In this document: positions 1 through 63,113 of the stretch, piece after piece
How the letters are laid out: the number at the start of each line of letters is the position of its first letter
Position numbering within the stretch: the stretch's first letter is position 1
Program-made: the position numbers and the translations under genes
Origin: an uncultured Hyphomicrobiales bacterium
GTDB lineage: Bacteria > Pseudomonadota > Alphaproteobacteria > Rhizobiales > Rhizobiaceae
Reading direction: 5' to 3'
DNA: 63,113 bases
NCBI GenBank assembly: GCA_963922635.1
Contig: CAWUJX010000001.1
Span: forward strand, 1 to 63,113
Notes under the pieces: generated by a model
What the model was told of the DNA's origin: nothing
What the model saw: the letters and a program-made list of their open reading frames with translations, nothing else
Database searches by the model: none

Positions 1-2
1 CC

Positions 3-113
3 CTCAATTGGTCATTGGGTGCCGCCCTTGGCACGATCCTGTTGGTCGTCGTCCTGGTGCTTTACTGGCTCTATAACAAGCTGGTCGGCGTCGATAATCT
101 GAAATTCGGTTAG
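3..113 (+). CDS. ABC transporter permease, C-terminal fragment (gene begins upstream of window)
   Basis: Frame is open from the window edge to TAG 111-113. It translates to LNWSLGAALGTILLVVVLVLYWLYNKLVGVDNLKFG, a terminal hydrophobic helix typical of PotB/PotH-type permeases. A second permease gene follows 9 nt later. Confidence 0.6.
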   Translation, partial: LNWSLGAALGTILLVVVLVLYWLYNKLVGVDNLKFG

Positions 114-122
114 GAGCGCGAT

Positions 123-1196
123 ATGCCAATTTCTCAACGCATCAAGACACCCGGTTTCTACGCCCTTTTAGTAGCAACATTCGTTTTCGCGATTTCCACT
201 CAATCCGTTGCGGGAACAATTGGTTTTGCCATCCTGTTCGGCCTTCCGCTTTTCTTCATGAACCCATTGCCGCCTTACGCGACAATAGGTGAAAAAATCG
301 GGCATTATGCGTTTCTGGCAATCTGCACTATCATCTTCGTTTTCCTGATCCTGCCAATCCTGATCATCATGCCGCTCTCGTTCAATGCGGAACCTTATTT
401 CAGTTTCACAGAAGGCATGATGGCGCTCGACCCGGAGGCCTATTCGCTACGCTGGTACGCTGACATTTTCCGCTTCGGCATGACCGCACCGGATGCCGTT
501 GAAGGCTGGTGGGAAGACATGTGGAATAACGCCACATGGATACGCGCTTTCCGCAATTCTTTCTTTCTGGCGATCATGTCCACATTGCTGGCAACCTTCC
601 TCGGAACGCTCGCTGCCCTTGGCTTATCTCGTCCGGAAATGCCATTCCGCTCCGCGATCACAAGCCTGCTCATTTCTCCGATGATTGTGCCACTGGTAAT
701 CACCGCAACCGGCATGTTCTTCTTTTATGGTGGCACATTGAAAGGCTGGATCCCGTTTTATGAGGACGGTTTGGCGAAAACCTATCTTGGCCTCATCCTG
801 GCGCACACAACGCTTGGCGTACCTTTCGTGATTATCACGGTGACAGCCACGCTTTCAGGCTTTGACCGCTCACTCATTCGCGCCTCCCAAAGCCTTGGTG
901 CAAACGGGTTCACCACCTTCTTCAAGGTGATCATGCCGCTTATTTTGCCGGGTATGATTTCCGGTGCTTTATTCGCATTCATCACCTCGCTCGATGAAGT
1001 GGTTGCGGTCATCTTCATGGCTGATGTGGATCAGCGGACAATCCCGCGCCAGATGTTCTCCGGCCTGCGAGAGCAAATTAGCCCGACCATTCTTGCGGTC
1101 GCAACAATCCTCGTGGTGTTCTCAATCATACTTCTGACAACAGTGGAACTTCTGCGCCGCCGGTCAGAAAAGCTTCGCGGTCTTTCACCGGGCTGA
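123..1196 (+). CDS. ABC transporter permease (PotC/PotI-like) with extra N-terminal TM region
   Basis: 357-aa ORF with GGAG 6 nt upstream of ATG 123. It has many hydrophobic helices and a conserved cytoplasmic loop (DRSLIRASQSLGANGFTTFFKVIMPLILPG) typical of binding-protein-dependent transport permeases. Confidence 0.85.
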   Translation: MPISQRIKTPGFYALLVATFVFAISTQSVAGTIGFAILFGLPLFFMNPLPPYATIGEKIGHYAFLAICTIIFVFLILPILIIMPLSFNAEPYFSFTEGMMALDPEAYSLRWYADIFRFGMTAPDAVEGWWEDMWNNATWIRAFRNSFFLAIMSTLLATFLGTLAALGLSRPEMPFRSAITSLLISPMIVPLVITATGMFFFYGGTLKGWIPFYEDGLAKTYLGLILAHTTLGVPFVIITVTATLSGFDRSLIRASQSLGANGFTTFFKVIMPLILPGMISGALFAFITSLDEVVAVIFMADVDQRTIPRQMFSGLREQISPTILAVATILVVFSIILLTTVELLRRRSEKLRGLSPG

Positions 1197-1939
1197 TGAA
1201 CGGATTGGACAGCGTTGACGCTTTCCGGCGTTTAATCGACGAAGCTTCGAACATGGTCATCCTCACGGGAGCGGGCATTTCCACAGAATCCGGTGTGCCT
1301 GATTTCCGTTCCCCCGGCGGATTGTGGGAACAGTTTCGCATCGTTCAATATGGCGAATATGTTGAGAGCGAAGAAGCTCGCATCGAAGACTGGCATCGCC
1401 GCTTTTACATGAAAGATCAGATCGGTGCGGTGGAGCCCAATATCGGTCATAGGAAAATCGGCCAGTGGCTAAACGACGGCAAAGCAAAATGTCTGATCAC
1501 CCAAAATGTGGATGGCCTCCATCTGCGTGGCGGCGCACCGCCTGACAAGATCATAGAAATCCACGGTAACGCCACGACCGCTTCCTGCATCAGTTGCAAC
1601 CTTCACCATGAAATGGATGCTTGCCGAAAGCAGTTTGAGATCACAGGCATTGGTCCGCGTTGTGTCGCCTGCGGCGGCTTGGTGAAAGCCGATGTGGTTA
1701 TGTTCGGTGAAAGCATGCCCGCCAACAAAACAAACCGCGCATTTCAAATAGCTGAGACCGCCGACTTGTTTTTGGCGATTGGGACATCACTCGTGGTTCA
1801 ACCCGCAGCGGTCCTGCCGCTTCACGCCAAACGCAACGGCGCCAAATTCGCGATCCTCAACCGCGAACCCACAGAACTCGACCGCTTTGCGGATTGCGTG
1901 GTGAACGATGAAATCGGGGAAGTTTTGGGGGCGGTTTGA
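1196..1939 (+). CDS. cobB: NAD-dependent protein deacylase, Sir2 family
   Basis: Motifs GAGISTESGVPDFRS and QNVDGLH plus a CxxC...CxxC zinc ribbon (CISC, CVAC). 247 aa. The start overlaps the permease stop (ATGA). Confidence 0.9.
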   Translation: MNGLDSVDAFRRLIDEASNMVILTGAGISTESGVPDFRSPGGLWEQFRIVQYGEYVESEEARIEDWHRRFYMKDQIGAVEPNIGHRKIGQWLNDGKAKCLITQNVDGLHLRGGAPPDKIIEIHGNATTASCISCNLHHEMDACRKQFEITGIGPRCVACGGLVKADVVMFGESMPANKTNRAFQIAETADLFLAIGTSLVVQPAAVLPLHAKRNGAKFAILNREPTELDRFADCVVNDEIGEVLGAV

Positions 1940-2016
1940 TGAGCGGGTGTGTGGGCAAACGATGAATTCGCTCGGCTACGCCAATGTCTGCTAACCGGCT
2001 ATCAAGGTGATTTTGC

Positions 2017-2505
2017 CTAGATTTGTTTCTCGGATACCGAATAATCCTGAAGATAAGCACTCAAGCCGTCAGTGGTTGATTTTTTACCGCCCAGTAATTG
2101 ATTAGCCCATACTCCAACTTCAAACTGGACGATGTTCATCTCCCAGATACAGCCAACCACTTCCCTGACCCCATCTCCGAATTGTGTCGGCGCATCCCAG
2201 CTTGCCCTCATCTGATCGAGATGGGCCAAAACGCTGCCCCACTGCCAATAAAATACCGGAGAGACAACAGCCACTTCAGCAAAGTGAATAATTTGAAACG
2301 CAACGCCTTGGTTGCCCGTCTCATCGTTCAATGACCCAGCATCTGGCAGCCGTTTCAAAGCTTCCTCAGCAGCTGCAGTAGCTATAGCTTCATTGAACGC
2401 TCTTCCGTCGGCAAGAATGGCATACCTTTTCAGATACCATCCGCTACTTTCGACAAGTGGAAGGTTCAAAACTGGGCGTGGTCGATATGGTTGCAAACTG
2501 TTCAA
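2017..2505 (-). CDS. hypothetical protein
   Basis: 162-aa ORF with no motif I recognise. The ORF-track start is a TTG codon, so the true start is uncertain. Confidence 0.4.
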   Translation of the reverse strand: MNSLQPYRPRPVLNLPLVESSGWYLKRYAILADGRAFNEAIATAAAEEALKRLPDAGSLNDETGNQGVAFQIIHFAEVAVVSPVFYWQWGSVLAHLDQMRASWDAPTQFGDGVREVVGCIWEMNIVQFEVGVWANQLLGGKKSTTDGLSAYLQDYSVSEKQI

Positions 2506-2639
2506 ATGAAACCCCTAAATACAGTCGGTCGAGCCTAACTCGACCTGCATCAAAACGCGAATCAAAAGCCTTTGACGCTCGCTAAGCTGACGTTTGTCCA
2601 TCGTGCAGCTTCGGTTAAAATAAGCTCAAATCACCACCC

Positions 2640-3287
2640 TCACCCACCAAACGTCACTCCCTCTTCTCCGGTCCGCCATTGATCATATTTCGTCATGATC
2701 GCTTTGAAACGCTCGCTCTCCAAGAACGCCTCTAGCCATTGGATCACGTTCGTCCAGTCCTGCGCCCAGAACCAATCCCGGTCCACATGCGCGAATTGAC
2801 GGATGAAGGGCAGGATCGCCAGATCGGCAAATGAAATCTTGTCCCCAAACAGAAAACTGCGTCCATCCAGTTGCTCATTTAGCCGGCGAATGAACTGCGC
2901 ACCGGCCTCTCGCTGTTCGTCGCGCTCCACCCCATCATACCGATTTGGATATTTGTAACGATCAAGCGCCGCCTTGAATGGTCCATCATTCTCCGCAATC
3001 AAAGCATCCATCTTGCGAAGCGTAGCGGCATCGAAATCCCGCAGCCCATCGGGGTCGTTCTGCGCAATCGCCCAATGCATCACATCGATGCTTTCATCAA
3101 CCACTTCTCCGTTGGCACACACAAGAACCGGAACCGTCGCCTTGGGGCTGGCTGTGATCATCTCCGCTGGCTTGTCACGCAACACGACTTCCCTGAGTTC
3201 AACGCTCGTCTTAGACGCAGAAATCGCCAAGCGTGCACGCATCGCATAGGGGCAGCGGCGAAACGAATACAAGACGGGCAAAGGCAT
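2640..3287 (-). CDS. glutathione S-transferase family protein
   Basis: The internal ATG at 3287 gives MPLPVLYSFRRCPYAMRARLAI..., a GST/glutaredoxin-2-like N-terminal thioredoxin fold with a CPY motif, followed by a helical C-domain. The 60-aa ORF-track extension upstream looks non-coding. Confidence 0.8.
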   Translation of the reverse strand: MPLPVLYSFRRCPYAMRARLAISASKTSVELREVVLRDKPAEMITASPKATVPVLVCANGEVVDESIDVMHWAIAQNDPDGLRDFDAATLRKMDALIAENDGPFKAALDRYKYPNRYDGVERDEQREAGAQFIRRLNEQLDGRSFLFGDKISFADLAILPFIRQFAHVDRDWFWAQDWTNVIQWLEAFLESERFKAIMTKYDQWRTGEEGVTFGG

Positions 3288-3443
3288 GGACGCACCGGAC
3301 TTTTCAACAGCAATGGATGACAAATAAATTTTCCCTTGAAATTTGTCTATTCGATTTCCGTGGTATGGTGTTCGCCAGTGATTCGCGTACCGGACCAGGG
3401 GCAACTGGAAACGAAACCACACATGCATCATACGGGGGATGTC

Positions 3444-4613
3444 ATGGCACAAAATGCGGCAAAACAAGAGTCAAGTGTTCACTTGGCGGCAACAACAACG
3501 GGCTTTGACCAGGAAACAATCACCGCCAACAATGACGTTGTATGCAATTCCAACGACCAATCGATTGATCAATTACGATCCAAGATAAAGGCAGCGCGGC
3601 TTGAAAAGCTGATGGCTCGCCAGTTGGAAAGCGAATTGTCGATTGAAGAGATCGATTTTGAACCAAGCCTGGAAGCGCTTGATCTCACACCAAACGAGGA
3701 CGTGTTTTCAGAGGCGGAAGCAGAAACCGAAATGCAAACGCCGGCAACCAAAGCTCGCGGCTTATTTCCAAGGCGCTCGCGTGTTGAGCTGACCGAGCGT
3801 AGCAGCGAGATCGACCCACGGAGCCGCTTCAAAACCCAACGTCAGGATTGCGAAAAACTGCTGTTGGAGTTTCAGGAACACTCACGTTTGATGACGAGAA
3901 TTTCCGACAAATCAAACAGCTTTCTCGACTATCTCAACCGCATCGAGCAAGAATTTGTCGCCATGGATTCCATGGAATTGGAAATTCGTGAAAAGACACG
4001 CGAATTGGAGCGGATCGAAAAACAACGGGTCGAGCATCGCGCTTTGGTTGAGAAGCAAAGCAAACAAATCGAATTGCTCGAAACCATGCGCCAATCAAGC
4101 GCCAACAATTATGAAGAGACAAAGCGCCAACTGGAAGAATTGCAAGCTCAGACTGAGAACCAGTCGAACCAGTTAAATGAGGCCAACGCACTCATCGCGC
4201 GGTATGAACGCGAAGCCCTTACGGCGAACGAGAAACTCGACACCATGCGTTCTGATTTCGAAAAGGCAAATGCGAGCGTAAATGCACTGAGGCGTCAAAC
4301 TCAGGATCAGGATCGGCAATTGAGCCATGCCTTGAGCGAACTCAATGAGGTTTCGGCACACAACGAGCAGACCCTGCACGAATTATCGAGCCTTCAAATC
4401 AAGTACAACACGCTCAACAAGAAGGCTCTTGAGCAGCAAGGACAACACTATTCTCGGATTTCAGAATTGGAAGAAGCGTTGCGCCGTGCAAAGTCACAGA
4501 TCGAACAGAGCAATCGAGAAAAATCTGACCTGAAACACGAGCTGGAAGCTGCAAACAACCTGCTTGTCCTGCATGAGGACATGATCGCAGCACTCACACC
4601 GCAAAATCGATAG
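3444..4613 (+). CDS. coiled-coil protein, function unknown
   Basis: Long heptad-like E/Q/K/L-rich sequence (e.g. ELERIEKQRVEHRALVEKQSKQIELLE). ATG 3444 is preceded by GGGGGA; the ORF-track start at 3336 is TTG. Confidence 0.6.
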   Translation: MAQNAAKQESSVHLAATTTGFDQETITANNDVVCNSNDQSIDQLRSKIKAARLEKLMARQLESELSIEEIDFEPSLEALDLTPNEDVFSEAEAETEMQTPATKARGLFPRRSRVELTERSSEIDPRSRFKTQRQDCEKLLLEFQEHSRLMTRISDKSNSFLDYLNRIEQEFVAMDSMELEIREKTRELERIEKQRVEHRALVEKQSKQIELLETMRQSSANNYEETKRQLEELQAQTENQSNQLNEANALIARYEREALTANEKLDTMRSDFEKANASVNALRRQTQDQDRQLSHALSELNEVSAHNEQTLHELSSLQIKYNTLNKKALEQQGQHYSRISELEEALRRAKSQIEQSNREKSDLKHELEAANNLLVLHEDMIAALTPQNR

Positions 4614-4665
4614 AAACGCTCATTATCCGTTTTAACTAGGTTTCAGGATCGCCCCAGCCTGAATC

Positions 4666-5646
4666 TTAGCTTCCAGCATTTGACCGACGGGCATGCTCTA
4701 TGCGTGCACGGCGTTTCTTTTCCCGCTGAGAAAGCTGGTCAGCGGCGATATGTTGTTCACCGCGGGCCTTCGCCAAATCAATCTGCCGCTGGCGCTCAGA
4801 AAACCGCGCCCGCTGCGCGTCACTCATTTTCCCATGGCATTTGGGGCAGGAAATGCCCGGCGCATAATGCGGATGCAATTTGTCATCGGAGGTTATGGGA
4901 TGCCGACATGCATGACACAGATCGTATGGTCCGGGCTCCAGGCCATGCCCGACACTTACACGCTGGTCGAACACAAAGCATTCGCCATCCCAAAGGCTTT
5001 CGCTTTCCTCAACCGTTTCAAGATATTTTAATATCCCGCCATCGAGGTGATATACGTTCTCAAAACCTCGGTCTTTGAGCAGAGATGTTGATTTTTCACA
5101 GCGAATACCGCCCGTGCAAAACATTGCGATCTTCGCGTCTTTTTTAAGATCGCTCTGCTGATCAAGCCAGTCCGGGAACTCTCGAAAACTGGTTGTTTCC
5201 GGGTTGATTGCACCTTTGAATGTGCCAATCTCGACTTCGTAATCGTTCCGCGTATCAATCACCACAACGTCCGGGTCACTGATCAAGGCATTCCAGTCTG
5301 CTGGAGAAACATACTCGCCAACGGTTTTCGTTGGACTAACTCCAGCCACACCGAGGGTGACGATCTCTTTCTTGAGACGCACCTTCATCCGATAAAACGG
5401 GTTTTCTTCTGCCCAACTTTCCTTGTGCTCAAGATCGGTAAGGCGCGAGTCTGACTTCAGGTGGGAGAGCAATGCTCTTATCCCTGCTTCCGGTCCGGCC
5501 ACTGTCCCATTGATGCCTTCGTTTGCCAGAAGTATTGTCCCCATAATCCCCTGCTCAGATGCAAAGGACTGGATTCCAGCCTGCAATTCAGCGAAGTCAG
5601 GCAAGGAAACAAATTTATAGAATGCAATGACCAAAATGGATGGCAT
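4666..5646 (-). CDS. trhO: rhodanese-domain tRNA uridine(34) hydroxylase (UPF0176/YceA family)
   Basis: N-terminal FYKF motif, rhodanese active-site loop CTGGIRCEK, and a C-terminal Cys cluster (CHACRHP...CPKCHG). ATG at 5646; the ORF-track start at 5682 is TTG. Confidence 0.85.
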
Positions 5647-5740
5647 TTTAAGTCTCGTTGGTTTTAAGCTGGATACATACAAAAATTAGCGCAAAGAAAA
5701 AGCAATTTTTGCAGATGGTCTGAACAGACGATACTTCGTA

Positions 5741-6967
5741 TCAGGTTTTGGTAATGACCGCGCGGACCCGTTTTGTGCGACTAGACTGTTTTTCCGTCCC
5801 ATTGGCCGGCGCTTTAGCATCCTTGCGCTCTCGCTTTGACAACTCCGCCTGGAGCCTTGCAACCTGTTTAGCGAGATGTTTATTCTCTTTCAGGACTGCA
5901 CGCTGCTCAGCTTTCGCGGTTTTCATGGCAGCAGCATCGGATTTTCTCTGCGTTTGCAAATCTGCAATCCTGTGATCACGCTTGGTGACCTTTGTAAGTT
6001 CGCGAAGATTTGCAGCCTTTGCAGCCGATAACTCCTTTTCAACAGCCACAAGGGCGGCCTTGGTTGCTTTATGGGCGTGACGCTCAGACTGAAACTCATC
6101 CATCGCACGATCAGCCTCACTTGACGAATGAGTAATCGTCTGGCGAAGCGCGGCCTTATCGGCTTCAAGGCTTTGAATTTGCGCTTCAAGCACAGCAAGC
6201 TTTTTCTCACGCAGCGCAATTTCTTCCTGGCTGATGGCCTTATAACCTGCCAAATCCTCACGAGACACATCCAACCGAGAATTCAGGTCCGCGAGTTCAC
6301 CCTGCAAACGGTCAACATGTTTAGCGGACGCAGCAAGTTCGTTCTGCATCGTCTCACGATATTCCACATCCGCTTTAAGCAACGCCTGAAGTTCCGCGAT
6401 CGTATCGCTTGCCGCTTTCGCCTCAGCACGCAGTTCAGCAGTTACAGTCTGCTCGCTTTTCAAATCACCCGCAATCTGTGACTGAGCGACACCCAATTTT
6501 GTATTCGTAACCCGCTCATTTTCAAGAAACGTCGACTTCTCGATCAACTCAGATTTAAGGGCGATTACCTGACCGCTCAGAAACTCAACTTTCTGAGACA
6601 AGGTGGCAACGTCCACATGGGAACGCTGAAGGCCAGCCCGCGTTTCTTTGAGCCGATCACATTGAGCATCGTATTTTTGCTTGAGACTTGATAATGCACT
6701 CTGGCCTTGCTCAACGTCGATGGTCAAAGAGGCCACCTGCTCCATAAGCGAAGTGTTCTCTTCCCGCAGCTGCTCCTGCCCTTCGAGCCCATTGCGGGTC
6801 TTTTCAATCAGGGCGCGCAATCCTTCCAGATGCGTCTGCCATTGTGTAGCCCGCTTATCATCGTCTTTTATGTCTTCGGCATATTGGTCGATCTGTTCAA
6901 TGAACAAATCAAGTTTCATATTCCCGATAGCTGAACCCATGCCACAGGGCACTTTCTGCGGAGGCAT
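5741..6967 (-). CDS. coiled-coil protein, function unknown
   Basis: About 400 aa of continuous coiled-coil-type sequence (LQ..L..L, E/K/A-rich). The ORF-track start at 7162 is GTG only 14 nt from the divergent Lrp gene. In-frame ATGs occur at 6967, 6940 and 6919, so the start is uncertain. Confidence 0.55.
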   Translation of the reverse strand: MPPQKVPCGMGSAIGNMKLDLFIEQIDQYAEDIKDDDKRATQWQTHLEGLRALIEKTRNGLEGQEQLREENTSLMEQVASLTIDVEQGQSALSSLKQKYDAQCDRLKETRAGLQRSHVDVATLSQKVEFLSGQVIALKSELIEKSTFLENERVTNTKLGVAQSQIAGDLKSEQTVTAELRAEAKAASDTIAELQALLKADVEYRETMQNELAASAKHVDRLQGELADLNSRLDVSREDLAGYKAISQEEIALREKKLAVLEAQIQSLEADKAALRQTITHSSSEADRAMDEFQSERHAHKATKAALVAVEKELSAAKAANLRELTKVTKRDHRIADLQTQRKSDAAAMKTAKAEQRAVLKENKHLAKQVARLQAELSKRERKDAKAPANGTEKQSSRTKRVRAVITKT

Positions 6968-7176
6968 GGCGTCATCGCTGGAAACCGCTTCTTCGGGCTG
7001 ATAACGCTCAGAACGCTTCGAGCGCTTATCATTTAAAAAGGAATTAAAGGGCACCGCCACTCCCCATGTAACCGATATACGAACCCTGCCCCAAGAATTC
7101 GAATCACCCTCGTCACTGTCCGCCTTGCAAACAGGTTTGTAAAGTTCGATGGTGCGTTTCACAGCGTAAGAGACTA

Positions 7177-7644
7177 ATGAAACTCATGAAACTCGACGAA
7201 ACCGATCTTAGAATTCTCCGGCTACTGCAGGAAAAGGCCGATCTTCCGATTGCAGAACTCAGCGAACAAGTGGGGCTCAGCCATACGCCGTGCTGGCGCC
7301 GCATTCGCAAACTCGAAGATGCAGGGATCATAAGTGGAAGAAGGGTTGTTCTTGATGCGCGCCTTGTCGATCTCGATGTTTCAATCTTCGTTTTCGTTAA
7401 ACTCGATATCCATTCTTCAGAAACACTGGACGCTTTTGAGAAAGCCACCCGCTCAGTTGCAGAAATCATGCAATGCTACACGATGAGCGGCGAGTTCGAT
7501 TATCTGATGCGTGTCGTGGTGCGCTCCGTGCGTGAGTACGAAAAGACTGTGAAAGGGAAGCTGCTGAAATTGCCACATGTGGGCACAATGAACTCACATT
7601 TCGCACTGAATGAGATCAAAAATGCCACAGCACTTCCTCTCTAG
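7177..7644 (+). CDS. Lrp/AsnC family transcriptional regulator
   Basis: LDETDLRILRLLQEKADLPIAELSEQVGLSHTPCWRRIRKLEDAGII forms an HTH, followed by a RAM/ligand-binding domain. Confidence 0.9.
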   Translation: MKLMKLDETDLRILRLLQEKADLPIAELSEQVGLSHTPCWRRIRKLEDAGIISGRRVVLDARLVDLDVSIFVFVKLDIHSSETLDAFEKATRSVAEIMQCYTMSGEFDYLMRVVVRSVREYEKTVKGKLLKLPHVGTMNSHFALNEIKNATALPL

Positions 7645-7669
7645 TTCAAGTTTCCCTTTGAAATTGTTG

Positions 7670-7704
7670 TTTCATCCTATCAGAGAGCTAAAATTAGGAT
7701 GAAA
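7670..7704. promoter_or_regulatory. 9-bp perfect inverted repeat (TTTCATCCT-N17-AGGATGAAA) in the Lrp-IOR intergenic region
   Basis: Read directly from the sequence. It lies about 95 nt upstream of the IOR start codon, so it is a possible operator or Lrp-type site. Confidence 0.35.
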
Positions 7705-7797
7705 TGCTACAAATGCGTTGATGTGACTTCAATTTTGGACTGTAAATTCTCGTCGGTTCGGTCATTATAAATTTACAGGAATCTCAGGGAGGCCCGC

Positions 7798-10700
7798 ATG
7801 GGTGAGACTACGCCGACGCAAACAATCTTGAGTGAAACCAACATCACGTTGGAAGACAAATATACCGCCACCGAAGGCAAGGTCTTCATGAACGGTACGC
7901 AAGCCCTCGTTCGGTTGCCAATGGTTCAGATGCGGCGGGATAAAGAGGCGGGCCTTAACACGGGCGCATTCATTTCAGGATATCGTGGATCCCCTATCGG
8001 CGCTTATGATTTTGCCCTTCATCAGGCAAAAAAACACCTCGATAAGCACGGGGTTGTTTTCCAGCCCGGCATAAACGAGGACCTCGCTGCAACAGCCGTA
8101 TGGGGCACACAACAACTGGATACGACGCCGGGCGCGAATAAGGACGGCGTTGTCGGTTACTGGTATGGAAAAGGCCCCGGCGTGGATCGCAGCGGTGATG
8201 TGTTCAAACATGCAACCTCTGCCGGAACACATAAAAACGGCGGAGTACTTGCTTTCGCGGGCGATGATCACACAGCAAAATCTTCGACAGTTGCACATCA
8301 ATCTGACCATGCATTCATGGCGGCAATCATGCCCATGCTCTTCCCGTCAAGCGTACAGGAATTCGTTGAGCTTGGCTTGTTTGGGATTGCAATGTCTCGC
8401 TATTCAGGCCTCTGGGTGGGTTACAAGGTTATTGCCGATACGATTGAGACCACCGGGGTTGTCGATCTCTCCAATGAAAACCGGAAGTTCATTGTCCCAT
8501 CCGACTTTGAAATGCCGGAGGGCGGGCTTAATTTGAGATGGCCGGATGGCATCCTGGAACAAGACGAACGCTTGCAGGAGCATAAGGGATACGCGGCGCT
8601 TGCGTTTGCTCGGGCAAACAAAATCGACCAATTGGTGTTTGACAGCAAGAAACCAAGGTTTGGGATCGTTGCCTCTGGCAAGGCCTATGAGAACGTTCGT
8701 GAAGCACTTCGCCAATTGGGCATTGATGAAAAGACAGCAGATGAAATTGGGCTTCGGCTTTACAAGGTACGCATGCCTTGGCCCTTGGAACCCGAAGGTA
8801 TTCGCCACTTCTCGGAAGGTCTTGAAGAAGTGCTTGTGATCGAAGAGCGCCGGGAGATCATCGAACACCAGATCAAACAGCAATTGTTCAACTGGCGCGC
8901 CGATGTGCGCCCTCGCATCGTTGGGAAATTCGATCATGAAGATCGGCACATCCTCAAACTCAACGAAGAAATGACTGCAGGCGTGGCAGTAAGGGCCATC
9001 TCTTCAAGGCTTCTCACATTTGACCTTCCTGGAGGAATTGCAAATCGTATCAAGCAGAAGCTTGCCTATTATGAAGAGCGCGCTGCCGTGCGCAAAAAGC
9101 ACGAAGCGCCCGTTACCAGAACAGCGCATTTCTGTTCGGGTTGCCCGCACAATACCTCAACAAAAGTTCCCGATGGCAGCCGCGCCATGGCAGGAATTGG
9201 TTGTCACTTCATGTCCGTTTGGATGGACCGGAACACTGAAACTTTCTCGCATATGGGCGGGGAAGGTGTAAGCTGGACTGGCCTTTCTCATTTCACCGAC
9301 GAAGAGCATGTGTTCGCGAACCTGGGTGACGGAACCTATTATCATTCAGGGCTTATGGCAATCCGGGCGGCGGTCGCTTCAAAAGCAAACATAACCTACA
9401 AAGTTCTGTTCAATGACGCGGTGGCCATGACCGGCGGACAAACCCACGACGGACCACTTGATCCACCAACCATATCACATCAGCTCAAATCCGAAGGCGT
9501 AAAGGAAGTCTGGCTGATCTCCGATGAACCCGAACGCTATGCCAAGTCGAGCTTTGCTCCCGGCACACAAGTGCGGTCCCGCGATCACATCGAGGAAGTC
9601 CAGAAACATCTACGTACCATTAAAAGCTGCACTGCAATCATTTATGATCAGACCTGCGCAGCGGAACTACGTCGCAGACGCAAGCGCGGCCTCGCACCCG
9701 ACCCCGACAAGCGAGCTTTCATTAACTCACTCGTCTGCGAAGGATGCGGCGACTGTTCGGTACAATCAAACTGCATTTCCATTGAACCGCTGGAGACCGA
9801 GTTTGGCCGCAAGCGGAAGATCAACCAATCTTCCTGCAACAAGGATTTTTCTTGCGTTGAAGGGTTTTGTCCATCGTTTGTGACTGTGCATGGCGGCAGC
9901 TTGAAGAAACCCACCCTTCCCGAGTTGGACGCTTCAGACCTACCTGAACCCAAGATTGCACAGCTGGATGATGTCTATAACGTTGCCATCACCGGCGTTG
10001 GCGGAACAGGCGTCCTGACGATCGGTGCAATCCTCGGTATGGCAGCCCACATCGAAAACAAAGCTGCGATCATTCTTGACATGGCCGGACTTGCACAAAA
10101 AGGTGGCGCAGTCCTAAGCCACGTACGCCTCGCAACCGATCCGGAGTTGGTCACTGCACCACAAATCGTAACAGGTGAGGCTGACCTTCTACTCGCCGCT
10201 GATACCGTTGTCGCTTCCGCTCAAAGCTCGGTCGCGCTCTTCAGCCCTGAGAATACAAACGCAGTACTGAACACTCATCTCAATCCAGTCTCGAACTTCA
10301 TCTTTGACCGCGACTACGATTTCCGAGAGGTGGGCGTCGTGGATACGATCAAGCAGCATGTACGCGAAGACCTCAGCCAGGTTGATTTCACCAAATTGGC
10401 TGAAAACGTCTGCGGCGACGCAATCGCAACCAACATCATGATGGTGGGATATGCTTGCCAAATGGGTTTGCTACCCGTTGCGCCTCAATCAATTGAAAAA
10501 GCAATTGAGTTGAATGCGGTTGCCGTAAAAGCCAATAAACAGGCATTTAACTGGGGACGTAAATTTGCCGCAAACCCGGAAGAAGCGTTACGCATTCTCG
10601 AACGCACCAGACCACAGGCGCAAGAACCCGACACACTCGAAGAAGTGATCGATCGACGTGCAGAATTCCTCACTGATTATCAGGATGAAAAATACGCGCG

Positions 10701-11310
10701 ATCATACCGCGACTTTGTTTCAAAGGTTGAAAATGCCGAGAAGGGTCTTGGCAAAAGCCGCGATCTCACCAACGCGGTCGCACGCAACCTGTTCAAATTA
10801 ATGTCTTACAAAGACGAGTATGAAGTGGCCCGCCTTTACACCAATGGCGAGTTCGAGAAGCAAATTGCGGATACGTTCGATGGTGACTTCAAACTGAACT
10901 ACCACTTGGCGCCACCGATCATTGGGTTTGGGAAAAAACCAAACGGCCGACCTGCCAAACGGGCATTCGGACCATGGATGCTTCCGCTATTTCGCCAGTT
11001 GGCAAAACTGAAGGGATTACGAGGCGGCGTCTTGGATGTGTTCGGCTACACGAAAGAACGCAAAATGGAGCGTCAGCTCATCACTGACTATCAATCAACC
11101 ATCAGTGCATTGCTTCCAAAACTGAATGAAAACAATCGACAGTTTGCAAGCGCATTAGCCCGCTTACCGGATGAAATTCGCGGGTTTGGCCCGGTGAAAG
11201 AAGCATCGGTGGTGAAGGCAGAAGAAAAGAAACGGGACCTTCTGGCCCAATTCGAAAAACCGGATATAAAGCCATCACAGGTCACACGAGCAGCGGAACC
11301 GGCAGAATAA
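7798..11310 (+). CDS. indolepyruvate/2-oxoacid:ferredoxin oxidoreductase family protein (fused alpha/beta)
   Basis: 1170 aa with a GGGAGG RBS. It has a TPP-enzyme N-terminal region, the CSGCPHN motif and a 4Fe-4S-type CEGCGDCSVQSNC...C motif. Pairing with an adjacent Lrp regulator is a common arrangement. Confidence 0.9.
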   Translation: MGETTPTQTILSETNITLEDKYTATEGKVFMNGTQALVRLPMVQMRRDKEAGLNTGAFISGYRGSPIGAYDFALHQAKKHLDKHGVVFQPGINEDLAATAVWGTQQLDTTPGANKDGVVGYWYGKGPGVDRSGDVFKHATSAGTHKNGGVLAFAGDDHTAKSSTVAHQSDHAFMAAIMPMLFPSSVQEFVELGLFGIAMSRYSGLWVGYKVIADTIETTGVVDLSNENRKFIVPSDFEMPEGGLNLRWPDGILEQDERLQEHKGYAALAFARANKIDQLVFDSKKPRFGIVASGKAYENVREALRQLGIDEKTADEIGLRLYKVRMPWPLEPEGIRHFSEGLEEVLVIEERREIIEHQIKQQLFNWRADVRPRIVGKFDHEDRHILKLNEEMTAGVAVRAISSRLLTFDLPGGIANRIKQKLAYYEERAAVRKKHEAPVTRTAHFCSGCPHNTSTKVPDGSRAMAGIGCHFMSVWMDRNTETFSHMGGEGVSWTGLSHFTDEEHVFANLGDGTYYHSGLMAIRAAVASKANITYKVLFNDAVAMTGGQTHDGPLDPPTISHQLKSEGVKEVWLISDEPERYAKSSFAPGTQVRSRDHIEEVQKHLRTIKSCTAIIYDQTCAAELRRRRKRGLAPDPDKRAFINSLVCEGCGDCSVQSNCISIEPLETEFGRKRKINQSSCNKDFSCVEGFCPSFVTVHGGSLKKPTLPELDASDLPEPKIAQLDDVYNVAITGVGGTGVLTIGAILGMAAHIENKAAIILDMAGLAQKGGAVLSHVRLATDPELVTAPQIVTGEADLLLAADTVVASAQSSVALFSPENTNAVLNTHLNPVSNFIFDRDYDFREVGVVDTIKQHVREDLSQVDFTKLAENVCGDAIATNIMMVGYACQMGLLPVAPQSIEKAIELNAVAVKANKQAFNWGRKFAANPEEALRILERTRPQAQEPDTLEEVIDRRAEFLTDYQDEKYARSYRDFVSKVENAEKGLGKSRDLTNAVARNLFKLMSYKDEYEVARLYTNGEFEKQIADTFDGDFKLNYHLAPPIIGFGKKPNGRPAKRAFGPWMLPLFRQLAKLKGLRGGVLDVFGYTKERKMERQLITDYQSTISALLPKLNENNRQFASALARLPDEIRGFGPVKEASVVKAEEKKRDLLAQFEKPDIKPSQVTRAAEPAE

Positions 11311-11350
11311 GTCTGCTGGTTTCCGCGGAATGTTATCGTGAGACAAGACT

Positions 11351-11377
11351 AAAGGCACGTTTAGAACATGCCTTTTT
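11351..11377. terminator. bidirectional hairpin terminator between convergent IOR and RTX genes
   Basis: AAAGGCA-N11-TGCCTTT followed by TT. An A-run precedes and a T-run follows, so it could serve both strands. Confidence 0.6.
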
Positions 11378-11384
11378 AATTTAA

Positions 11385-13847
11385 TCAAAAGATGAAATCG
11401 TCCGATGCCAGATCGACCGTCAATACACCTTCCAGCAGGATGGTGCCGTAGGTGGCCACATCGATCAAAGCACCATTAGCGGTATCCGTAATGGTAATAT
11501 CACTGATTGAATTGATGCCATCGAGATCTAACCAGATCCGATCCGTGCGGCCAACGCCAGCTTCAAAATCCGTGATCACGTCATCATCGAAGATGCCTTT
11601 GTAGAGAAACACATCATCGCCAACGCCACCGGTCAAGAAGTCATTGCCATCCATACCGATGATGTAATCGTTGCCCTCGCGGCCAAAAATTACATCATTG
11701 CCTTCGAAACCGATCAAACGATTATTGGCGCTATTTCCGCTGATTTGATCGTCGAATGCTGAGCCATATACGAATTCAATCCCGGTATAAGTATCGCCAA
11801 GCGCTTCCCCTGTTGTACCGCCAGTTACCAGATCAACCTCTACGCCAGAATTGGCATTCGAATAATCCGCCACATCGCGGTCGCCTTCGCCACCGTTCAA
11901 TTCATCAGCGCCAAGACCACCAATGAGTACGTCATTGCCGGCACCGCCATTGATGACATCATCGCCGTCGTTACCGTTCAGGCGGTTTCTACCACCATCA
12001 CCACTGAGGACGTCCCCGTAGAATGATCCAACCAGGTTCTCGATATTGACCAGCGTATCGCCTTCGGCATACCCGCCCGCTCCGACGCCAGTGGATAGAT
12101 CAACAACAACACCGGATGCTGACCAATCATATTCAGCCGTATCAACACCGTCACCGCCGTCGAGGTAGTCGCCGCCACGGCCGCCAATCAGTGTATCATT
12201 GCCGCCACGGCCATAGAGTTCGTCAACACCATCCATACCCACAAGACGGTTGACGTTTCCGTCACCGGCAAGAATGTCATCATATGCCGATCCATGAAGA
12301 AACTCGATATTCTGATACGTATCACCTTCTGCGTCACCACCGCTTCCAACACCAGTGTCAAGGTCAACTTCTACCGCATCGTCACTCAATCGGAAGGAGG
12401 CAATATCGCGATCCCCGTCACCGCCATCGATATCATCAGCACCTGTGCCGCCAACAATGGCGTCATTGCCTGCACCGCCATCAATTGTATCGTCGCCTTC
12501 GCCGCCATTGATCAGATCATCACCACCGACAGTGGCGACGATATCACCACGATGGCCGATATTAGGTGATGAAAACAAATCGATTTGCTGTCCATTTGTA
12601 TCGGGACCAGAGAACGTGATTTCCAACACGTCCTGCCCGGTGTTTTCAAAGAACAAAATCTCAACTTCATGGAGACCCGCATCCAATTGAACCGAGCCAT
12701 CACGCGAGGACGGCGCATGCAATCCGTCGTTGAGGATCACCGCGACACCATCAATCAGAAGTGCAAAACCATCATCAGACAGTGAAGAAAAATCATAAAC
12801 GCCGGCAGCGGTCACATATAATTCGCCCGTATAGCGAACCGAATACGTTTCCCGCGAACCGGTTAATTCCTGCGCCAACGCACCCACATTGAGCTCTTCG
12901 GCAATTCCGGTGTAATCCGGGCTATCAGCAGGAATGTTGAAAACAGAAAAATCATCCGGAACGGAATCAAAGAGTTCGTACTGCATACCTGCGAGCATGC
13001 CAGTGATAGTGATATCGGCTGGGGTCACCGTCTGCGTGACGGTTTCCTGCCGACCAACCATGCCTGAATTTACGAGATCGACCGTGTCATTGTTGGTGTC
13101 AGGACCTGAAAGTGACACCTCAAGCACATCACCACCGCGATTTTCAAAGAATACGATCTCAACCGTATGCGTTCCGGCACCGAGAGTGATATCGCCATCT
13201 TCCGTTCGCGGTGAGTGAAGGCCGTCATTGGAGACAACTTCGATGCCATTTACAAGCAGGATGCTGCCATCATCTGAGCGTGTTGAAAACGTGTAGGTGC
13301 CACCTTGCTCAATCGCCAGTTGGGTCGTGTAGCGCACTGAGTAAGTTTCGTGTGATCCCGTCAAATCAAGTGCCAATTCGCGAACGTTAAGATCACTCAC
13401 AACACCGCTGAAATCAGCTCCCGAATTTGGGATATTCGCCGCTGACATGCCGGATGGAACAGCGTCAAAAAATTCATATTGAAATTCGGTAATCCAACCC
13501 GTCATCTCGACTGTCAGATCGTTTCCGTCCACGTAAGAAGGGTCGAGCGTTAGAAGTGCGCTACCATCAAGCCCAACTGCAAGTTGGTCTGTTTGCGGGT
13601 TTCCATTGATCGAATACTGAACAGTACCAGGGCCGAAAGCAGTTGCGTCAAGCAATGCAGTATAATCGAACGGAACCGCAGGGTTTGATGTGTTTGTGTC
13701 GCCATACAACAGATCGTTGCCATCGCCTGCATGGATGGTGTCGTCACCCGTTGAACCACCCAAAATCTCACTGTTTTGAGTGCCGATAACCGGATCGGTT
13801 GATCCGTGCAGATATTCTGGAGAATTTTGATTTGTTGTCTGTGTCAC
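11385..13847 (-). CDS. secreted calcium-binding RTX-repeat protein with two tandem PA14 domains
   Basis: Two roughly 150-aa paralogous PA14-like segments (GGTYTFSTRSDDGSILLVNG and AGVYDFSSLSDDGFALLIDG). Many GGxGxD nonapeptide repeats (GGAGNDAIVGGTGADDIDGGDGD etc.). The C-terminus lacks Cys and looks like a T1SS signal (...DLASDDFIF). GTG 13847 has an AGGGG RBS; the ORF-track start at 13925 is TTG. Confidence 0.85.
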   Translation of the reverse strand: MTQTTNQNSPEYLHGSTDPVIGTQNSEILGGSTGDDTIHAGDGNDLLYGDTNTSNPAVPFDYTALLDATAFGPGTVQYSINGNPQTDQLAVGLDGSALLTLDPSYVDGNDLTVEMTGWITEFQYEFFDAVPSGMSAANIPNSGADFSGVVSDLNVRELALDLTGSHETYSVRYTTQLAIEQGGTYTFSTRSDDGSILLVNGIEVVSNDGLHSPRTEDGDITLGAGTHTVEIVFFENRGGDVLEVSLSGPDTNNDTVDLVNSGMVGRQETVTQTVTPADITITGMLAGMQYELFDSVPDDFSVFNIPADSPDYTGIAEELNVGALAQELTGSRETYSVRYTGELYVTAAGVYDFSSLSDDGFALLIDGVAVILNDGLHAPSSRDGSVQLDAGLHEVEILFFENTGQDVLEITFSGPDTNGQQIDLFSSPNIGHRGDIVATVGGDDLINGGEGDDTIDGGAGNDAIVGGTGADDIDGGDGDRDIASFRLSDDAVEVDLDTGVGSGGDAEGDTYQNIEFLHGSAYDDILAGDGNVNRLVGMDGVDELYGRGGNDTLIGGRGGDYLDGGDGVDTAEYDWSASGVVVDLSTGVGAGGYAEGDTLVNIENLVGSFYGDVLSGDGGRNRLNGNDGDDVINGGAGNDVLIGGLGADELNGGEGDRDVADYSNANSGVEVDLVTGGTTGEALGDTYTGIEFVYGSAFDDQISGNSANNRLIGFEGNDVIFGREGNDYIIGMDGNDFLTGGVGDDVFLYKGIFDDDVITDFEAGVGRTDRIWLDLDGINSISDITITDTANGALIDVATYGTILLEGVLTVDLASDDFIF

Positions 13848-14003
13848 GCAATTGCCCCTGCTTCTTTCAAGGCAATCGCCATGATCACCCAGCCGTTTGA
13901 AAATAAATGACAAATGCAAATTCAAGTTTGAGATGAGCAGAGCAATTTTATTCAGAATTGGCAGTCAGAATTTCCGATTGCTTAACCATGTCATCGCACT
14001 CAC

Positions 14004-14029
14004 AAAAAACCCGGCCTTAAGCCGGGTTT
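14004..14029 (-). terminator. rho-independent terminator downstream of the sugar dehydrogenase gene
   Basis: On the minus strand, CCCGGC-TTAAG-GCCGGG is followed by a T6 run. Confidence 0.75.
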
Positions 14030-14052
14030 GATTTCGTCAAACAGCTGATGTT

Positions 14053-15420
14053 TTATGGAGTCCAATATTTGAACTGAAGCGTTGCGATGCTTTCGTCAAA
14101 CAAACCACGCAAATCAACCACAGGAGCACCTCGCTCCAAAATCCCTGCCAGTCGAATAAGGTCTATGTCTTTCACGAAACAATCATGCTTCGCCGTAACG
14201 ACCACCGCATCATACGGACCTTCAGCTTCGATATCATCGATAATCTTTGCCCCGCGACCGCCCTCAAAATGACTGTCATCGGCAATCGGATCATATGAGA
14301 AAACATCCGCGCCACGGGTCCACAAACTATCCATCACCGCAAAAGACTTTGAATTGCGGATGTCAGGGCAATTATCTTTGAAGGTTCGCCCAAGGACCAG
14401 AATTTTCTTTCCTTTCAGGTCGTGCGCTTCACTGTCCAACATTTCATGAACTTTGTCTGACAGATAGTGAGCCGTACGCTCATTCACTGCTCTTGCAGAG
14501 GCAACCATGTCCATGGAAAGACCATGCGTCCGGCCCGCATTCAAAAGATAAAACGGGTCAACGGAAATGCAGTGACCACCCACAAGACCTGGGAAATATT
14601 TATGGAAGTTCCATTTTGAGCCCGCAGCTGCGACAACGTCTGTGACCTTGATGCCCATTGAATCAAACAATTGCATCATTTCATTAATCAAAGCGATGTT
14701 CACATCGCGTTGCGTGTTCTCAAGAATTTTTGCAGCTTCTGCCACTTTGATGGAAGCAGCTTTAAACAAACCAGCTTTCACCACCCGACTATAAAGCACT
14801 TCAAGAAAATCTGTTACCCGAGGGCTGGAACCAGCGACAATCTTGGCAATGTCACCGACACGGCGCATATGTTCACCAGGAGAAACACGCTCCGGCGAAA
14901 ACCCGACGAAGAAATCCACGCCTTCTTCCATTCCCGAGATTTCCTCAAGCAAGGGAATACATTTATTTTCTGTGGTTCCGGGATCGACTGTGCTCTCAAA
15001 TACAACCACGTTCCCAGGCTTCAGATTTGCACCAATGGTCCGCGTTGCAGATAGCACAGGACGATAATCCGGCTTGTTTCCTTGCATCACCGGAGTTGGA
15101 ACACAAACCACCATCACGTCTGCTTCCTGAAGCCGCTCAAAATCAGTGGTGTACTCCATGTTTTGGTTCAGGAGTTCTTCGCGGCTTGCCATCTCAGTGG
15201 GGTCTTCGCCGCGGCAAAGCGCATCCACGCGTTTTTGGTCTATGTCAAAACCAATCGTCTTGGCGTTGTCGGCAAAGCCAACCATCAACGGCAATCCCAC
15301 ATAACCAAGGCCAAGGACCGCGACAACCGCTGTTTCCGGGTTTGGAAGTTGTGTGGATTCAACCAGTTTTAGCCCGCCCGCCGATTGGATCAGCGCTGCG
15401 TTTGAAGCCGCCTGTGTCAT
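14053..15420 (-). CDS. nucleotide-sugar 6-dehydrogenase (UDP-GlcNAc/UDP-ManNAc dehydrogenase, TviB/WecC-like)
   Basis: Rossmann motif VAVLGLGYVGLPL and catalytic GGHCIS motif, about 455 aa. ATG at 15420; the ORF-track start at 15438 is TTG. Confidence 0.85.
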   Translation of the reverse strand: MTQAASNAALIQSAGGLKLVESTQLPNPETAVVAVLGLGYVGLPLMVGFADNAKTIGFDIDQKRVDALCRGEDPTEMASREELLNQNMEYTTDFERLQEADVMVVCVPTPVMQGNKPDYRPVLSATRTIGANLKPGNVVVFESTVDPGTTENKCIPLLEEISGMEEGVDFFVGFSPERVSPGEHMRRVGDIAKIVAGSSPRVTDFLEVLYSRVVKAGLFKAASIKVAEAAKILENTQRDVNIALINEMMQLFDSMGIKVTDVVAAAGSKWNFHKYFPGLVGGHCISVDPFYLLNAGRTHGLSMDMVASARAVNERTAHYLSDKVHEMLDSEAHDLKGKKILVLGRTFKDNCPDIRNSKSFAVMDSLWTRGADVFSYDPIADDSHFEGGRGAKIIDDIEAEGPYDAVVVTAKHDCFVKDIDLIRLAGILERGAPVVDLRGLFDESIATLQFKYWTP

Positions 15421-15722
15421 TAATATGCACCCCTGCAAATGCTTTTTTTATTGTTAATTCGAACCTTTCTGGCCCGTTCTGCGCAGAGTTCTAAACAACA
15501 GCCTGAAAGATTTAGTGAATGATTTTGGTTAATATAAATTATTGTTTTCGTTACAGAAAAAAGAATCACCAAAATAATTTGTTTACCTTGATTCAAAGCA
15601 CTTTTTGTTAACCAGGTTTGTTAGGCCGCTCTTCAACCCCCTCTTATATGTTGGCAGTAGGGACGCTGATAACGGGGACGCAAAACCGTGATCAGTCATG
15701 CAAAATAAGAAAGAGAATACGC

Positions 15723-16940
15723 ATGATTGGCCTAGCTGCGCTGGAATGGCTCTTTGCCATCCTAGTTCTGATCATCTTCGCGAACAGATATCTGTTCGGA
15801 TCCATTCTTCGCTTGATGGACAAGCGGACACAACCGGATTTTGGCACGGAGCCCGTTGATTGGCCGTCCGTGACGATCGTTACACCTGTATATAATGAGG
15901 GTCCCACCGTCATTAATACAGCAGACAGCTTTGCCCAACTCGACTACCCAAAAGACAAACTCAAAGTCATTTTCGTGGATGACGTTTCCACAGACGATAC
16001 TTATGAGCATCTTCTCACCGCGCAGAGAAACCATCCGTGGATGCGGGTCGACCGTAACCCGCATAATATGGGGAAGCGTCTGGGGATTAAGCGTGCGGTC
16101 CTAACTATAGATACCGATCTCGTCATGTCCGTTGACTCCGACGTGATCGTTGAACGCGATGCGCTTCGCAACATGGTGAAGCACATGCATTCAACCGGTG
16201 TTGATGCCGTCGGTGGATGCGTGTTTGTTTCCAACGCTGACGAAAACTGGCTGACCCGAATGCAGGCCGTTAAATACTGGGTCGGCTACATGTTCCTGAA
16301 AAATGTCGAAAACACATTCAACCACGTCATGTGCCTGTCCGGATGTCTGACCGTCTACAAGCGAGAGGCGCTTCTAGCGGTGGATGAAGATGTGGCCGAC
16401 CGGCGTTTTCTTGGGGATGAGGTGAAATACGGCGAAGATCGCTATCTCACAAGAAAACTCGTGGAGCGGGGATACAAAACCCGTCTCACCTTCGATGCGC
16501 AGTGCTACACGAAAGCGCCTGCGAAATGCAGCAACTATCTGTCACAGCAATTGCGCTGGCGTCGGTCCAATATGATCGACCTGATCACGGCCATTCCGAA
16601 CATCAATAAATTCAACACCTATGTGGCGATCCACTACATCGCGATGGGCATGCTTTTGCTTTTCTATCCACTGGTGCTTTTGGCTGAATTCATTCGCCTA
16701 GGCTTCATGATTCCATTCATCATTCATGCACTTATCGCGTCATGCTTTGGCATTGCTTATGAATTGAACAAACACAAAGTGCCGGAGATGGCGCGCACCA
16801 GTGGCATCTGGTTCATGGGCATGGCGCTCATTTTCCCGATTGTATACCTGACCATGAACCCCCTAGCGCTCGCGACACTGGGCACAACCTCGTGGGAAAC
16901 CCGTGGCGCTAAGAAAAAGAAAACAGCAGTAGCCACATGA
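15723..16940 (+). CDS. processive family-2 glycosyltransferase, NodC/HasA-like polysaccharide synthase
   Basis: Motifs DDVSTDD, SVDSD, GEDRYLT and QQLRWRRS (QxxRW), with an N-terminal TM helix and C-terminal TM helices. By eye it aligns to the GDDRCLT/QQNRWNKS region of HasA and the GEDRHLT/QQLRWARS region of NodC. Confidence 0.85.
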   Translation: MIGLAALEWLFAILVLIIFANRYLFGSILRLMDKRTQPDFGTEPVDWPSVTIVTPVYNEGPTVINTADSFAQLDYPKDKLKVIFVDDVSTDDTYEHLLTAQRNHPWMRVDRNPHNMGKRLGIKRAVLTIDTDLVMSVDSDVIVERDALRNMVKHMHSTGVDAVGGCVFVSNADENWLTRMQAVKYWVGYMFLKNVENTFNHVMCLSGCLTVYKREALLAVDEDVADRRFLGDEVKYGEDRYLTRKLVERGYKTRLTFDAQCYTKAPAKCSNYLSQQLRWRRSNMIDLITAIPNINKFNTYVAIHYIAMGMLLLFYPLVLLAEFIRLGFMIPFIIHALIASCFGIAYELNKHKVPEMARTSGIWFMGMALIFPIVYLTMNPLALATLGTTSWETRGAKKKKTAVAT

Positions 16941-18580
16941 CGGTCAAACTGGTGCATACGGAACATGCCCCGGTTGAAACAACAAGCGTTGCCAGAATAT
17001 TGGTGATGGGTCCGGCTGCGCGCGCGATTGCAGGTGCGCTGTTGCGTCTGGAAAGTCGGGCAGAAATCTGTGCCGCAGATACAGCAGCCGATGCGGTCAA
17101 TTACCTTAACAACGGCGAGTTTGATCACCTTCTCATTGATAACCGTGCCGATGGCGCAATGGCGCTTACCATTCCAAGACTTGCGGCGATGGAAAACATA
17201 GGGCGATTGACGGTGCTGGCTGGTCCTCAATCGAGTGACGTAATCGCTAATGTGCCGGGTGTCGCGCAGGTGATAAGCGCGCCCTACAATCCGATTACGA
17301 TCGCTAAATCGCTGGGCATCGACGTTGTCGATAACCGATCCGACAAAACAGAAGAAATAAACGTAGGCCGCCGTCACTCTGACGAAGCCGAAGTAGAGCT
17401 CCCTGGGGAGGTGACTGGAGCCAGCGTAGATGAACACGAAGAAGACATGCGTCCCGTCTTCATTAGGGCTTTATCTGCGCTGGCTCATATTATCCCCGGT
17501 CTGACGCCGCTGCTTTCAATTATCTATAAAAACCTTGCTCTGACATTGCTGACTTGCCTGTTTGTGGCCTTCATCAGCTACGGCATCATGATCGCGTATT
17601 TCCTCGTTTCCGGGGACTGGTCAAGTCCGCTTCAACTCCAGCGTGGCCATGAACTTGTAATAAAAGCTGAGCGTGAACGTGGCGAACTCATGGTTAAACG
17701 CAACCTGATGTATCGCCAGTTGGCAGACGCCGATGCACAGAAAAAACGTGGCGAGAATTCACTGCAACGGGCCAACGTTTTAAGCCAAATTGTCGGCTCC
17801 ACAATCGAGCAGGAAATCAGCAACTACAACGAAGCGCGTAAAGCCATAAAAGCAGAAATCACCACGCTTCAGAAAATCATCAAAGATTATGGAAGCACCG
17901 CAAGCCGGCAAGCAGAACGTAGACGGATCACCGATGCCTTCAACCGACGGATTGTAACCCGTGATTATTACCAGCGGACAATCCTTAACCTCGCTGAGAT
18001 CGAAGAGAATATCGCCAACTTGCGCGAGCGTGTTTCGGAGAAAAAGCGGGCGCTACAACTTGACGAGCAGTCCGTCACTTACTTGCGTCAGTTGGAGCAA
18101 CAACTCAACGGCGGCGCTGTCGCGCAAATCGCGGTGAACGGCAAGGCAGCTCTTGTACCAATCGCTAACCAGGTCATCGAAGTGAGCCAGACAAGGGCAG
18201 CTGGTGAGGCAGACCTGGCTGATATCGAGAACACAAGAGCATCACTGGAAAACAGCATCGACGTTTTGACAGGCTCCATTAAGGAACTGGAAAGCACACC
18301 GATGATCCGCGCTTTGGAAAAACCGGTGAACGTGCTTTTCGTCCCTTACGACAACCTGAACGCTTATGAAAAAGACGAGAAACTATACACCTGCACCTTC
18401 GCAATTTTCTGGTGCTCACCAGTGGGAACTGTGGGCAACCCGATCAACGGCGAAATCGTAACAACTCACCCATTCTTTGGAAAACCAATCCGTGGCCAGT
18501 TCGTGGAAGCGAACCTGACCGAAATATCGGCAGCACAGAAAGAGATTATCCATGTTGGACGTCCTCCATTATTCTTTTAA
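16937..18580 (+). CDS. membrane-fusion (HlyD)-like protein with receiver-like cytoplasmic N-domain
   Basis: ATGA overlap with the synthase gene. About 130 aa of alternating beta/alpha receiver-like sequence (ILVMGP...HLLIDN...), one TM helix (LALTLLTCLFVAFISYGIMIAYFLV), about 200 aa of coiled coil and a beta-rich C-terminus. The call rests on architecture only. Confidence 0.5.
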   Translation: MTVKLVHTEHAPVETTSVARILVMGPAARAIAGALLRLESRAEICAADTAADAVNYLNNGEFDHLLIDNRADGAMALTIPRLAAMENIGRLTVLAGPQSSDVIANVPGVAQVISAPYNPITIAKSLGIDVVDNRSDKTEEINVGRRHSDEAEVELPGEVTGASVDEHEEDMRPVFIRALSALAHIIPGLTPLLSIIYKNLALTLLTCLFVAFISYGIMIAYFLVSGDWSSPLQLQRGHELVIKAERERGELMVKRNLMYRQLADADAQKKRGENSLQRANVLSQIVGSTIEQEISNYNEARKAIKAEITTLQKIIKDYGSTASRQAERRRITDAFNRRIVTRDYYQRTILNLAEIEENIANLRERVSEKKRALQLDEQSVTYLRQLEQQLNGGAVAQIAVNGKAALVPIANQVIEVSQTRAAGEADLADIENTRASLENSIDVLTGSIKELESTPMIRALEKPVNVLFVPYDNLNAYEKDEKLYTCTFAIFWCSPVGTVGNPINGEIVTTHPFFGKPIRGQFVEANLTEISAAQKEIIHVGRPPLFF

Positions 18581-19832
18581 GGCGTTGAAGCGCACCAGCG
18601 TAATCGTTGTGGCCCTCGCCGTTTTAACGGGCTGCTCTGCCGTAACCACAGGCAAGACAGGGTTCGCGCTTAAAAGTGACAAATCCGTTTCAGGCGCTGA
18701 AGTAAAGGATATCGCTTCCGAACCTACCATCGACTCAATTATTTCAGGAGCCACAAAACCTTCCAAACAAGCGGCAGCGAAGCCATTTACAATCGATGTG
18801 AATGGTTCGAGGCGCTCAGTTGCACGCGAGAAAACCGCGGCGTGCCGTTACTTGGAGGCTAATGCTGCTGCAGAAGCAGCCATCATTGGTTCTCCAACTG
18901 TCAATGCCTCAAGCGACGAAGATGGTTCGGGTTCAGTCTCGCTTGGGATGAACCTTCTTGACTTTAAGAAAGCCGACCTCGTCCGCGCATCAGGCGAAGC
19001 AAAATGCCGCTTGCATGAATCATCCAAGAACGTGGAAGCAACGTTGGGACTTGGTGTTGAAGCAACAAAATTTGCCCACGCATGGGCAAAGCAAAATCAT
19101 ATTCGGCAAAATCTGCGCAATCTCAATGCAGTCCAAGCCCGAGCGAATTCTCTTGTAAAACAAGGGATCATCACAACTCAGGATGCAAATTCAATTGAGA
19201 TGAGCGTCGCCGAGTTGAAGAGCACCATGGAGATTAATCAGGCCGAGGCTAGCCAACGCGCAAACCTTCCTGCCGTCAACGCAGAACGGATAAAAAGCAG
19301 CCATGGCTCTTTGATCGCAGCGACCAATGACTTGCAAAATATCGAACGTGATATTCGCAGCAATGATGCATTTCAGTTCAGCGTGAGTGCTGGATATCGC
19401 TACAACGACACCTTCAACGACAATCTTCAGCGCGATGACAATGGTGGGGCATTTGCCCGTGTAAGCGTTGGTGTCCGGCTTGGGGCTCTTTCTGCCCAGC
19501 GCCAGCAGTTTGAAAGTGATGCATCGCTTGCGCGCCTTGACGCATTGGTCGAAGAAAATTCCGGCGCTATCTGGAAAAGTGAATTCTCTACCCGGGCCAT
19601 GAAAGACATGTCCTCAGACCTCAGAAAGTCAGAGCGTGAGCTCATCGCCGCTGTTGCTGAAACCAATGAGACCATTGCCAAACTCAACACTGAAGATAGC
19701 CCCGAGGTTGTAAAAGCGATGCTTATCGCAAAAATTGAAAAAGTGCGCATTGGTGCCAACCTTGCTGCGGTACGGGCCGCCATCGGTCAGTTGGAGGAAA
19801 ACCGCAGGAATATTCGTGCGCTATCCCAGTGA
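18552..19832 (+). CDS. outer-membrane lipoprotein, TolC/OMF-like candidate
   Basis: Lipobox LAVLTGC after a KR-hydrophobic signal. An alternative TTG start at 18585 would remove the 29-nt overlap. The body is 426 aa and coiled-coil rich. The fold assignment is inference. Confidence 0.5.
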   Translation: MLDVLHYSFKALKRTSVIVVALAVLTGCSAVTTGKTGFALKSDKSVSGAEVKDIASEPTIDSIISGATKPSKQAAAKPFTIDVNGSRRSVAREKTAACRYLEANAAAEAAIIGSPTVNASSDEDGSGSVSLGMNLLDFKKADLVRASGEAKCRLHESSKNVEATLGLGVEATKFAHAWAKQNHIRQNLRNLNAVQARANSLVKQGIITTQDANSIEMSVAELKSTMEINQAEASQRANLPAVNAERIKSSHGSLIAATNDLQNIERDIRSNDAFQFSVSAGYRYNDTFNDNLQRDDNGGAFARVSVGVRLGALSAQRQQFESDASLARLDALVEENSGAIWKSEFSTRAMKDMSSDLRKSERELIAAVAETNETIAKLNTEDSPEVVKAMLIAKIEKVRIGANLAAVRAAIGQLEENRRNIRALSQ

Positions 19833-19987
19833 TCATACGGACGAGACCCTAGGGCTAACGTTCCAGACCAAGCTTCTAAAAGCGAAGCGATCTGAAACTC
19901 TGCCTTTGCACTGATTTCCCAATGCGTTACAAGTGAACGTCATGAAAAATGGAGAGGGTCCAAGCACCATATCCAAAGGGAGTTCAA

Positions 19988-20227
19988 ATGCCGACAAGGG
20001 TTTTAATCCAAATTCGTTGCAAACCCGGGACCGCCTATCGTGTTGCAACGGAAATTGCCGATCGTGAAATCCATTCATCGCTCTATTCAACCAGCGGCGA
20101 ATACGATCTGTTTCTGCAAATGTATATCCCGGAAGACCAAGACACGGGTCGCTACATCAATGAAAAACTTCTCGATATTGAGGGCATTGAACGCACCGTG
20201 ACCACTCTGACATTCAACGCATTTTGA
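19988..20227 (+). CDS. Lrp/AsnC ligand-binding (RAM) domain protein, stand-alone
   Basis: AAGGGAG RBS 5 nt before ATG 19988. The 79-aa product MPTRVLIQIRCKPGTAYRVATEIA...GEYDLFLQMY resembles stand-alone AsnC_trans_reg domains. Confidence 0.7.
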   Translation: MPTRVLIQIRCKPGTAYRVATEIADREIHSSLYSTSGEYDLFLQMYIPEDQDTGRYINEKLLDIEGIERTVTTLTFNAF

Positions 20228-20255
20228 GCCAGAAAATTTCCAAGGGAGGAAACCA

Positions 20256-21395
20256 ATGAAATTGAAATCACTTGCTGTGGCAGCATGTCTGTCACTGTCC
20301 ACCGCGCTTAGCGCATCGGCTGAACCCGTGAAGGTGGGCATGATCACAACACTCTCCGGCGGCGGCGCAGGCCTCGGGATTGATGTTCGAGACGGCTTCA
20401 TGCTTGCGGTCAAAAAGTCAGGCAACAAAGACATCGATGTTGTCATTGAAGATGATACCCGCAAACCGGATGTCGCTGTGCAACTGGCAGACAAAATGAT
20501 CCAGTCTGAAAAAGTGGATATCCTGACAGGCATTATTTGGTCCAACCTTGCCATGGCCGTGGTTCCTGCTGCTACCGCACAGGGTAAGTTCTATTTGTCA
20601 CCCAATGCCGGGCCATCAGCGCTTGCAGGCAAAGGCTGTCATCCAAACTACTTCAACGTGGCTTGGCAGAACGACAATCTCCACGAGGCGGCAGGCGCTT
20701 ATGCTAATAACGCCGGGTTCAAAAACTCATTCATCATGGCGCCAAACTACCCGGCCGGCAAAGACGCATTGACCGGATACAAACGGTTTTTCAAAGGAGA
20801 GGTTTCCAACGAGATTTACACCAAACTGGGCCAGAAAGACTACGCAGCGGAAATCGCACAAATTCGTGCATCCGGCGCAGACAGTGTCTTCTTCTTCCTT
20901 CCTGGCGGCATGGGTATTTCGTTCATGAAGCAGTATGCTGATTCAGGTGTCGACATTCCACTCATAGGCCCCGCATTCTCCTTTGATCAGGGAATTCTTC
21001 AAGCCGTGGGAGATGCAGCACTTGGCGTCAAAAACACGTCTCAATGGAACAAAGATATCGACAATGCCGCCAACAAAGCATTCGTCGATGCTTTCAAAGC
21101 CGAATACGGACGCCTGCCGTCACTTTATGCGAGCCAGGGGTACGACACCGCAAACCTTATTCTTTCGGCGATGGGCAAGGCCAGCGTAAAAGACGCCGAC
21201 GCATTTCGTGCGGCGTTGAAAGCGGCTGAATTTGACAGCGTACGTGGCGACTTCAAGTTCGGTTCAAATCAGCACCCGGTGCAAAACATCTATGTTCGTG
21301 AAGTGATCAAGGAGGGTGATGTACTCACCAACAAGATCATCGCGACCGGTCTGGAAAACCACACAGATGCTTATGCGGGCGACTGCAAGCTTTAG
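20256..21395 (+). CDS. ABC transporter substrate-binding protein (LivJ/Peripla_BP_6-like)
   Basis: Signal peptide MKLKSLAVAACLSLSTALSASA, then EPVKVGMITTLSGGGAGLG, typical of branched-chain amino acid/amide type SBPs. Confidence 0.85.
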   Translation: MKLKSLAVAACLSLSTALSASAEPVKVGMITTLSGGGAGLGIDVRDGFMLAVKKSGNKDIDVVIEDDTRKPDVAVQLADKMIQSEKVDILTGIIWSNLAMAVVPAATAQGKFYLSPNAGPSALAGKGCHPNYFNVAWQNDNLHEAAGAYANNAGFKNSFIMAPNYPAGKDALTGYKRFFKGEVSNEIYTKLGQKDYAAEIAQIRASGADSVFFFLPGGMGISFMKQYADSGVDIPLIGPAFSFDQGILQAVGDAALGVKNTSQWNKDIDNAANKAFVDAFKAEYGRLPSLYASQGYDTANLILSAMGKASVKDADAFRAALKAAEFDSVRGDFKFGSNQHPVQNIYVREVIKEGDVLTNKIIATGLENHTDAYAGDCKL

Positions 21396-21405
21396 TCAAA
21401 CGTTC

Positions 21406-21430
21406 GGCGGGGCATGCCGATTGCCCCGCC
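21406..21430 (+). terminator. GC-rich hairpin downstream of the SBP gene
   Basis: GGCGGGGCA-N7-TGCCCCGCC, a 9-bp perfect stem with no clear U-tract. Confidence 0.45.
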
Positions 21431-21531
21431 CATACAATTGCCATTTGCAAAGCACTGCTCCAATCATTAAAGTAGACTCAATCGAACAGGTATTTTCCGG
21501 TTCGACTTTGTATTTTGGAAAGCAGTGAACC

Positions 21532-22008
21532 ATGCGCCTTACCAAACAAACTAATTATGCCTTTCGGATATTGATGTATTGCGCTGCCAACCACGGCAAG
21601 CTCAGTCAGGTCAGCGATATCGCGAACGCGTATGGCTTATCAGATGTGTTTCTATTCAAAATCCTGAAACCACTCACAAAGAATGGTCTGGTCGAATCCG
21701 TTCGCGGTAGAAATGGCGGCATACGTCTGGCGAAAGAGCCGGATGCAATTCGGCTTTCCGAAGTGGTTCGCGTAACCGAAGATAATTTCGAAATGGCGGA
21801 ATGCTTCAAAGATGATGGAGCAGATTGCCCCCTTGTAAATGCGTGCGAGTTAAACTCCGCGTTGCGCAAGGCGCTGAATGCCTTCTTCACAGTGCTCGAC
21901 AAATACACCATTGAAGACCTCGCCGTAAACCGTTTCCGCATCGATCTGATCCTTGGCATTCCCCAAGACGATGCAATTGCTCAAGCAGGAAGCGCCAACG
22001 CTAACTAA
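21532..22008 (+). CDS. Rrf2 family transcriptional regulator
   Basis: MRLTKQTNYAFRILMYCA... wHTH, with Cys residues in the C-terminal half. Confidence 0.85.
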   Translation: MRLTKQTNYAFRILMYCAANHGKLSQVSDIANAYGLSDVFLFKILKPLTKNGLVESVRGRNGGIRLAKEPDAIRLSEVVRVTEDNFEMAECFKDDGADCPLVNACELNSALRKALNAFFTVLDKYTIEDLAVNRFRIDLILGIPQDDAIAQAGSANAN

Positions 22009-22050
22009 GGATGCTTAGTTGCCGTGCTCGGCAATTCAGCAGTGGTTTCA

Positions 22051-22449
22051 TTATAACGGTGCAGGTCCTGAGCCAAGATCATCCATGATCGGACAATCCG
22101 GGTGGCCATCACCGCGACAAGCAAGTGCAAGGCTTGTAAGCGTGTTGCGTAGCGACTGAAGTTGATCAATCTTGCTGTCTATTTCAGCTATTTTGGCTTC
22201 GGCCAAATGCTTGACATCAGCACTCGCACGTTTTTGATCTTCGTAGAGGGACAAAAGGAGCCGACACTCCTCAACAGAAAAACCCAGTGATCTGGCCCGT
22301 TGAACGAATGACAATAGATGCACATCCTGATCACTATATTCGCGATATCCGTTCGACGCCCTACCGGGCCGCACAAGCCCGATATCCTCATAATATCGGA
22401 TGGTCTTTGCAGGCAGATTTGAGCGTTGTGCGGCAGTTCCAATATTCAC
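22051..22449 (-). CDS. heavy-metal-responsive MerR family regulator (CueR/CadR subgroup)
   Basis: NIGTAAQRSNLPAKTIRYYEDIGL HTH, RHSADVK-like RASADVK, and C-terminal C-x7-C loop (CRGDGHPDCPI). AAGGAGG RBS lies 5 nt before GTG 22449; the ORF-track start at 22467 is TTG. Confidence 0.85.
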   Translation of the reverse strand: MNIGTAAQRSNLPAKTIRYYEDIGLVRPGRASNGYREYSDQDVHLLSFVQRARSLGFSVEECRLLLSLYEDQKRASADVKHLAEAKIAEIDSKIDQLQSLRNTLTSLALACRGDGHPDCPIMDDLGSGPAPL

Positions 22450-22476
22450 CGAAGCCTCCTTTTCCAAGAAAATCGA

Positions 22477-22507
22477 TTGACCTTCCAGTTACTGGAAGCC
22501 CTAACTT
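22477..22507 (+). promoter_or_regulatory. MerR-type promoter/operator: TTGACC-19 bp-TAACTT with dyad CTTCCAG-TTA-CTGGAAG
   Basis: Read directly from the sequence. The 19-bp spacer and the CTTCC/GGAAG dyad closely resemble my recollection of the E. coli copA promoter (TTGACCTTCC...GGAAGG...TAACCT). It is divergent to the MerR gene and sits 13 nt upstream of ATG 22520. Confidence 0.8.
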
Positions 22508-22519
22508 GCGCCCACAACA

Positions 22520-23320
22520 ATGACAAATCAAGACATACCCATGACCACAGTCTCAACCAATCAAGACGAAACGGCAACAGACACCGCACCTAAGGCAAAC
22601 GAGGCTACACTTTATCGGATCGTTCGGTCTGATCACATGTGCCCACATGGCTTGAAAGCGAAAGACTATTTAGAGCGCCGCGGGCTGAAGGTGCATGACC
22701 ATCATCTGAAAACCAAAGAAGCGACTGCTGATTTCCGTGCGGAACATGGGGTCAAAACCACACCACAGATATGGATTGGTGACAAACATATCGGCGGCTT
22801 TGACGACCTTCGGAGCCATTTTGGTGAAAAAGTGAGAAAGCCCGGCGAGACCACCTACAGGCCCGTATTGACTATTTTCGCAATGGCAGCACTCATGGCA
22901 CTCGCTTTGAGCTTCGCTTTTGATGGCACGATATTCACGATCAAATCCATTGAGTGGTTTGTGGCGATCACCGTTTGTTTCCTCGCGGTTCAAAAACTGC
23001 AGGATGTCGAAAAATTTTCCACCATGTTTCTCAATTATGATCTGCTGGCGCGAAGGTGGGTTCCCTACGGAAGGATTTATCCTTACGCAGAAGCGCTGGG
23101 TGGGGTCTTAATGTTGACCGGAGCATTCATGTGGATCGCCGCACCAATCATGCTGTTTGTGGGAACCATCGGTGCTGTTTCTGTTTTCAAGGCAGTCTAC
23201 ATAGACAAGCGCGATCTAAGATGTGCCTGCGTTGGTGGCGATAGCAACGTGCCCTTGGGTTTTGTGTCACTCACCGAAAACCTGTTTATGATGGGTATGG
23301 GTGTGTGGATGCTGCTTTAA
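22520..23320 (+). CDS. glutaredoxin-like domain fused to a MauE/DoxX-type membrane domain
   Basis: The N-terminal part (MCPHGLKAKDYLERRGL...TTPQIWIGDKHIGGFDDL) is a glutaredoxin fold with a single CPH. The C-terminal part has 4-5 TM helices and a CxC (CACVGGD), as in MauE-family proteins. Confidence 0.7.
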   Translation: MTNQDIPMTTVSTNQDETATDTAPKANEATLYRIVRSDHMCPHGLKAKDYLERRGLKVHDHHLKTKEATADFRAEHGVKTTPQIWIGDKHIGGFDDLRSHFGEKVRKPGETTYRPVLTIFAMAALMALALSFAFDGTIFTIKSIEWFVAITVCFLAVQKLQDVEKFSTMFLNYDLLARRWVPYGRIYPYAEALGGVLMLTGAFMWIAAPIMLFVGTIGAVSVFKAVYIDKRDLRCACVGGDSNVPLGFVSLTENLFMMGMGVWMLL

Positions 23321-23456
23321 GACCACAATCAAACCATGCCTGAAACTGTATCCAAACCCACTTCTCATCGTTCTGGTTCACGTCATTCAACTGTCATAAC
23401 ACCTCTTGCAGTATGGTATACTGAAAGTTCAAGTATAGATTGAAATTGAGTGTATC

Positions 23457-24236
23457 GTGAAACTCATACACATTTCTGATATTCACATCCATCCAGAGCT
23501 GATCAGGGATGAAGACCCTGTCAAAAACTTCGAACTCTGCATGACCCACGTAGAAAAAAATCACGCCGACGCCGATATGGTGGTCATTACAGGCGACCTC
23601 ACACATCGTGGTCTAATTGGCTCATACGAAAAGCTGAAAGAGCTTTTAAGAAATTGGCGTTTCGATCCGCATCTGATCATCGGAAATCATGACCATAGGG
23701 AAACGTTTCAAAACTTTTTTCCAGAAACAAGGAAGGACAAAAACGGTTACGTCCAATACACAGTAAGCAGACCCGAAGGCCGGTTCATATTTCTGGACAC
23801 AGTTCAGGCCGGAACTGACGCGGGGTATTTTTGCAGTGATCGACAAGCCTGGTTCCGAAAGCAACTGGCGGAAGCTGTCAGCGAACACAGACCGATCTAT
23901 CTTTTCATGCACCACAATCCAGTGGCCGTAGGGATCACAGGCTCCGATGCAATCGGCTTGACAGACGGGGAAGCATTCCGGGCAATTCTGTCAGAGTTCA
24001 GGTCTCAAATACGGCATCTGTTTTTCGGGCACTGTCACTACATCCTGTCGGGAAGTGTGTGCGGCATCCCGATGTCAGCACCCCGATCAACAAACCATGC
24101 CTGCATTCCGGATTTCAGCGGATCGAGTAAAATCAGATTTGGTAGCTTGCCACCAACCTACAACGTTTGCCTGCTGGAAGATGATTCAATGATTGTCCAC
24201 TCGATTGACTTCCGCGACGGTGACGCCCCCGCCTAG
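23457..24236 (+). CDS. metallophosphoesterase (CpdA-like phosphodiesterase)
   Basis: Motifs ISDIHI, GDLTHRG, GNHD, MHH and GHCH. The start codon is GTG. Confidence 0.85.
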   Translation: MKLIHISDIHIHPELIRDEDPVKNFELCMTHVEKNHADADMVVITGDLTHRGLIGSYEKLKELLRNWRFDPHLIIGNHDHRETFQNFFPETRKDKNGYVQYTVSRPEGRFIFLDTVQAGTDAGYFCSDRQAWFRKQLAEAVSEHRPIYLFMHHNPVAVGITGSDAIGLTDGEAFRAILSEFRSQIRHLFFGHCHYILSGSVCGIPMSAPRSTNHACIPDFSGSSKIRFGSLPPTYNVCLLEDDSMIVHSIDFRDGDAPA

Positions 24237-25529
24237 CCAGCCTTGGGCGATGGAAAACATCGAACAATCTATTCCGGTCTTGTGCTTGGCATAGGCCCAC
24301 AGGCAGGCAGATAGAATGAGATTTGCCATTGTATACCCAATCGCGGCTGCCATTATGCCGATGGACCCGTAACCAATCAGAATAAATGAGATCGCAATAA
24401 TTACGCTCAGGACACTTATCTTTAGCGTCATCCCGTGAAAATTGTGTATCGCGAGGATAAGCGCTGCCGGACCAAACACCGCCCGGATGATCATGGTGGC
24501 AGAAACGACCAATAGGACGGCAACGGAACCCGTGGCCTGTGTGGAAAAAATACCAAGTAAAAATCTACCAAGAACCGCGAATACAAGCATAACGACGGTT
24601 GAGTAAGCCAGAGACGCAAGGTTCACTTGCCGGAGTTTCTTTTGCAGCCCCGCCCTATTCCCAGCCACAGATTCCTCAGTGATCTCAGGCATCATCAGCA
24701 TGTGAATGGTGCGCATGCCGAAACCAGCCAATACCCGGTAGCGAAAGCAAACATGCAGGATGGCAATCTCAATCGAGCCGGCCATGATGCTAATGCAAAG
24801 TAAAATGATATCGATCAAAAAGTCCGAAAGCAGAGTGATGCCCATCCATGGAAGAGCTGCATTTCGCCATCGAGATCGATCGGATTTCCCATCAAGTTCA
24901 GAAAACCCTCGAAGGTGTTTTCGATTCCAAAAAAAGAAAAATCCCAAAGCTATCCAGATGGAAGCCACCAGCAACCAGAGGATCTGCTCGATGGATACGG
25001 CAACACCCGAGGCCAGGAATAATGTTGCAAGTATCAGGAAGCTGAGTGGTCTAAAGAGGGTTTCGGGGACCAGTCCCGAAACCTGCTGTTTCATGCCGAC
25101 AAGGACAGCGCTGTTAAAACCTAAGACAGCAGTTGCGGCTGCACCGCTCAAAGCGGCAAAACCGAGCAGCAGGTTTCCTTCAAAATGCACCAAGGCCCCA
25201 CTGAAATAAGCGGCTATTAATCCAAAGCTCAGCACAAATAGGAGAATTGCACCTTGTCGGTAAGCATTGTTAGTGAAGCCCTTCCTCAATTCGGGCTGAT
25301 CCAATTTTGCATATTCTGCGATGAATATGGGGGCCACTGGCGTAAATCCGGCGGAAATTAACACCGCTGTGACGCTCATCAAAGATACGAAAATCGCGTA
25401 TGTCGAGAGCGCTTCAAACCCGAGGTAATGGACGATCAGTAGGTTTGCAGCAAAGAGAGACGCCGCTCCCAAAACCCGAGCCCCGACGAGCAATCCGAAG
25501 TGTATGAACCTTTGGAAGTCCACGGTCAC
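24186..25529 (-). CDS. polysaccharide/oligosaccharide flippase-like membrane protein (MOP/Wzx-type)
   Basis: 447 aa with about 12-14 hydrophobic helices and a GTG start 6 nt after the upstream stop. It is the last gene of a 5-gene operon. Its 3' end overlaps the convergent phosphoesterase gene by 51 nt. Confidence 0.6.
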   Translation of the reverse strand: MTVDFQRFIHFGLLVGARVLGAASLFAANLLIVHYLGFEALSTYAIFVSLMSVTAVLISAGFTPVAPIFIAEYAKLDQPELRKGFTNNAYRQGAILLFVLSFGLIAAYFSGALVHFEGNLLLGFAALSGAAATAVLGFNSAVLVGMKQQVSGLVPETLFRPLSFLILATLFLASGVAVSIEQILWLLVASIWIALGFFFFWNRKHLRGFSELDGKSDRSRWRNAALPWMGITLLSDFLIDIILLCISIMAGSIEIAILHVCFRYRVLAGFGMRTIHMLMMPEITEESVAGNRAGLQKKLRQVNLASLAYSTVVMLVFAVLGRFLLGIFSTQATGSVAVLLVVSATMIIRAVFGPAALILAIHNFHGMTLKISVLSVIIAISFILIGYGSIGIMAAAIGYTMANLILSACLWAYAKHKTGIDCSMFSIAQGWLGGGVTVAEVNRVDNH

Positions 25530-25535
25530 TATCCG

Positions 25536-26696
25536 TCACTTCCTGCTCAAAAGACTATGCGAGAACCGCTTGAGAGAAGAAAGAATTGATCTGGCGCGAA
25601 AAGCGGCAAACCCTGTAACACTTGCCGAAAACGAGTTTGAAAAATGGTACCTTGGTGGCGCTAATAGGATGTGGCCTGATTTGCCGACAAAACCTTTTTT
25701 GAACTGATGCAGTCCCTTGTCGAGATCGTTTCCGCCCAGATCATACCACTGGATGTCATCCTGCCCGCAAAGGTATTCTGCCATCCACCAATGCATTGCA
25801 TAACCGGCCTTGAGGGGTAGCGCGCGATCATCTGTGGCTCCAAACATGTAGCTCGACATGTCACCACTCGCATGGAAGACGCCACCCGCTGTGAGAGCAC
25901 CATTATGATAGACAAGAAGCATCAGTGGTCGTGTTTCAGTCGGACTGTTGCGAATGATGTCTTCAAGCGCACCTATGGCAGACGCATCAAGGAACTTCTT
26001 GCGCTCGATCATTTGCCCATACAAACCAAGAAACTCATCAAGGCCCTCACGCGCATCAACCAGCTTAATCTCAAGATCGTTTTTCAACGACTTGCGCATA
26101 TTGTAGCGCCATTTTTGATCGAGATTTGCTTTCAAGGTTTCTGCACCATCGTGCACGTTCACAATGTAACGCTCAGGCGCAGCCAACCCCTCACCAATCT
26201 TGAAATCCATCTTGATCAGTGTCTCTTCACACCGTTCCGAGACATCCGGTTTTGCGCACGGCATCACCGTCAGATTGAAGTTTCGTTTGACGCAATATTC
26301 ATGCTTTAGACAGGCGACGACCTCCGCATATCTGTTCAGTGAAAACGCCTCGCCTCGTTGCTGGCAAAGCGGGCCCCACTTCAAGATAGCAATACCAGTA
26401 TTCGAAAACGGGATTGTCTTTATAATAACCACGCCCCCGCCAATTACTGTTTCACCGGCTTTCACAACGGCAAACTCAAGGTTCTCCTCGCCCCAATGCC
26501 CTGTGTTGAAACACCCCATTTGTTCTGGGATCAAATCTGTAAACCGGGCAGCAATCTTGTCCCACTCCGCAGCAGTAACCAGTTCGACTTGAGCTAAAGA
26601 CGTCTCTACGGCAGCGTCATGCCCGAACTGTTTTGTTTTGGTAAGTGCACGGGCAACATTACCGTCATAGCTCAGTTTTGTGATCGTAGACGTCAT
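25536..26696 (-). CDS. FemAB-family (GNAT-fold) aminoacyl/acyl transferase
   Basis: 386 aa. Its duplicated GNAT-like layout and sequence resemble the FemAB-related proteins associated with EPS loci. Its start overlaps the ATP-grasp stop. Confidence 0.6.
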   Translation of the reverse strand: MTSTITKLSYDGNVARALTKTKQFGHDAAVETSLAQVELVTAAEWDKIAARFTDLIPEQMGCFNTGHWGEENLEFAVVKAGETVIGGGVVIIKTIPFSNTGIAILKWGPLCQQRGEAFSLNRYAEVVACLKHEYCVKRNFNLTVMPCAKPDVSERCEETLIKMDFKIGEGLAAPERYIVNVHDGAETLKANLDQKWRYNMRKSLKNDLEIKLVDAREGLDEFLGLYGQMIERKKFLDASAIGALEDIIRNSPTETRPLMLLVYHNGALTAGGVFHASGDMSSYMFGATDDRALPLKAGYAMHWWMAEYLCGQDDIQWYDLGGNDLDKGLHQFKKGFVGKSGHILLAPPRYHFSNSFSASVTGFAAFRARSILSSLKRFSHSLLSRK

Positions 26697-27949
26697 GGGA
26701 AGCTCCGTTCATTTTTGGAGTAGATCGTGTTTTCGCCGGGATGAGTAGCTCGAATTCTCCACCTCGCGACCCGTGGGGTTAAGGCAAAAATTCCCCTTAT
26801 TGCGGGATATGGATCGCGAAAACTAAACACCATGTGCAAGTCCGCTTTAATGGCGGTGGTTAGCGCTCGCCTTACCCACCCTATAAACGATAAAACGCCG
26901 ATCTCACGACGGATGAGCGAGACTTTAGCCCCCATCAGATCGCCCGTCAGCCAACTGTACCGCAAACCCGCCGGCGATATTTTTACTTCGGTGTCCAATT
27001 CTTCATGGACGATCCTCTCAAAATTGAACCATCCAAGTTCAAGTCCGGCATGTTCTGGCAGTGCGTGGTTGCCGGCGATCCGCGGATTGATTTCCAAAAA
27101 CGAAGTCTTGCCGCTCACCTCATCAACCAGAAATTGCGCACATCCAATTCCGGTATAACTCAATGCATCCAACAGTCTTTGTGTTTGGTGGACCACAATA
27201 TGTTCGGTGTTGAGCGTTCGTCCCTCTACGGCCAGCCCGGAGCCATCCAACTTGTCTGTACGGTCAATAATCGCATGGAGGCATCGGGTAATGTTTCCAC
27301 CGATGGCAGCAAAATAGACATTGTGTCGTTTGCCCTCAAACTTAGTTTGAAGAAGTAAGTCGTGTTGCCTTAAATCATGTGCGAGAATGCATTCGCGCAA
27401 TTCGCTATCAGTTTCAACACATACGGCTTTGTCGCCTCCGATCCGTTTGGTAGAGTCTTTTGGACGAACGATTATTGGGAACTCAACCCCATCTGAGATC
27501 GCTTTCGAAGCGCCTGACAAACCTTTGACGTATGAATATGGCGCCGTGAACACACCCACGGACATCGCCAGGCTCAGCATGTACTCCTTGTCGAGACATC
27601 GTATGACCAGGTCGCGATCCATGGATACTACAGGCGGCAAACCATCAAAGATCGGCTCATTTTCAGCAAACAACCGGACATATTCTTCTGCCACCGGAAC
27701 AACAGCAACCAGTTCCGGGTGCGATATTGAATATTGCTTCAGTTCTTTTGCAAATACTTTAACACCTGAATTAAGCGGTGAGTGTTCCCAAATCGACGAC
27801 ACAGCTTGGCTATATTGGCAAAGCCTTTCGCATCCATGACTTCCGACACTAATGTCATAACCGCGTCGAACAAAGTCGCGCGCCAACGTAAGGGATGGCC
27901 GGTAGTTCCCTAAAAGCAAGACGCGAGGTTTTCTTAGTGGGTTCATCAT
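26693..27949 (-). CDS. ATP-grasp domain protein (carboxylate-amine ligase type)
   Basis: Starts at MMNPLRKPRVLLLG (pre-ATP-grasp Rossmann-like region), with FPIIVRPKDS and CAQFLVDEVSGKTSFLEINPRIAGN motifs. ATG 27949 lies 1 nt after the upstream TGA. Confidence 0.7.
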   Translation of the reverse strand: MMNPLRKPRVLLLGNYRPSLTLARDFVRRGYDISVGSHGCERLCQYSQAVSSIWEHSPLNSGVKVFAKELKQYSISHPELVAVVPVAEEYVRLFAENEPIFDGLPPVVSMDRDLVIRCLDKEYMLSLAMSVGVFTAPYSYVKGLSGASKAISDGVEFPIIVRPKDSTKRIGGDKAVCVETDSELRECILAHDLRQHDLLLQTKFEGKRHNVYFAAIGGNITRCLHAIIDRTDKLDGSGLAVEGRTLNTEHIVVHQTQRLLDALSYTGIGCAQFLVDEVSGKTSFLEINPRIAGNHALPEHAGLELGWFNFERIVHEELDTEVKISPAGLRYSWLTGDLMGAKVSLIRREIGVLSFIGWVRRALTTAIKADLHMVFSFRDPYPAIRGIFALTPRVARWRIRATHPGENTIYSKNERSFP

Positions 27950-27950
27950 G

Positions 27951-28685
27951 TCATTCCACCTTCGGGACCAGCAAAGCGTTGGTGACAAGTTTAGAAAACG
28001 TGGTGATGTGAAATGATGCCCAGCAGAAAATCCCGAAAAATTTTGCACCATCTTCAAGCAGGACGAGATTGCTATTGAGGCTTTGGAAAACAACGTCCAC
28101 CGTTACACTTAACGCGAGTGCACTTGCCCCCATCGCCAGGATCCAAAAATCACTCCGCAGCATATTCTTCAAATTTAAAGCAAAATACCCCGCACCGAGG
28201 ATCAGATAGAGGGAAATAACTGCGTTTTGTGGGATGCCAAACGCTGGAAATACGGTCTCATGGAGCAGGAAGGCATCATCCAAAGCCACCCATCCGGTTA
28301 GCACACCAGCCATCAGTGGAAAGGCTATCAATCTAAATTCTGACTTTGCTAACACCAGTTGAAACGCAGCAAAGAGGCTGATCGCGGCCGTCGACGCCCA
28401 AAGAATGATCCCAGCGGTGGAGACAAACCCATAGTGAGAATGACAACAGTCTCCCGATAATTCAGCTGCTGTAAGGGGATCAAGAAACATCCACTTGGGG
28501 TCGACCCATGGTTGGAACACGACCACCGAGAGGAAAAGAACCGGCAAAAGAAATGTAAGAGCGCGGATCCACCAGTCAGTGACCGTTGAGGATCGACCAC
28601 GCACTATTTCCATACATTCGCCAATACTGGCCGACTGTTTCCTGTCGCGTAATTCCAGTTTCACTGACCGAATGCCGGGATCCAT
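27951..28685 (-). CDS. polytopic membrane protein, function unknown
   Basis: About 6 hydrophobic helices. ATG 28685 lies 1 nt after the upstream stop; the longer ORF-track form would overlap the upstream gene by 83 nt. Confidence 0.55.
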   Translation of the reverse strand: MDPGIRSVKLELRDRKQSASIGECMEIVRGRSSTVTDWWIRALTFLLPVLFLSVVVFQPWVDPKWMFLDPLTAAELSGDCCHSHYGFVSTAGIILWASTAAISLFAAFQLVLAKSEFRLIAFPLMAGVLTGWVALDDAFLLHETVFPAFGIPQNAVISLYLILGAGYFALNLKNMLRSDFWILAMGASALALSVTVDVVFQSLNSNLVLLEDGAKFFGIFCWASFHITTFSKLVTNALLVPKVE

Positions 28686-28686
28686 A

Positions 28687-30024
28687 TCACGCAACCCGCT
28701 TGTTGATGTTTGTGGCTTCTTCGGTCCCTGCCTCGGAACCGTCCAATGCAATGTCCGAAGGATTGCCAATATCGTTTTTGGCTGCCCCAGCCCTCACAAT
28801 TCCTTTTACGATACGGCTAAGAACAGGGGAGCGTTTTATGACACGCCGCACATGCTGCGATGCGCGGATACTGCCTGCTAATATGCGGCCTTTGAAAGTA
28901 AGCGGCATAATGTGATGTTGAAGCGGTGTCGTGGTATCGCACCAGTCTTCTTTGTATCTCTCATCCCCGATCAGAAAATCATAGTTTGTTTTTCCACTTC
29001 GACATGCAAGTTCCAGCGTTTTAACAAGTAGCTGAGTGCCGATTGAATACTTGCTCGGAATACCCGGAGCATAGGCAGAGACCAGGTTGTAAAAGTTAGA
29101 GTGATCAACAAAAGCCAGCATCCCTGCCACAAGGTTACCATCTTGATACAAGCCGAAGACTTTTATGGATGCGGGATCGTCATCCTGGACCGATGCTTTG
29201 AACACCATCCGTGTGTCACTGGGATTGTCTCCACTGCCAAACGGATTGAGATTTCCGAGACTGGATAGATGATCCGTTTTCCAATCCATTATCTTTTCAA
29301 ACGCCACATCACGTTCACTCAAAGAACGGATTTGACGGAATGAGATATGGCCTGTTCTTTTGAAAGCTCGCGTCTTGCTACGAATGCGTTGGCGTGATTT
29401 TGGTGAACGAACCCGCTGGTAAAGCACATTCCATGGATTCGATAACTGAAGTGAGTGCGATGAATATTCCGCTTGCCAACTGGTAAAGGTGCCATCGGCA
29501 ACCCATGGTGCGGGCAAACCGCCAAGCGGGCTCCTCGAGAAGTGAACAACATCCAAATCCGGCACTTGCGATTTAACTGCTTGAACCAACCGTTGAAGGT
29601 CGACTTTTCCCAATTTTTTCGCACACCGTGGGTGCAAGACCATCCCATTATAGTCCGTGCTTTTGGCACCAGCACATCTGAGATAAGTGCCTGTGAGACT
29701 GCGCTCGACAGCCATTGGAAGGATGAATATGAGCTGCTGATCGATCCGTCCGGCAATAATGAACGGAGACGTTTTTCGTCCATGCTCGTCTGCACCCGAA
29801 AATCTGGAATGGTTGTAGATAGACTTGATCCAGGAAAAGCGCTGAAACGGTGAACTCTCAATTTGTTGATCAAGCCGCCGCCATTCGCTTTCAAGGCATT
29901 CAAAAGAGTCATAAAACTCAAATACCAGTGGGCTACTGCTTTTCTCACAAACGTGTTCACCCAGAACATCGGCTTCACCGTTGTCTTGCGAAAAATAGTC
30001 TTTCATGACGAGCACATCTGTCAT
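28687..30024 (-). CDS. CelD/BioF2-like GNAT acyltransferase (FemAB superfamily)
   Basis: FEFYDSFECLESEWRRLDQQIESSPFQRFSWIKSIYNH is the typical opening of Acetyltransf_6/CelD-like proteins. Starts at MTDVLVMKDY. Confidence 0.6.
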   Translation of the reverse strand: MTDVLVMKDYFSQDNGEADVLGEHVCEKSSSPLVFEFYDSFECLESEWRRLDQQIESSPFQRFSWIKSIYNHSRFSGADEHGRKTSPFIIAGRIDQQLIFILPMAVERSLTGTYLRCAGAKSTDYNGMVLHPRCAKKLGKVDLQRLVQAVKSQVPDLDVVHFSRSPLGGLPAPWVADGTFTSWQAEYSSHSLQLSNPWNVLYQRVRSPKSRQRIRSKTRAFKRTGHISFRQIRSLSERDVAFEKIMDWKTDHLSSLGNLNPFGSGDNPSDTRMVFKASVQDDDPASIKVFGLYQDGNLVAGMLAFVDHSNFYNLVSAYAPGIPSKYSIGTQLLVKTLELACRSGKTNYDFLIGDERYKEDWCDTTTPLQHHIMPLTFKGRILAGSIRASQHVRRVIKRSPVLSRIVKGIVRAGAAKNDIGNPSDIALDGSEAGTEEATNINKRVA

Positions 30025-30204
30025 TGTTTCTCTCGCGCTTTGTTGATTGGCAAACTCATCGGGCCAAGGCCAAACAACCAACTGTGACTGAACAGCCGTG
30101 CAAATACCGTGCCAGTTTGATTGAAAGAACAACGTTGGTTTTTGCAGATGCGAGACGAGACCGACTAAACAGCAATCCTGCAGGTGATCAAGTCTGGAAA
30201 TAGA

Positions 30205-31242
30205 CTATCGTTGTTGAGGGGCTGCAGTCGAACCACGCTCCCTGAAATCCAACTCAATCTTTTGCCTGAATGGCTCCGGCAATAAACCGGTTTCATTCAT
30301 CCGTATGAGAGTTGAAGCGGCCAGTGAGCCTATTTGCTTGGCAGGCAATCGTACTGTGGTGAGACCAGGCTCCATCTCAGCGGACCCTCGGAAATCCCCA
30401 ATTCCAACAACTGAAATGTTGCCCGGAATGGAAACACCAATCGACTGGCAAGCGAACACCACACCGTGAGAAATAATGTCATTGCCGCACACAATCGCCG
30501 TCGGTCGATGATTGGCCAATATCCCTTTTGCAAGGCGCTTTGCCTCACCTATATCATACGCGCAAACATGTATGTTTTCCGGCTTTACGTCCAACGCATG
30601 ACTTTTGATACTGCTGATCGCACCCTCACGCCTTGCTCGCGCGCGGTCATTTCCCCGACTATCAGCAAAAATAAAGGCGATGTCAGTGTGACCGAGGTTT
30701 ATCAAATGATCAGTCACGATCCGACCCGCTTCAAAATTATCAGCACCGATACATGGAAGCGCAGACTGCTCTGAATAGCTCCACATCGCAACAACAGGAA
30801 CGTCACGCTGTTGCAGCATGTTGAGTGGAACCGCTTCATGGTCCATTCCCACCAGAGCGATACCATCAATCCGCCGCTCAAGCAGGGAGCGAATAATTGC
30901 CACTTCGCGCGTCAGATCGTAACCGTGTGCTGCAATTAACATTGTGCGGTCATGGTGTAACAACTGTGTCGAAAAGGCTTCAATCATTTCAGCAAAGATC
31001 GCGTTATCAATGGTTGGAACCACCAGCCCGATAGTTCCCGAAAAGCGATTGTGCATGGATCCTGCCATCCGATCGCGAATGTACCCAAGGTCCCCGGCGG
31101 CGGCTTCAATGCGTTTACGGGTAGGCCCTTTGACCACGTCTGGATTGTTGTAGAAACGAGAAACAGTCGCAGGGGAAACGCCTGCCCTTGCCGCCACTTC
31201 GACAATTCCCGGTGCACCCTTGCGTGATCTAACCCGCTTCAC
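30205..31242 (-). CDS. LacI family transcriptional regulator
   Basis: HTH VEVAARAGVSPATVSRFYNNPDVV plus a periplasmic-binding-protein-like core. GTG 31242 gives a canonical length; the ORF-track start at 31326 adds 28 aa. Confidence 0.85.
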   Translation of the reverse strand: MKRVRSRKGAPGIVEVAARAGVSPATVSRFYNNPDVVKGPTRKRIEAAAGDLGYIRDRMAGSMHNRFSGTIGLVVPTIDNAIFAEMIEAFSTQLLHHDRTMLIAAHGYDLTREVAIIRSLLERRIDGIALVGMDHEAVPLNMLQQRDVPVVAMWSYSEQSALPCIGADNFEAGRIVTDHLINLGHTDIAFIFADSRGNDRARARREGAISSIKSHALDVKPENIHVCAYDIGEAKRLAKGILANHRPTAIVCGNDIISHGVVFACQSIGVSIPGNISVVGIGDFRGSAEMEPGLTTVRLPAKQIGSLAASTLIRMNETGLLPEPFRQKIELDFRERGSTAAPQQR

Positions 31243-31361
31243 AGCTAAAAATTTCCTGATTATGAAAACGTTTGCATTATTATTTTCATTGCTTAGCTTT
31301 GTTTGTCCAGCGGGTAAATCCCGCATCAGTTCGGCATGATCTTTGGAGGGATCGAACCGGA

Positions 31362-32876
31362 ATGGAGTTTCTCAGTTACTTCGGTGGCGTATTCGAGCCC
31401 ATTGCATTTATGTTACTTCTAGGCGGAACGATTGGTGGCCTCATTTTGGGTGCAACACCGGGGCTTTCTCCGACGATGGCTGTTGCGCTTCTGATCCCGT
31501 TCACATTTCAACTGCAGCCAACCCAAGGACTGATCCTGTTGGGGGCAGCTTACACATCAACAGTGGCAGGCGGAGCGGTAAGTGCGATCCTTTTAAAAAT
31601 TCCGGGTGCACCTGCCAACATTGCCACGTCCCTTGATGGGCATGCCATGGCCAAAAACGGACAAGGCGCAAGGGCGTTGCAGATGTCATTTCTTGCCTCA
31701 GGCGTCGGCGGCGTAATCGGGGTCATGCTCCTTATTTTCCTCACGCCAGTCTTGGCACAATGGGCGCTGGCATTCGGTCCTTCCCATCTATTCTGGATGG
31801 CGATTTTAGGTGTGACCGTCATCGGGTCGCTGGACTCAAAGTCTTTTGTCAAAGGTCTGTTGTCGGGCTGCATAGGCCTTTGGCTTTCGATGATTGGATA
31901 CGATGACATTCAGGGCGCCCAACGCTTCATTTTTGCCGATGCACTGACCGGCGGCATCAACATCATATCGGCCCTGATCGGAATATTTGCCATTCCGCAG
32001 GTCATCGATATGTTTGCGAAAGGGCGCATGGTGTCTTCAATTTCAGCGTTGGAGGTGGAGCGGCAATCCATCGTCGCCTCTTTGCGGGAAACGTTGATAT
32101 ACAAACGCGCGCTTGCGATTGGCACCGTATGCGGTTCGGTGATTGGACTGATACCTGGCGTTGGTGGGCAAATCGCGGGCCTCCTTGCTTATGACCAGTC
32201 AAAGAAGTTTTCCCGCGAAAAAGACCTGTACGGAAAAGGTCATCCCGAAGGTGTCATCGCCGCGGAATCTGCCAACAACGCAATGGTCGGGCCTTCCCTC
32301 GTACCACTCCTGACACTGTCAATTCCCGGGAGCCCCACCGCTGCCGTCTTGCTTGGCGGGCTGCTGATCCACGGTATTTTTCCGGGCACAGACCTGTTCG
32401 ATAATCATCCGCAGGTAGCGTGGACATTCATCAACTCGATGCTGATCGGCCAATTGTTGATGGTTATGTTCGGTATCTACATCGCGTCTTACGCTGCGAA
32501 AGTCGCACGTTTCCCCACGCCGATCATGGCAGCTTCCGTAATGGTGCTCGCCTTGTTCGGATCATATTCAATCCAGCAATCGTTTGGTGACGTCCAGATC
32601 ATGCTGTGCCTCGGCATAGGAATGTATTTCCTCGAGAAGTTCGGCTTTTCGCCCGCGCCACTTGTTCTGGGTCTAATACTTGGCCCGATCGCCGAGGCAA
32701 ACTTCACCCAAGGAAGCATGATCGCCAATGCAACCGACGGAATGTACGACTATTTCTTTGCAGGCCCGCTCAACATGCTCCTGATCGCGTTTGTGTTGGC
32801 GTCCATTGCTTATAGTTTCTGGGCATCAATGCTTGCAGGCAAAGCTTCCAAAACAACAACGGAGGCCGCAGAATGA
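31362..32876 (+). CDS. tctA: tripartite tricarboxylate transporter, large permease
   Basis: About 500 aa, starting MEFLSYFGGVFEP, with many TM helices. It is followed by TctB- and TctC-type genes. Confidence 0.85.
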   Translation: MEFLSYFGGVFEPIAFMLLLGGTIGGLILGATPGLSPTMAVALLIPFTFQLQPTQGLILLGAAYTSTVAGGAVSAILLKIPGAPANIATSLDGHAMAKNGQGARALQMSFLASGVGGVIGVMLLIFLTPVLAQWALAFGPSHLFWMAILGVTVIGSLDSKSFVKGLLSGCIGLWLSMIGYDDIQGAQRFIFADALTGGINIISALIGIFAIPQVIDMFAKGRMVSSISALEVERQSIVASLRETLIYKRALAIGTVCGSVIGLIPGVGGQIAGLLAYDQSKKFSREKDLYGKGHPEGVIAAESANNAMVGPSLVPLLTLSIPGSPTAAVLLGGLLIHGIFPGTDLFDNHPQVAWTFINSMLIGQLLMVMFGIYIASYAAKVARFPTPIMAASVMVLALFGSYSIQQSFGDVQIMLCLGIGMYFLEKFGFSPAPLVLGLILGPIAEANFTQGSMIANATDGMYDYFFAGPLNMLLIAFVLASIAYSFWASMLAGKASKTTTEAAE

Positions 32877-33334
32877 AAGCGAGTGTTGCCGAACATCGTA
32901 TTGCTTCCGGTGTAATACTCATTGTCGCCGCATGGGTTGCCTATATCAGCTTTACCGGTGAACCGGTGGAGGCCTTTCTATTTCCCCGGATTATCGCGGT
33001 CGTAATTCTCGCCTTGGCAGCATGGAACTTCGTTCGCGCAGTAACCGGAGTTTCGAAAGTGGGCGAAGGCGTTTCTCTTTCGCTGGCCAAAGCGATCGCA
33101 CCCGGCATGCTGGTAATATTGGTTTACGTATTTTTTGCAGCAAAACTACTGGGATTTTACACCGCATCACTTCTGGCATTCATTGCAATATTTGCGATCT
33201 ATGATCCCGCACCGCACAATGAAGTCAATTCATGGATCAAGCGTGTGGGGACCGCCGTGATTTTCGTGGCGATCATGTATGGTCTGTTCGCGTTATTGCT
33301 AAAAGTTCAAACGCCGAGAGGCATATTCTTCTGA
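32873..33334 (+). CDS. tctB: tripartite tricarboxylate transporter, small permease
   Basis: 153 aa with 4 TM helices and an ATGA overlap with tctA. Confidence 0.8.
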   Translation: MKASVAEHRIASGVILIVAAWVAYISFTGEPVEAFLFPRIIAVVILALAAWNFVRAVTGVSKVGEGVSLSLAKAIAPGMLVILVYVFFAAKLLGFYTASLLAFIAIFAIYDPAPHNEVNSWIKRVGTAVIFVAIMYGLFALLLKVQTPRGIFF

Positions 33335-33364
33335 TCGTTGATCAGATAATTTGGAGGAGAGAGC

Positions 33365-34336
33365 ATGAAGAAACTACTCAAGACATTGGCAGTGACAAGC
33401 GTCGCGTTTGCCGCAACCCTTTCCGTGGCGCAAGCCGCAGAATATCCGGAACGTCCAATCGGCGTTGCTGTATCTTACGGAGCTGGCGGCGCAACCGACT
33501 TTCAGGCACGGATCGTTACCATGGTGGCTGGAAATGAAGACATTCTCGGACAGCCCATGTACATCATCAACAAGCCAGGAGCGGGCGGACGCGTCGGTTG
33601 GAACTGGTTTGCCACAGAAGCCGAGGCCGATGGCTACACGCTTTCAGCCTACAACATTCCGCATTTCATTGCCCAATCCATCAAGGGTGGTGTGAAATAT
33701 TCGGCGGACTCTTTTGAACCCATCGCAAATTGGGGTGAAGACCCAGCCGTTGTGGTTGTTCCCAAAGACAGCCCCTATAACACAATGGGCGAGTTGATTG
33801 ACTACGCAAAAGCAAATCCGGGCAAAGTCACCACTTCCGGCGCTGGTCTTTTCGTTGGTCACCACATTGCCGCCTTGCAAATCGAAAAAGCATGCAAATG
33901 CAAGATTGCCTACATCCCCACAAAAGGTGGTGGCGCAGCAGCCATGAAAGCAGTCATCGCAGGCGAAGTTGTTGCCGGCATTAACAACCTGTCTGACGCT
34001 TTCCGCGCCCGCGAAGCCGGTAATGTCAAAATCCTCGGCGTCGCAGACTTGAAACGGAACGAGGCCTTTCTGCCCGACGTTCCAACACTGATGGAAGCAG
34101 GCCTTGATGTGGACAATTCTTCCGTGAACTACCGGGGCCTGATGGTCAAAAAAGGAACACCGCAGGAAGTAATTGATAAACTCGCTGCTCAGGTTCCAAA
34201 AATGTTCGAGCATAAACGCGTGGCAGGCAAAATGGCTGCGGGCGGCTCACCCATGAACATCATGACGCGTGATGAGGTCAAAGCCATGTGGGCTGCACGC
34301 GAGGAGACCTTAAAGGAACTTCTCGCCGGACTGTAA
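33365..34336 (+). CDS. tctC: tripartite tricarboxylate transporter substrate-binding protein (Bug family)
   Basis: Signal peptide followed by YPERPIGVAVSYGAGGATD, the Bug/TctC signature region. Confidence 0.85.
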   Translation: MKKLLKTLAVTSVAFAATLSVAQAAEYPERPIGVAVSYGAGGATDFQARIVTMVAGNEDILGQPMYIINKPGAGGRVGWNWFATEAEADGYTLSAYNIPHFIAQSIKGGVKYSADSFEPIANWGEDPAVVVVPKDSPYNTMGELIDYAKANPGKVTTSGAGLFVGHHIAALQIEKACKCKIAYIPTKGGGAAAMKAVIAGEVVAGINNLSDAFRAREAGNVKILGVADLKRNEAFLPDVPTLMEAGLDVDNSSVNYRGLMVKKGTPQEVIDKLAAQVPKMFEHKRVAGKMAAGGSPMNIMTRDEVKAMWAAREETLKELLAGL

Positions 34337-34404
34337 CAACCAAACAAGCAGGCGGCACTTATGCCGCCTGCCCTTACGCAGAAATAATCAGACAGAGTTC
34401 ACCA

Positions 34405-35835
34405 ATGGCCGTTGCTCAAGAAATCATACCGCCGTCTGCAGACGAAGCCATCGTCGATGAACTGATTGCACGCGCGCGCAGTGCGCAAGCCAAGTACGAA
34501 CGGGATTCAAGTCAGGAAAAATATGACCGCACTGCTCTGGCGGCAGCTTGGGCGTTGATGGAGCCCAAAAGAAATGCCGAGCTTTCAGAGCTGGCGGTGG
34601 CGACCACAGGCTTAGGCAATGTCAAAGACAAAATAACCAAAAACCATCGCAAAACTCTGGGCGTGTTGCGTGACATTAAACACTCGAAGACAACCGGGAT
34701 CATAAGCAACGATCCTGAAACCGGCATAACTGAAATTGCGCGCCCAATCGGCGTGATCGGTGCTGTTGTCCCTTCCACCAATCCGGTCGCAACGCCTACC
34801 AACAATATCGTAAATGCCTTGAAGTGTGGAAACGCCATTATCCTGTCTCCATCGCCAAAAGGTGTTCAGGCCTGTGAAAGACTGCTGAGATATATATATG
34901 CGGAGTTTGATAAAATCGGAGCGAACCATGACCTTGTTCAAATGGTCCCTTCACCCGTTTCCAAAGCCAAAGCCCAACGCCTGATGGAGAAGGCGGACCT
35001 GCTGGTTGTTACCGGCAGTCAGAATAACGTCCATCGCGCCTATTCTTCTGGAACCCCGGCCATTGGTGTTGGCGCGGGAAATGTTGTCACCATCGTTGAT
35101 GAAACGGCCGATCTCACCAGTGCTGCAGAAAAAATCACTGCTTCAAAAACTTTCGACAATGCCACCTCTTGCTCATCAGAAAATTCAATTATTGTGGTTG
35201 ATGAAGTGCGTGAGACTTTTTTAGAGGCGCTTCACAATGCAGGCGGACGGCTGCTTGATCCAGACAATAGTGAAAAACTCAAATCGGCATTATTTCAGTA
35301 TGGCGGTCTCAATCGGCACATTATTGCGCAGGATATCGACAAAGTTATTGCCGCAGCTGACCTGCAGGTTGACGACGCTGATACAGCAAAATTCCTGATT
35401 CTCGAGGGTTCGGGCATTGGTCCTGATTACCCGGAATCCGGTGAGAAACTTTCTCTTGTGGCCACGCTCTTCCGGGCAAAAGACTTTTCGGATGCAAAGC
35501 AAATCGCGGAAAAGATTTTAAACCATCAAGGAGCCGGCCATTCAGTGGGCATTCACACGTCGATGGATGAGCGGGCCGTATCCATGGGGCACGAAATGCC
35601 AACATGCCGTGTCATCGTCAATCAAGCCCATTGTTTTGCAACGGGAGGTTCTTTCGATAATGGCATGCCCTTCTCGCTTTCAATGGGATGTGGTTCATGG
35701 GGTGGCAATTCAATTGATGAGAACTTCAATCACAAACATCTCCTGAACATCACAAAAATTGTTCGGCCTATTGCACCAAGCGAGCCAAGCCTTGATGAGA
35801 TTTTTGGAGACTACTGGCAGGAAGCAGGCAAATGA
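34405..35835 (+). CDS. CoA-acylating aldehyde dehydrogenase (EutE/AdhE-N/SucD-type)
   Basis: SKTFDNATSCSSENSIIV matches the FDNGxxC(A/S)SE active-site region of acylating ALDHs. ATG 34405 (MAVAQEII); the ORF-track start overlaps tctC. Confidence 0.8.
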   Translation: MAVAQEIIPPSADEAIVDELIARARSAQAKYERDSSQEKYDRTALAAAWALMEPKRNAELSELAVATTGLGNVKDKITKNHRKTLGVLRDIKHSKTTGIISNDPETGITEIARPIGVIGAVVPSTNPVATPTNNIVNALKCGNAIILSPSPKGVQACERLLRYIYAEFDKIGANHDLVQMVPSPVSKAKAQRLMEKADLLVVTGSQNNVHRAYSSGTPAIGVGAGNVVTIVDETADLTSAAEKITASKTFDNATSCSSENSIIVVDEVRETFLEALHNAGGRLLDPDNSEKLKSALFQYGGLNRHIIAQDIDKVIAAADLQVDDADTAKFLILEGSGIGPDYPESGEKLSLVATLFRAKDFSDAKQIAEKILNHQGAGHSVGIHTSMDERAVSMGHEMPTCRVIVNQAHCFATGGSFDNGMPFSLSMGCGSWGGNSIDENFNHKHLLNITKIVRPIAPSEPSLDEIFGDYWQEAGK

Positions 35836-37355
35836 CCGCGCCGGTAGCGATTGTCAAAACTTCCGTTCCCGCAATACGGGAATTGATTGATGAATGGGCG
35901 GCGAAAAAGCCAGATCAAACATTTCTAATTAGTCCGGAAAATGGCGACGCAATCACGTTTCAAACACTCCAGAACCGCGTGCGCGCGATCTCCCAATCCA
36001 TATCCAAGAGAGGCATCAAACCGGGGCAAAGCGTGGCCTATGCACTTGGCAACTCGACGGAAGCGGCGACAACCATTTTAGGAATTTTGTATGGAGGCTA
36101 TCTCGCAACAGCAATAAATCTCGTCGCGGGAAACGACGTGATCACATACGTGCTGGAACATTCTGAAACCAAGTTGATTTTCGCAAATGAAGCGGGCCTG
36201 AAAGCGATTGATCAACCGCTCAAAGCCTTACCCACCATTCCAGTTGAGACCCGTCGACCACAAGAAATCGACGATACATACTTTGAAAGTGAAACGGAGT
36301 GGGCGGAACTCGGCGGCCTCTTAATGTACACATCCGGCACCACGGGCAGGCCAAAAGGTGTTGTGCTATCGCAACAAAATCTATTGGCGGGAGGCACAAA
36401 TACGGCACTCGCGCATCAGCTCACAAAGCATGATCGCGGCATGTGTGTTTTACCGTTGTATCACATAAACGGGTTGTGCGTGACAGTGATGGGAGCACTT
36501 GTTTCGGGTGGATCGCTTGTCATTCCTGCCAAATTCAGCGTCTCCAGTTTTTGGGATACAATTGCAGATAACCTTTGCACTTGGTTTTCTGTGGTACCCA
36601 CGCAGATCTCTTATCTTTTGCACGAAGAATCCCCCACTCAGAGCGCAACCGCATTAAAACAAGTACGGTTCGGACGGTCTGCATCTGCACCCCTGTCGCC
36701 TGATGTTCAGTCGGCTTTTGAAGAGAAGTTCAAGATGCCCATCATTGAGACCATGGGGTTGACTGAAACGGCTGCCCAGATCCTCTCCAATCCATTGCCT
36801 CCCGGCATCCGCAAGATCGGCTCACCCGGAATTGCCTTTGGAAATGAAGTGATAATCGCAGACGAAAAACAAAATGAATTGCCCCGTGGCACGGAAGGCG
36901 AGGTTCTGGTGCGCGGTCCCAATGTCATGCGGTATTATCTGAAAAATGCTGAGGCCACCGCAGAGACCATCACAAAACAAGGATGGTTGCGAACTGGTGA
37001 TCTCGGAAAGATGGATGATGATGGCTACGTTTACATCACCGGCAGATTGAAGGAACTGATCATAAAGGGCGGTGAAAACATTGCCCCTCGAGAAATTGAC
37101 GAAGCACTGTACAGCCACAGCGACGTTATCGAAGCTGCCGCTTTTGCATGTCCCTGTAAACAATACGGAGAACGGGTCGAAGCAGCAGTTATGATTGCGG
37201 AACAGGCGAATGTCTCCGAGAAGGAGCTTCTCGAACTATGCAACGCACGATTGGGAAAATTCAAATCACCGGACCGTATTCATTTCCTGCCCGAATTGCC
37301 TAAAGGACCTTCCGGTAAAATACAGCGCATGAAGCTCGCTGAGTTGCTGTTCTAA
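35832..37355 (+). CDS. AMP-forming acyl-CoA synthetase/ligase
   Basis: AMP-binding motif LMYTSGTTGRPKGV, then TGDLGKMDDDGYVYITGR and GKIQR. ATGA overlap with the dehydrogenase gene. Confidence 0.9.
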   Translation: MTAPVAIVKTSVPAIRELIDEWAAKKPDQTFLISPENGDAITFQTLQNRVRAISQSISKRGIKPGQSVAYALGNSTEAATTILGILYGGYLATAINLVAGNDVITYVLEHSETKLIFANEAGLKAIDQPLKALPTIPVETRRPQEIDDTYFESETEWAELGGLLMYTSGTTGRPKGVVLSQQNLLAGGTNTALAHQLTKHDRGMCVLPLYHINGLCVTVMGALVSGGSLVIPAKFSVSSFWDTIADNLCTWFSVVPTQISYLLHEESPTQSATALKQVRFGRSASAPLSPDVQSAFEEKFKMPIIETMGLTETAAQILSNPLPPGIRKIGSPGIAFGNEVIIADEKQNELPRGTEGEVLVRGPNVMRYYLKNAEATAETITKQGWLRTGDLGKMDDDGYVYITGRLKELIIKGGENIAPREIDEALYSHSDVIEAAAFACPCKQYGERVEAAVMIAEQANVSEKELLELCNARLGKFKSPDRIHFLPELPKGPSGKIQRMKLAELLF

Positions 37356-37565
37356 TCGACCGGGCGTTGGCAACCCGCCGCAGTTTGGTAAGTAAGGCGA
37401 GAAACTCCTTACTAGAGATGACAGGTCTCCATGAATCTAGAAGACTTTCGCGAGCCATTCTTCAAATGAATAATTTCCAAGGCAACTGAATATCCCCATC
37501 GGCAACAGAACTTGCATTTGACAAGATCGGCTTTCAGCAGTCGATGAATTGTTCAAATTCTAGGA

Positions 37566-38186
37566 ATGCCATGTCATATGAAGTTTACCCCCCGGTGGCA
37601 TACTTCGTTTAAGTCAGAAGAAAAATACATCGCTGAAATGACAAATGCAGAAAAGCTGAGCGTGTTGATCGCCGAAGAGAACTGGCAGGCGGCAGCGGCA
37701 CTTCTGAAGCGCGAGGCCGGCAGGGCATCTGCGCCCGCGAGTATTTTCTATAATCTGGCCAAAGTGCTCGAAGTCGATCAAAAGTGGAGGCAATCGGGCA
37801 GATGGCTAAGGAAAGCGATCCGGATCGATCCGACTTATCAATTAGCCTGGTTTGAATTGGGCAGATGGGCCCTCGACCAACGTGATTTTCAACAGGCCCT
37901 GGAAGCGTTTCTAAAGGCTTCTGAATTAAACCCCGAAGACAAAGATGCAAAGCGGAATACCGCCCGTTTAGCGCTACGCCTTGGACAATGGGAAGAGGCG
38001 CGTGAACACTGGAAGTCATTTTCAGACTTAGAAGCAGATCAAGCCCGCTATCGCATAGCAGCGGAACTCAGAGAATACACCGACGATCTGCAGGTGGCAT
38101 TGCTCGAAAACAAAAAGGCACGAGCCGCGGTGATCAAGACGCTGTCACGAACGGCCAAAGGCAAGATTCCACTCACGCTCGGTTGA
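37566..38186 (+). CDS. TPR-repeat protein
   Basis: Repeated TPR-like units (AWFELGRWALDQRDFQQALEAFLKASELNPED...). The start is uncertain, with an alternative ATG at 37638. Confidence 0.6.
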   Translation: MPCHMKFTPRWHTSFKSEEKYIAEMTNAEKLSVLIAEENWQAAAALLKREAGRASAPASIFYNLAKVLEVDQKWRQSGRWLRKAIRIDPTYQLAWFELGRWALDQRDFQQALEAFLKASELNPEDKDAKRNTARLALRLGQWEEAREHWKSFSDLEADQARYRIAAELREYTDDLQVALLENKKARAAVIKTLSRTAKGKIPLTLG

Positions 38187-38192
38187 AGCGTA

Positions 38193-38495
38193 TCAGTTGC
38201 GTACGTAGCCATTCTCGGCGTTGCTCGCGGATTTTGCGAAGAAAAAAACACAGGCCTTTCGCTGCACCTCATCGCGATATCCGTTTCGTTCCGCCTTCGC
38301 ACATTTGAACATGAAAGCGGACGGCAGGGAAAACTCGGAAACACACGCAACTTCCTCAATGCCGGATGGATAATTGCTCATCATCCAGACGACACATTGT
38401 TCACGCCGTTGCTCTCTTGTGGACATCTCTGTGGAAGCAGCCAAGGACGGGCTGAGAACCAAGATAAGACACATTAGAATCCGAAAACACTGCAT
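38193..38495 (-). CDS. small secreted Cys-containing protein, function unknown
   Basis: Signal peptide MQCFRILMCLILVLSPSLAAS followed by 6 Cys in a roughly 78-aa mature part. Confidence 0.5.
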   Translation of the reverse strand: MQCFRILMCLILVLSPSLAASTEMSTREQRREQCVVWMMSNYPSGIEEVACVSEFSLPSAFMFKCAKAERNGYRDEVQRKACVFFFAKSASNAENGYVRN

Positions 38496-38534
38496 GTCAT
38501 AAAAGTGTCATGAAGCCTTGAGCCTTGTAAAGGC

Positions 38535-39227
38535 CTATTGTTTGATGCGTTTTCGATATACCCCAGTTTCAAGCTGTAACGCTTCTTGAAGTAGCCTGTT
38601 TTCCTCAATTTCACCGGATGTCATAGTTCCGATATCAATTTCAACAGGACTTTTGGGAACTGGAATGACTTGCGCAACGGGTGTTCCAGCCGCAATCGTG
38701 CCTTCGAAGCCGTCGGCCAATATTGCAGGAAAATGCACATAACCATGCTTGAAGCTACTGCAATCCACGCGACCGCTAAGGGTGTTGAATGGCAGATCCG
38801 GCCGGTTAAGGGGATGCACAAACAGTAAATCCCAACCCTCCGACACCTCTAACGTCCAGAAGTTCATGAACTTGATGATCAGTGCTTTGCTGGTGTTAAA
38901 GGGCGCGCCTTCACCCTGCTCTGGAACATGTATCCCTATGGGCGAACGGCTGATGGCAGCGTCTTCAAGAATTGGTGGGTCCCAATCCCACGAAAGTTCG
39001 CCATCCTTGACGTATAGATCTGTCGCCAACGGAAGCAGCAAACCCGACGAAAACGCATCAATAAAAGGAACGCAGTGTTTTGCGGTGCGAATTTCCTCGC
39101 CGCCTAGGGTCTCCGCTGACACCTTAGTGGGCATTGCCTTGAACCATTCAGGTAGAGAAGATGCTGCAAGAACAGGCTTGGGTAACAAGGTCTCAAGCTT
39201 GGGATGGCAACGCGCAATAATTTTCAT
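38535..39227 (-). CDS. hypothetical protein (last gene of the ABC transporter operon)
   Basis: 230-aa ORF starting 8 nt after the permease stop. It has no TM helix or signal peptide and no motif I recognise. Confidence 0.6.
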   Translation of the reverse strand: MKIIARCHPKLETLLPKPVLAASSLPEWFKAMPTKVSAETLGGEEIRTAKHCVPFIDAFSSGLLLPLATDLYVKDGELSWDWDPPILEDAAISRSPIGIHVPEQGEGAPFNTSKALIIKFMNFWTLEVSEGWDLLFVHPLNRPDLPFNTLSGRVDCSSFKHGYVHFPAILADGFEGTIAAGTPVAQVIPVPKSPVEIDIGTMTSGEIEENRLLQEALQLETGVYRKRIKQ

Positions 39228-39235
39228 GATTGTGT

Positions 39236-40063
39236 TTAGCGCGATTCACGTTTCAGGAAAAACGTATGCGCAACAGCCGCAATGACTGTGAGAACAATGA
39301 TGACCGTACCAACTGCATTGATCACGGGCGGATGGCCATTCGGATTGCGCGCCATGGCCCCTATCTCTGTTGCAAAAGTGCAAGCACCACCTTTGGCAAA
39401 CATGGTCGTGTTGTAGTTTTCCATTGAGGCAAGAAACGCAATAACTCCGGCAGACAACAGGGCTGGTAAAAGAAACGGTAATGTTATTCGGCGGAATACC
39501 CGGAAGGGCGATGCACCTAGGTCAAGTGCTGCCTCTTCCAGTTCCACAGGCTGACGTTGAAGGCGCGCCATAAGGATCAGAAGCGGATAGCCGGCAACAA
39601 ATGTCGTCTGCGCCATGATGATAGTGAAGAGCCCAGCATTCACACCAAGTCTTCCCCAGAAAACCAATGCGGAAAGCCCAAGGACTACGCCTGGTGCCAG
39701 CATTGGTGACAATAATACCCACCAAAGAATACCATTCGCGCGACTGCGCCATCGAGTGAGAAGCACCGCTCCGGAAAGTCCCAGCGTAAGCGAAAGCGGC
39801 ACAACAATCGCAGCGACCAATAGTGAGTTTTGAAAACAGGCGATAAAGCGATCTCGATCTAGGGCGCGTAATACACCATCGGCGCGGATCTGTTCCTCCG
39901 GCATCCAAAAGAAAGCGTACCATTTGTCGGTAAACCCACGCCAATCTGTAACAGAAGGCGGTGATGTATTGTTAAAGCTCGTGACGACCATCAGCATCAG
40001 TGGTGCAAACATGAATGCGAGAAACGCCCACATGTATGCATTCAAAATCCGTTGCGACGTCAT
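39236..40063 (-). CDS. ABC transporter permease (PotC/PotI-like)
   Basis: ATG 40063 overlaps the upstream stop (ATGA). It has 6 TM helices and an EAA-type loop (LEEAALDLGASPFRVFRRITLPFLLPA). Confidence 0.85.
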   Translation of the reverse strand: MTSQRILNAYMWAFLAFMFAPLMLMVVTSFNNTSPPSVTDWRGFTDKWYAFFWMPEEQIRADGVLRALDRDRFIACFQNSLLVAAIVVPLSLTLGLSGAVLLTRWRSRANGILWWVLLSPMLAPGVVLGLSALVFWGRLGVNAGLFTIIMAQTTFVAGYPLLILMARLQRQPVELEEAALDLGASPFRVFRRITLPFLLPALLSAGVIAFLASMENYNTTMFAKGGACTFATEIGAMARNPNGHPPVINAVGTVIIVLTVIAAVAHTFFLKRESR

Positions 40064-41484
40064 GATTGAACCCTCGCAAAGTCTTTCAGTCTTGTGCGCA
40101 TCACGTACATGAAAAGCGCCACAATCACGAAACACAGGAACGTGTAGGAGAACGAGTAGGCCGCACCCACGTTGGAATTCTCGGATTCGAAGAATTTATT
40201 GTAGATGGTTTGCGCAAACCACTCTGATTGTAACCCACGGGAAATGATGCGTGGCACAGAAAACGCCCCAGCGGCCAGCATAAATGTTGCGATACAGCCC
40301 ACTGCGATGCCCGGCTTTGAATGGGGAATAATAATGCGCCAGTGAATACGCGCTTCGTTAGCGCCCAAATCACGGGCGGCTTCAATCTGATTTTTGTCCA
40401 GCGTGGACATCACATTGTAAATCGGAAAGACCATGAAGAGCACATAAGTATAGACGATAACCACGAACACGGTCATCGCAGAACGCTTGAATTGTATTGC
40501 CTCGCCCGCTTCCAAACTGATGACGCCCAGCCAGTCCAGCAGTGCATTTAGCAAGCCCTGGTTGTCGATGATTGACGTCCAGGCGTAGACCCGCATCAAT
40601 TCAACAATTGCATACGGAATAAGAAGCCCAAGAAATAGCCAAACTGCTTTCTCGGGCGGGGTTGCCAGTGCCAGCTTGAATGCAATCGGGTAACAAACGA
40701 ACAACGCGAGAGCCGTCGCAAATATGGCAAACAGGATTGTCCGCGTAAGAGTGGTGGCGCCAATACGCTCATAAACGACGCCATCCCTCTCGAAACGCAA
40801 GCCGACCATGGAATAGAACCACTTGGATACCTTTGCGTCTTCGATGGCTTTTTGTTCAGCAGACAGAGGAATGGCAATTGGCTCGACCAGAATTCCAAAA
40901 TTGCCAAGTGTGAGGCCAGTGCTGTTGGCTTCGCGCTCCAAGAGTTCTTTATGGAGAACGCCAGCCATTTCGCCAACTTTCTTGGCAGTTTCAATTTGAA
41001 CCTCTAGTGAATCTGTATCGCTAACGGTGAGCAGAGGAAGGTCATACAATTCGTTGAGCCACTCACTGCTTCCTTCAGAGCGGACCATCTGCTTTCGGGT
41101 GGTCGTTCTATCGCATTGAAGGATATATGGGCGTGTGGTGCCGCTATCGATATTGCCACCGGCTGATGGAACCGCCATTCCGGAAGCAGACGGAACTGCC
41201 ATGCCGGAAGCGGAAGGCACCGCCACGCCGCCATCCGATGACGGTGCAGGCGAAGTACGGTTTTCCTCATCGGCTGCAAAGCGGTTCAAAACACCTATGC
41301 AGGTAAACGCATCGCGTTCGAGGTTAGCTGCGATCGAACTATCCAACTGACGCTTGGGCGGTGTCATTGCCCGCTCCAGCATCGTGACTTGCGGCAGGAT
41401 GATCAATAACGCAGCCCAGATCGCTGTTGCCGCAAAGAACAGCGATACCAAACCAGTGCCGTATCCTTTTAGAAGTGATTTCAT
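40060..41484 (-). CDS. ABC transporter permease (PotB/PotH-like) with a roughly 200-aa periplasmic insertion
   Basis: EAA loop IEAARDLGANEARIHWRIIIPHSKPG. The long hydrophilic segment after TM1 contains a (M/V)AVPSASG tandem repeat. Confidence 0.85.
   Translation of the reverse strand: MKSLLKGYGTGLVSLFFAATAIWAALLIILPQVTMLERAMTPPKRQLDSSIAANLERDAFTCIGVLNRFAADEENRTSPAPSSDGGVAVPSASGMAVPSASGMAVPSAGGNIDSGTTRPYILQCDRTTTRKQMVRSEGSSEWLNELYDLPLLTVSDTDSLEVQIETAKKVGEMAGVLHKELLEREANSTGLTLGNFGILVEPIAIPLSAEQKAIEDAKVSKWFYSMVGLRFERDGVVYERIGATTLTRTILFAIFATALALFVCYPIAFKLALATPPEKAVWLFLGLLIPYAIVELMRVYAWTSIIDNQGLLNALLDWLGVISLEAGEAIQFKRSAMTVFVVIVYTYVLFMVFPIYNVMSTLDKNQIEAARDLGANEARIHWRIIIPHSKPGIAVGCIATFMLAAGAFSVPRIISRGLQSEWFAQTIYNKFFESENSNVGAAYSFSYTFLCFVIVALFMYVMRTRLKDFARVQS
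41161..41226. repeat. 24-bp (8-aa) imperfect tandem repeat, about 2.75 copies, inside the permease periplasmic loop
   Basis: The minus-strand translation reads VAVPSASG-MAVPSASG-MAVPSA; read directly from the sequence. Confidence 0.8.
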
Positions 41485-42617
41485 CCTGCGGCCAATTCTT
41501 CGCGTCCAGTCCGTGCGAGCGGTCCGGTTGGTAACACAATTGCCGCGTCTGAATTAAAGCCAATCGTCGTGTCTTCGTTAGTCTCAGAAAAAACAGGAGC
41601 GCCGGTATTAGTCATATGCATGGAGATCAGCTTGTCACTACCAGGTGAACCGGCACGCATTTGTAAGTTTACAAACGCGCCCTCAAGGTCTCTGCGTTCA
41701 AGCCGCGCACCCATTTCATTTTTGTATTTCTTGGTTCGCCCACTTTTCTGGAACGCCACACTTTCGGGTCGCACAAATAGGATTGCCTCGTCGCCAATGC
41801 CAAGCTTTGACGGATTGCGGCCTAAAAGTTTTCCGTAAGGCGTGTCAAGGAGTGCAAGTTCTTTATCGAGTTTTTCCACCTTGCCTGAAAAATGATTTAC
41901 CTCTCCAACGAAACTCGCAACAAAGGCCGTTTGCGGGTTTGAGTAAACGTCGTCTCCACTGCCCACTTGTTCGATCCGTCCCTCGTTCATAACAGCAATA
42001 CGGTCGGACATGGTGAGGGCCTCACCCTGATCATGGGTGATATAAATGAAAGAGACGCCGGTTCTTTCCTGGATTGACCTGAGTTCGGCGCGCATGTGTT
42101 GACGCAGTTTCAAGTCAAGTGCCGACAGGGGTTCATCGAGCAAAAGGACTGCTGGTTCGACCGCAAGAGCGCGGGCAATCGCCACCCGTTGGCGCTGACC
42201 ACCGGAGAGTTCCGTTGGTTTTTTGTCTGCTTGGTCTGAGAGGGCAACAAGATCGAGTAATTCTTCCGCACGTTTGCGGCGGGATAATTTTGAAGCACCA
42301 CGGGCTTCCAATCCAAACGCCACATTTTCCCATACGGTCATCAGTGGGAAAAGCGCGAGGTTTTGGAAGATCAATGCGGTCGGACGGTTATTCGGACCTT
42401 TCCCGACCTGATCTTCGCCACCGATCAGCACACGCCCCTCGGATGGATCAACAAAGCCTGATACAGTTCTAAGGATCGTGGTTTTCCCGCATCCTGACGG
42501 ACCGAGAATTGAGAAGAACTCACCTGCTTCAATGGTCAGATTGGTTGGATAAACCGCAGTGAAGCCATTCGGATAGGTTACTGACAGATTGTCGAGGATG
42601 ATTTCCTTGCCGCGCAT
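41481..42617 (-). CDS. ABC transporter ATP-binding protein (PotA-like)
   Basis: Walker A GPSGCGKTT, signature LSGGQRQRVAIARAL, Walker B LLLDEPLSALD, and a C-terminal TOBE-like domain. Confidence 0.9.
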   Translation of the reverse strand: MRGKEIILDNLSVTYPNGFTAVYPTNLTIEAGEFFSILGPSGCGKTTILRTVSGFVDPSEGRVLIGGEDQVGKGPNNRPTALIFQNLALFPLMTVWENVAFGLEARGASKLSRRKRAEELLDLVALSDQADKKPTELSGGQRQRVAIARALAVEPAVLLLDEPLSALDLKLRQHMRAELRSIQERTGVSFIYITHDQGEALTMSDRIAVMNEGRIEQVGSGDDVYSNPQTAFVASFVGEVNHFSGKVEKLDKELALLDTPYGKLLGRNPSKLGIGDEAILFVRPESVAFQKSGRTKKYKNEMGARLERRDLEGAFVNLQMRAGSPGSDKLISMHMTNTGAPVFSETNEDTTIGFNSDAAIVLPTGPLARTGREELAAG

Positions 42618-42692
42618 AAAACCGGGCCTGCTGTTATGAGGAGAAAAGTCAAGGGGCCCAAGAACGGCCCCTCGTTTTTGGTCTGCACTTGG

Positions 42693-43814
42693 TTATGCGT
42701 TGGTGATGATGTCCACATATTCATTGCGAACCGGCGCAAAGAACGGTGTATCAGCTTGCCACCACCACATGTTGCTCAGAACGTCAGAAGTGTAGACGTC
42801 GTTAAACTGCTTCTTAAACTCTTCAGAAGCGAAGTCAGCGGCACCAGCCACAGCCGAGTTGTAGCCTGTGTTGTTCGCAAACATGCCACCGGTTTCCGGC
42901 TTCAACATGAAGTTCATGAAAGCGACAGCCTGATCTTTGTTTTCAGCAGCCTTCAACACGCCAAAGCTATCGAGCCATGTGATGATGCCTTCTTTAGGTG
43001 CACGGTAAACAACGTTTGAGTTTTCGCGGTTCAGCAGAAGACCAGTTGTGTCCCAAGTCTGGCCGATGACACATCCCGCATCGTTAAAGGCAGCAGTTGC
43101 TTCCGTCGCGTTGTTCCAGAAAGCACCGAAATGGTCTTTACGCTCAAGCATCCACTTCACACAAGCGTCCCAAACGCGGCGCATGTCTTCTTCAGATTTG
43201 TAAACATCAAGCATACGGTTTGATGGCACTTCGCCGATTGCATCAAGATAAAGGCCAACACCCATTAGAACTGATTTCTGACGGAATGCGGATTTTCCTT
43301 CAGTGCCGTCACGGAAGAGATCAGAGTAGGAAATTTCTCCATCCGCGATGTTGAGTGTGCCGCGGTCAAGCGTGATGCCCTCAGTGCCCCAGTCAAACGG
43401 AAGCAGGATTTGTTCACCTTTAAACATGCCACCGAGTGTTGCGCTGTCACGCAGGAAGGATGGAATAACGGCATCAACGTTTACAGCGTCGGGGATCGGT
43501 GCAAAGAAGCTTTCACCGCTGTCATCGACGTAGTTGGCTGAGTTAGTGATTGACGGGAAAACGATATCGAAACCCTTACCGCCAGCAGCGCGAACGGTGC
43601 TTTCTGCCTCATCGTTTGAACCATATGTGGTCAGCTCGAGCTTGATACCTGTTTCTTTTTCAAATTTCTCGGCGATGTTTGGTTGAACATAATCCTGCCA
43701 GGCAAACACTTTTACGGTGCCGGAAGATGCGAGCGCATCATGGGCGCGCAACACAGCAGGCGTTGCGATCAGGGCAGCGGAACCCTTAAGAACGTTACGA
43801 CGGGTGATAGTCAT
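42693..43814 (-). CDS. ABC transporter substrate-binding protein (PotD/PotF-like) with Tat-type signal
   Basis: MTITRRNVLKGSAALIATPAVLRA has an RR-like motif plus a hydrophobic region. It is followed by the typical SBP_bac_8-like VKVFAWQDY. Confidence 0.85.
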   Translation of the reverse strand: MTITRRNVLKGSAALIATPAVLRAHDALASSGTVKVFAWQDYVQPNIAEKFEKETGIKLELTTYGSNDEAESTVRAAGGKGFDIVFPSITNSANYVDDSGESFFAPIPDAVNVDAVIPSFLRDSATLGGMFKGEQILLPFDWGTEGITLDRGTLNIADGEISYSDLFRDGTEGKSAFRQKSVLMGVGLYLDAIGEVPSNRMLDVYKSEEDMRRVWDACVKWMLERKDHFGAFWNNATEATAAFNDAGCVIGQTWDTTGLLLNRENSNVVYRAPKEGIITWLDSFGVLKAAENKDQAVAFMNFMLKPETGGMFANNTGYNSAVAGAADFASEEFKKQFNDVYTSDVLSNMWWWQADTPFFAPVRNEYVDIITNA

Positions 43815-44134
43815 GATTTGTATCCTCTACGGAATGCGAAATTGCATTGCGCGCGAAGCGTTAAAACCGAATTGTAAAGGCTGCTTGTCAGTTACATTGC
43901 AGTTTTGTGACATACACAGAAAAGGCAAAAGCGGAGTGTTTCACACTTGCCCAACCCAAATTCTCGGCAATCCTATCCAATAAGCACCTGATCACTCAAA
44001 AATCGGACTGTAACAGGTAAAGCACTGTGAAAATTAATCATGGATTGCCCAAAGTCTTCGGGGCACTAAAAATATTCCCGTACGCCATACCGGGCTTAAT
44101 AATCTAAAATCTCAAAAACAAATCAGGAGAAATT

Positions 44135-44180
44135 TGGTAGCGGGAGAGGGACTTGAACCCCCGACACGCGGATTATGATC
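44135..44180 (-). other. 3' half of a tRNA gene (CAT anticodon loop to CCA): att-type remnant at the island border
   Basis: The minus strand reads ATCATAATCCGCGTGTCGGGGGTTCAAGTCCCTCTCCCGCTACCA. That covers the anticodon loop (CAT), 3' anticodon stem, variable loop, T-arm GGGGG-TTCAAGT-CCCTC, acceptor 3' strand and CCA. No matching 5' acceptor or D-arm follows, so this is not an intact tRNA. Confidence 0.75.
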
Positions 44181-44310
44181 GGGTTCAGGAGGGTTTTCAT
44201 ATCAAATCATAGTTGCGCATAAGTCATTGAAATAATTTAATAATTGACAATATCAGGCTCCATACGCTCTCATAGGAATGCACCCTTAACAGCAACATTC
44301 TGAGCCTAAG

Positions 44311-45345
44311 ATGAGCCTAAAGCCACTAACTGATCTAACTATCCAAAAGCTATCCGTTCCGGAGAGCGGACAGCGGGTTGTCTATGAACCTTCCGGTCTT
44401 GGTGTGCGGGTTTCACAAGGCGGAACAAAATCATTTGTCATTCAACTTGGAGATCGTCGCAAACGCAAGACGCTTGGCAGATACCCGCGTATGAGTCTCA
44501 AGGAGGCCCGTGCTGCCGCCTTACAGCTACGAAACGATCACGACCCCACGTATGAAGATAAACCATCCTCTGTGGTCATTGATGCGTATCTGGAAGCCTG
44601 TTCATATAAGAACACGCCAAAGACTGTGACGGGTTATCGAAAGATACTCCGTACCTATTTCCCAAAGGGTAACATCCAATCGATTGATCGAAAGCGATTG
44701 GTTTCTGTTCTGCGTGATTTAAGTGACCGTCCCGGACAACAGCACCATGTCACAGCCATGTTCCAGATTTTCATGAACTGGTGCGTGAACAATGGCTATG
44801 TCGATTACAACCCAATCGCGGGTTTGAAAAACCAAGGCCGCAAAGGAGTGCGTGACCGCATACTGGATGATCACGAGCTGAAAGCCATCTGGAATGCTCT
44901 ACCGGAAGATCGATACGGCACATACGTGAAACTGCTAATCCTGACTGGCCAGCGGCGCGGGGAAATCCCCTTCATTAGGATAAGTGGCGATACCGCTCAC
45001 ATTGACGGTGCGCATACCAAGAACCGCCGCAGTCATTCCTTTCCAGTTGGTCCATTGACGAAAGAACATTTTGAACCTGTAACATGGAATGGTTGGGGTA
45101 AATCAAAACGGCGGCTGGAAGAAGAAACAGGGGTGGTCAGTTGGACCTATCACGACCTCCGACGCACCTTCGCTAGCAATCATGCGCGGCTAGGAACTCA
45201 AATTCATGTAATCGAGAAAATGCTCAACCATGTATCCGGAAAAATCTCTGGCGTGGCCGCAGTCTATAATCGATACAGCTACATGGATGAAATGCGCGAG
45301 GCTTGTTTGAAATATGAGGATTGGCTAGAAGTTATCATTAAATAA
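44311..45345 (+). CDS. tyrosine integrase, P4-like (N-terminal arm-binding DUF4102-type domain)
   Basis: LTDLTIQKLSVPESGQRVVYEPSGLGVRVSQGGTKSFVIQ N-domain. Catalytic R (GQRRGE), HDLRRTF, LNH and Y (YNRYSY). Confidence 0.9.
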   Translation: MSLKPLTDLTIQKLSVPESGQRVVYEPSGLGVRVSQGGTKSFVIQLGDRRKRKTLGRYPRMSLKEARAAALQLRNDHDPTYEDKPSSVVIDAYLEACSYKNTPKTVTGYRKILRTYFPKGNIQSIDRKRLVSVLRDLSDRPGQQHHVTAMFQIFMNWCVNNGYVDYNPIAGLKNQGRKGVRDRILDDHELKAIWNALPEDRYGTYVKLLILTGQRRGEIPFIRISGDTAHIDGAHTKNRRSHSFPVGPLTKEHFEPVTWNGWGKSKRRLEEETGVVSWTYHDLRRTFASNHARLGTQIHVIEKMLNHVSGKISGVAAVYNRYSYMDEMREACLKYEDWLEVIIK

Positions 45346-45401
45346 TGTCTTTGATCCAAGTTGTTTCCTTCCCAAGAAATGACCTGGCTCCACGAATACA
45401 G

Positions 45402-46901
45402 TTACTCCTGTTTGATTGCAGCAGGCCGATAGTCGAAAAACTTATTGTAATTTGCAAATCTCTTTAGACTGTTACAATAGTCGACCTCCCCTGCGAAACT
45501 GACCAACTCAAGATAGCCCTCGCTGATTGGCTGAAAACCGCTCTTGTCAACAGGAACAAAAACTGGCTCAAGGGCAATTTCGTTCTCTCTGGATATTTGA
45601 CCTGCAACCAGCGAAACTGTGCTTTCAGCCAGCGGTTGATCAGTCTCTGTGTAGGGTGTCACAGGCTCCGAACCGTCAATTTCAACAAATGCAACGTTGC
45701 CTACAGGTGGCCACCTAAAACCATCCAATATAGGTTCAAAATCAAAGCCGGTACCCAACCATAACTCAGATGCAGTTAAAAAGTTTACTCGTGCTGGCCT
45801 TCCCATTAGATAGGAACCACTAAGTGATATCAAACAATCTTCGCATTCAAACCAACCAACAATTGAATTCCTAAAATTGAGCTTGAAATTACCCGTCAAT
45901 TCTAAGCGTCCTATGTAAACGTCGCTTATATTAACTTCCGTTCCATCGGGGATTGCATCCTTCTCGGAGAGCGCGATTAATGCTGATAAAGCGATTATTG
46001 GATTGTCATCCTTTAGCAAAGGAATCAATGAAGCGATGACATTGTTACCAATTTCAGGCGACCTGATGAGGTCAACAATAGCAAATATTTCAGAAGTTGT
46101 GCCTACCTCCTTCAGAGGTTGTTCCCTTCCTTCAAGCCAACATTCACGACCTGCACCACGAATGTTACTAAGTCCAGCGGACCTGTCCGGTATCGTTGAA
46201 GAGCCTCCTAATCTGTTTCGCAGTTCCGAGACCATAGATAAGGCCAAAAGTGCATTCTGTTTGGAGAACTGGGCAGTTTGTTCGCTTATCTTTTTATTCT
46301 GTTCAAATAGTAAGACCGATCCGGTAAATGTGCCAAAAGCCAAGAGAATTGCTGCACAAGTTCCAATCACCCAGCGATAAAAACCCGTCCAAGCATACCA
46401 GCTTACCGCTGACTTAACTGCTTCAGTTGCATGCCCGATTGCTTTTTCTCTATTTCCAGTCGAAGCATCTTCTACGGCATTAATTGTTGAATGGGCTATT
46501 GTTTCCAACGATCCTTCCGTCTGTCCAAGCAAAGAACTTAAAATTCGATCGCGGAAGAACAATACAATGACTAGTAGTAAAACGAGGACAGAAGCTGCAC
46601 CAAATGCGACTGCAGCCAAATCAAGAGCTCTATTTTCAGCGACACCCCAAACTCCTATAGCTATTGGCACAATTGTGAAAACCGCTACAAAAAACCCCGT
46701 CCAAAAAAATTGATGTTTTTGCAAATTACACCCTGAAAAACTTTGTACTAAAGCCAGTATAAAGAATAATCTGTTTAAGGTAAGTCTTTGCTGGCACCGA
46801 ATACAAATCAATTCTGAATTGCAAACATTATTGTGAAATGATGCACTATGGCTAACTTGCCAATATCGGGATTTCTGAATAGCCTTGAAGAGCTTAGGCA
46901 T
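45402..46901 (-). CDS. membrane protein, function unknown
   Basis: 499-aa ORF with an ATG start. It has 3-4 N-terminal TM helices (FFVAVFTIVPIAIGVWGV, LAAVAFGAASVLVLLLVIVLFF, VIGTCAAILLAFGTFTGSVLLF), then about 300 aa of soluble region with no motif I recognise. Confidence 0.55.
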   Translation of the reverse strand: MPKLFKAIQKSRYWQVSHSASFHNNVCNSELICIRCQQRLTLNRLFFILALVQSFSGCNLQKHQFFWTGFFVAVFTIVPIAIGVWGVAENRALDLAAVAFGAASVLVLLLVIVLFFRDRILSSLLGQTEGSLETIAHSTINAVEDASTGNREKAIGHATEAVKSAVSWYAWTGFYRWVIGTCAAILLAFGTFTGSVLLFEQNKKISEQTAQFSKQNALLALSMVSELRNRLGGSSTIPDRSAGLSNIRGAGRECWLEGREQPLKEVGTTSEIFAIVDLIRSPEIGNNVIASLIPLLKDDNPIIALSALIALSEKDAIPDGTEVNISDVYIGRLELTGNFKLNFRNSIVGWFECEDCLISLSGSYLMGRPARVNFLTASELWLGTGFDFEPILDGFRWPPVGNVAFVEIDGSEPVTPYTETDQPLAESTVSLVAGQISRENEIALEPVFVPVDKSGFQPISEGYLELVSFAGEVDYCNSLKRFANYNKFFDYRPAAIKQE

Positions 46902-46942
46902 TAAGTCGAAACCTGAGTATCGCGATACTCCAAATTAGGAGT

Positions 46943-47137
46943 ATGGCGATGAGCTTACTATCAAAGAAACAGGTGTTGAAAATGATCCCTGTCAGTACTG
47001 CAACTCTTCAACGGTGGGAACATGCTGGTGTCTTTCCCAAACGATTTCATATCGGTGGAAATGGTGCTTGGCAAAAAGCCTTCTGGAAAGAGGATGAAGT
47101 ACTGCAATGGATTGAGGAAAACGCCGCTGCGAGGTAA
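46943..47137 (+). CDS. AlpA/excisionase-like small HTH regulator
   Basis: 64 aa. LSKKQVLKMIPVSTATLQRWEHAGVFPKRFHIG matches the AlpA (phage_AlpA) pattern. The position next to a P4-type integrase is typical. Confidence 0.8.
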   Translation: MAMSLLSKKQVLKMIPVSTATLQRWEHAGVFPKRFHIGGNGAWQKAFWKEDEVLQWIEENAAAR

Positions 47138-47165
47138 CTCGTGACTACTCCGGTGACGGAGTTAA

Positions 47166-47194
47166 AGGGGCGATCTTCGGATCGCCTCTTCTTT
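47166..47194. terminator. bidirectional terminator hairpin (10-bp stem, TTCG loop) between alpA-like gene and the convergent HEPN operon
   Basis: AGGGGCGATC-TTCG-GATCGCCTCT is followed by TCTTT and preceded by TTAAA. Confidence 0.75.
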
Positions 47195-47227
47195 CTAAAA
47201 TTCAAAGCTTCTCCTAAGTGCTTTCAA

Positions 47228-48130
47228 CTAATAGGCGCATGTCAAACATACATCATCTTCATACAAAACATTGCCCTTACAATCGGGCGTATCACATTTA
47301 ACTCGTTTAACCGCAAAAGATTTGTCACAGATAAAGCAATATAAGTTTGTTGAAGTTGGCGATTTGGGTTTCAAAACTGCCAGACGTGTTTCAAACCCAG
47401 CGTCCCTGTTTGCAATTGAAAGACACTGCGGACAAGAATATCGTCTTTGCTTTTTATCAATATGAAAATACTTTTTCACTTTAGCGGGTTTTAGTAAGTT
47501 GATCGCGGCCTCCATCTCCCAACAAACCGTATTACGTGTAAATTCATAAGCTCCAAGATGCGCTACCGGCATTCTGTCCAAGAATTCGCTTCTATCTGTA
47601 GGCCAGTGATTTTGAGGAAATAGCTCAGAGTGCATCTCCAAAATCAACTCAACTAACTGAGATGGGCCGATTGATACATCTTGTGCAGTCGAGTGGGTTA
47701 TCTTGTTCCTCATTTTTCTTATCTCTTCAAACTTGGAACGGAATGTATCGGATAATTCCTTATTAGTGAAAGTCGAGATCATTCTTATTAGATCTTGAGC
47801 ATCTACAGATTTGAAGTCACTAAAAAGTATATTTCCTTCTGCACTAATGCCGGAGAATTTTGCTGTTGTGTCTTGTATCAATAAATATGGTGTTACTTCA
47901 GCAATATAACCCTTGAGTGATAGCTCGACACCTTGCTGCATTATCGTGGCTGCCGTGAGCAAAATTCTACGCGATGCAGACCAGTACTCATCCTCGGTCT
48001 CTTTGTCATACTCATTATAGCCATCAGAGATTGTCGTCATAAGATTTGCGACTTGATCCCAAGCCAATTGCAAATGGTCTAGGCCTACGTCCAAAAAATC
48101 TCGATGACTTGGAATATCTGATACAGCCAT
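47228..48130 (-). CDS. HEPN-like (Rx4H) protein with C-terminal multi-cysteine zinc ribbon
   Basis: FEEIRKMRNKITHS contains R-N-K-I-T-H, the Rx4-6H HEPN signature with Asn after Arg, and there is an upstream helix QQGVELSLKGYI. The C-terminus carries CPQC, CFIC, CDTPDC and CLTC. Confidence 0.6.
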   Translation of the reverse strand: MAVSDIPSHRDFLDVGLDHLQLAWDQVANLMTTISDGYNEYDKETEDEYWSASRRILLTAATIMQQGVELSLKGYIAEVTPYLLIQDTTAKFSGISAEGNILFSDFKSVDAQDLIRMISTFTNKELSDTFRSKFEEIRKMRNKITHSTAQDVSIGPSQLVELILEMHSELFPQNHWPTDRSEFLDRMPVAHLGAYEFTRNTVCWEMEAAINLLKPAKVKKYFHIDKKQRRYSCPQCLSIANRDAGFETRLAVLKPKSPTSTNLYCFICDKSFAVKRVKCDTPDCKGNVLYEDDVCLTCAY

Positions 48131-48144
48131 GATGGTACCATTGA

Positions 48145-49236
48145 TTACCTTTGATTGTCGTTGCCATCTTCTAGTAGTTTGATTGCTTCGCGCTCTTCTT
48201 GATAATCGCTGATAATCCGACGCACTCGATTAAGTTCTGCCAACGCGTCGTCATCAATTTTTACTTCTGAATTCTCTTCTTCATCATCATCAGATTTAGG
48301 TGGAGCAACAAAGTCAACGTCTCCGCCATTCTCACCAAATTTGACGAGTTTATCTATGGACTTCTCAAGAGCATTTTTAACATCCCCTCTTGCATTTTTG
48401 GGGATTTGGTCAGCCAGTTCCTTGTAAATAGCATCAAGTCCCTCCTGTCGCCGTTTGTTTTCCATCTCAGCAAGCTCGTTCTCCATTACCTCTGTGAGAA
48501 GTCTTTTCTGACGAAGTTCTTCGCGCGTAATCTGAACAGACATGACTTCTTTAGCCATACCAGTAAGATGCTTGCAGATCAGAGCTAGCAATGCAGACAC
48601 CGCCGCTGTTGCTGAAAGAACCAAAATAATCGATCCATTCGATGTGCCAATAACGCGGGTATCTTCGGGAGCCTCACCGACAAGCATCCCCAAACCACGT
48701 ACTATGTGAAACCAATCTTCAGCAGAAGTCTTCCAGTCCTTTATGTCATTAATTGCAGCCTCGTTTCTAAAACCGACACGCACCGTAATCCGATCCTCAG
48801 CAGTTTCAAACGTATCGACTTTTATTCCCATTTCACTTACAGCTGAGCTATATGCTGTTAGTTGGTTATGAACATTATTTATCTTGGTCACCGCATCCTG
48901 AATTGCATTCAAAGTAGTGGCAGGATCGTAGGTAGTTGTAATTACAGTTTCCCGTACATAATCAACGCCGTCATACCCGATTAGATTAGACACTCCTTGC
49001 TGCCCTAAGAAACGTAACTGTTGAAGGTTCAATTCGCCAACTTTCATCGCAGAAAGGAAATCTAACAATTCGTTTAGCGGTTCTTCCAGTGGCTGCGTGG
49101 CTCCCTGATTAATATTATTTTGCAACACCCTTTGGAGAGCTTGGTATTTTGCTGCCAACTGACTGTGGTTCAAATCAAACCAGTTCGATAATTCAAGAAG
49201 CTCCAACACGTTCATTTTTACGATCCAATCATACAA
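48145..49236 (-). CDS. single-pass membrane / coiled-coil protein with acidic tail, function unknown
   Basis: The ORF-track start at 49236 is TTG; the first ATG is at 49215. Central TM helix GSIILVLSATAAVSALLALICKHL, then coiled coil (ITREELRQKRLLTEVMENELAEMENKRRQEG) and the acidic stretch SDDDEEENSE. Confidence 0.6.
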   Translation of the reverse strand: MYDWIVKMNVLELLELSNWFDLNHSQLAAKYQALQRVLQNNINQGATQPLEEPLNELLDFLSAMKVGELNLQQLRFLGQQGVSNLIGYDGVDYVRETVITTTYDPATTLNAIQDAVTKINNVHNQLTAYSSAVSEMGIKVDTFETAEDRITVRVGFRNEAAINDIKDWKTSAEDWFHIVRGLGMLVGEAPEDTRVIGTSNGSIILVLSATAAVSALLALICKHLTGMAKEVMSVQITREELRQKRLLTEVMENELAEMENKRRQEGLDAIYKELADQIPKNARGDVKNALEKSIDKLVKFGENGGDVDFVAPPKSDDDEEENSEVKIDDDALAELNRVRRIISDYQEEREAIKLLEDGNDNQR

Positions 49237-49242
49237 TCACTA

Positions 49243-49276
49243 CTACACACACAGTATGTGTACGCCGTGTGTGTAG
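49243..49276. repeat. 10-bp perfect inverted repeat CTACACACAC-N14-GTGTGTGTAG in a divergent promoter region
   Basis: Read directly from the sequence. It begins 7 nt upstream of the TTG 49236 start, or 28 nt from ATG 49215. Confidence 0.7.
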
Positions 49277-49494
49277 CCGTTCCATCGTATTGCGGTTCAT
49301 GTAACTCTAAAGTCAGACAACGGTACCCACGACTCCATACTATATTCCTTGTCCTATGAATTAAGAACAAGAAATATTGAATTCCCCAATATGCCCAATG
49401 CTCTTCCTAATCGAATGCTTACACAGTCGATATCAAACAATGTTTTGACATCTATTCGTATTTTTCATTCTATTACTTCATCCATTTTATTTTT

Positions 49495-49884
49495 GTGTGG
49501 GAGGAAACATTGAGAGTAGAAATCAAACACAGCGAACAATCAAAAGGGATGATTAGCAAAACCACGTTCTTTCGAACGGACTTCAATTTCATTTTCTCGG
49601 AAGAAGAAAAAGGGATCATCGCTGAAGCTGATCTGGGTCCATATACATTTCTGGAACGCGAGCCACCTTTTGACAGCAAAGACTATGGTGAACCCGACAA
49701 AGCCTATGAATATGAAGTGACGCTCCGAAAGTTGCTCAATGATGGCGGGTTTCATCATGCCTCGCCAAGCCGCCGACAAGCATGGGATTTCACCAGAAAC
49801 GTCAAAGAGCAACTTCCAACCTTGAAAGCTGTCTTGGACAAATACGCAGGCATAGCACTGGAGAACGAAAGCATCGAACTCTAG
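49495..49884 (+). CDS. hypothetical protein
   Basis: 129-aa ORF with a GTG start; an alternative ATG at 49549 gives MISKTTFF. It has no recognisable motif and is the first gene of a same-strand cluster. Confidence 0.5.
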   Translation: MWEETLRVEIKHSEQSKGMISKTTFFRTDFNFIFSEEEKGIIAEADLGPYTFLEREPPFDSKDYGEPDKAYEYEVTLRKLLNDGGFHHASPSRRQAWDFTRNVKEQLPTLKAVLDKYAGIALENESIEL

Positions 49885-49895
49885 GCAGCGGCTAG

Positions 49896-51965
49896 ATGGA
49901 AAACCTCTTCTTCATTGTACTGCTGGCGGTCGTTTGCGTCTTCGTTCTGTTTCGTCTTTTTCCTTCGCTGGGCAAAACTCGAAAAGAGAAAATAGAAGAT
50001 GAGTTCGTTGAACGCACTCATGCGCTCTACAAACAGGCCTGCCAAATTGATGCCTTTGATACCGATGCTTTCATAAAGATTGCCAATGCAACCTTTGAAG
50101 ATGGCAAAGTGAGAGCGGCGGCTCTGGAGTTATTTGCAAGAGAAGAAGTCGCCAAACCTGATCCACCACCGGAGATCGTGACTGGCATAGAAGGCGGGAG
50201 GTATCGCGACTATCTCGAACGCTACATCAACCAAGGTCAGGATGATGAACGAAACAATGTCTTAGTTGGTTCGCTCTGTCATGTATTGGAACCGCTCGAC
50301 CGTATTTGGGATGATGATGGTATCTTCAATGCCAGACAACGCATAACCCGTGAAGAGGTTGTGACTCTGATGGCTCGTACTTTTGAAGTCGAGCCACGCT
50401 TTGAAAGCACAAGGCAACAATTACTTGCGAATCTCATGGAGAATGGTGGGAAGAATGCGCTTCAATATCGGGACGATGATTATCCATACGCTTATCTGAA
50501 AAATACCCCACTTGAGAAACTCGAATACCGTGCCACGATGGTTCCTTGGAATAATCGGGAAGCTCATACATTGGTCCTTGGCGGTTCTGGCTCCGGCAAG
50601 ACCACCCTGTTCAAACATCTGATTGCCAAGCTTCTGGAAGAAGACTGTTGTGTGGTGGTGATGGATAGCCAGAGCCAGGTCATCGAAGAACTGGCTCATC
50701 TCAAGCTGAATGAAAGCGATGTTACATGGCTTTCACCTGAAAACGCCCTGGCACTCAATCCGTTTGATATCGATCCGAAAGACCAAAGAGATGAGACTGT
50801 CATCAATAACAAGATTTCGCTTTTGGAGTTCGTCGTTGAAAACCTGATCGAAGCACCCATGACACCGCGCCAGAAGAACCTCTTCTACTTCTGCACCCAG
50901 TTGGTACTGGCGATACCGGGCGGGAACGTGAAGACGTTCAAGGAAGTTCTGAAAGACCCGTTTGTCTATTCTGACACGATAGAAACACTGGATGAAACCG
51001 CACGGGATTTCTTCTTCAAGGAACTGAAAGAGCAAAGTGGTAATCGCAAAGGCAACAGCTACGACAGCACCCGACAGGAGCTGGCCTATCGTCTGGATGG
51101 TTTAACCAAACAACCTACGTTTCGCCGGATATTTCAGACGAAGGAAAACACCTTTGATTTCTTCGATGAAATGCAAAAGCGAAAACTCATTCTTTTGGAT
51201 ACCAGTCAATCACTGCTCGCTGATGATAGTCCAACCCTTGGCCGCTTCTTGATCGCCAATGCACTGCAAGCCTGTTTTCAACGGGTACACAAGAAGCAGA
51301 TGGATCGTCCAGTCTATTTCTTTGTTGATGAAGCACATGAGTATTTTGATGAGAAACTGGAGCGGATGCTGCTGCAAGCGCGCAAAGCAAATGTAGGCAT
51401 GGTGCTGGCCACACAGGATTTAAGTCGGGCCACTAAAGCAGGGATTGCCGATACCCTGATTGGGTCAACCTCTACTCAGATTGTAAGCAAGGTAATTGCA
51501 GGTGATGCCAAGCGGTTGGCACCTGCCATGAAAACCAATGCCGAGTTTATAACCGATCTATCTGATCACACTTTTGGATATTTCAGTGGGCAAGATATCG
51601 TATCAATCCAAGTGAACGGCGACCCGCTTTCGCAAGTTGCTAAACGTGGCGATCTTAATTCGCTGAAGCGCAGTATAGAATTTCGATATGGCCCAAAACC
51701 GGAAATGCCAACGTTTGATCCTAAGCCAAATGCAGATACGGAAAGCGTAAATTCAGAACCGACTGTTGAGGACACCTCTACGTCTTCCGAACAAAACCGA
51801 GCTGAGGAAAACAAGCCGCCTGTTGCAAAGCAAAAGCCAGACAAACCAATCCAGCAAAAACCTCAGAAATCGCAGCCGAAACCAAAAGCGCATAATAAGC
51901 CAAAGCAAAAACCACCTATGATCCAAAATGAGGTTCAAGACATCGAACCGGGTGACCAGTTATAA
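49896..51965 (+). CDS. membrane-anchored P-loop ATPase, FtsK/TraD(T4CP)/HerA-like
   Basis: N-terminal TM helix (LFFIVLLAVVCVFVLFRLF), Walker A LVLGGSGSGKTT, Walker B YFFVDEAHEYF and ARKANVGMVLATQDLSR. The roughly 90-aa C-terminal tail is P/K/Q-rich and low complexity. Confidence 0.75.
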   Translation: MENLFFIVLLAVVCVFVLFRLFPSLGKTRKEKIEDEFVERTHALYKQACQIDAFDTDAFIKIANATFEDGKVRAAALELFAREEVAKPDPPPEIVTGIEGGRYRDYLERYINQGQDDERNNVLVGSLCHVLEPLDRIWDDDGIFNARQRITREEVVTLMARTFEVEPRFESTRQQLLANLMENGGKNALQYRDDDYPYAYLKNTPLEKLEYRATMVPWNNREAHTLVLGGSGSGKTTLFKHLIAKLLEEDCCVVVMDSQSQVIEELAHLKLNESDVTWLSPENALALNPFDIDPKDQRDETVINNKISLLEFVVENLIEAPMTPRQKNLFYFCTQLVLAIPGGNVKTFKEVLKDPFVYSDTIETLDETARDFFFKELKEQSGNRKGNSYDSTRQELAYRLDGLTKQPTFRRIFQTKENTFDFFDEMQKRKLILLDTSQSLLADDSPTLGRFLIANALQACFQRVHKKQMDRPVYFFVDEAHEYFDEKLERMLLQARKANVGMVLATQDLSRATKAGIADTLIGSTSTQIVSKVIAGDAKRLAPAMKTNAEFITDLSDHTFGYFSGQDIVSIQVNGDPLSQVAKRGDLNSLKRSIEFRYGPKPEMPTFDPKPNADTESVNSEPTVEDTSTSSEQNRAEENKPPVAKQKPDKPIQQKPQKSQPKPKAHNKPKQKPPMIQNEVQDIEPGDQL

Positions 51966-51973
51966 ACTGGTGA

Positions 51974-52915
51974 ATGAAGAGACAAGACCGCTTGGGTCGT
52001 CGGTTGTTCACGACACACACCGAGAATCCTATTCCAGATTACAAACCTAATGAACGGCAGCTGCAATGGATGCAATTTCTGAACCTGCATGGCTTTGCTT
52101 CATCACTCTATTTGCACGAATACACGGCAGATACTCATCGGTGTCCGCAAACCAGCAAACGGATGTTACGCAAGCTCTTTGATGGACAGATGATCTATCG
52201 TCCACGCCAGCAACGTGAAACCGAAAACGCCGATGGCAACTATCACGTTTATGCACTCACTAAAGCCGGGATTAATTATCTGAAAGAAGAGGGATTATGG
52301 TTAGAGGCGCATAAACCAACTGGTGGGTGGGTTCATCAATACATGGTTTCTTGTATCACGGCATCCATTCACATCCTCTGCAACCGTGAGGGGTATCATT
52401 ATATTCCCGGTCATGAGATTACACCGTCATTAACAGCTGAAGCACAGTTCACATGGGGCAGCAAGGAATACAGCTACAACATCATTCCAGATGCGCTCTT
52501 TGCCATTCAATATCCCACTGGATACGTCGCCTATGCGCTCGAAGCTGATCGTGGAACTGAACCAAATGACACTGCATCACCTTATCGAAAATCCATCCGC
52601 CGCAACATCAAGCAATATGCATACTTGGTTGGCAATCAAGCATACAAATCTGCGTACCGTCTGAATTGTCCTTTGATCGTTCTCAACGTGATGGTGTCTA
52701 AGCGCAAAGTGGAAAATGCTTTGACCATCATCCAAAAGGAAGTAGGTGACTGCCCTTATTTGGCATTTGGATTGGCACCAGAATTCAAAACACCTTTTAA
52801 ACCCCCAGCCAAATTATTGGAAAGTCTCTTTATTGAACCCTTGCATCGCTCAGGATTAAAGCCTTGGACGATTAAGCAAGTCCAAAAGAAAAGTTGGTTT
52901 CGTTACAAAAAGTGA
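51974..52915 (+). CDS. replication-relaxation family-like protein (wHTH + PD-(D/E)xK-like core)
   Basis: IIPDALFAIQYP....YALEADRGTE matches my recollection of the pDa...lEvDrgTe core of Replic_Relax proteins. The assignment is from memory, not a search. Confidence 0.5.
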   Translation: MKRQDRLGRRLFTTHTENPIPDYKPNERQLQWMQFLNLHGFASSLYLHEYTADTHRCPQTSKRMLRKLFDGQMIYRPRQQRETENADGNYHVYALTKAGINYLKEEGLWLEAHKPTGGWVHQYMVSCITASIHILCNREGYHYIPGHEITPSLTAEAQFTWGSKEYSYNIIPDALFAIQYPTGYVAYALEADRGTEPNDTASPYRKSIRRNIKQYAYLVGNQAYKSAYRLNCPLIVLNVMVSKRKVENALTIIQKEVGDCPYLAFGLAPEFKTPFKPPAKLLESLFIEPLHRSGLKPWTIKQVQKKSWFRYKK

Positions 52916-53033
52916 ACTTGGCTCATACCACCACAAATCATGGCACGTCCCGCTAATAGTTCTTCATAGCAAACGGTGACGAACCTATATTTTGCTGCTG
53001 TCATCTTCTCGTCAAAACACAAGGAGAAACGAC

Positions 53034-53240
53034 ATGACAAAAGGCAAACAACCCCTACGAAATTGGCTCGGAAGAAAAGCCTTCGGTGCTGCAAAAGCGG
53101 TTGGTGGACTAACCGTTCAGATTGTCGATGAGACGCTCTATGCAGGTCTCAACAGCATTCCCGGCAACGATCCGCTGAAATCAAACACAGAAATGGCTCG
53201 TGAACTTGATGAGTACAAACGCTTGACTGGGAGAAAATGA
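53034..53240 (+). CDS. small hypothetical protein (68 aa)
   Basis: AAGGAG RBS 7 nt upstream of ATG 53034; the ORF-track start at 52992 is TTG. Confidence 0.5.
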   Translation: MTKGKQPLRNWLGRKAFGAAKAVGGLTVQIVDETLYAGLNSIPGNDPLKSNTEMARELDEYKRLTGRK

Positions 53241-53241
53241 G

Positions 53242-53424
53242 ATGTCTTCAAGACGCACTACTCCCAAGCGTGACTTTTCCGCCACTCATGTGACCCGCAC
53301 CAAACGCGGAAAAACTCGATACTATCAGAAGAGTTCTCTTCGCAGGAAAATCAAGAAAGGTTTGAAAAGGCAAGGATACTCCAAAAGGGTTCGAAGACAT
53401 GCAACCAAATCTGGTTGGGCATGA
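53242..53424 (+). CDS. very basic small protein (60 aa, R/K-rich)
   Basis: ATG lies 1 nt after the previous stop. About one third of residues are Arg or Lys (RRKIKKGLKRQGYSKRVRRH). A strong terminator follows. Confidence 0.45.
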   Translation: MSSRRTTPKRDFSATHVTRTKRGKTRYYQKSSLRRKIKKGLKRQGYSKRVRRHATKSGWA

Positions 53425-53429
53425 TACAA

Positions 53430-53453
53430 GGGCGGGGAAATCCCGCCCTTTTT
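53430..53453 (+). terminator. rho-independent terminator ending the 49495-53424 cluster
   Basis: GGGCGGG-GAAAT-CCCGCCC followed by TTTTT. Confidence 0.85.
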
Positions 53454-53577
53454 AGCAAGAAAAACAACCTACTAAATTCAAATATCTCAGAATACAAAAA
53501 ATATTATAAATAGCAGTTGATAAATGTCATAATATTTATACATATTATTATGTCTATTAAAATTTACGGAGAGTGCT

Positions 53578-54108
53578 ATGAAGGTGACAATTGATATTGC
53601 CGGGTTCTTTTTTGAACGTGAAGTAGAAATTAGCGAGGGCGCAACTGTTCGAGAAGTAATGGAGAAAGCTGTATCCGAAAACGGAGCAAATGATTCAAAG
53701 TTGTTCTTTGATACCGAAGGTCTGTTTGTTGATGGCATTTACGTTGTGCACTCAAACGGTTCAGCTGAATCTCGACAAAATCGTTCCCGTATTTATGATG
53801 ATGGCGCGTATGGTTTCATTGATGATCCAGTCAATTTCGAAAATGGGAAATTTGTTCCGGCTGATAATAGTTCCGGTTATGATGGCGCAGTGGTGGCGTG
53901 GCAATATTACATATATGACGACAAGTCGGTCGACTTGAACAGGGCCAATGGAACTGATCGAAAGGTGGTCTCCTTCACCAACTCTGACAGTGAATACCCA
54001 TTGAAAGATGGATATACTATCGTTTGGCGAGCAATCCTTTTGCAGCTAAAGCCAAATGGTGTTGTGAAAATGAAATCTGGACGGCCAATGTTGCCGGAAA
54101 TGAGTTAG
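53578..54108 (+). CDS. hypothetical protein, possible beta-grasp/DUF4430-like
   Basis: GGAGAG RBS and an AT-rich promoter region. MKVTIDIAG...EVEISEGATVREVMEKA plus a late W.YY...PLKDGYTIVW pattern recalls DUF4430-type domains. This is weak. Confidence 0.5.
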   Translation: MKVTIDIAGFFFEREVEISEGATVREVMEKAVSENGANDSKLFFDTEGLFVDGIYVVHSNGSAESRQNRSRIYDDGAYGFIDDPVNFENGKFVPADNSSGYDGAVVAWQYYIYDDKSVDLNRANGTDRKVVSFTNSDSEYPLKDGYTIVWRAILLQLKPNGVVKMKSGRPMLPEMS

Positions 54109-54115
54109 CGAATAC

Positions 54116-54148
54116 GCGGCCATTGATGGCTTTACCATCAAGGGCCGC
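54116..54148. terminator. long hairpin between convergent genes
   Basis: GCGGCC-A-TTGATGG / CCATCAA-G-GGCCGC, 13 bp paired with one mismatch and a 5-nt loop. Confidence 0.6.
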
Positions 54149-54178
54149 TCACCAAATATAATTTTTAAGAACTGCCAA

Positions 54179-54583
54179 CTATCTCACTCTGACTTTGCCT
54201 GAGAAACTGCCACTATTTCCTGTATCACGAACGCACTTTCCTTTAGCGGTTCCAGACTTGAAGCTCCCATCCTTACTGAATTTGAGCGTGACCGTAACCG
54301 TCGATTTCTGATTGCAACCCTCTCTTCCGCCAATGCCAGCTGTTGAGAAATTTGCTGTTCCAAAGATCTTAGTCTTTGATGCACCCTTGGTTTGGGTGGA
54401 ACCAATGACCGTGGTTCGCCCACTACTTCTAAGTGTGATCTTGTCACCTGAAACGGAAGCAGCAATTGGCCAAGGGAACTTGGTTTGAACTTGGAGATTG
54501 TAGCTGCCGTTTGGTGCTGCGACTAAGGGTGCAGGCACCGAGTACAATGCAAACGCGAGTACTCCGATAAGTGCTTTTTTCAT
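54179..54583 (-). CDS. small secreted protein, function unknown
   Basis: ATG 54583 gives the signal peptide MKKALIGVLAFALYSVPAPLVAA. The mature part is G/S/T/K-rich and looks beta-rich. Confidence 0.6.
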   Translation of the reverse strand: MKKALIGVLAFALYSVPAPLVAAPNGSYNLQVQTKFPWPIAASVSGDKITLRSSGRTTVIGSTQTKGASKTKIFGTANFSTAGIGGREGCNQKSTVTVTLKFSKDGSFKSGTAKGKCVRDTGNSGSFSGKVRVR

Positions 54584-54587
54584 TTGC

Positions 54588-54950
54588 CTACCTCCATAAT
54601 GTCGTGCCTCCGAAACGGAACTTATCGCCTCGTGCTCGGATGGTGCCGCAACGCCATGGAATGCCGCGCCAGTCTCCCGCAGGAGCGAAAAATGTACACA
54701 TACGATCACCTTCTATGCGCCATTCACCCTTGCCGGATTGTCCGACCTTACTGCGCCAACGCAAGGTTCCGTTGTTGGCATAAATGACTTTGCCAATTCG
54801 ATTGCCGCGAAGACGATAATTTAAATTCTTGCCAATAATCTGCTGTTTGATTTCAGTGCCAGTAAGCTGTTGGGCATTTACACCCGAGGTTGCAAGCGGC
54901 GCCGCAACCAATAGAGTTGAGGCAAACGTAAGAGAATATTTCAAGGGCAT
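54588..54950 (-). CDS. small secreted protein, DUF995-like
   Basis: AAAGGAA RBS 5 nt before ATG 54950. Signal peptide MPLKYSLTFASTLLVAAPLATSGVNA. The pattern LTGTEIKQQIIGKNL...GEWRIEGDRMC resembles DUF995 proteins of Hyphomicrobiales (from memory). Confidence 0.6.
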   Translation of the reverse strand: MPLKYSLTFASTLLVAAPLATSGVNAQQLTGTEIKQQIIGKNLNYRLRGNRIGKVIYANNGTLRWRSKVGQSGKGEWRIEGDRMCTFFAPAGDWRGIPWRCGTIRARGDKFRFGGTTLWR

Positions 54951-54998
54951 GATGTTCCTTTCCAACCGGAATAGCCGGCTCTTTTGTCACCATCAAAG

Positions 54999-55023
54999 TG
55001 AACAAAATGGCCAATTCTGTTCA
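54999..55023. repeat. left copy of a 25-bp inverted repeat (TGAACAAAATGGCCAATTCTGTTCA)
   Basis: 24 of 25 positions match the reverse complement of 55142-55166, including an 18-bp perfect core AATGGCCAATTCTGTTCA (55006-55023). Confidence 0.9.
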
Positions 55024-55141
55024 AGGAAGGAAAACCCTTGAATCTGCAATGTATTTACGTTGATTTACCCTACTGAGAGGTATACCCTTAGACTTTAGGA
55101 ATAGCAGAAAAAGCGCTATTTCAATAACTTATATGATAGAC

Positions 55142-55166
55142 TGAACAGAATTGGCCATTATGTTCA
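55142..55166. repeat. right copy of the 25-bp inverted repeat (TGAACAGAATTGGCCATTATGTTCA), overlapping the recombinase start
   Basis: See the left copy. The 118 bp between the copies (55024-55141) are non-coding. Confidence 0.9.
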
Positions 55167-55756
55167 GTCCAAAAATCAAACCATTCAAAAACCCCGGCTT
55201 CAGCCTCTACACCAAAGATGGTCAGCCGAAATATCTCAACCAATCGGAACGACAACGGTTCATAGAGTGTGCTGATCAATGTGAACGGTCTATTCGTTTG
55301 TTATGCCTCACATTGCTATTTAGCGGCTGCCGGTTATCAGAAGCCCTGAACCTCACGAAAGAGAGTGTTCTTACACCAGAGCAAGCCTTATCAATACGAT
55401 CCCTCAAGAAACGGAAAGCAGTAAGCTTCCGCCAAATACCAATACCCAAAAATCTAGTTCATGAATTATCAAGCCTTGGCCAAGAACGACCAAGCAGCCT
55501 GTTTGTATGGAAACGAACCCGAGCACTGCACTACGTGAAAATAGTAATGCGCATGGCGGATATAAATGGAGTTCGAGGAACAGCCCGTGGCTTACGCCAC
55601 ACATTTGGAGCGCATGGTATCCATTGCGGTATTCCAGTTACTCTACTTCAACGTTGGTATGGGCATTCCAAACTAGAAATGACAGCGATCTACACACAAA
55701 TCCTAGGGCCAGAAGAACGAGAGATTGCTAAGAAGATGTGGGAAACAAATCGATGA
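55160..55756 (+). CDS. small tyrosine recombinase (catalytic domain only, FimB/FimE-size)
   Basis: About 198 aa. Catalytic R (SGCRLSEALNL), RHTFGAH, WYGH and Y (AIYTQ). ATG 55160; the ORF-track TTG is at 55151. Confidence 0.8.
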   Translation: MFSPKIKPFKNPGFSLYTKDGQPKYLNQSERQRFIECADQCERSIRLLCLTLLFSGCRLSEALNLTKESVLTPEQALSIRSLKKRKAVSFRQIPIPKNLVHELSSLGQERPSSLFVWKRTRALHYVKIVMRMADINGVRGTARGLRHTFGAHGIHCGIPVTLLQRWYGHSKLEMTAIYTQILGPEEREIAKKMWETNR

Positions 55757-55905
55757 CGTTCAGCAAAAAACTGCCAAATAAGTATTACCAAGTTGGGCGA
55801 GACCACTCTCTGGACTTGGTTAAACCCTGCGAGCCAAGCCTCTGTGTGTTCTTCCTGCTAGACGCATACTGTATCAGTTGCTTCAACTGAAGAGCAAAAC
55901 TGAAT

Positions 55906-56682
55906 TCAACCAAAACACTGATCATCAGCAATTTGCTGCTTAATCATGTGTTGAATATCAGCTTCTAAATCAGCCTTATATTCAAGCAATAATTTCGCAC
56001 CAAGCTTGCATCGTATTTCTTTAGCGCCGCTGTCTGCTTGATTTTCCATAGCATCCGCATATTGGTTCACGATGCTTTCAAAATCAGTGCTTGTTGAGGT
56101 CAGTTCTTGTTCCATCGGTTCTTTAATGATTTTCGGCGCTTCGTCAGAAGGGATTGGCTCACTATAAGCCAGTTCATTTGTATCGGAAGGTTGATTGTAT
56201 ACTGCGTAGAGATTGGCTGGTTGTGGCTCAGAAGTGAAGCAAAACAAATGTGATGGATTTCCATCCATAAAACACTGATCAGGCCCGATAGAAATGTATT
56301 CGGTAGGTTTGCCGTTAAGTGTCGCAGGATATCTCCCGGCATATTGCACCTTGGTGGTTCCTCCAGTCGGCCATTTGAAATTCATGACGCAGTTCTCCGA
56401 GATCATACAATCGTTTGTGGTTGTACACTTCTTTTGAACCGCCAATTTTTCGTTACGCCAGACTTGGCAGAATCCGTACTGCAACGATTGTTTTATCGCT
56501 TGCTTACGCTCTCGCTCTGCCTTTTTCCGATCAATACTATTGCGAACACCATCAATGATGTCGCCTTGGAATTCGTTGAGCAATCCACGAAAGAAATCGC
56601 GAGCCTCATTGGCTGATCCGACAGAAGGCATGCCTGCGCCAACTAAGCACAATCCAAGTAATAAGCTGAGTAGCCTTCTCAT
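55906..56682 (-). CDS. secreted Cys-rich protein, function unknown
   Basis: ATG 56682 gives the signal peptide MRRLLSLLLGLCLVGAGMPSVGSA. There are about 10 Cys and an acidic C-terminal third. Confidence 0.55.
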   Translation of the reverse strand: MRRLLSLLLGLCLVGAGMPSVGSANEARDFFRGLLNEFQGDIIDGVRNSIDRKKAERERKQAIKQSLQYGFCQVWRNEKLAVQKKCTTTNDCMISENCVMNFKWPTGGTTKVQYAGRYPATLNGKPTEYISIGPDQCFMDGNPSHLFCFTSEPQPANLYAVYNQPSDTNELAYSEPIPSDEAPKIIKEPMEQELTSTSTDFESIVNQYADAMENQADSGAKEIRCKLGAKLLLEYKADLEADIQHMIKQQIADDQCFG

Positions 56683-56770
56683 TAACCCCTCCCCTGTGTA
56701 GACTATATCTAAGCACTGGAAACCAATGAACTCAACTGTTGAGGTGTCCAGTCCGCGATGGGAGGTGAAA

Positions 56771-59185
56771 ATGGTCCGCGTAAAAACTCTTTGTCTGCTG
56801 CTCCTCTCCATAATTGTCGCGAGTATGTTAACGCACTCTGCTAGTGCGTTCGGCCTTACTATCCATAAACCGTCAATCCTGAAGAGCGTCGATTGCGCTG
56901 AAATCGGCTGTGTTCACCAAGTTCTTACGGAAGCTGAACGGCAACGAAAACTTAAGGCCGTTCAACGTGAGATACAAAGACGACAGCGTGCCGCTGAGCG
57001 CGAATTACGAAAGAGACAGCAAGCGCAGAGAGATGCTGAACGTCGTAAGCAACAAGCAATTGCTCGACAGCAGGAACGCGAACGTCAGAGACGGATTCAA
57101 GAAGTTCAACGTGAGATCGAAAGACGCGAACAGCAGCAGGCAAAGGCAGCCGAGCGGGACCGCCAGCGAAAGCTAAGCGTAGTACGAAAAGAATTAGCTA
57201 AGCGCCAGCAGCAAGAAAAAGAGCGTCAGCTAAGAGCCGCTGAACGTGAATTGGCGAAACGCCGCCAACAAGAAGCGGAACGACAACGACAGGCTCAACA
57301 GCGAATTGAGCAACTGAACCAAAGAGAACGTGAAAAGTTACTCAGGGATGCTCAGCGCGAGATCGCTAAGCGCCAGCAACAGGAAAAGGAACGTCAACTT
57401 CGAGCGGCGGAACGTGAGCTAGCGAAGCGTCATCAGCAAGAAGCAGAACGTCAGAGGCAAGCGCAAAAACGAATTGAACAATTAAATCAGAAACAGCGTG
57501 AAAGGCTTCTAAGAGACGCACAACGCGAGCTAGCCAAACGACAACAGCAAGAGCAAAAAAGACAGGCTCAACAGCGAATTGAGCAACTGAGCCAAAGAGA
57601 ACGTGAAGAGTTGCTCAGGGATGCTCAGCGCGAAATCGCCAAACGACAGAGAGGTGCTCATAAGCCAAATAACGATGCAAGTAATAAAACACAACGACAA
57701 TTGCGCGAGCTACAAGAGAAAGAACGCTTGCGTAAACTAAGCGCTGCGCGGAAAGAGCTGGCAAAAAGGCAACGTGATCTTGAAGCCGCAAAACGCGCTC
57801 AACAAACCGACAAAAACATTGCGGGATCCAGAAAGAGACTTGAGCAACTAGCCCGTCAGGCCCAACAAGAGCTAGCAAATGGCCAGAACGCTAAAGCGCA
57901 TGAAACGTTAAGAAAAGCCAAGCGGGAAAAGCAACGCATCATTGATCTCAGAAACCGAAACCGGGAACTAGAGCATCAACAAAGGCTTATTCAGCAGGCT
58001 CTGCAGCAACAAGACCAGACAAAGAACAGGCAACAGACTGTCAATCGATTGCGCTCAGCCAATCAGAAGTTTCGTGAGCAGAGCAGAAACGCACAAATTG
58101 CTGAAGCCCAACGGGAACTAGAAAACTCAAACAAAAGTGTCCGCAAATATGCAACCGCATACATCAACGCTACACGTTCAGGCGACAAAGAAGCCGCAAA
58201 AGCAGCTCACGCAAAATACTTGGAAGCCAAAAACCGCAAGGACGCCCTTGAGCAGCTAAATAGGACGTTACAGTCAGGTAAGAAAATTAGACCGATAGCC
58301 GACCCAGACACCCAAGTAGCTAAGGTTCCTAACTCGGAGAACAGCGGCGGACAAACTGGCCAAAGTCTCAGGATCTTGAACCAACCTACCACATCCAACG
58401 AAAAACGGCGAACTACCTCGTCAAACTCGCCGAGTAGTATTTGGAGACCAGTACCCGGAAAACAGGGAGTGGAGTACATTGTAGACCCAACCGATGGAAA
58501 AGTGATCTATCGAGCAAACGAGTTCGCGTCCCGAAAAGATAAAGCGCTAATCCAACTAAGAAATCTAGCACCCGGATATGTCGAGCTTTCGAATGATATG
58601 GCGGAACGGGGCAAAGGGGTATCAAAGAGTGCAGCACACGGTTTGGCGACTCTTGGAAATCAAGTTCAACGCGGAGCTCAATCGCTTTATGATCCCAATG
58701 CCGCTGCTAAAGCAGAACAACGACAGCAGACAATTGATCAGTACCTAAAGCCGAGCGGCAAGCTTCAAGAGCAAGGTGAGGTTCTTGGTTATGCTCTACC
58801 GGCAGGTGGTGCAGCAAAAGGAGCATCCGCGCTTACCAGGCTGAGGCAATTTATTAAACCAAGCGCAAGAAGTATTGCAGCTAGGACCATTAATCTGAAC
58901 CCACGGCAGATTCAGAAAAAATACAACGATCACGCTTTTCAGTTTGGTATCCACGGAAATTACAACAGCGGAAATGCACAGAAATTTGCTTCTGCAATCG
59001 CAAAGCATGTAAAGTCACAGTCAACTAGGGAAATCGCGGGCACATTTAGGAAACAACCTGTGATACACTACATCAATCCGACAACCGGGTTAAATGTAAT
59101 GACTGACCGATCAGGCAATTACATCTCTGGATGGCAACTTAGTCCATCGCAAGTTGAAAATGTCGTTAAGCGCGGTTCCCTGTAG
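56771..59185 (+). CDS. Sec-signal protein with long R/Q/E coiled-coil repeats and a C-terminal toxin-like domain
   Basis: GGAGG RBS before ATG 56771. Signal peptide MVRVKTLCLLLLSIIVASMLTHSASA. About 450 aa are RELAKRQQQE-type coiled coil. The last roughly 110 aa (QKKYNDHAFQFGIHGNY...VIHYINPTTGLNVMTDRSGNYISGWQLS) resemble the KHxxxFG...G-rich pattern of colicin-D-type/polymorphic toxin C-terminal domains (memory-based). Confidence 0.6.
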   Translation: MVRVKTLCLLLLSIIVASMLTHSASAFGLTIHKPSILKSVDCAEIGCVHQVLTEAERQRKLKAVQREIQRRQRAAERELRKRQQAQRDAERRKQQAIARQQERERQRRIQEVQREIERREQQQAKAAERDRQRKLSVVRKELAKRQQQEKERQLRAAERELAKRRQQEAERQRQAQQRIEQLNQREREKLLRDAQREIAKRQQQEKERQLRAAERELAKRHQQEAERQRQAQKRIEQLNQKQRERLLRDAQRELAKRQQQEQKRQAQQRIEQLSQREREELLRDAQREIAKRQRGAHKPNNDASNKTQRQLRELQEKERLRKLSAARKELAKRQRDLEAAKRAQQTDKNIAGSRKRLEQLARQAQQELANGQNAKAHETLRKAKREKQRIIDLRNRNRELEHQQRLIQQALQQQDQTKNRQQTVNRLRSANQKFREQSRNAQIAEAQRELENSNKSVRKYATAYINATRSGDKEAAKAAHAKYLEAKNRKDALEQLNRTLQSGKKIRPIADPDTQVAKVPNSENSGGQTGQSLRILNQPTTSNEKRRTTSSNSPSSIWRPVPGKQGVEYIVDPTDGKVIYRANEFASRKDKALIQLRNLAPGYVELSNDMAERGKGVSKSAAHGLATLGNQVQRGAQSLYDPNAAAKAEQRQQTIDQYLKPSGKLQEQGEVLGYALPAGGAAKGASALTRLRQFIKPSARSIAARTINLNPRQIQKKYNDHAFQFGIHGNYNSGNAQKFASAIAKHVKSQSTREIAGTFRKQPVIHYINPTTGLNVMTDRSGNYISGWQLSPSQVENVVKRGSL
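57197..57637 (+). repeat. 168-bp (56-aa) in-frame tandem repeat: two full units plus a 105-bp third unit
   Basis: Units start at 57197, 57365 and 57533. The third unit is nearly identical at DNA level to the 3' part of the first (CAGGCTCAACAGCGAATTGAGCAACTGA...GGGATGCTCAGCGCGA). Confidence 0.85.
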
Positions 59186-59188
59186 AGT

Positions 59189-59443
59189 ATGAAATTACGT
59201 TCTCAAAATGATGATTTTTGCCTCAGATTAAACAAAAGTGAGGCGCTTGTATTGTTTGATTGGATAGCTGAATTAACCCAATCAAAAAGAGACACTGCAT
59301 TTTTTCATACCGCTGAATACAAGTTGCTTTGCACAATTGAAAACTGTTTAGAAAAAGAGCTGGCTGAGCCAATACTTGAGGAATATGGCAGCTTGCTTTT
59401 TAGTGCGAAGCAAGATGTCCTCAACTCTGACCCAAGTAACTAA
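59189..59443 (+). CDS. small acidic protein, candidate immunity protein
   Basis: 84 aa. ATG lies 3 nt after the toxin-like gene stop. It is acidic and predicted helical, with no signal peptide. Confidence 0.5.
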   Translation: MKLRSQNDDFCLRLNKSEALVLFDWIAELTQSKRDTAFFHTAEYKLLCTIENCLEKELAEPILEEYGSLLFSAKQDVLNSDPSN

Positions 59444-59475
59444 TGTCACATTTTTGATCTAGGTCGTATCAATCT

Positions 59476-60636
59476 TCAAGTTAATGTACAGGCCGAAAAC
59501 GGCTTGGTTTGTACATCATCAATCATCATTTTCACAAACATCTGGTAGTTGGGCAAGTTCACAAGATCACGTGAAGTTGGAACATCTGCGCCGAATTGCT
59601 TTGCCAAAATCGGCGCATCAGCTGCACCTATGCGAAATGAAATCAGTGTTCCTACATTTCCCCAAATAGCTTGCATGACATCAGGGGCAATCGCTGCTGT
59701 ATGTTGTGCTGTCATACACAGATACAGACCATACTTCCGTAGCTCTGCCAGCATATCTGCGAATGATGAACTGGTGAAAGAGGAAAACTCATCAACTATC
59801 AAACTATAAGCTCGTCGCTGTTTAAGCGGAAGATTTTCTCTGCTCATAGCGGCAGCTGACATACTGGACACCACCAAACCACCCAGCACATTGCTGATGT
59901 CTGCGCCCAGTTTTCCTTTGGCAAGATTGATAATAAGTGTCTGACCTTCATCCATCATTTTACGAAACCGTAGAGGCTTTTCTGGATTGCAGATTTTCTT
60001 TCGCACTACTGGATTGGAAAGAAACGAATTGAGCTTGTTGCTAACAGGACTTACGCCGTCAGCGGCTGTGGTGAATTTCAGCTTCTCAAATTCCAGCTTC
60101 CAGAAAGATTTTACATAGTCATCCGCAACATACTGCAAGGCTTTTTGACGAAAGGTTTTATCAAGGAATAAGGGCATGACATCCTGCATGGATGAGTTTG
60201 GGCGAGCTAGTAGTGTTAGGAAAGCCGCCCGCATAAGGCTCTCCATACGCGGACCCCAAGCATCGCTCCAAAGCTTCTTCAGCGTATCAATCAAACCGGA
60301 CGCAACAAGCGACCGATGCTCTTCACTGACATAGGTGAGCGGATTGTAACCATACGGACAATTGGGATTGGCCGGCTCCCAGAAAACGCAATCGTCACCC
60401 GAAATTTGTTGAACTGACTTTGCTAAATCACCATGCGGATCAAGAAGACAAAACCCTCTACCATTCTGGAGGTCTTGTTTCATCAATTGAAGCAGCCAAG
60501 TCGATTTACCCGTCCCGGTTTGGCCAAAACAGGCCATGTGGAACTGGCGATCTTTATATCTGATACCGAATGGTTTCACTGGTGGTCGCCCGTGGGTTTG
60601 GCCAAGTTTAGTAATCACCCCATTGATATGCTTCAT
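59476..60636 (-). CDS. soluble P-loop ATPase, TraD(T4CP)/HerA-DUF87-like
   Basis: Walker A CFGQTGTGKST, LLDPHGD, Walker B SLIVDEFSSF and ELRKYGLYLCMTAQH. The start overlaps the serine recombinase stop by 4 nt. Confidence 0.7.
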   Translation of the reverse strand: MKHINGVITKLGQTHGRPPVKPFGIRYKDRQFHMACFGQTGTGKSTWLLQLMKQDLQNGRGFCLLDPHGDLAKSVQQISGDDCVFWEPANPNCPYGYNPLTYVSEEHRSLVASGLIDTLKKLWSDAWGPRMESLMRAAFLTLLARPNSSMQDVMPLFLDKTFRQKALQYVADDYVKSFWKLEFEKLKFTTAADGVSPVSNKLNSFLSNPVVRKKICNPEKPLRFRKMMDEGQTLIINLAKGKLGADISNVLGGLVVSSMSAAAMSRENLPLKQRRAYSLIVDEFSSFTSSSFADMLAELRKYGLYLCMTAQHTAAIAPDVMQAIWGNVGTLISFRIGAADAPILAKQFGADVPTSRDLVNLPNYQMFVKMMIDDVQTKPFSACTLT

Positions 60637-62228
60637 AAGTGCAAGGGATTACTCTCAGACACACCTTCCTTTGTTGAACGCGTCAATCTCGGCTCATCCA
60701 ATCCCAACTGCTCAAGTCGCTCGATTTCTGGCGACGTGGCAAGTTGCGCAAGCAGATTGACCTGATCATCGATACTGGCAGAAGTTCGAGAACTTGCACG
60801 AGCATCTGCACACCTAAGGATGGCCATTGAATCCTGAGCCGCCTGAAGCCAATTTGATGGCTCAACAAAAATGTTTTTGGCCGACACGCTTCGGTTCGAG
60901 GTCGCCAATTCAACGATTTCTCGTTTTTCCTCTGAATTCCCGTTTTGGTAGTATTCTGCAAGGTTTTTCAGACGTTCGAGAAACTGGCGTATGTAACTTG
61001 GACTTAGCTGATCTTGGGCAATTTTCTTCAGCGATCCTTCCAGCTCTGATCGTTCCAGAAGCAATGCATTTTTGCGCTTTAGAAAGCTCTCACGGTCAAT
61101 GATCTGATCAATCACAGCGTCTTCCAGTTTCTCCAATCGTTCTGCAAGTTTGGATATTTGAAGCTTGATAGAGGCAATCGTTTTCTCAACGGAACGGTTA
61201 TTTGTAAGCGCAGCGACCTTCTTTTCAATCAGCGCAATCACATAATCAGGCAATTTGATTGCTTTGAGGATGCTGTGGATGGCACTGTCCAATTCTTCCT
61301 CGCGAATGCTGTTTCCGGCACATTCAGGAAAGTGACAACGGTAATAACAATGCCCCTTCTGGAGTTCAGGGATCATGGATCGACCACACTGTTTGCAGGC
61401 AAATAGGCCACGGAATAAATGATTGTGCCGGGTGAACTTCTTGCTCTTGCGGTCAGAACGCAAAGCCTGAACACGCTCAAATGTGGCCGTGCTAATCAAC
61501 GGCTCATGCGCACCTTTGTAAGTTTCACCTGTAGTCTTGATACGAATAATGCCTGCGTAAAACGGGTTACCAAGAAACGCTTCAAAGCACCCGCGTGAAC
61601 GGGGTCTTCCATTGGGCTGTTTGAAACCGCGCTTTGCCATTTCCACCCGCAAAGTCTCAAACGAATATTGCCCACTGGCGTACAACTCGAATGATCGTTT
61701 AATGAGTGGGCCAATGACTGGATCAATCGTTTTCAGTTGCTTCTTGCCGTTGTTCAAATAGCCGATTGGAGCGGAGAATGGATAATAGCCACGTTCTAAT
61801 TGCCCACGCTGCCCTTTATGAATTTCTGCCTTTAAGTTGCGAACGTAGTCCTCAGCCACAGCCATTTGAATATTGGCGGTCAGACGACCACCGCGAGACT
61901 GAAAGTCCAGACTCTCAGTAGCAAAGTGAATTTCTACGCCACTGTCGGCTAGTTCACCAACCTTCGCCCAGTCAAAGAAGTTTCGTGCAGAACGGTCGAT
62001 CTTGTGCATGACCACACCATCTGCCTTGCCGGATTTGAGGGCTTTGGTGAGTTCAGCAAACACCGGACGACCCTTCTTGGCTGCCGTTTGTGTTTCCTCA
62101 AACCACTTGCTGATTTTAATGTTGTTTCGCTCAGCGAAGTTACTGATTTCATCTTTCTGAGCATCCAGCGAGATACCCTCGCCCTGCTTTTGGGTGGACA
62201 CCCGCACATAGCCAAAACACTGCTTCAT
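60633..62228 (-). CDS. large serine recombinase
   Basis: Resolvase N-domain CFGYVRVSTQKQ with catalytic Ser, then a recombinase domain, a zinc ribbon (CKQCGRSM...CYYRCHFPEC) and a long coiled-coil C-terminal part. 531 aa. Confidence 0.9.
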   Translation of the reverse strand: MKQCFGYVRVSTQKQGEGISLDAQKDEISNFAERNNIKISKWFEETQTAAKKGRPVFAELTKALKSGKADGVVMHKIDRSARNFFDWAKVGELADSGVEIHFATESLDFQSRGGRLTANIQMAVAEDYVRNLKAEIHKGQRGQLERGYYPFSAPIGYLNNGKKQLKTIDPVIGPLIKRSFELYASGQYSFETLRVEMAKRGFKQPNGRPRSRGCFEAFLGNPFYAGIIRIKTTGETYKGAHEPLISTATFERVQALRSDRKSKKFTRHNHLFRGLFACKQCGRSMIPELQKGHCYYRCHFPECAGNSIREEELDSAIHSILKAIKLPDYVIALIEKKVAALTNNRSVEKTIASIKLQISKLAERLEKLEDAVIDQIIDRESFLKRKNALLLERSELEGSLKKIAQDQLSPSYIRQFLERLKNLAEYYQNGNSEEKREIVELATSNRSVSAKNIFVEPSNWLQAAQDSMAILRCADARASSRTSASIDDQVNLLAQLATSPEIERLEQLGLDEPRLTRSTKEGVSESNPLHL

Positions 62229-62389
62229 ACTTTTTTGGAATTATCTTCCGACTCTATCACATCCTGAAAATCTAGCGAATCTTTCCATGGCCAAGTTCCC
62301 TCAGCCACCATGCGCTCATAAGCTCGTTGGCATAGAGCCAGGTACCGCTCCACTTCGGGCGGTAGTTGTTGATTGTGTTGTTTTGACAT
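62225..62389 (-). CDS. small ORF (54 aa) translationally coupled to the serine recombinase
   Basis: It is below the 60-aa track cutoff, so I translated it by hand: MSKQHNQQLPPEVERYLALCQRAYERMVAEGTWPWKDSLDFQDVIESEDNSKKV. Its TGA overlaps the recombinase ATG (ATGA). Confidence 0.4.
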   Translation of the reverse strand: MSKQHNQQLPPEVERYLALCQRAYERMVAEGTWPWKDSLDFQDVIESEDNSKKV

Positions 62390-62413
62390 GCAGAAAGTCT
62401 AGCTGCTGAGCCA

Positions 62414-62474
62414 GGTTACAACAGACCCCAGTTATACCGTTATCCCGGTTTTGCTGGGGTCTGGTTGTAATACC
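62414..62474. repeat. long imperfect hairpin (10-bp perfect core CAGACCCCAG / CTGGGGTCTG, extended by TTACAA/TTGTAA)
   Basis: Read directly from the sequence. It lies 25-85 nt upstream of the small-ORF start on the minus strand. Confidence 0.7.
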
Positions 62475-62523
62475 TGAAAACGATAGTCTGTCCGGGCGAT
62501 AGGGAAAGAATGGAGTAAGTATT

Positions 62524-62598
62524 GCACTACCACGCGGTTGGTCTTGCTTGGAGGGGTGTTAACCCCTCCATGGAGATTTCCAGACCGCGTGGTAGTGC
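62524..62598. repeat. nested inverted repeats: outer 15-bp perfect GCACTACCACGCGGT / ACCGCGTGGTAGTGC enclosing GGAGGGGT-GTTA-ACCCCTCC
   Basis: Read directly from the sequence. It lies in the 313-bp divergent region between the recombinase operon and the XRE gene. Confidence 0.8.
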
Positions 62599-62702
62599 CA
62601 ACCATGTTCTTTACATCAATTTGATTAGCCGCTCGCTAGGCTTTGTTTGTCTCCCTGTCGCTGTGACAAACAACGCTTAGCGGGAATAATCATTCAAATA
62701 CT

Positions 62703-63056
62703 ATGCATCAAGCATTTGCTCATGACTTGCGAGTAGCGCGCAAGAAAGCGGGACTTTCACAAAAGGACTGCGCCCATTTACTAGACGTTCGTCAACAGCG
62801 CATATCTGCGCTGGAAATAGGTGACGCGATACCCACTGTATCCGAGATATGTGGATTGTCTCTGATCTTCGGGAAAAGCTTCACCAGCCTGTTCACGGCA
62901 GAGTTTGCAGTTGCTCGCCAGTTCATTGATGAGCGGTTAGCAACCCTGCCAGTAGACAAGCGAAACTGGCTGTCCAAGTTCAATCGAACCAACACACTCA
63001 GCAAGATTGCTGACAGAATTGCCACCGATAACCCGCTCGGCAATGGCGGGTTATAG
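62703..63056 (+). CDS. XRE-family HTH transcriptional regulator
   Basis: LRVARKKAGLSQKDCAHLLDVRQQRISALEIGDAIPTVSEICGLSLIFG is a Cro/C1-type HTH. Confidence 0.8.
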   Translation: MHQAFAHDLRVARKKAGLSQKDCAHLLDVRQQRISALEIGDAIPTVSEICGLSLIFGKSFTSLFTAEFAVARQFIDERLATLPVDKRNWLSKFNRTNTLSKIADRIATDNPLGNGGL

Positions 63057-63113
63057 AACGCTGTCTATTGCAGCTGGAACGGGACGCATTGGATATGTGT
63101 ATCTGGAAGACAA
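63043..63113 (+). CDS. 5' end of an unidentified ORF overlapping the XRE gene stop (runs off window)
   Basis: ATG 63043 is open to the window end: MAGYRTLSIAAGTGRIGYVYLED.... There are only 23 codons, so the call is weak. Confidence 0.25.
   Translation, partial: MAGYRTLSIAAGTGRIGYVYLED

Follow-up and report, generated by a model that had tools for sequence, protein, structure and literature searches.

The closest described relative of the gene analysed here is HEC-08 (Hma-embedded candidate 08; PADLOC PDLC04162), a single-gene anti-phage defence that combines a HEPN domain with zinc fingers, is represented by WP_001313577.1 of E. coli ECOR52, and loses protection when H128 is replaced by alanine (H128A) (Payne et al., bioRxiv 10.1101/2024.01.29.577857). 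RAZR (ring-activated zinc-finger RNase; PD-T7-4) is likewise monogenic, with a Cys4 zinc domain and a HEPN RNase; the zinc domain determines which trigger is recognised, and on oligomerisation the protein starts to cleave RNA non-specifically, with abortive infection as the outcome (PMC13017515). Ishtar (ist1/ist2) comprises monogenic HEPN proteins directed against plasmids (bioRxiv 10.64898/2026.07.06.735840), and the EC042_2821/DUF3644 and Abi2/Swt1 HEPN proteins are predicted active RNases that are fused to zinc ribbons and occur in restriction-modification or defence contexts (Anantharaman et al. 2013, PMC3710099). The hallmarks of HEPN domains are an Rx4-6H motif with a polar residue (N, D or H) after the arginine and a conserved acidic site, typically E-x3-[KR], in core helix 2 (PMC3710099).

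Here we compare with these systems a two-gene locus in a window of 63,113 nucleotides, the whole stretch of DNA that was analysed, from an uncultured Hyphomicrobiales bacterium. An earlier note, made from the sequence alone, had proposed the two genes as an undescribed defence pair of a membrane coiled-coil protein and a HEPN protein. We favour another reading, to which we give a probability of roughly 60%: the gene at 47228–48130 would be a self-contained cytoplasmic HEPN/zinc immune or conflict effector, a short sister of HEC-08 acting as a single gene, and the partner gene would be separate. The locus and its surroundings contain the following features.

47228–48130, minus strand: gene for the HEPN-type, double zinc-ribbon protein, 300 aa from an ATG (ORF call)
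48145–49215, minus strand: neighbouring (partner) gene, 356 aa from an ATG (ORF call and starts of homologues)
about 47165–47190, no strand assigned: GC-rich hairpin in the interval that separates the HEPN gene from the AlpA-like gene (folding energy)
49216–49494, no strand assigned: divergent intergenic region upstream of the partner gene (interval between ORFs)
44311–45345, plus strand: tyrosine integrase of the island that bears both genes (Pfam Arm-DNA-bind_3 and Phage_integrase)
44135–about 44180, minus strand: 3' tRNA fragment with T-arm, acceptor and CCA, beside the integrase (read from the sequence)

Both ORFs were confirmed on the minus strand with 14 nt from stop to start (48131–48144), just as had been described. 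The partner ORF was at first called from a TTG at 49236 (48145–49236), and because all homologues begin at the ATG at 49215, this is most likely its true start, which gives 356 aa. Neither a terminator nor a promoter-like site was found between the two genes, and they are probably co-transcribed in this island because the gap is only 14 nt. The transcript is presumed to start from the intergenic region at 49216–49494, where a scan for the sigma-70 consensus returned no matching site. What had been taken for a strong bidirectional terminator is a real hairpin of -20.6 kcal/mol on the plus strand (z -3.1), but on the strand of the HEPN and partner genes it is weaker (-17.4 kcal/mol, z -1.9), with a short U tract, and the consensus terminator scan did not call it; it is probably a terminator that mainly serves the plus-strand gene.

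Both genes are cargo of an island with an integrase, AlpA, a T4 coupling protein (T4CP) and a relaxase, and the HEPN gene is carried on an integrative mobilisable element. The GC content of the island is 0.445, against 0.504 for the core, and both genes lie in its low-GC cargo part. The island had been described as bordered by tRNA, and the fragment at 44135–44180, which occurs once in the window, reads as the remnant of an att site that marks the left end; ARAGORN and Rfam detected no tRNA over the window, and the fragment is not a complete one.

The evidence for the nature of the 300-aa protein comes from its motifs, a structural model and profile comparisons, and its principal elements are listed here.

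47606–47998, minus strand: HEPN-like helical core, about residues 45–175 (AF2 secondary structure and weak profile matches)
47912–47926, minus strand: E69-x3-K73, upstream acidic/basic motif of HEPN helix 2 (invariant in 34 homologues)
47693–47710, minus strand: R141-N142-K-I-T-H146, Rx4H motif, predicted catalytic, closing helix 128–146 (R141, N142 and H146 invariant)
47237–47434, minus strand: zinc module at the C-terminus, built on four invariant Cys pairs (alignment and AF2 model)

The stretches FEEIRKMRNKITHS and QQGVELSLKGYI and the four Cys pairs (C233/236, C265/268, C279/284 and C295/298) were all found in the 300-aa protein, as was the R-N-x3-H motif that had been read in it. In an alignment of 34 homologues, E69, K73, R138, R141, N142, H146 and all eight cysteines are invariant, and because this holds at identities down to 33%, the HEPN and Cys motifs are, judged from the alignment, far beyond chance. 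In R141-N142-K-I-T-H146 the polar N142 directly follows the arginine, and E69-x3-K73 falls within a helix of the AF2 model (residues 54–79), so that both HEPN hallmarks are present. The model (pLDDT 90, pTM 0.88) has core helices at 54–79, 128–146 and 156–170 with an insert at 80–127; the Rx4H motif ends a helix and is followed by a loop and a further helix, the long helix before it holds E-x3-K, and this order of elements fits the one described for HEPN (PMC3710099). The upstream motif is where it had been seen, but its helix corresponds better to core helix 2 than to HEPN helix 1. The double zinc ribbon that had been suggested is borne out by the invariance of all eight cysteines and by their collinearity with pairs of HEC-08, and the module is predicted to form two zinc sites on short beta-strands. 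The protein has no hydrophobic segment (maximum Kyte-Doolittle value 0.89) and is predicted to be cytoplasmic.

Searches of Pfam, NCBIfam, PADLOC and PHROGs matched neither protein of the locus above any curated threshold. Below threshold, the 300-aa protein resembled the Pfam families HEPN_RiboL-PSP, Apea, Swt1 and Cthe2314 (E 0.02–0.06, all under the gathering score) and the PADLOC model DUF3644 (E 2.7e-4); these weak matches converge on residues 103–166, and DUF3644 is matched by 20 of the 34 family members (E<0.01). Foldseek with the full-length HEPN model returned no HEPN structure from the PDB (best E 0.69) or BFVD, and sequence-profile searches of the PDB, with this family and with the HEC-08 family, gave just weak zinc-ribbon and zinc-finger matches. 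By profile comparison, hhalign aligned the 300-aa family with the HEC-08 family at 96.2% probability (E 2.6e-9) over 218 columns, collinear through the two HEPN motifs and each of the four Cys pairs, and gave just 0.4% in a control against Ishtar HEPN proteins. The PADLOC HEC-08 model itself detected 19 of the 34 members at E<0.01, the best at 4.1e-8 and 30.7 bits, collinear over residues 50–303 of member P0062; the window protein scored E 0.0039 and 14.3 bits, which is not a significant score, and BLASTP matched only 45 of its residues to the tested HEC-08 protein. The invariant motifs, the AF2 model and the HEC-08 profile alignment support two readings of the earlier note: that the 300-aa product is of the HEPN type, and that its C-terminus forms a double zinc-binding module.

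The pairing of the two genes fared differently. By tblastn, the partner is absent from all 65 loci with HEPN homologues, it is missing among the called genes of two more close HEPN relatives, and the HEPN gene is absent from all 12 partner loci, which represent six distinct contexts. Because the genes never co-occur elsewhere (0/65 and 0/12), the reading as a pair fails: they are not a conserved pair, and the partner is an unrelated orphan that is adjacent only in this mobile island. Co-occurrence in other genomes was the check on which the proposed pair had been staked beforehand, and none was found. Nor do HEPN homologues have a conserved adjacent partner or antitoxin of the kind seen in two-gene HEPN or toxin–antitoxin systems (e.g. 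HepT/MntA). A lineage-specific two-component system, in which the membrane coiled-coil protein would sense envelope or injection events and release or activate the HEPN RNase, would account for the uninterrupted 14-nt gap on one strand and for the position of both genes in the low-GC cargo of a single island, and membrane-associated HEPN proteins are known (PMC3710099). We nonetheless regard it as highly unlikely, given this lack of co-occurrence and given that none of the six nearest HEPN relatives for which context is available (58–64% identity) has the partner, that the closest partner relative (65% identity) is without the HEPN gene, that in the closest relatives compared the sequences are alike only as far as the gene borders, and that the partner is mostly alphaproteobacterial whereas the HEPN family spans many phyla. 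The operon-like spacing makes a local functional link possible. A recent joining in one operon of an orphan membrane coiled-coil protein with a HEC-08-like HEPN RNase, the membrane sensor gating the cytoplasmic RNase, is the reading to which we give least credence of all; if true, we would be seeing a two-component abortive-infection system that has only just been assembled, at the point of its origin.

In the single-gene reading that we prefer, the partner needs a description of its own, and its layout is largely the one proposed for it: an N-terminal helical domain, one hydrophobic helix, long charged helices and an acidic run (DDDEEE). The hydrophobic part is placed as follows.

48565–48633, minus strand: hydrophobic segment of the partner, residues 195–217, candidate single transmembrane helix (Kyte-Doolittle)

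Its one hydrophobic 19-mer (residues 196–214) has a Kyte-Doolittle value of 2.64, with a mean of 2.1 over the family alignment, and part of the segment takes the form of a beta-hairpin and a helix in the AF2 model. The partner was assigned to no family in Pfam, PADLOC, NCBIfam or PHROGs, and its AF2 model had no significant fold match in the PDB (Foldseek). Matches to DUF7799 (E 4e-4, below threshold, in one of 27 members) and to Csn2 were judged to be noise from helical, charged sequence and were rejected. The family, which occurs alone in six other contexts, is a true orphan with a conserved motif, F-x-E-x-G-G-x-V-D-F-V-A-P-P, of which G-G-x-V-D-F-V-A-P-P is part. We take the partner to be a separate single-gene cassette, a candidate membrane-associated protein, that happens to lie 14 nt upstream in this island.

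Homologues of the 300-aa protein fall into 111 clusters, and a larger set holds 843 representatives at 50% identity; the family carries no annotation beyond 'hypothetical protein'. No conserved neighbour of at least 70 aa within 4 kb and no conserved small ORF or antitoxin within 500 bp was found at the 57–65 loci of HEPN homologues, and with the partner absent as well, the genomic picture is that of a single gene. In other genomes its neighbours are, among others, PifA, PARIS AriA, AbiLi, Kiwa, HEC-01, PDC-S21 and a pPIWI-associated nuclease, a defence neighbourhood that we summarise qualitatively by family counts. Certain members stand among housekeeping genes, such as rfb genes (at locus L001) and tRNA synthetases, and no fold match confirms the RNase, which would suit a housekeeping or regulatory protein that binds or processes RNA, or a catalytically silent HEPN protein, with no role in conflict. 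We think this decidedly improbable, since the family is patchily spread over at least ten phyla with an insertion site that differs between genomes, defence genes, integrases and IS elements often adjoin its members, the catalytic R, N and H are invariant, and the tested defence protein HEC-08 is a homologue.

The same mobile surroundings could be read in favour of the element and not of its host. The HEPN zinc-ribbon protein might serve the mobile element as a factor in competition between elements or against plasmids, or as an addiction module, and act on the RNA primers or transcripts of rivals, as proposed for Ishtar. The gene travels on an integrative mobilisable element that has a T4 coupling protein and relaxase, relatives occur in integrase- and IS-rich islands, and monogenic anti-plasmid HEPN proteins exist, all of which points this way; against it, kinship with Ishtar does not extend beyond the catalytic motif, and phages were the target in the assays of HEC-08, its nearest tested relative. 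We consider it unlikely.

For the self-contained effector that we favour, we propose the following course of action. The N-terminal HEPN ribonuclease domain would have its active site at R141, N142 and H146, aided by E69 and K73, and would be joined by a helical linker to the C-terminal module, where the four Cys pairs would bind two zinc ions. By analogy with HEC-08 and RAZR/PD-T7-4, this module most likely keeps the RNase inactive and recognises a trigger derived from the invader. Upon the trigger, the HEPN domains would come together in pairs or oligomers and cleave RNA; translation would halt, and the spread of a phage or other mobile element would be blocked. What is inferred is that the protein cleaves RNA, that its zinc module acts as the sensor, and that it confers defence, a role which, as had been suggested, is plausible. 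With this reading the idea of a new two-gene system turns out to be a false lead, and a testable single-gene one takes its place. PADLOC and Pfam at normal thresholds miss at least 843 clusters over many phyla, and cataloguing the family as defence would improve the annotation of defence islands. The minimal layout of a HEPN domain with two zinc sites could also be a convenient model for the control of HEPN RNases by zinc, a question newly opened by RAZR.

How, then, does the protein compare with the described systems? With the EC042_2821/DUF3644 and Swt1 proteins it shares weak DUF3644 and HEPN_Swt1 matches over the catalytic region, all below threshold, but it has neither the wHTH nor the restriction-endonuclease domains of the EC042_2821 proteins. 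RAZR also unites a zinc domain and a HEPN RNase in one protein, a likeness that is one of mechanistic analogy only: its zinc domain is N-terminal and its HEPN is of the DUF4145 type, whereas the order is reversed in the window protein, with the zinc module at the C-terminus, and PD-T7-4 and DUF4145 (PADLOC, Pfam) gave no match at E<=1. Ishtar is similar in having a stand-alone HEPN domain (DUF3644 or DUF4145), a C-terminal accessory domain, a patchy spread and mobile contexts; the Ishtar homologues inspected are 164–261 aa long and are without conserved paired-Cys modules. A relationship to Ishtar was rejected (E 0.17 in the hhalign control; six accessions of the family absent from Ishtar Table S3).

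The likeness to HEC-08 is closer. Both are single-gene products with an N-terminal DUF3644-type HEPN domain, a helical linker and C-terminal CxxC zinc modules, and the system can hardly be called undescribed when its architecture matches a tested single-gene defence in PADLOC. The motif F-x-x-[IV]-R-K-x-R-N-x3-H is common to both, with R141, N142 and H146 here corresponding to R123-N124-x3-H128 in HEC-08; E69-x3-K73 aligns with E56-x3-K60, and the four Cys pairs match C212/215, C239/242, C253/256 and C271/274 one-to-one. HEC-08 has four further invariant pairs (C304/307, C322/325, C335/338 and C354/357), eight against four here, and the window protein, at 300 aa against 366 aa, is without the C304–C357 extension, has a longer N-terminal helix, and is about 20% identical to HEC-08. 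The listed relatives of HEC-08 are nearly all from Enterobacterales, in contrast to the many phyla of the 300-aa family, and HEC-08 was found embedded in Hma systems, whereas the copy here is on an integrative mobilisable element. On these alignments, the 300-aa family appears to be a short, distant sister family of HEC-08.

The two genes, one for a putative HEPN RNase with a C-terminal zinc module and one for a neighbouring orphan protein (the partner), lie in the cargo part of an island with a GC content of 0.445, against 0.504 in the core. Its tyrosine integrase, AlpA-like regulator, type IV coupling protein and Replic_Relax relaxase make it an integrative mobilisable element. Reading of the ORFs and of the island border in the window gave:

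44135 to ~44180, minus strand: 3' half of a tRNA (GGGGGTTCAAGTCCCTC T-arm, acceptor stem, CCA), found once in the window
47228-48130, minus strand: HEPN gene, 300 aa
48145-49236, minus strand: partner ORF as first called

An earlier note had called the island tRNA-bordered. This holds to the extent that the tRNA fragment sits directly upstream of the integrase gene, but no intact tRNA accompanies it, and ARAGORN and Rfam found no tRNA in the whole window. The fragment is probably an att remnant, namely the island's distal att repeat; in that case an intact tRNA, together with the opposite end of the island, may lie past the contig end.

Several other genes in the window deserve mention. An operon at 49495-52915 (plus strand), encoding a 129-aa orphan ORF, a 689-aa TrwB/TraD-like type IV coupling protein that also matches PADLOC mad8 (7e-18) and the 313-aa Replic_Relax relaxase, shows the island to be an integrative mobilisable element. 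Between the integrase and AlpA-like genes lies a 499-aa orphan cargo ORF (45402-46901, minus strand), with hydrophobic stretches near the N-terminus visible by eye in the translation and no match in Pfam, PADLOC or PHROG. Near the transition from low to normal GC, a 201-aa ORF (55151-55756, plus strand) matches only the catalytic part of Phage_integrase (E 2e-15), and is a second recombinase, probably truncated. An 819-aa ORF (56726-59185, plus strand), unmatched in PADLOC, contains tandem repeats of 168 nt that have diverged (57197-57637) as well as other internal repeats, with a very high local AT skew (0.43); it probably encodes a repetitive coiled-coil protein. Finally, a 386-aa HerA/mad8-like ATPase gene (E 4e-21) immediately downstream of a 531-aa ORF without a match (59476-62228, minus strand) may form with it a second module built on an ATPase, belonging either to the island or to an adjoining element.

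As the earlier note described, the HEPN gene and its partner are minus-strand ORFs 14 nt apart, and the peptides it quoted (FEEIRKMRNKITHS, QQGVELSLKGYI, CPQC, CFIC, CDTPDC and CLTC) are all present in the translation. The partner likely starts at the ATG at 49215, giving 356 aa, because an equivalent M-N/E-V opens 26 of 26 aligned homologues. Of the strong bidirectional terminator proposed beyond the genes, the hairpin (~47165-47190) is real (-20.6 kcal/mol, z -3.1 on the plus strand), but it is weaker on the genes' own strand (z -1.9) and not among the calls of a consensus terminator scan. No sigma-70-like site was found in the divergent intergenic region.

Given the 14-nt gap, the two genes are probably co-transcribed in this island, and the note had proposed them as an undescribed defence pair. 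A homologue scan using one genome per GTDB species recovered 57 loci with a HEPN family member, spanning Alpha-, Beta- and Gammaproteobacteria, Desulfobacterota, Cyanobacteria, Chlorobi, Planctomycetes, Chloroflexi, Spirochaetes, Bacteroidetes, Verrucomicrobia and Acidobacteria. The partner was detected by tblastn in none of the 57, even at E<=10. Clustering of all ORFs >=70 aa within 4 kb revealed no common neighbour except among near-identical Microcystis loci, and no small ORF (25-110 aa, within 500 bp of HEPN homologues) was conserved. The six closest HEPN relatives with context (58-64% identity) are flanked instead by rfb genes, small ORFs, an integrase/HNH/Tle1/patatin island, IS elements or a pPIWI-associated nuclease. 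The partner has 80 homologous clusters of its own, mostly alphaproteobacterial; its homologues occur by themselves in six distinct contexts, one of which adjoins an integrase. Overall, the partner was absent from all 65 HEPN loci and the HEPN gene from all 12 partner loci, and in tblastx comparisons of the closest relatives similarity stops exactly at the borders of each gene. The proposed undescribed pair is not supported, and the two genes are independent single-gene cassettes that have come to lie side by side locally; a real, lineage-specific two-gene system is very improbable.

The partner is an orphan, putative membrane protein unrelated to the HEPN gene. Its AF2 model (moderate confidence, pLDDT 77) comprises a helical domain at the N-terminus, a small alpha/beta unit, a stretch of strong hydrophobicity at residues 195-217 (KD 2.64, hydrophobicity conserved), long charged helices, a disordered acidic run and a helix at the end. 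The charges flanking the hydrophobic segment (-2 ahead of it, +1 behind it) give no clear pointer to its topology. The motif F-x-E-x-G-G-x-V-D-F-V-A-P-P is invariant in the homologue alignment. Searches of Pfam, NCBIfam, PADLOC and PHROGs gave no family, and the PDB no fold match.

The 300-aa protein has 111 homologous 90%-identity clusters, each of ~300 aa and all named 'hypothetical'; a full HMMER scan gave 843 family representatives at 50% identity, 472 with E<1e-30. All eight Cys are invariant in a 34-member alignment (to 33% identity), as are Q65, Q66, E69, K73, R138, R141, N142 and H146. AlphaFold2 models the protein with confidence (pLDDT 90, pTM 0.88):

before the residue 54 helix: long N-terminal helix
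residues 54-79: helix with E69-x3-K73
residues 80-127: insert
residues 128-146: helix ending in R141-N-x3-H146
after helix 128-146: loop, then helix 156-170
C-terminal of helix 156-170: helical linker, then short beta-strands with the Cys pairs

In this predicted structure the order of elements is the HEPN layout, in which a polar residue follows the Arg, the motif closes helix 3 and E-x3-[KR] lies in helix 2 (PMC3710099). Direct database support for the assignment is weak: four Pfam HEPN families match residues 103-166 at sub-threshold E values (0.02-0.06), and neither Foldseek of the whole model against PDB and BFVD nor PDB sequence profiles of the family gave a match.

Among 148 flanking proteins from 45 loci, compared with PADLOC and Pfam, a PifA match (2.8e-116, PADLOC) lies directly upstream of the homologue in Paraburkholderia solisilvae; further strong PADLOC matches include PDC-S21, PARIS AriA, AbiLi, mad3, HEC-01A/B and Kiwa KwaA/KwaB, and Pfam matches include integrases and HEPN/Toprim-associated ATPases. 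This fits a mobile gene often found in defence islands. The flanking proteins also include tRNA synthetases and transporters; an RNA-processing role outside conflict is nonetheless improbable. At one group of homologue loci (L070-L072, ~3.1-12.2 kb in L070 coordinates), a 59%-identity relative lies inside an integrase island that also holds an HNH protein, a Tle1-like lipase, a patatin-like phospholipase and several 433-514-aa orphan ORFs; this island may be a hotspot for cargo or defence genes.

The nearest characterized system is HEC-08, a single gene from E. coli ECOR52 that lowered coliphage plaquing and whose defence was lost on mutation of the Rx4-6H motif (H128A) (Payne et al., bioRxiv 2024.01.29.577857). 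The PADLOC HEC-08 model matches 19 of the 34 aligned family members, best (4.1e-8) a Pseudoalteromonas member collinear over residues 50-303, and DUF3644 matches 20. From the sequence in Table S2 of Payne et al. we gathered the HEC-08 family, found in almost all cases in Enterobacterales, and aligned 28 members. NCBI calls most of these 366-aa HEPN/zinc-finger proteins 'hsdR', which looks like an annotation error spread from their location within restriction or Hma loci. Profile-profile comparison of the two families gave 96.2% probability (E 2.6e-9, 218 columns), aligning V-E-x3-K with HEC-08 V55-E56-x3-K60, R141-N-x3-H146 with R123-N-x3-H128, and the four Cys pairs with C212/215, C239/242, C253/256 and C271/274. 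The 300-aa protein lacks a C-terminal extension in which HEC-08 carries four further invariant Cys pairs, and pairwise the match is restricted to the surroundings of the catalytic helix (29% over 45 aa). The same profile comparison against the anti-plasmid Ishtar HEPN proteins gave 0.4%; an anti-plasmid or competition factor in the service of the element, as in Ishtar, is an unlikely identity for this protein, if less so than RNA processing. On these comparisons the 300-aa protein is a shorter, distant sister of HEC-08, one outside what PADLOC would call as HEC-08.

We favour, at a probability of roughly 0.6, a monogenic HEPN RNase effector whose zinc module would act as an auto-inhibitory or sensor domain, activation leading to RNA cleavage and thence to growth arrest or abortive infection. 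The predicted catalytic assignment draws on the invariant residues and HEC-08 homology; the sensor role is suggested by analogy with the zinc-finger HEPN RNase RAZR/PD-T7-4, in which phage specificity is set by the zinc-finger domain, and non-specific ssRNA cleavage is turned on when the protein assembles on phage ring proteins (PMC13017515). The 300-aa protein appears to be a new, shorter version of known single-gene HEPN plus zinc-finger defence, from a large family overlooked by current annotation tools. This should help annotation and offer a minimal model, though it will not surprise specialists.

Follow-up and report, generated by a model that had tools for sequence, protein, structure and literature searches.

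The 63,113-nucleotide stretch of DNA analysed here (the window) carries a gene for a 198-aa tyrosine recombinase that is preceded by two inverse copies of a short dyad site, with a candidate promoter lying between them. We interpret this arrangement as an invertible-promoter module that is complete in itself, belongs to an undescribed family and strongly favours one state, a reading that we hold with slightly more belief than doubt. Comparison of homologous loci showed the structure of the sites, the covariation of their centres, and the conserved position and strand of the putative promoter. The comparison covered about 170 loci in total, of which 160 came from species-representative genomes and metagenomes; the loci of the closest proteins and that of one cargo homologue were added.

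Reading of the sequence and a repeat search located the two copies, 25 nt each and spaced by 118 nt, together with the elements around them:

54999-55023, no strand assigned: left recombination site (L), TGAACAAAATGGCCAATTCTGTTCA, a candidate crossover site from its anatomy
Parts of L: outer arm ACAAAAT (55002-55008), centre GGCCA (55009-55013), inner arm ATTCTGT (55014-55020); TGA/TCA flanks extend the site
55142-55166, no strand assigned: right recombination site (R), TGAACAGAATTGGCCATTATGTTCA, which holds the recombinase start codon (55160-55162)
Parts of R: inner arm ACAGAAT (55145-55151), centre TGGCC (55152-55156), outer arm ATTATGT (55157-55163)
55024-55141, no strand assigned: candidate invertible segment, non-coding, the 118 bp between L and R
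54968-54990, no strand assigned: degenerate third site copy, GGAATAGCCGGCTCTTTTGTCAC (GGAACAGCnGGCCATTTTGTCAC in relatives), 8 bp outside L

In the inverted register L and R match at 24 of 25 positions (96% complementary) and the first 18 nt are perfect, while the direct register gives 20/25 by our own count. The repeat search and the recount thus agree with the preliminary description, which had reported 25-bp inverted repeats with an 18-bp perfect core and the same two match values. Each copy is itself a dyad, with palindromic 7-10-bp arms (ACAGAAT-like) flanking a 5-bp centre, and the centre of R is the reverse complement of that of L. The asymmetric centre of a tyrosine-recombinase core site sets its polarity, and opposed centres lead to inversion, as known from Cre/loxP and FLP/FRT-type sites. 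Judged from the sequence, the anatomy of L and R (dyad arms, a 5-bp asymmetric centre, inverted arrangement) is the design of a tyrosine-recombinase crossover site. The pattern TGAACA-N11-15-TGTTCA occurs in the 63 kb at L and R alone, with N13 in both, against 0.04 occurrences expected, and L/R is the sole pair in the window that matches at 22/25 or better in inverted register with its copies no more than 300 bp apart (none in 5 shuffles). A relaxed full-site search of the whole 63-kb window returned no third full copy. The degenerate copy outside L could be either an accessory binding site or a relic. An origin of L and R by chance, as a cruciform or as a generic repeat was ruled out by their conservation across species and by an identity between them that peaks at the centre and not in the arms.

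The gene next to R encodes the following protein:

55160-55756, + strand: tyrosine recombinase, 198 aa, catalytic domain only (Pfam Phage_integrase)

Phage_integrase (PF00589) is the only Pfam domain found in this protein, at 57 bits against a cut-off of 27 and covering residues 28-183, in line with the earlier proposal of a catalytic-domain-only enzyme of roughly 198 aa. Homologues begin with M-F-S or similar, so the start was placed at the ATG at 55160, inside R; of the two possibilities raised before, that the right copy abuts or overlaps the recombinase start, overlap is the one observed. Residues R58, K83, R146, H169 and Y178 are invariant in 28 aligned sequences, the His of the HxxR box is replaced by Arg or Lys in all 28, and the C-terminal helix is conserved (EEREIAxxMW). 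The AlphaFold model (pLDDT 88) predicts one catalytic domain with a long C-terminal helix and disordered residues 1-11, and its fold is nearest to the catalytic domains of XerA and XerH (TM 0.7). These features place the protein, at the level of sequence, in the tyrosine recombinase superfamily.

The recombinase was not assigned to any curated family. The best NCBIfam and PDB sequence matches are Xer-type catalytic domains, all far under curated cut-offs, and the XerC and XerD models likewise score the recombinase far under theirs. The FimB and FimE models (PRK09870 and PRK09871) gave 19.6 and 18.9 bits against cut-offs of 221 and 222. The likeness to FimB/FimE suggested in the preliminary description therefore holds for size class (about 200 aa, with a short N-terminal extension) and fails for sequence family (19 bits vs 221). 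A role in Xer/dif chromosome-dimer resolution was rejected in view of the two sites per module, the several modules in some genomes and the missing N-terminal domain. Relatives of the recombinase share 38-84% identity and are nearly all about 190-200 aa long; the family comprises 481 clusters at 50% identity (E <= 1e-30) and at least 455 loci in species-representative genomes.

Among the roughly 170 homologous loci, 87 have two sites of the ACAGAAT-N5-ATTCTGT type, 102-160 bp apart, just ahead of the recombinase gene, the pair ending 0-120 bp before its start codon. The layout is carried by many Alphaproteobacteria and by metagenomes. Isolates with a two-site module include Methylorubrum rhodesianum DSM 5687, M. 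zatmanii LMG 6087, Afipia clevelandensis ATCC 49720 and Methylobacterium sp. Leaf123. Two-site modules are also present on megabase chromosomal contigs, with 2-3 copies bearing the same arms in several genomes, and one genome contains a sharply bordered duplication of a 1.5-kb unit that spans the left gene, the switch and the recombinase. On this comparison the two-site element is evidently a conserved module.

To evaluate covariation of the centres, site pairs were picked by arm score alone and their centres compared afterwards. The centres were exact reverse complements (5/5) in 62 of the 64 arm-picked pairs, against a maximum of 13 in 2000 permutations across loci, and a 5/5 direct match was never seen among these 64. 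About 30 different centres occur across loci. Among the 10 closest relatives the arms remain constant, while the centre GGCCA has changed to GACCA in two loci (L165 and L176) and to AGCCA in another (L167), in both sites each time. Compared with the reverse complement of R, L is identical throughout the centre and reaches an identity of only 0.5-0.64 at the variable outer-arm positions; since it is highest at the centre and lower in the arms, general homogenisation of repeats does not explain it. The covariation suggests recombination between L and R, with inversion of the segment as the expected outcome, and argues against mere operators. It also argues that selection has maintained the capacity of L and R for mutual strand exchange, and it forms the chief evidence against an operator-only reading. 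No further site was found within ±5 kb of any locus (756 kb scanned) and, with none in the 63-kb window, L and R appear as each other's only nearby partners.

More distant homologues (33-40% identity) reside on small plasmids of Shewanella, Komagataeibacter and Octadecabacter, beside par, rep and toxin-antitoxin genes. Upstream of the gene these have just one dyad site, alike in design, at a distance of 80-100 bp, or of about 400 bp in Komagataeibacter, where the site reads ACACTAT-GGGTA-ATAGTGT. At least 12 chromosomal or metagenomic loci have one perfect 9-5-9 site, and a plasmid of Methylobacterium radiotolerans has the two-site form. The single-site plasmid homologues indicate that the elements would be the true crossover sites of the family and the inverted second site a derived feature; the two-site form looks to have arisen from the single-site arrangement.

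Within the inner 118 bp, G+C is 35.6%, compared with 48.9% for the window, and neither an ORF of note nor an Rfam match was found there, which upholds the earlier portrayal of a non-coding, AT-rich segment. Two elements were recognised in it:

55060-55088, + strand: sigma-70-like promoter, TTGATT (55060-55065), 17 nt, TACCCT (55083-55088), facing the recombinase gene
55119-55131, + strand: IHF-consensus-like motif, TTTCAATAACTTA (compare WATCAANNNNTTR), a candidate DNA-bending site

The promoter match in the window is weak (7/12 to the E. coli consensus), and a strict consensus scan of the window for promoters and terminators returned nothing; the assignment rests on conserved position and strand across the recombinase family, not on the window's own score. 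Anchored on L, the trinucleotide TTG forms a sharp peak across loci 27-32 nt into the segment. Under strict criteria, TTGnnn-(16-18)-TAnnnT at a fixed offset from L was present on the recombinase-facing strand in 36 of 82 unique loci and on the opposite strand in 3, and a weighted promoter score was higher forward than reverse in 68 loci and higher in reverse in 12. These observations indicate that the segment carries a conserved promoter, which in the observed state would serve the recombinase gene, with a predicted transcription start near 55095-55100 on the + strand.

Because this promoter faces the recombinase, its transcript must cross R. As RNA, R is predicted to fold into a hairpin of about 9 bp that encloses the recombinase AUG, and a Shine-Dalgarno sequence for this gene was not evident. 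The IHF-like motif, TTTCAA-N4-TTA, is common to the close relatives, where it lies 11-23 nt before R with the IHF-specified positions kept and N4 variable; beyond them it is modestly enriched in the family. It is possibly a DNA-bending site, and we treat it as a lead only.

On the other side of L, and divergent from the recombinase gene, lie two genes:

54588-54950, − strand: first operon gene, 120-aa small secreted protein, candidate switched cargo
54179-54583, − strand: second operon gene, 134-aa small secreted protein, 71% identical to the third gene of L161

Each of the two products begins with a signal-peptide-like N-terminus, and the start codon of the 120-aa gene is 48 bp from the left arm; the two-gene operon for small secreted proteins had been anticipated at 35-50 bp from the repeat. 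Neither protein has a Pfam or NCBIfam match, and a word-indexed protein search returned a single cargo homologue. Inspection by eye of the 48-bp gap upstream of the operon, and of the corresponding gaps in relatives, revealed no promoter-like sequence. All close relatives have 1-3 small secreted-protein genes on the opposite strand starting 13-53 bp from L; these left genes belong to at least four families shuffled between loci. The opening ~10 residues of the signal peptide are retained beside the switch, also where they lead into a mature protein of a different family. Across the wider family, a crude call from ORFs and GC3 scored the left neighbour as divergent in 61 of 75 loci and co-directional in 14, so control of a cargo would not be universal. 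Many of the left products are secreted- or outer-membrane-like, and in one sub-family an XRE regulator takes this place. The cargo pair of the window recurs elsewhere (86% identical), there without the switch.

We searched the loci for a flipped copy of the segment. None was found in 82 unique loci, apart from one uncertain candidate, a metagenome-assembled locus (L032) whose sole promoter of canonical geometry is on the opposite strand and for which no sufficiently close relative was found to corroborate a flip. Inner segments could be aligned in 78 locus pairs; judged against the recombinase gene they all run the same way, with 0 reversed, and the 10 close relatives all share the orientation of the window. 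A leave-one-out profile of inner segments gave too weak a signal to orient divergent loci. No strand-change joints were seen in Logan contigs of 16 runs over three loci including the window, in contigs that drop minor variants. The search for runs covered the window and loci of Methylorubrum (L053), Afipia (L038) and Methylobacterium (L035); the contigs aligned to a locus displayed the reference orientation only, and 20 runs contain every sampled word of that orientation for the Methylorubrum locus. Contig breaks near R in two metagenomes were dismissed as traces of inversion, their geometry being unlike that expected. Ten Logan contigs from different runs with one identical homologue are identical upstream, and that locus is a single-site variant. 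Assemblies and contigs are consensus sequences in which minority orientations are not visible.

The preliminary description had envisaged an invertible promoter that phase-varies its neighbours. Its promoter is there, and conserved, but it does not drive the secreted-protein genes as assembled, since it points at the recombinase gene in all assemblies; phase variation, with no inverted copy in the 82 unique loci or the Logan contigs, is at most something that could be deduced. In keeping with an inverton, inverted repeats flank a promoter segment beside a recombinase gene, while both orientations among isolates were not found. As a yardstick we took fimS: across 4714 complete E. coli genomes its junction with fimE is in the K-12 orientation in 94.4% and in the other in at most 5.6%. 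With 0-1 of 82 here against at most 5.6% for that proven, directionally biased switch, the bias is at least as strong, and switching is not refuted.

The mechanism that we propose is as follows. Inversion itself, the genes switched and the strong bias to one state are what we infer. The 198-aa recombinase would bind L and R as dimers, as the site anatomy suggests, and synapse them, possibly aided by an IHF-type bend in the 118-bp segment; strand exchange across the identical, oppositely oriented centres would then invert the segment. In the observed orientation the only evident promoter of the locus would transcribe through R into the recombinase gene, probably with low output given a weak promoter, recombinase bound at the flanking L and R, and an R hairpin burying the AUG. 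The common state would thus combine low recombinase with a silent cargo. Once flipped, the promoter would read through L into the secreted-protein operon, whose leader in the window would measure about 115 nt, and recombinase synthesis would stop, giving a rare heritable cargo-ON state.

A recombinase made only in the observed state should, by simple kinetics, lead to a build-up of flipped cells, which was not seen. This could possibly reflect very low enzyme output or a fitness cost of the flipped state, back-flipping through read-through expression or paralogous enzymes, or the need for an inducing condition. A more ambitious version of the model, which we advance tentatively and with somewhat more doubt than belief, is that of a widespread, undescribed alphaproteobacterial switch in which the promoter of a minimal recombinase was captured between inverted crossover sites, so that a flip would silence the enzyme and turn on a neighbouring cargo gene (for secreted proteins, outer-membrane proteins or regulators) in a self-locking, rare and heritable ON state, as opposed to phase variation that reverses freely; the whole would derive from single-site plasmid resolution through the gain of a second, inverted site.

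The setting of the module in the window bears on other explanations. G+C falls from about 44 kb onward, and this low-G+C part contains:

44311-45345: integrase
49896-51965 and 59476-60636: two coupling-protein-like ATPases
51974-52915: Replic_Relax gene
56726-59185: 819-aa protein with a C-terminal colicin D domain
60633-62228: large serine recombinase

The low G+C and the integrase, ATPases, Replic_Relax gene and others around the module indicate that it lies within a mobile island, whose synteny is common to L165, L169, L176 and L177.

The sites could instead be operators only, with the recombinase or another dimeric protein looping L to R and repressing the promoter while any substrate of the enzyme lies elsewhere. 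The preliminary description had offered such an alternative, and it agrees with the position of L and R around the enzyme's own promoter, the overlap of R with the start codon and the single orientation ever seen; recombinase genes of known systems, moreover, often adjoin sites that double as operators. Yet operators would have no need of identical opposed centres, and these are kept in 62 of 64 pairs over some 30 centres, with compensatory changes, a covariation for which operators cannot account. The catalytic residues are invariant, and neither the ±5 kb around each locus nor the 63-kb window yielded another site for the enzyme; we regard this explanation as unlikely. Autoregulatory binding at L and R in addition to recombination is, on the other hand, likely.

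Two further explanations grant the sites a role in recombination. The module might serve in resolution or maintenance of a mobile element, resolving multimers of a plasmid-like or integrative element or recombining copies that lie on different molecules by L x L or R x R exchange, its second site being accessory or redundant as in multi-part res sites. The small-plasmid homologues with their single upstream site and their par, rep and toxin-antitoxin neighbours would fit this, as would the low-G+C island (integrase, coupling-protein-like ATPases, Replic_Relax) shared in synteny with four relatives. Resolution, however, needs one site per copy and leaves the match between L and R unconstrained, and a second identical inverted site would only add inversions; that site is always inverted and never direct, and two-site modules sit at 2-3 copies per genome on megabase chromosomal contigs, where dimer resolution is needless. 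We consider this improbable. We are similarly doubtful of a working switch that leaves its neighbours uncontrolled, where inversion just self-limits the recombinase or the whole is a selfish or duplicative unit with passenger genes. The wide variety of left genes (small secreted, outer-membrane-like, XRE regulators), the 14 of 75 co-directional neighbours, the cargo pair found apart from the switch and the sharply bordered 1.5-kb duplication all speak for it. Against it stand the excess of divergent left neighbours (61 vs 14) and, in all close relatives, a first cargo gene that begins after a very short gap devoid of an evident promoter. The signal-peptide start, moreover, is shared at the switch by proteins whose mature parts differ. 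Neighbour control by an invertible promoter remains our preferred reading.

If the module flips, it would be a compact portable switch in which a 198-aa enzyme acts on two ~25-bp sites, with an unusual logic that makes the enzyme's own promoter the payload, and it would hint at hidden heterogeneity in the expression of secreted or surface proteins in environmental and plant-associated bacteria. The roughly 30 natural centre variants on near-identical arms would constitute ready-made candidate orthogonal site pairs. Records of invertible promoters are plentiful for gut Bacteroidota, Firmicutes and enterobacteria and, to our knowledge, scarce for Alphaproteobacteria. A survey of inversion signatures recovered them in 0 of 4 alphaproteobacterial samples (PMC5903667). 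The literature that we searched yielded no published description of this recombinase two-site module.

Invertible promoters operated by tyrosine recombinases are a known kind, of which the two-site self-promoter module would be a variant. Like FimB/FimE acting on fimS in E. coli and MrpI in Proteus mirabilis, the enzyme is a tyrosine recombinase of about 200 aa with no separate N-terminal DNA-binding domain. As at fimS, inverted repeats enclose a short promoter segment beside the recombinase gene, an IHF-type bend is possible, and assemblies are strongly biased to one orientation (at least 94.4% for fimS). The two differ in that family-level sequence kinship with FimB/FimE is lacking (19 bits vs cut-offs of about 221) and the module has one recombinase instead of a pair. 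Its sites are full 19-25-bp dyads with a 5-bp centre, whereas fimS has 9-bp repeats with flanking half-sites; its segment measures 118 bp vs 314 bp; and its promoter would drive its own recombinase in the common state, while the fimB and fimE promoters lie outside fimS.

In the mpl invertons of Mycoplasma penetrans and the Tsr/Mpi-type invertons of Bacteroides, tyrosine recombinases switch surface or secreted proteins by inverting promoter segments of ~135-200 bp, and the recombinase gene often adjoins the switch. The recombinase clade and the repeats of the module differ from theirs. Unlike the module, these invertons are readily found in both orientations, and their promoter is not known to serve the recombinase gene.

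Single-site systems, in which a recombinase lies beside its own site, are Cre-loxP of P1, XerS-difSL and XerH-difH; they share with the module palindromic arms, a short asymmetric centre and a site just upstream of the recombinase gene; their single-site layout is exactly that of the module's distant plasmid relatives, and the catalytic domain of the module is closest in sequence and fold to XerA/XerH. The Cre and Xer proteins have an N-terminal core-binding domain that the module's enzyme lacks. These systems also differ from the module in using one site per replicon, with deletion or resolution between copies; in the module, the second inverted copy with its matched centre beyond the promoter means that the intramolecular product would be an inversion. 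TnpI of Tn4430 acts at an internal resolution site of 116 bp in which one inverted pair is the crossover core and two motifs form direct accessory repeats. The module resembles it in having a region of about that length directly upstream of the recombinase gene, with four recombinase-binding motifs and overlapping the gene's control region, and departs from it in that both of its elements are complete dyad sites with identical centres.

The candidate switch, a 118-bp promoter segment between inverted sites L and R next to the recombinase gene, lies in a region of lower G+C content (0.42–0.48 versus about 0.50) spanning approximately 44000–63113 of the window. Genes of this island include the following:

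44311–45345, integrase
49896–51965 and 59476–60636, two coupling-protein-like ATPases
51974–52915, Replic_Relax gene
60633–62228, large serine recombinase

In four of the homologous loci used for comparison (L165, L169, L176, and L177), the switch is flanked by the same set of genes as in the window island. The island and its four counterparts look like an integrative mobilisable element family. A further pair of genes occupies the same coordinate range:

56726–59185, + strand, 819-aa protein whose C-terminal part is a colicin D domain (Pfam, 2.9e-19)
59189–59443, + strand, 84-aa ORF immediately after the colicin D gene

The middle part of the 819-aa protein is long, repetitive, and strongly charged, being rich in Q, R, E, and K. 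The 84-aa ORF could encode its immunity protein.

A 1.5-kb unit comprising an XRE-type gene, the two-site switch, and the recombinase occurs in two to three copies in one MAG (L025, 4188–5686, and L029, 4190–5686, on one contig; L016). The copies are 90% identical and their homology ends sharply, as if the entire module had been duplicated or were mobile. On the left side of the switch, the adjacent gene opens with approximately 10 codons reading M-x-L-K-Y-x-L-T-F-A (54921–54950 in the window, and the first left genes of L161, L162, and L164), a start common even to mature proteins of different families, for example L162 gene 1 compared with window gene 2. This shared start on unlike mature parts suggests swapping of cargo downstream of a constant leader. 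Both cargo genes recur, 86% identical, at L175 (1750–3015), in another element that has neither switch nor recombinase; what precedes the pair there instead is an inverted repeat, GAACACAGG...(about 70 nt)...CCTGTGTTC, which is unrelated.

In the alignment, a third, degenerate copy of the site lies at 54968–54990, 8 bp outward of the left site; it reads GGAACAGCnGGCCATTTTGTCAC in relatives, and of the ten close relatives most have kept it.

Only one locus, L032 from a Micavibrio MAG (2590–2740), has a canonical-geometry promoter on the strand pointing away from the recombinase (TTGCGG-17-TATTTT, 30 nt from one site), and it is possibly a naturally flipped copy of the switch. At the Methylorubrum locus L053, a contig from the RNA-type run X21 begins at 4540, approximately 200 nt left of site L, with a template-switch oligo tail at its start, and covers L, R, and the greater part of the recombinase gene, a hint that transcription reads through from upstream. 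In the Hyphomicrobiales group (L010, L016, L085, L090, L094, and similar loci), two hairpins lie in the stretch made up of the final ~30 nt of the inner segment and the leader that follows R. The first, in the transcribed part of the segment, is short, rich in G+C, and trailed by T's (e.g., GCCC-N7-GGGGCTTT); the second, also of G+C, stands immediately 5' of the ribosome-binding site. These hairpins are possible attenuators of recombinase expression.

Distant plasmid-borne homologues have a single dyad site 5' of the recombinase gene (L171, 2380–2410; L173, 2067–2091; L174, 2374–2410), arranged as 13-5-13 or 7-5-7, and adjoin par, rep, and toxin-antitoxin genes. The recombinase has a small WGR-domain gene as its partner in acetic-acid bacteria and Octadecabacter. 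The canonical HxxR active-site box has Arg or Lys in place of its His in each of the 28 family members aligned ([R/K]-G-L-R-H; recombinase residues 143–147, window 55586–55600).
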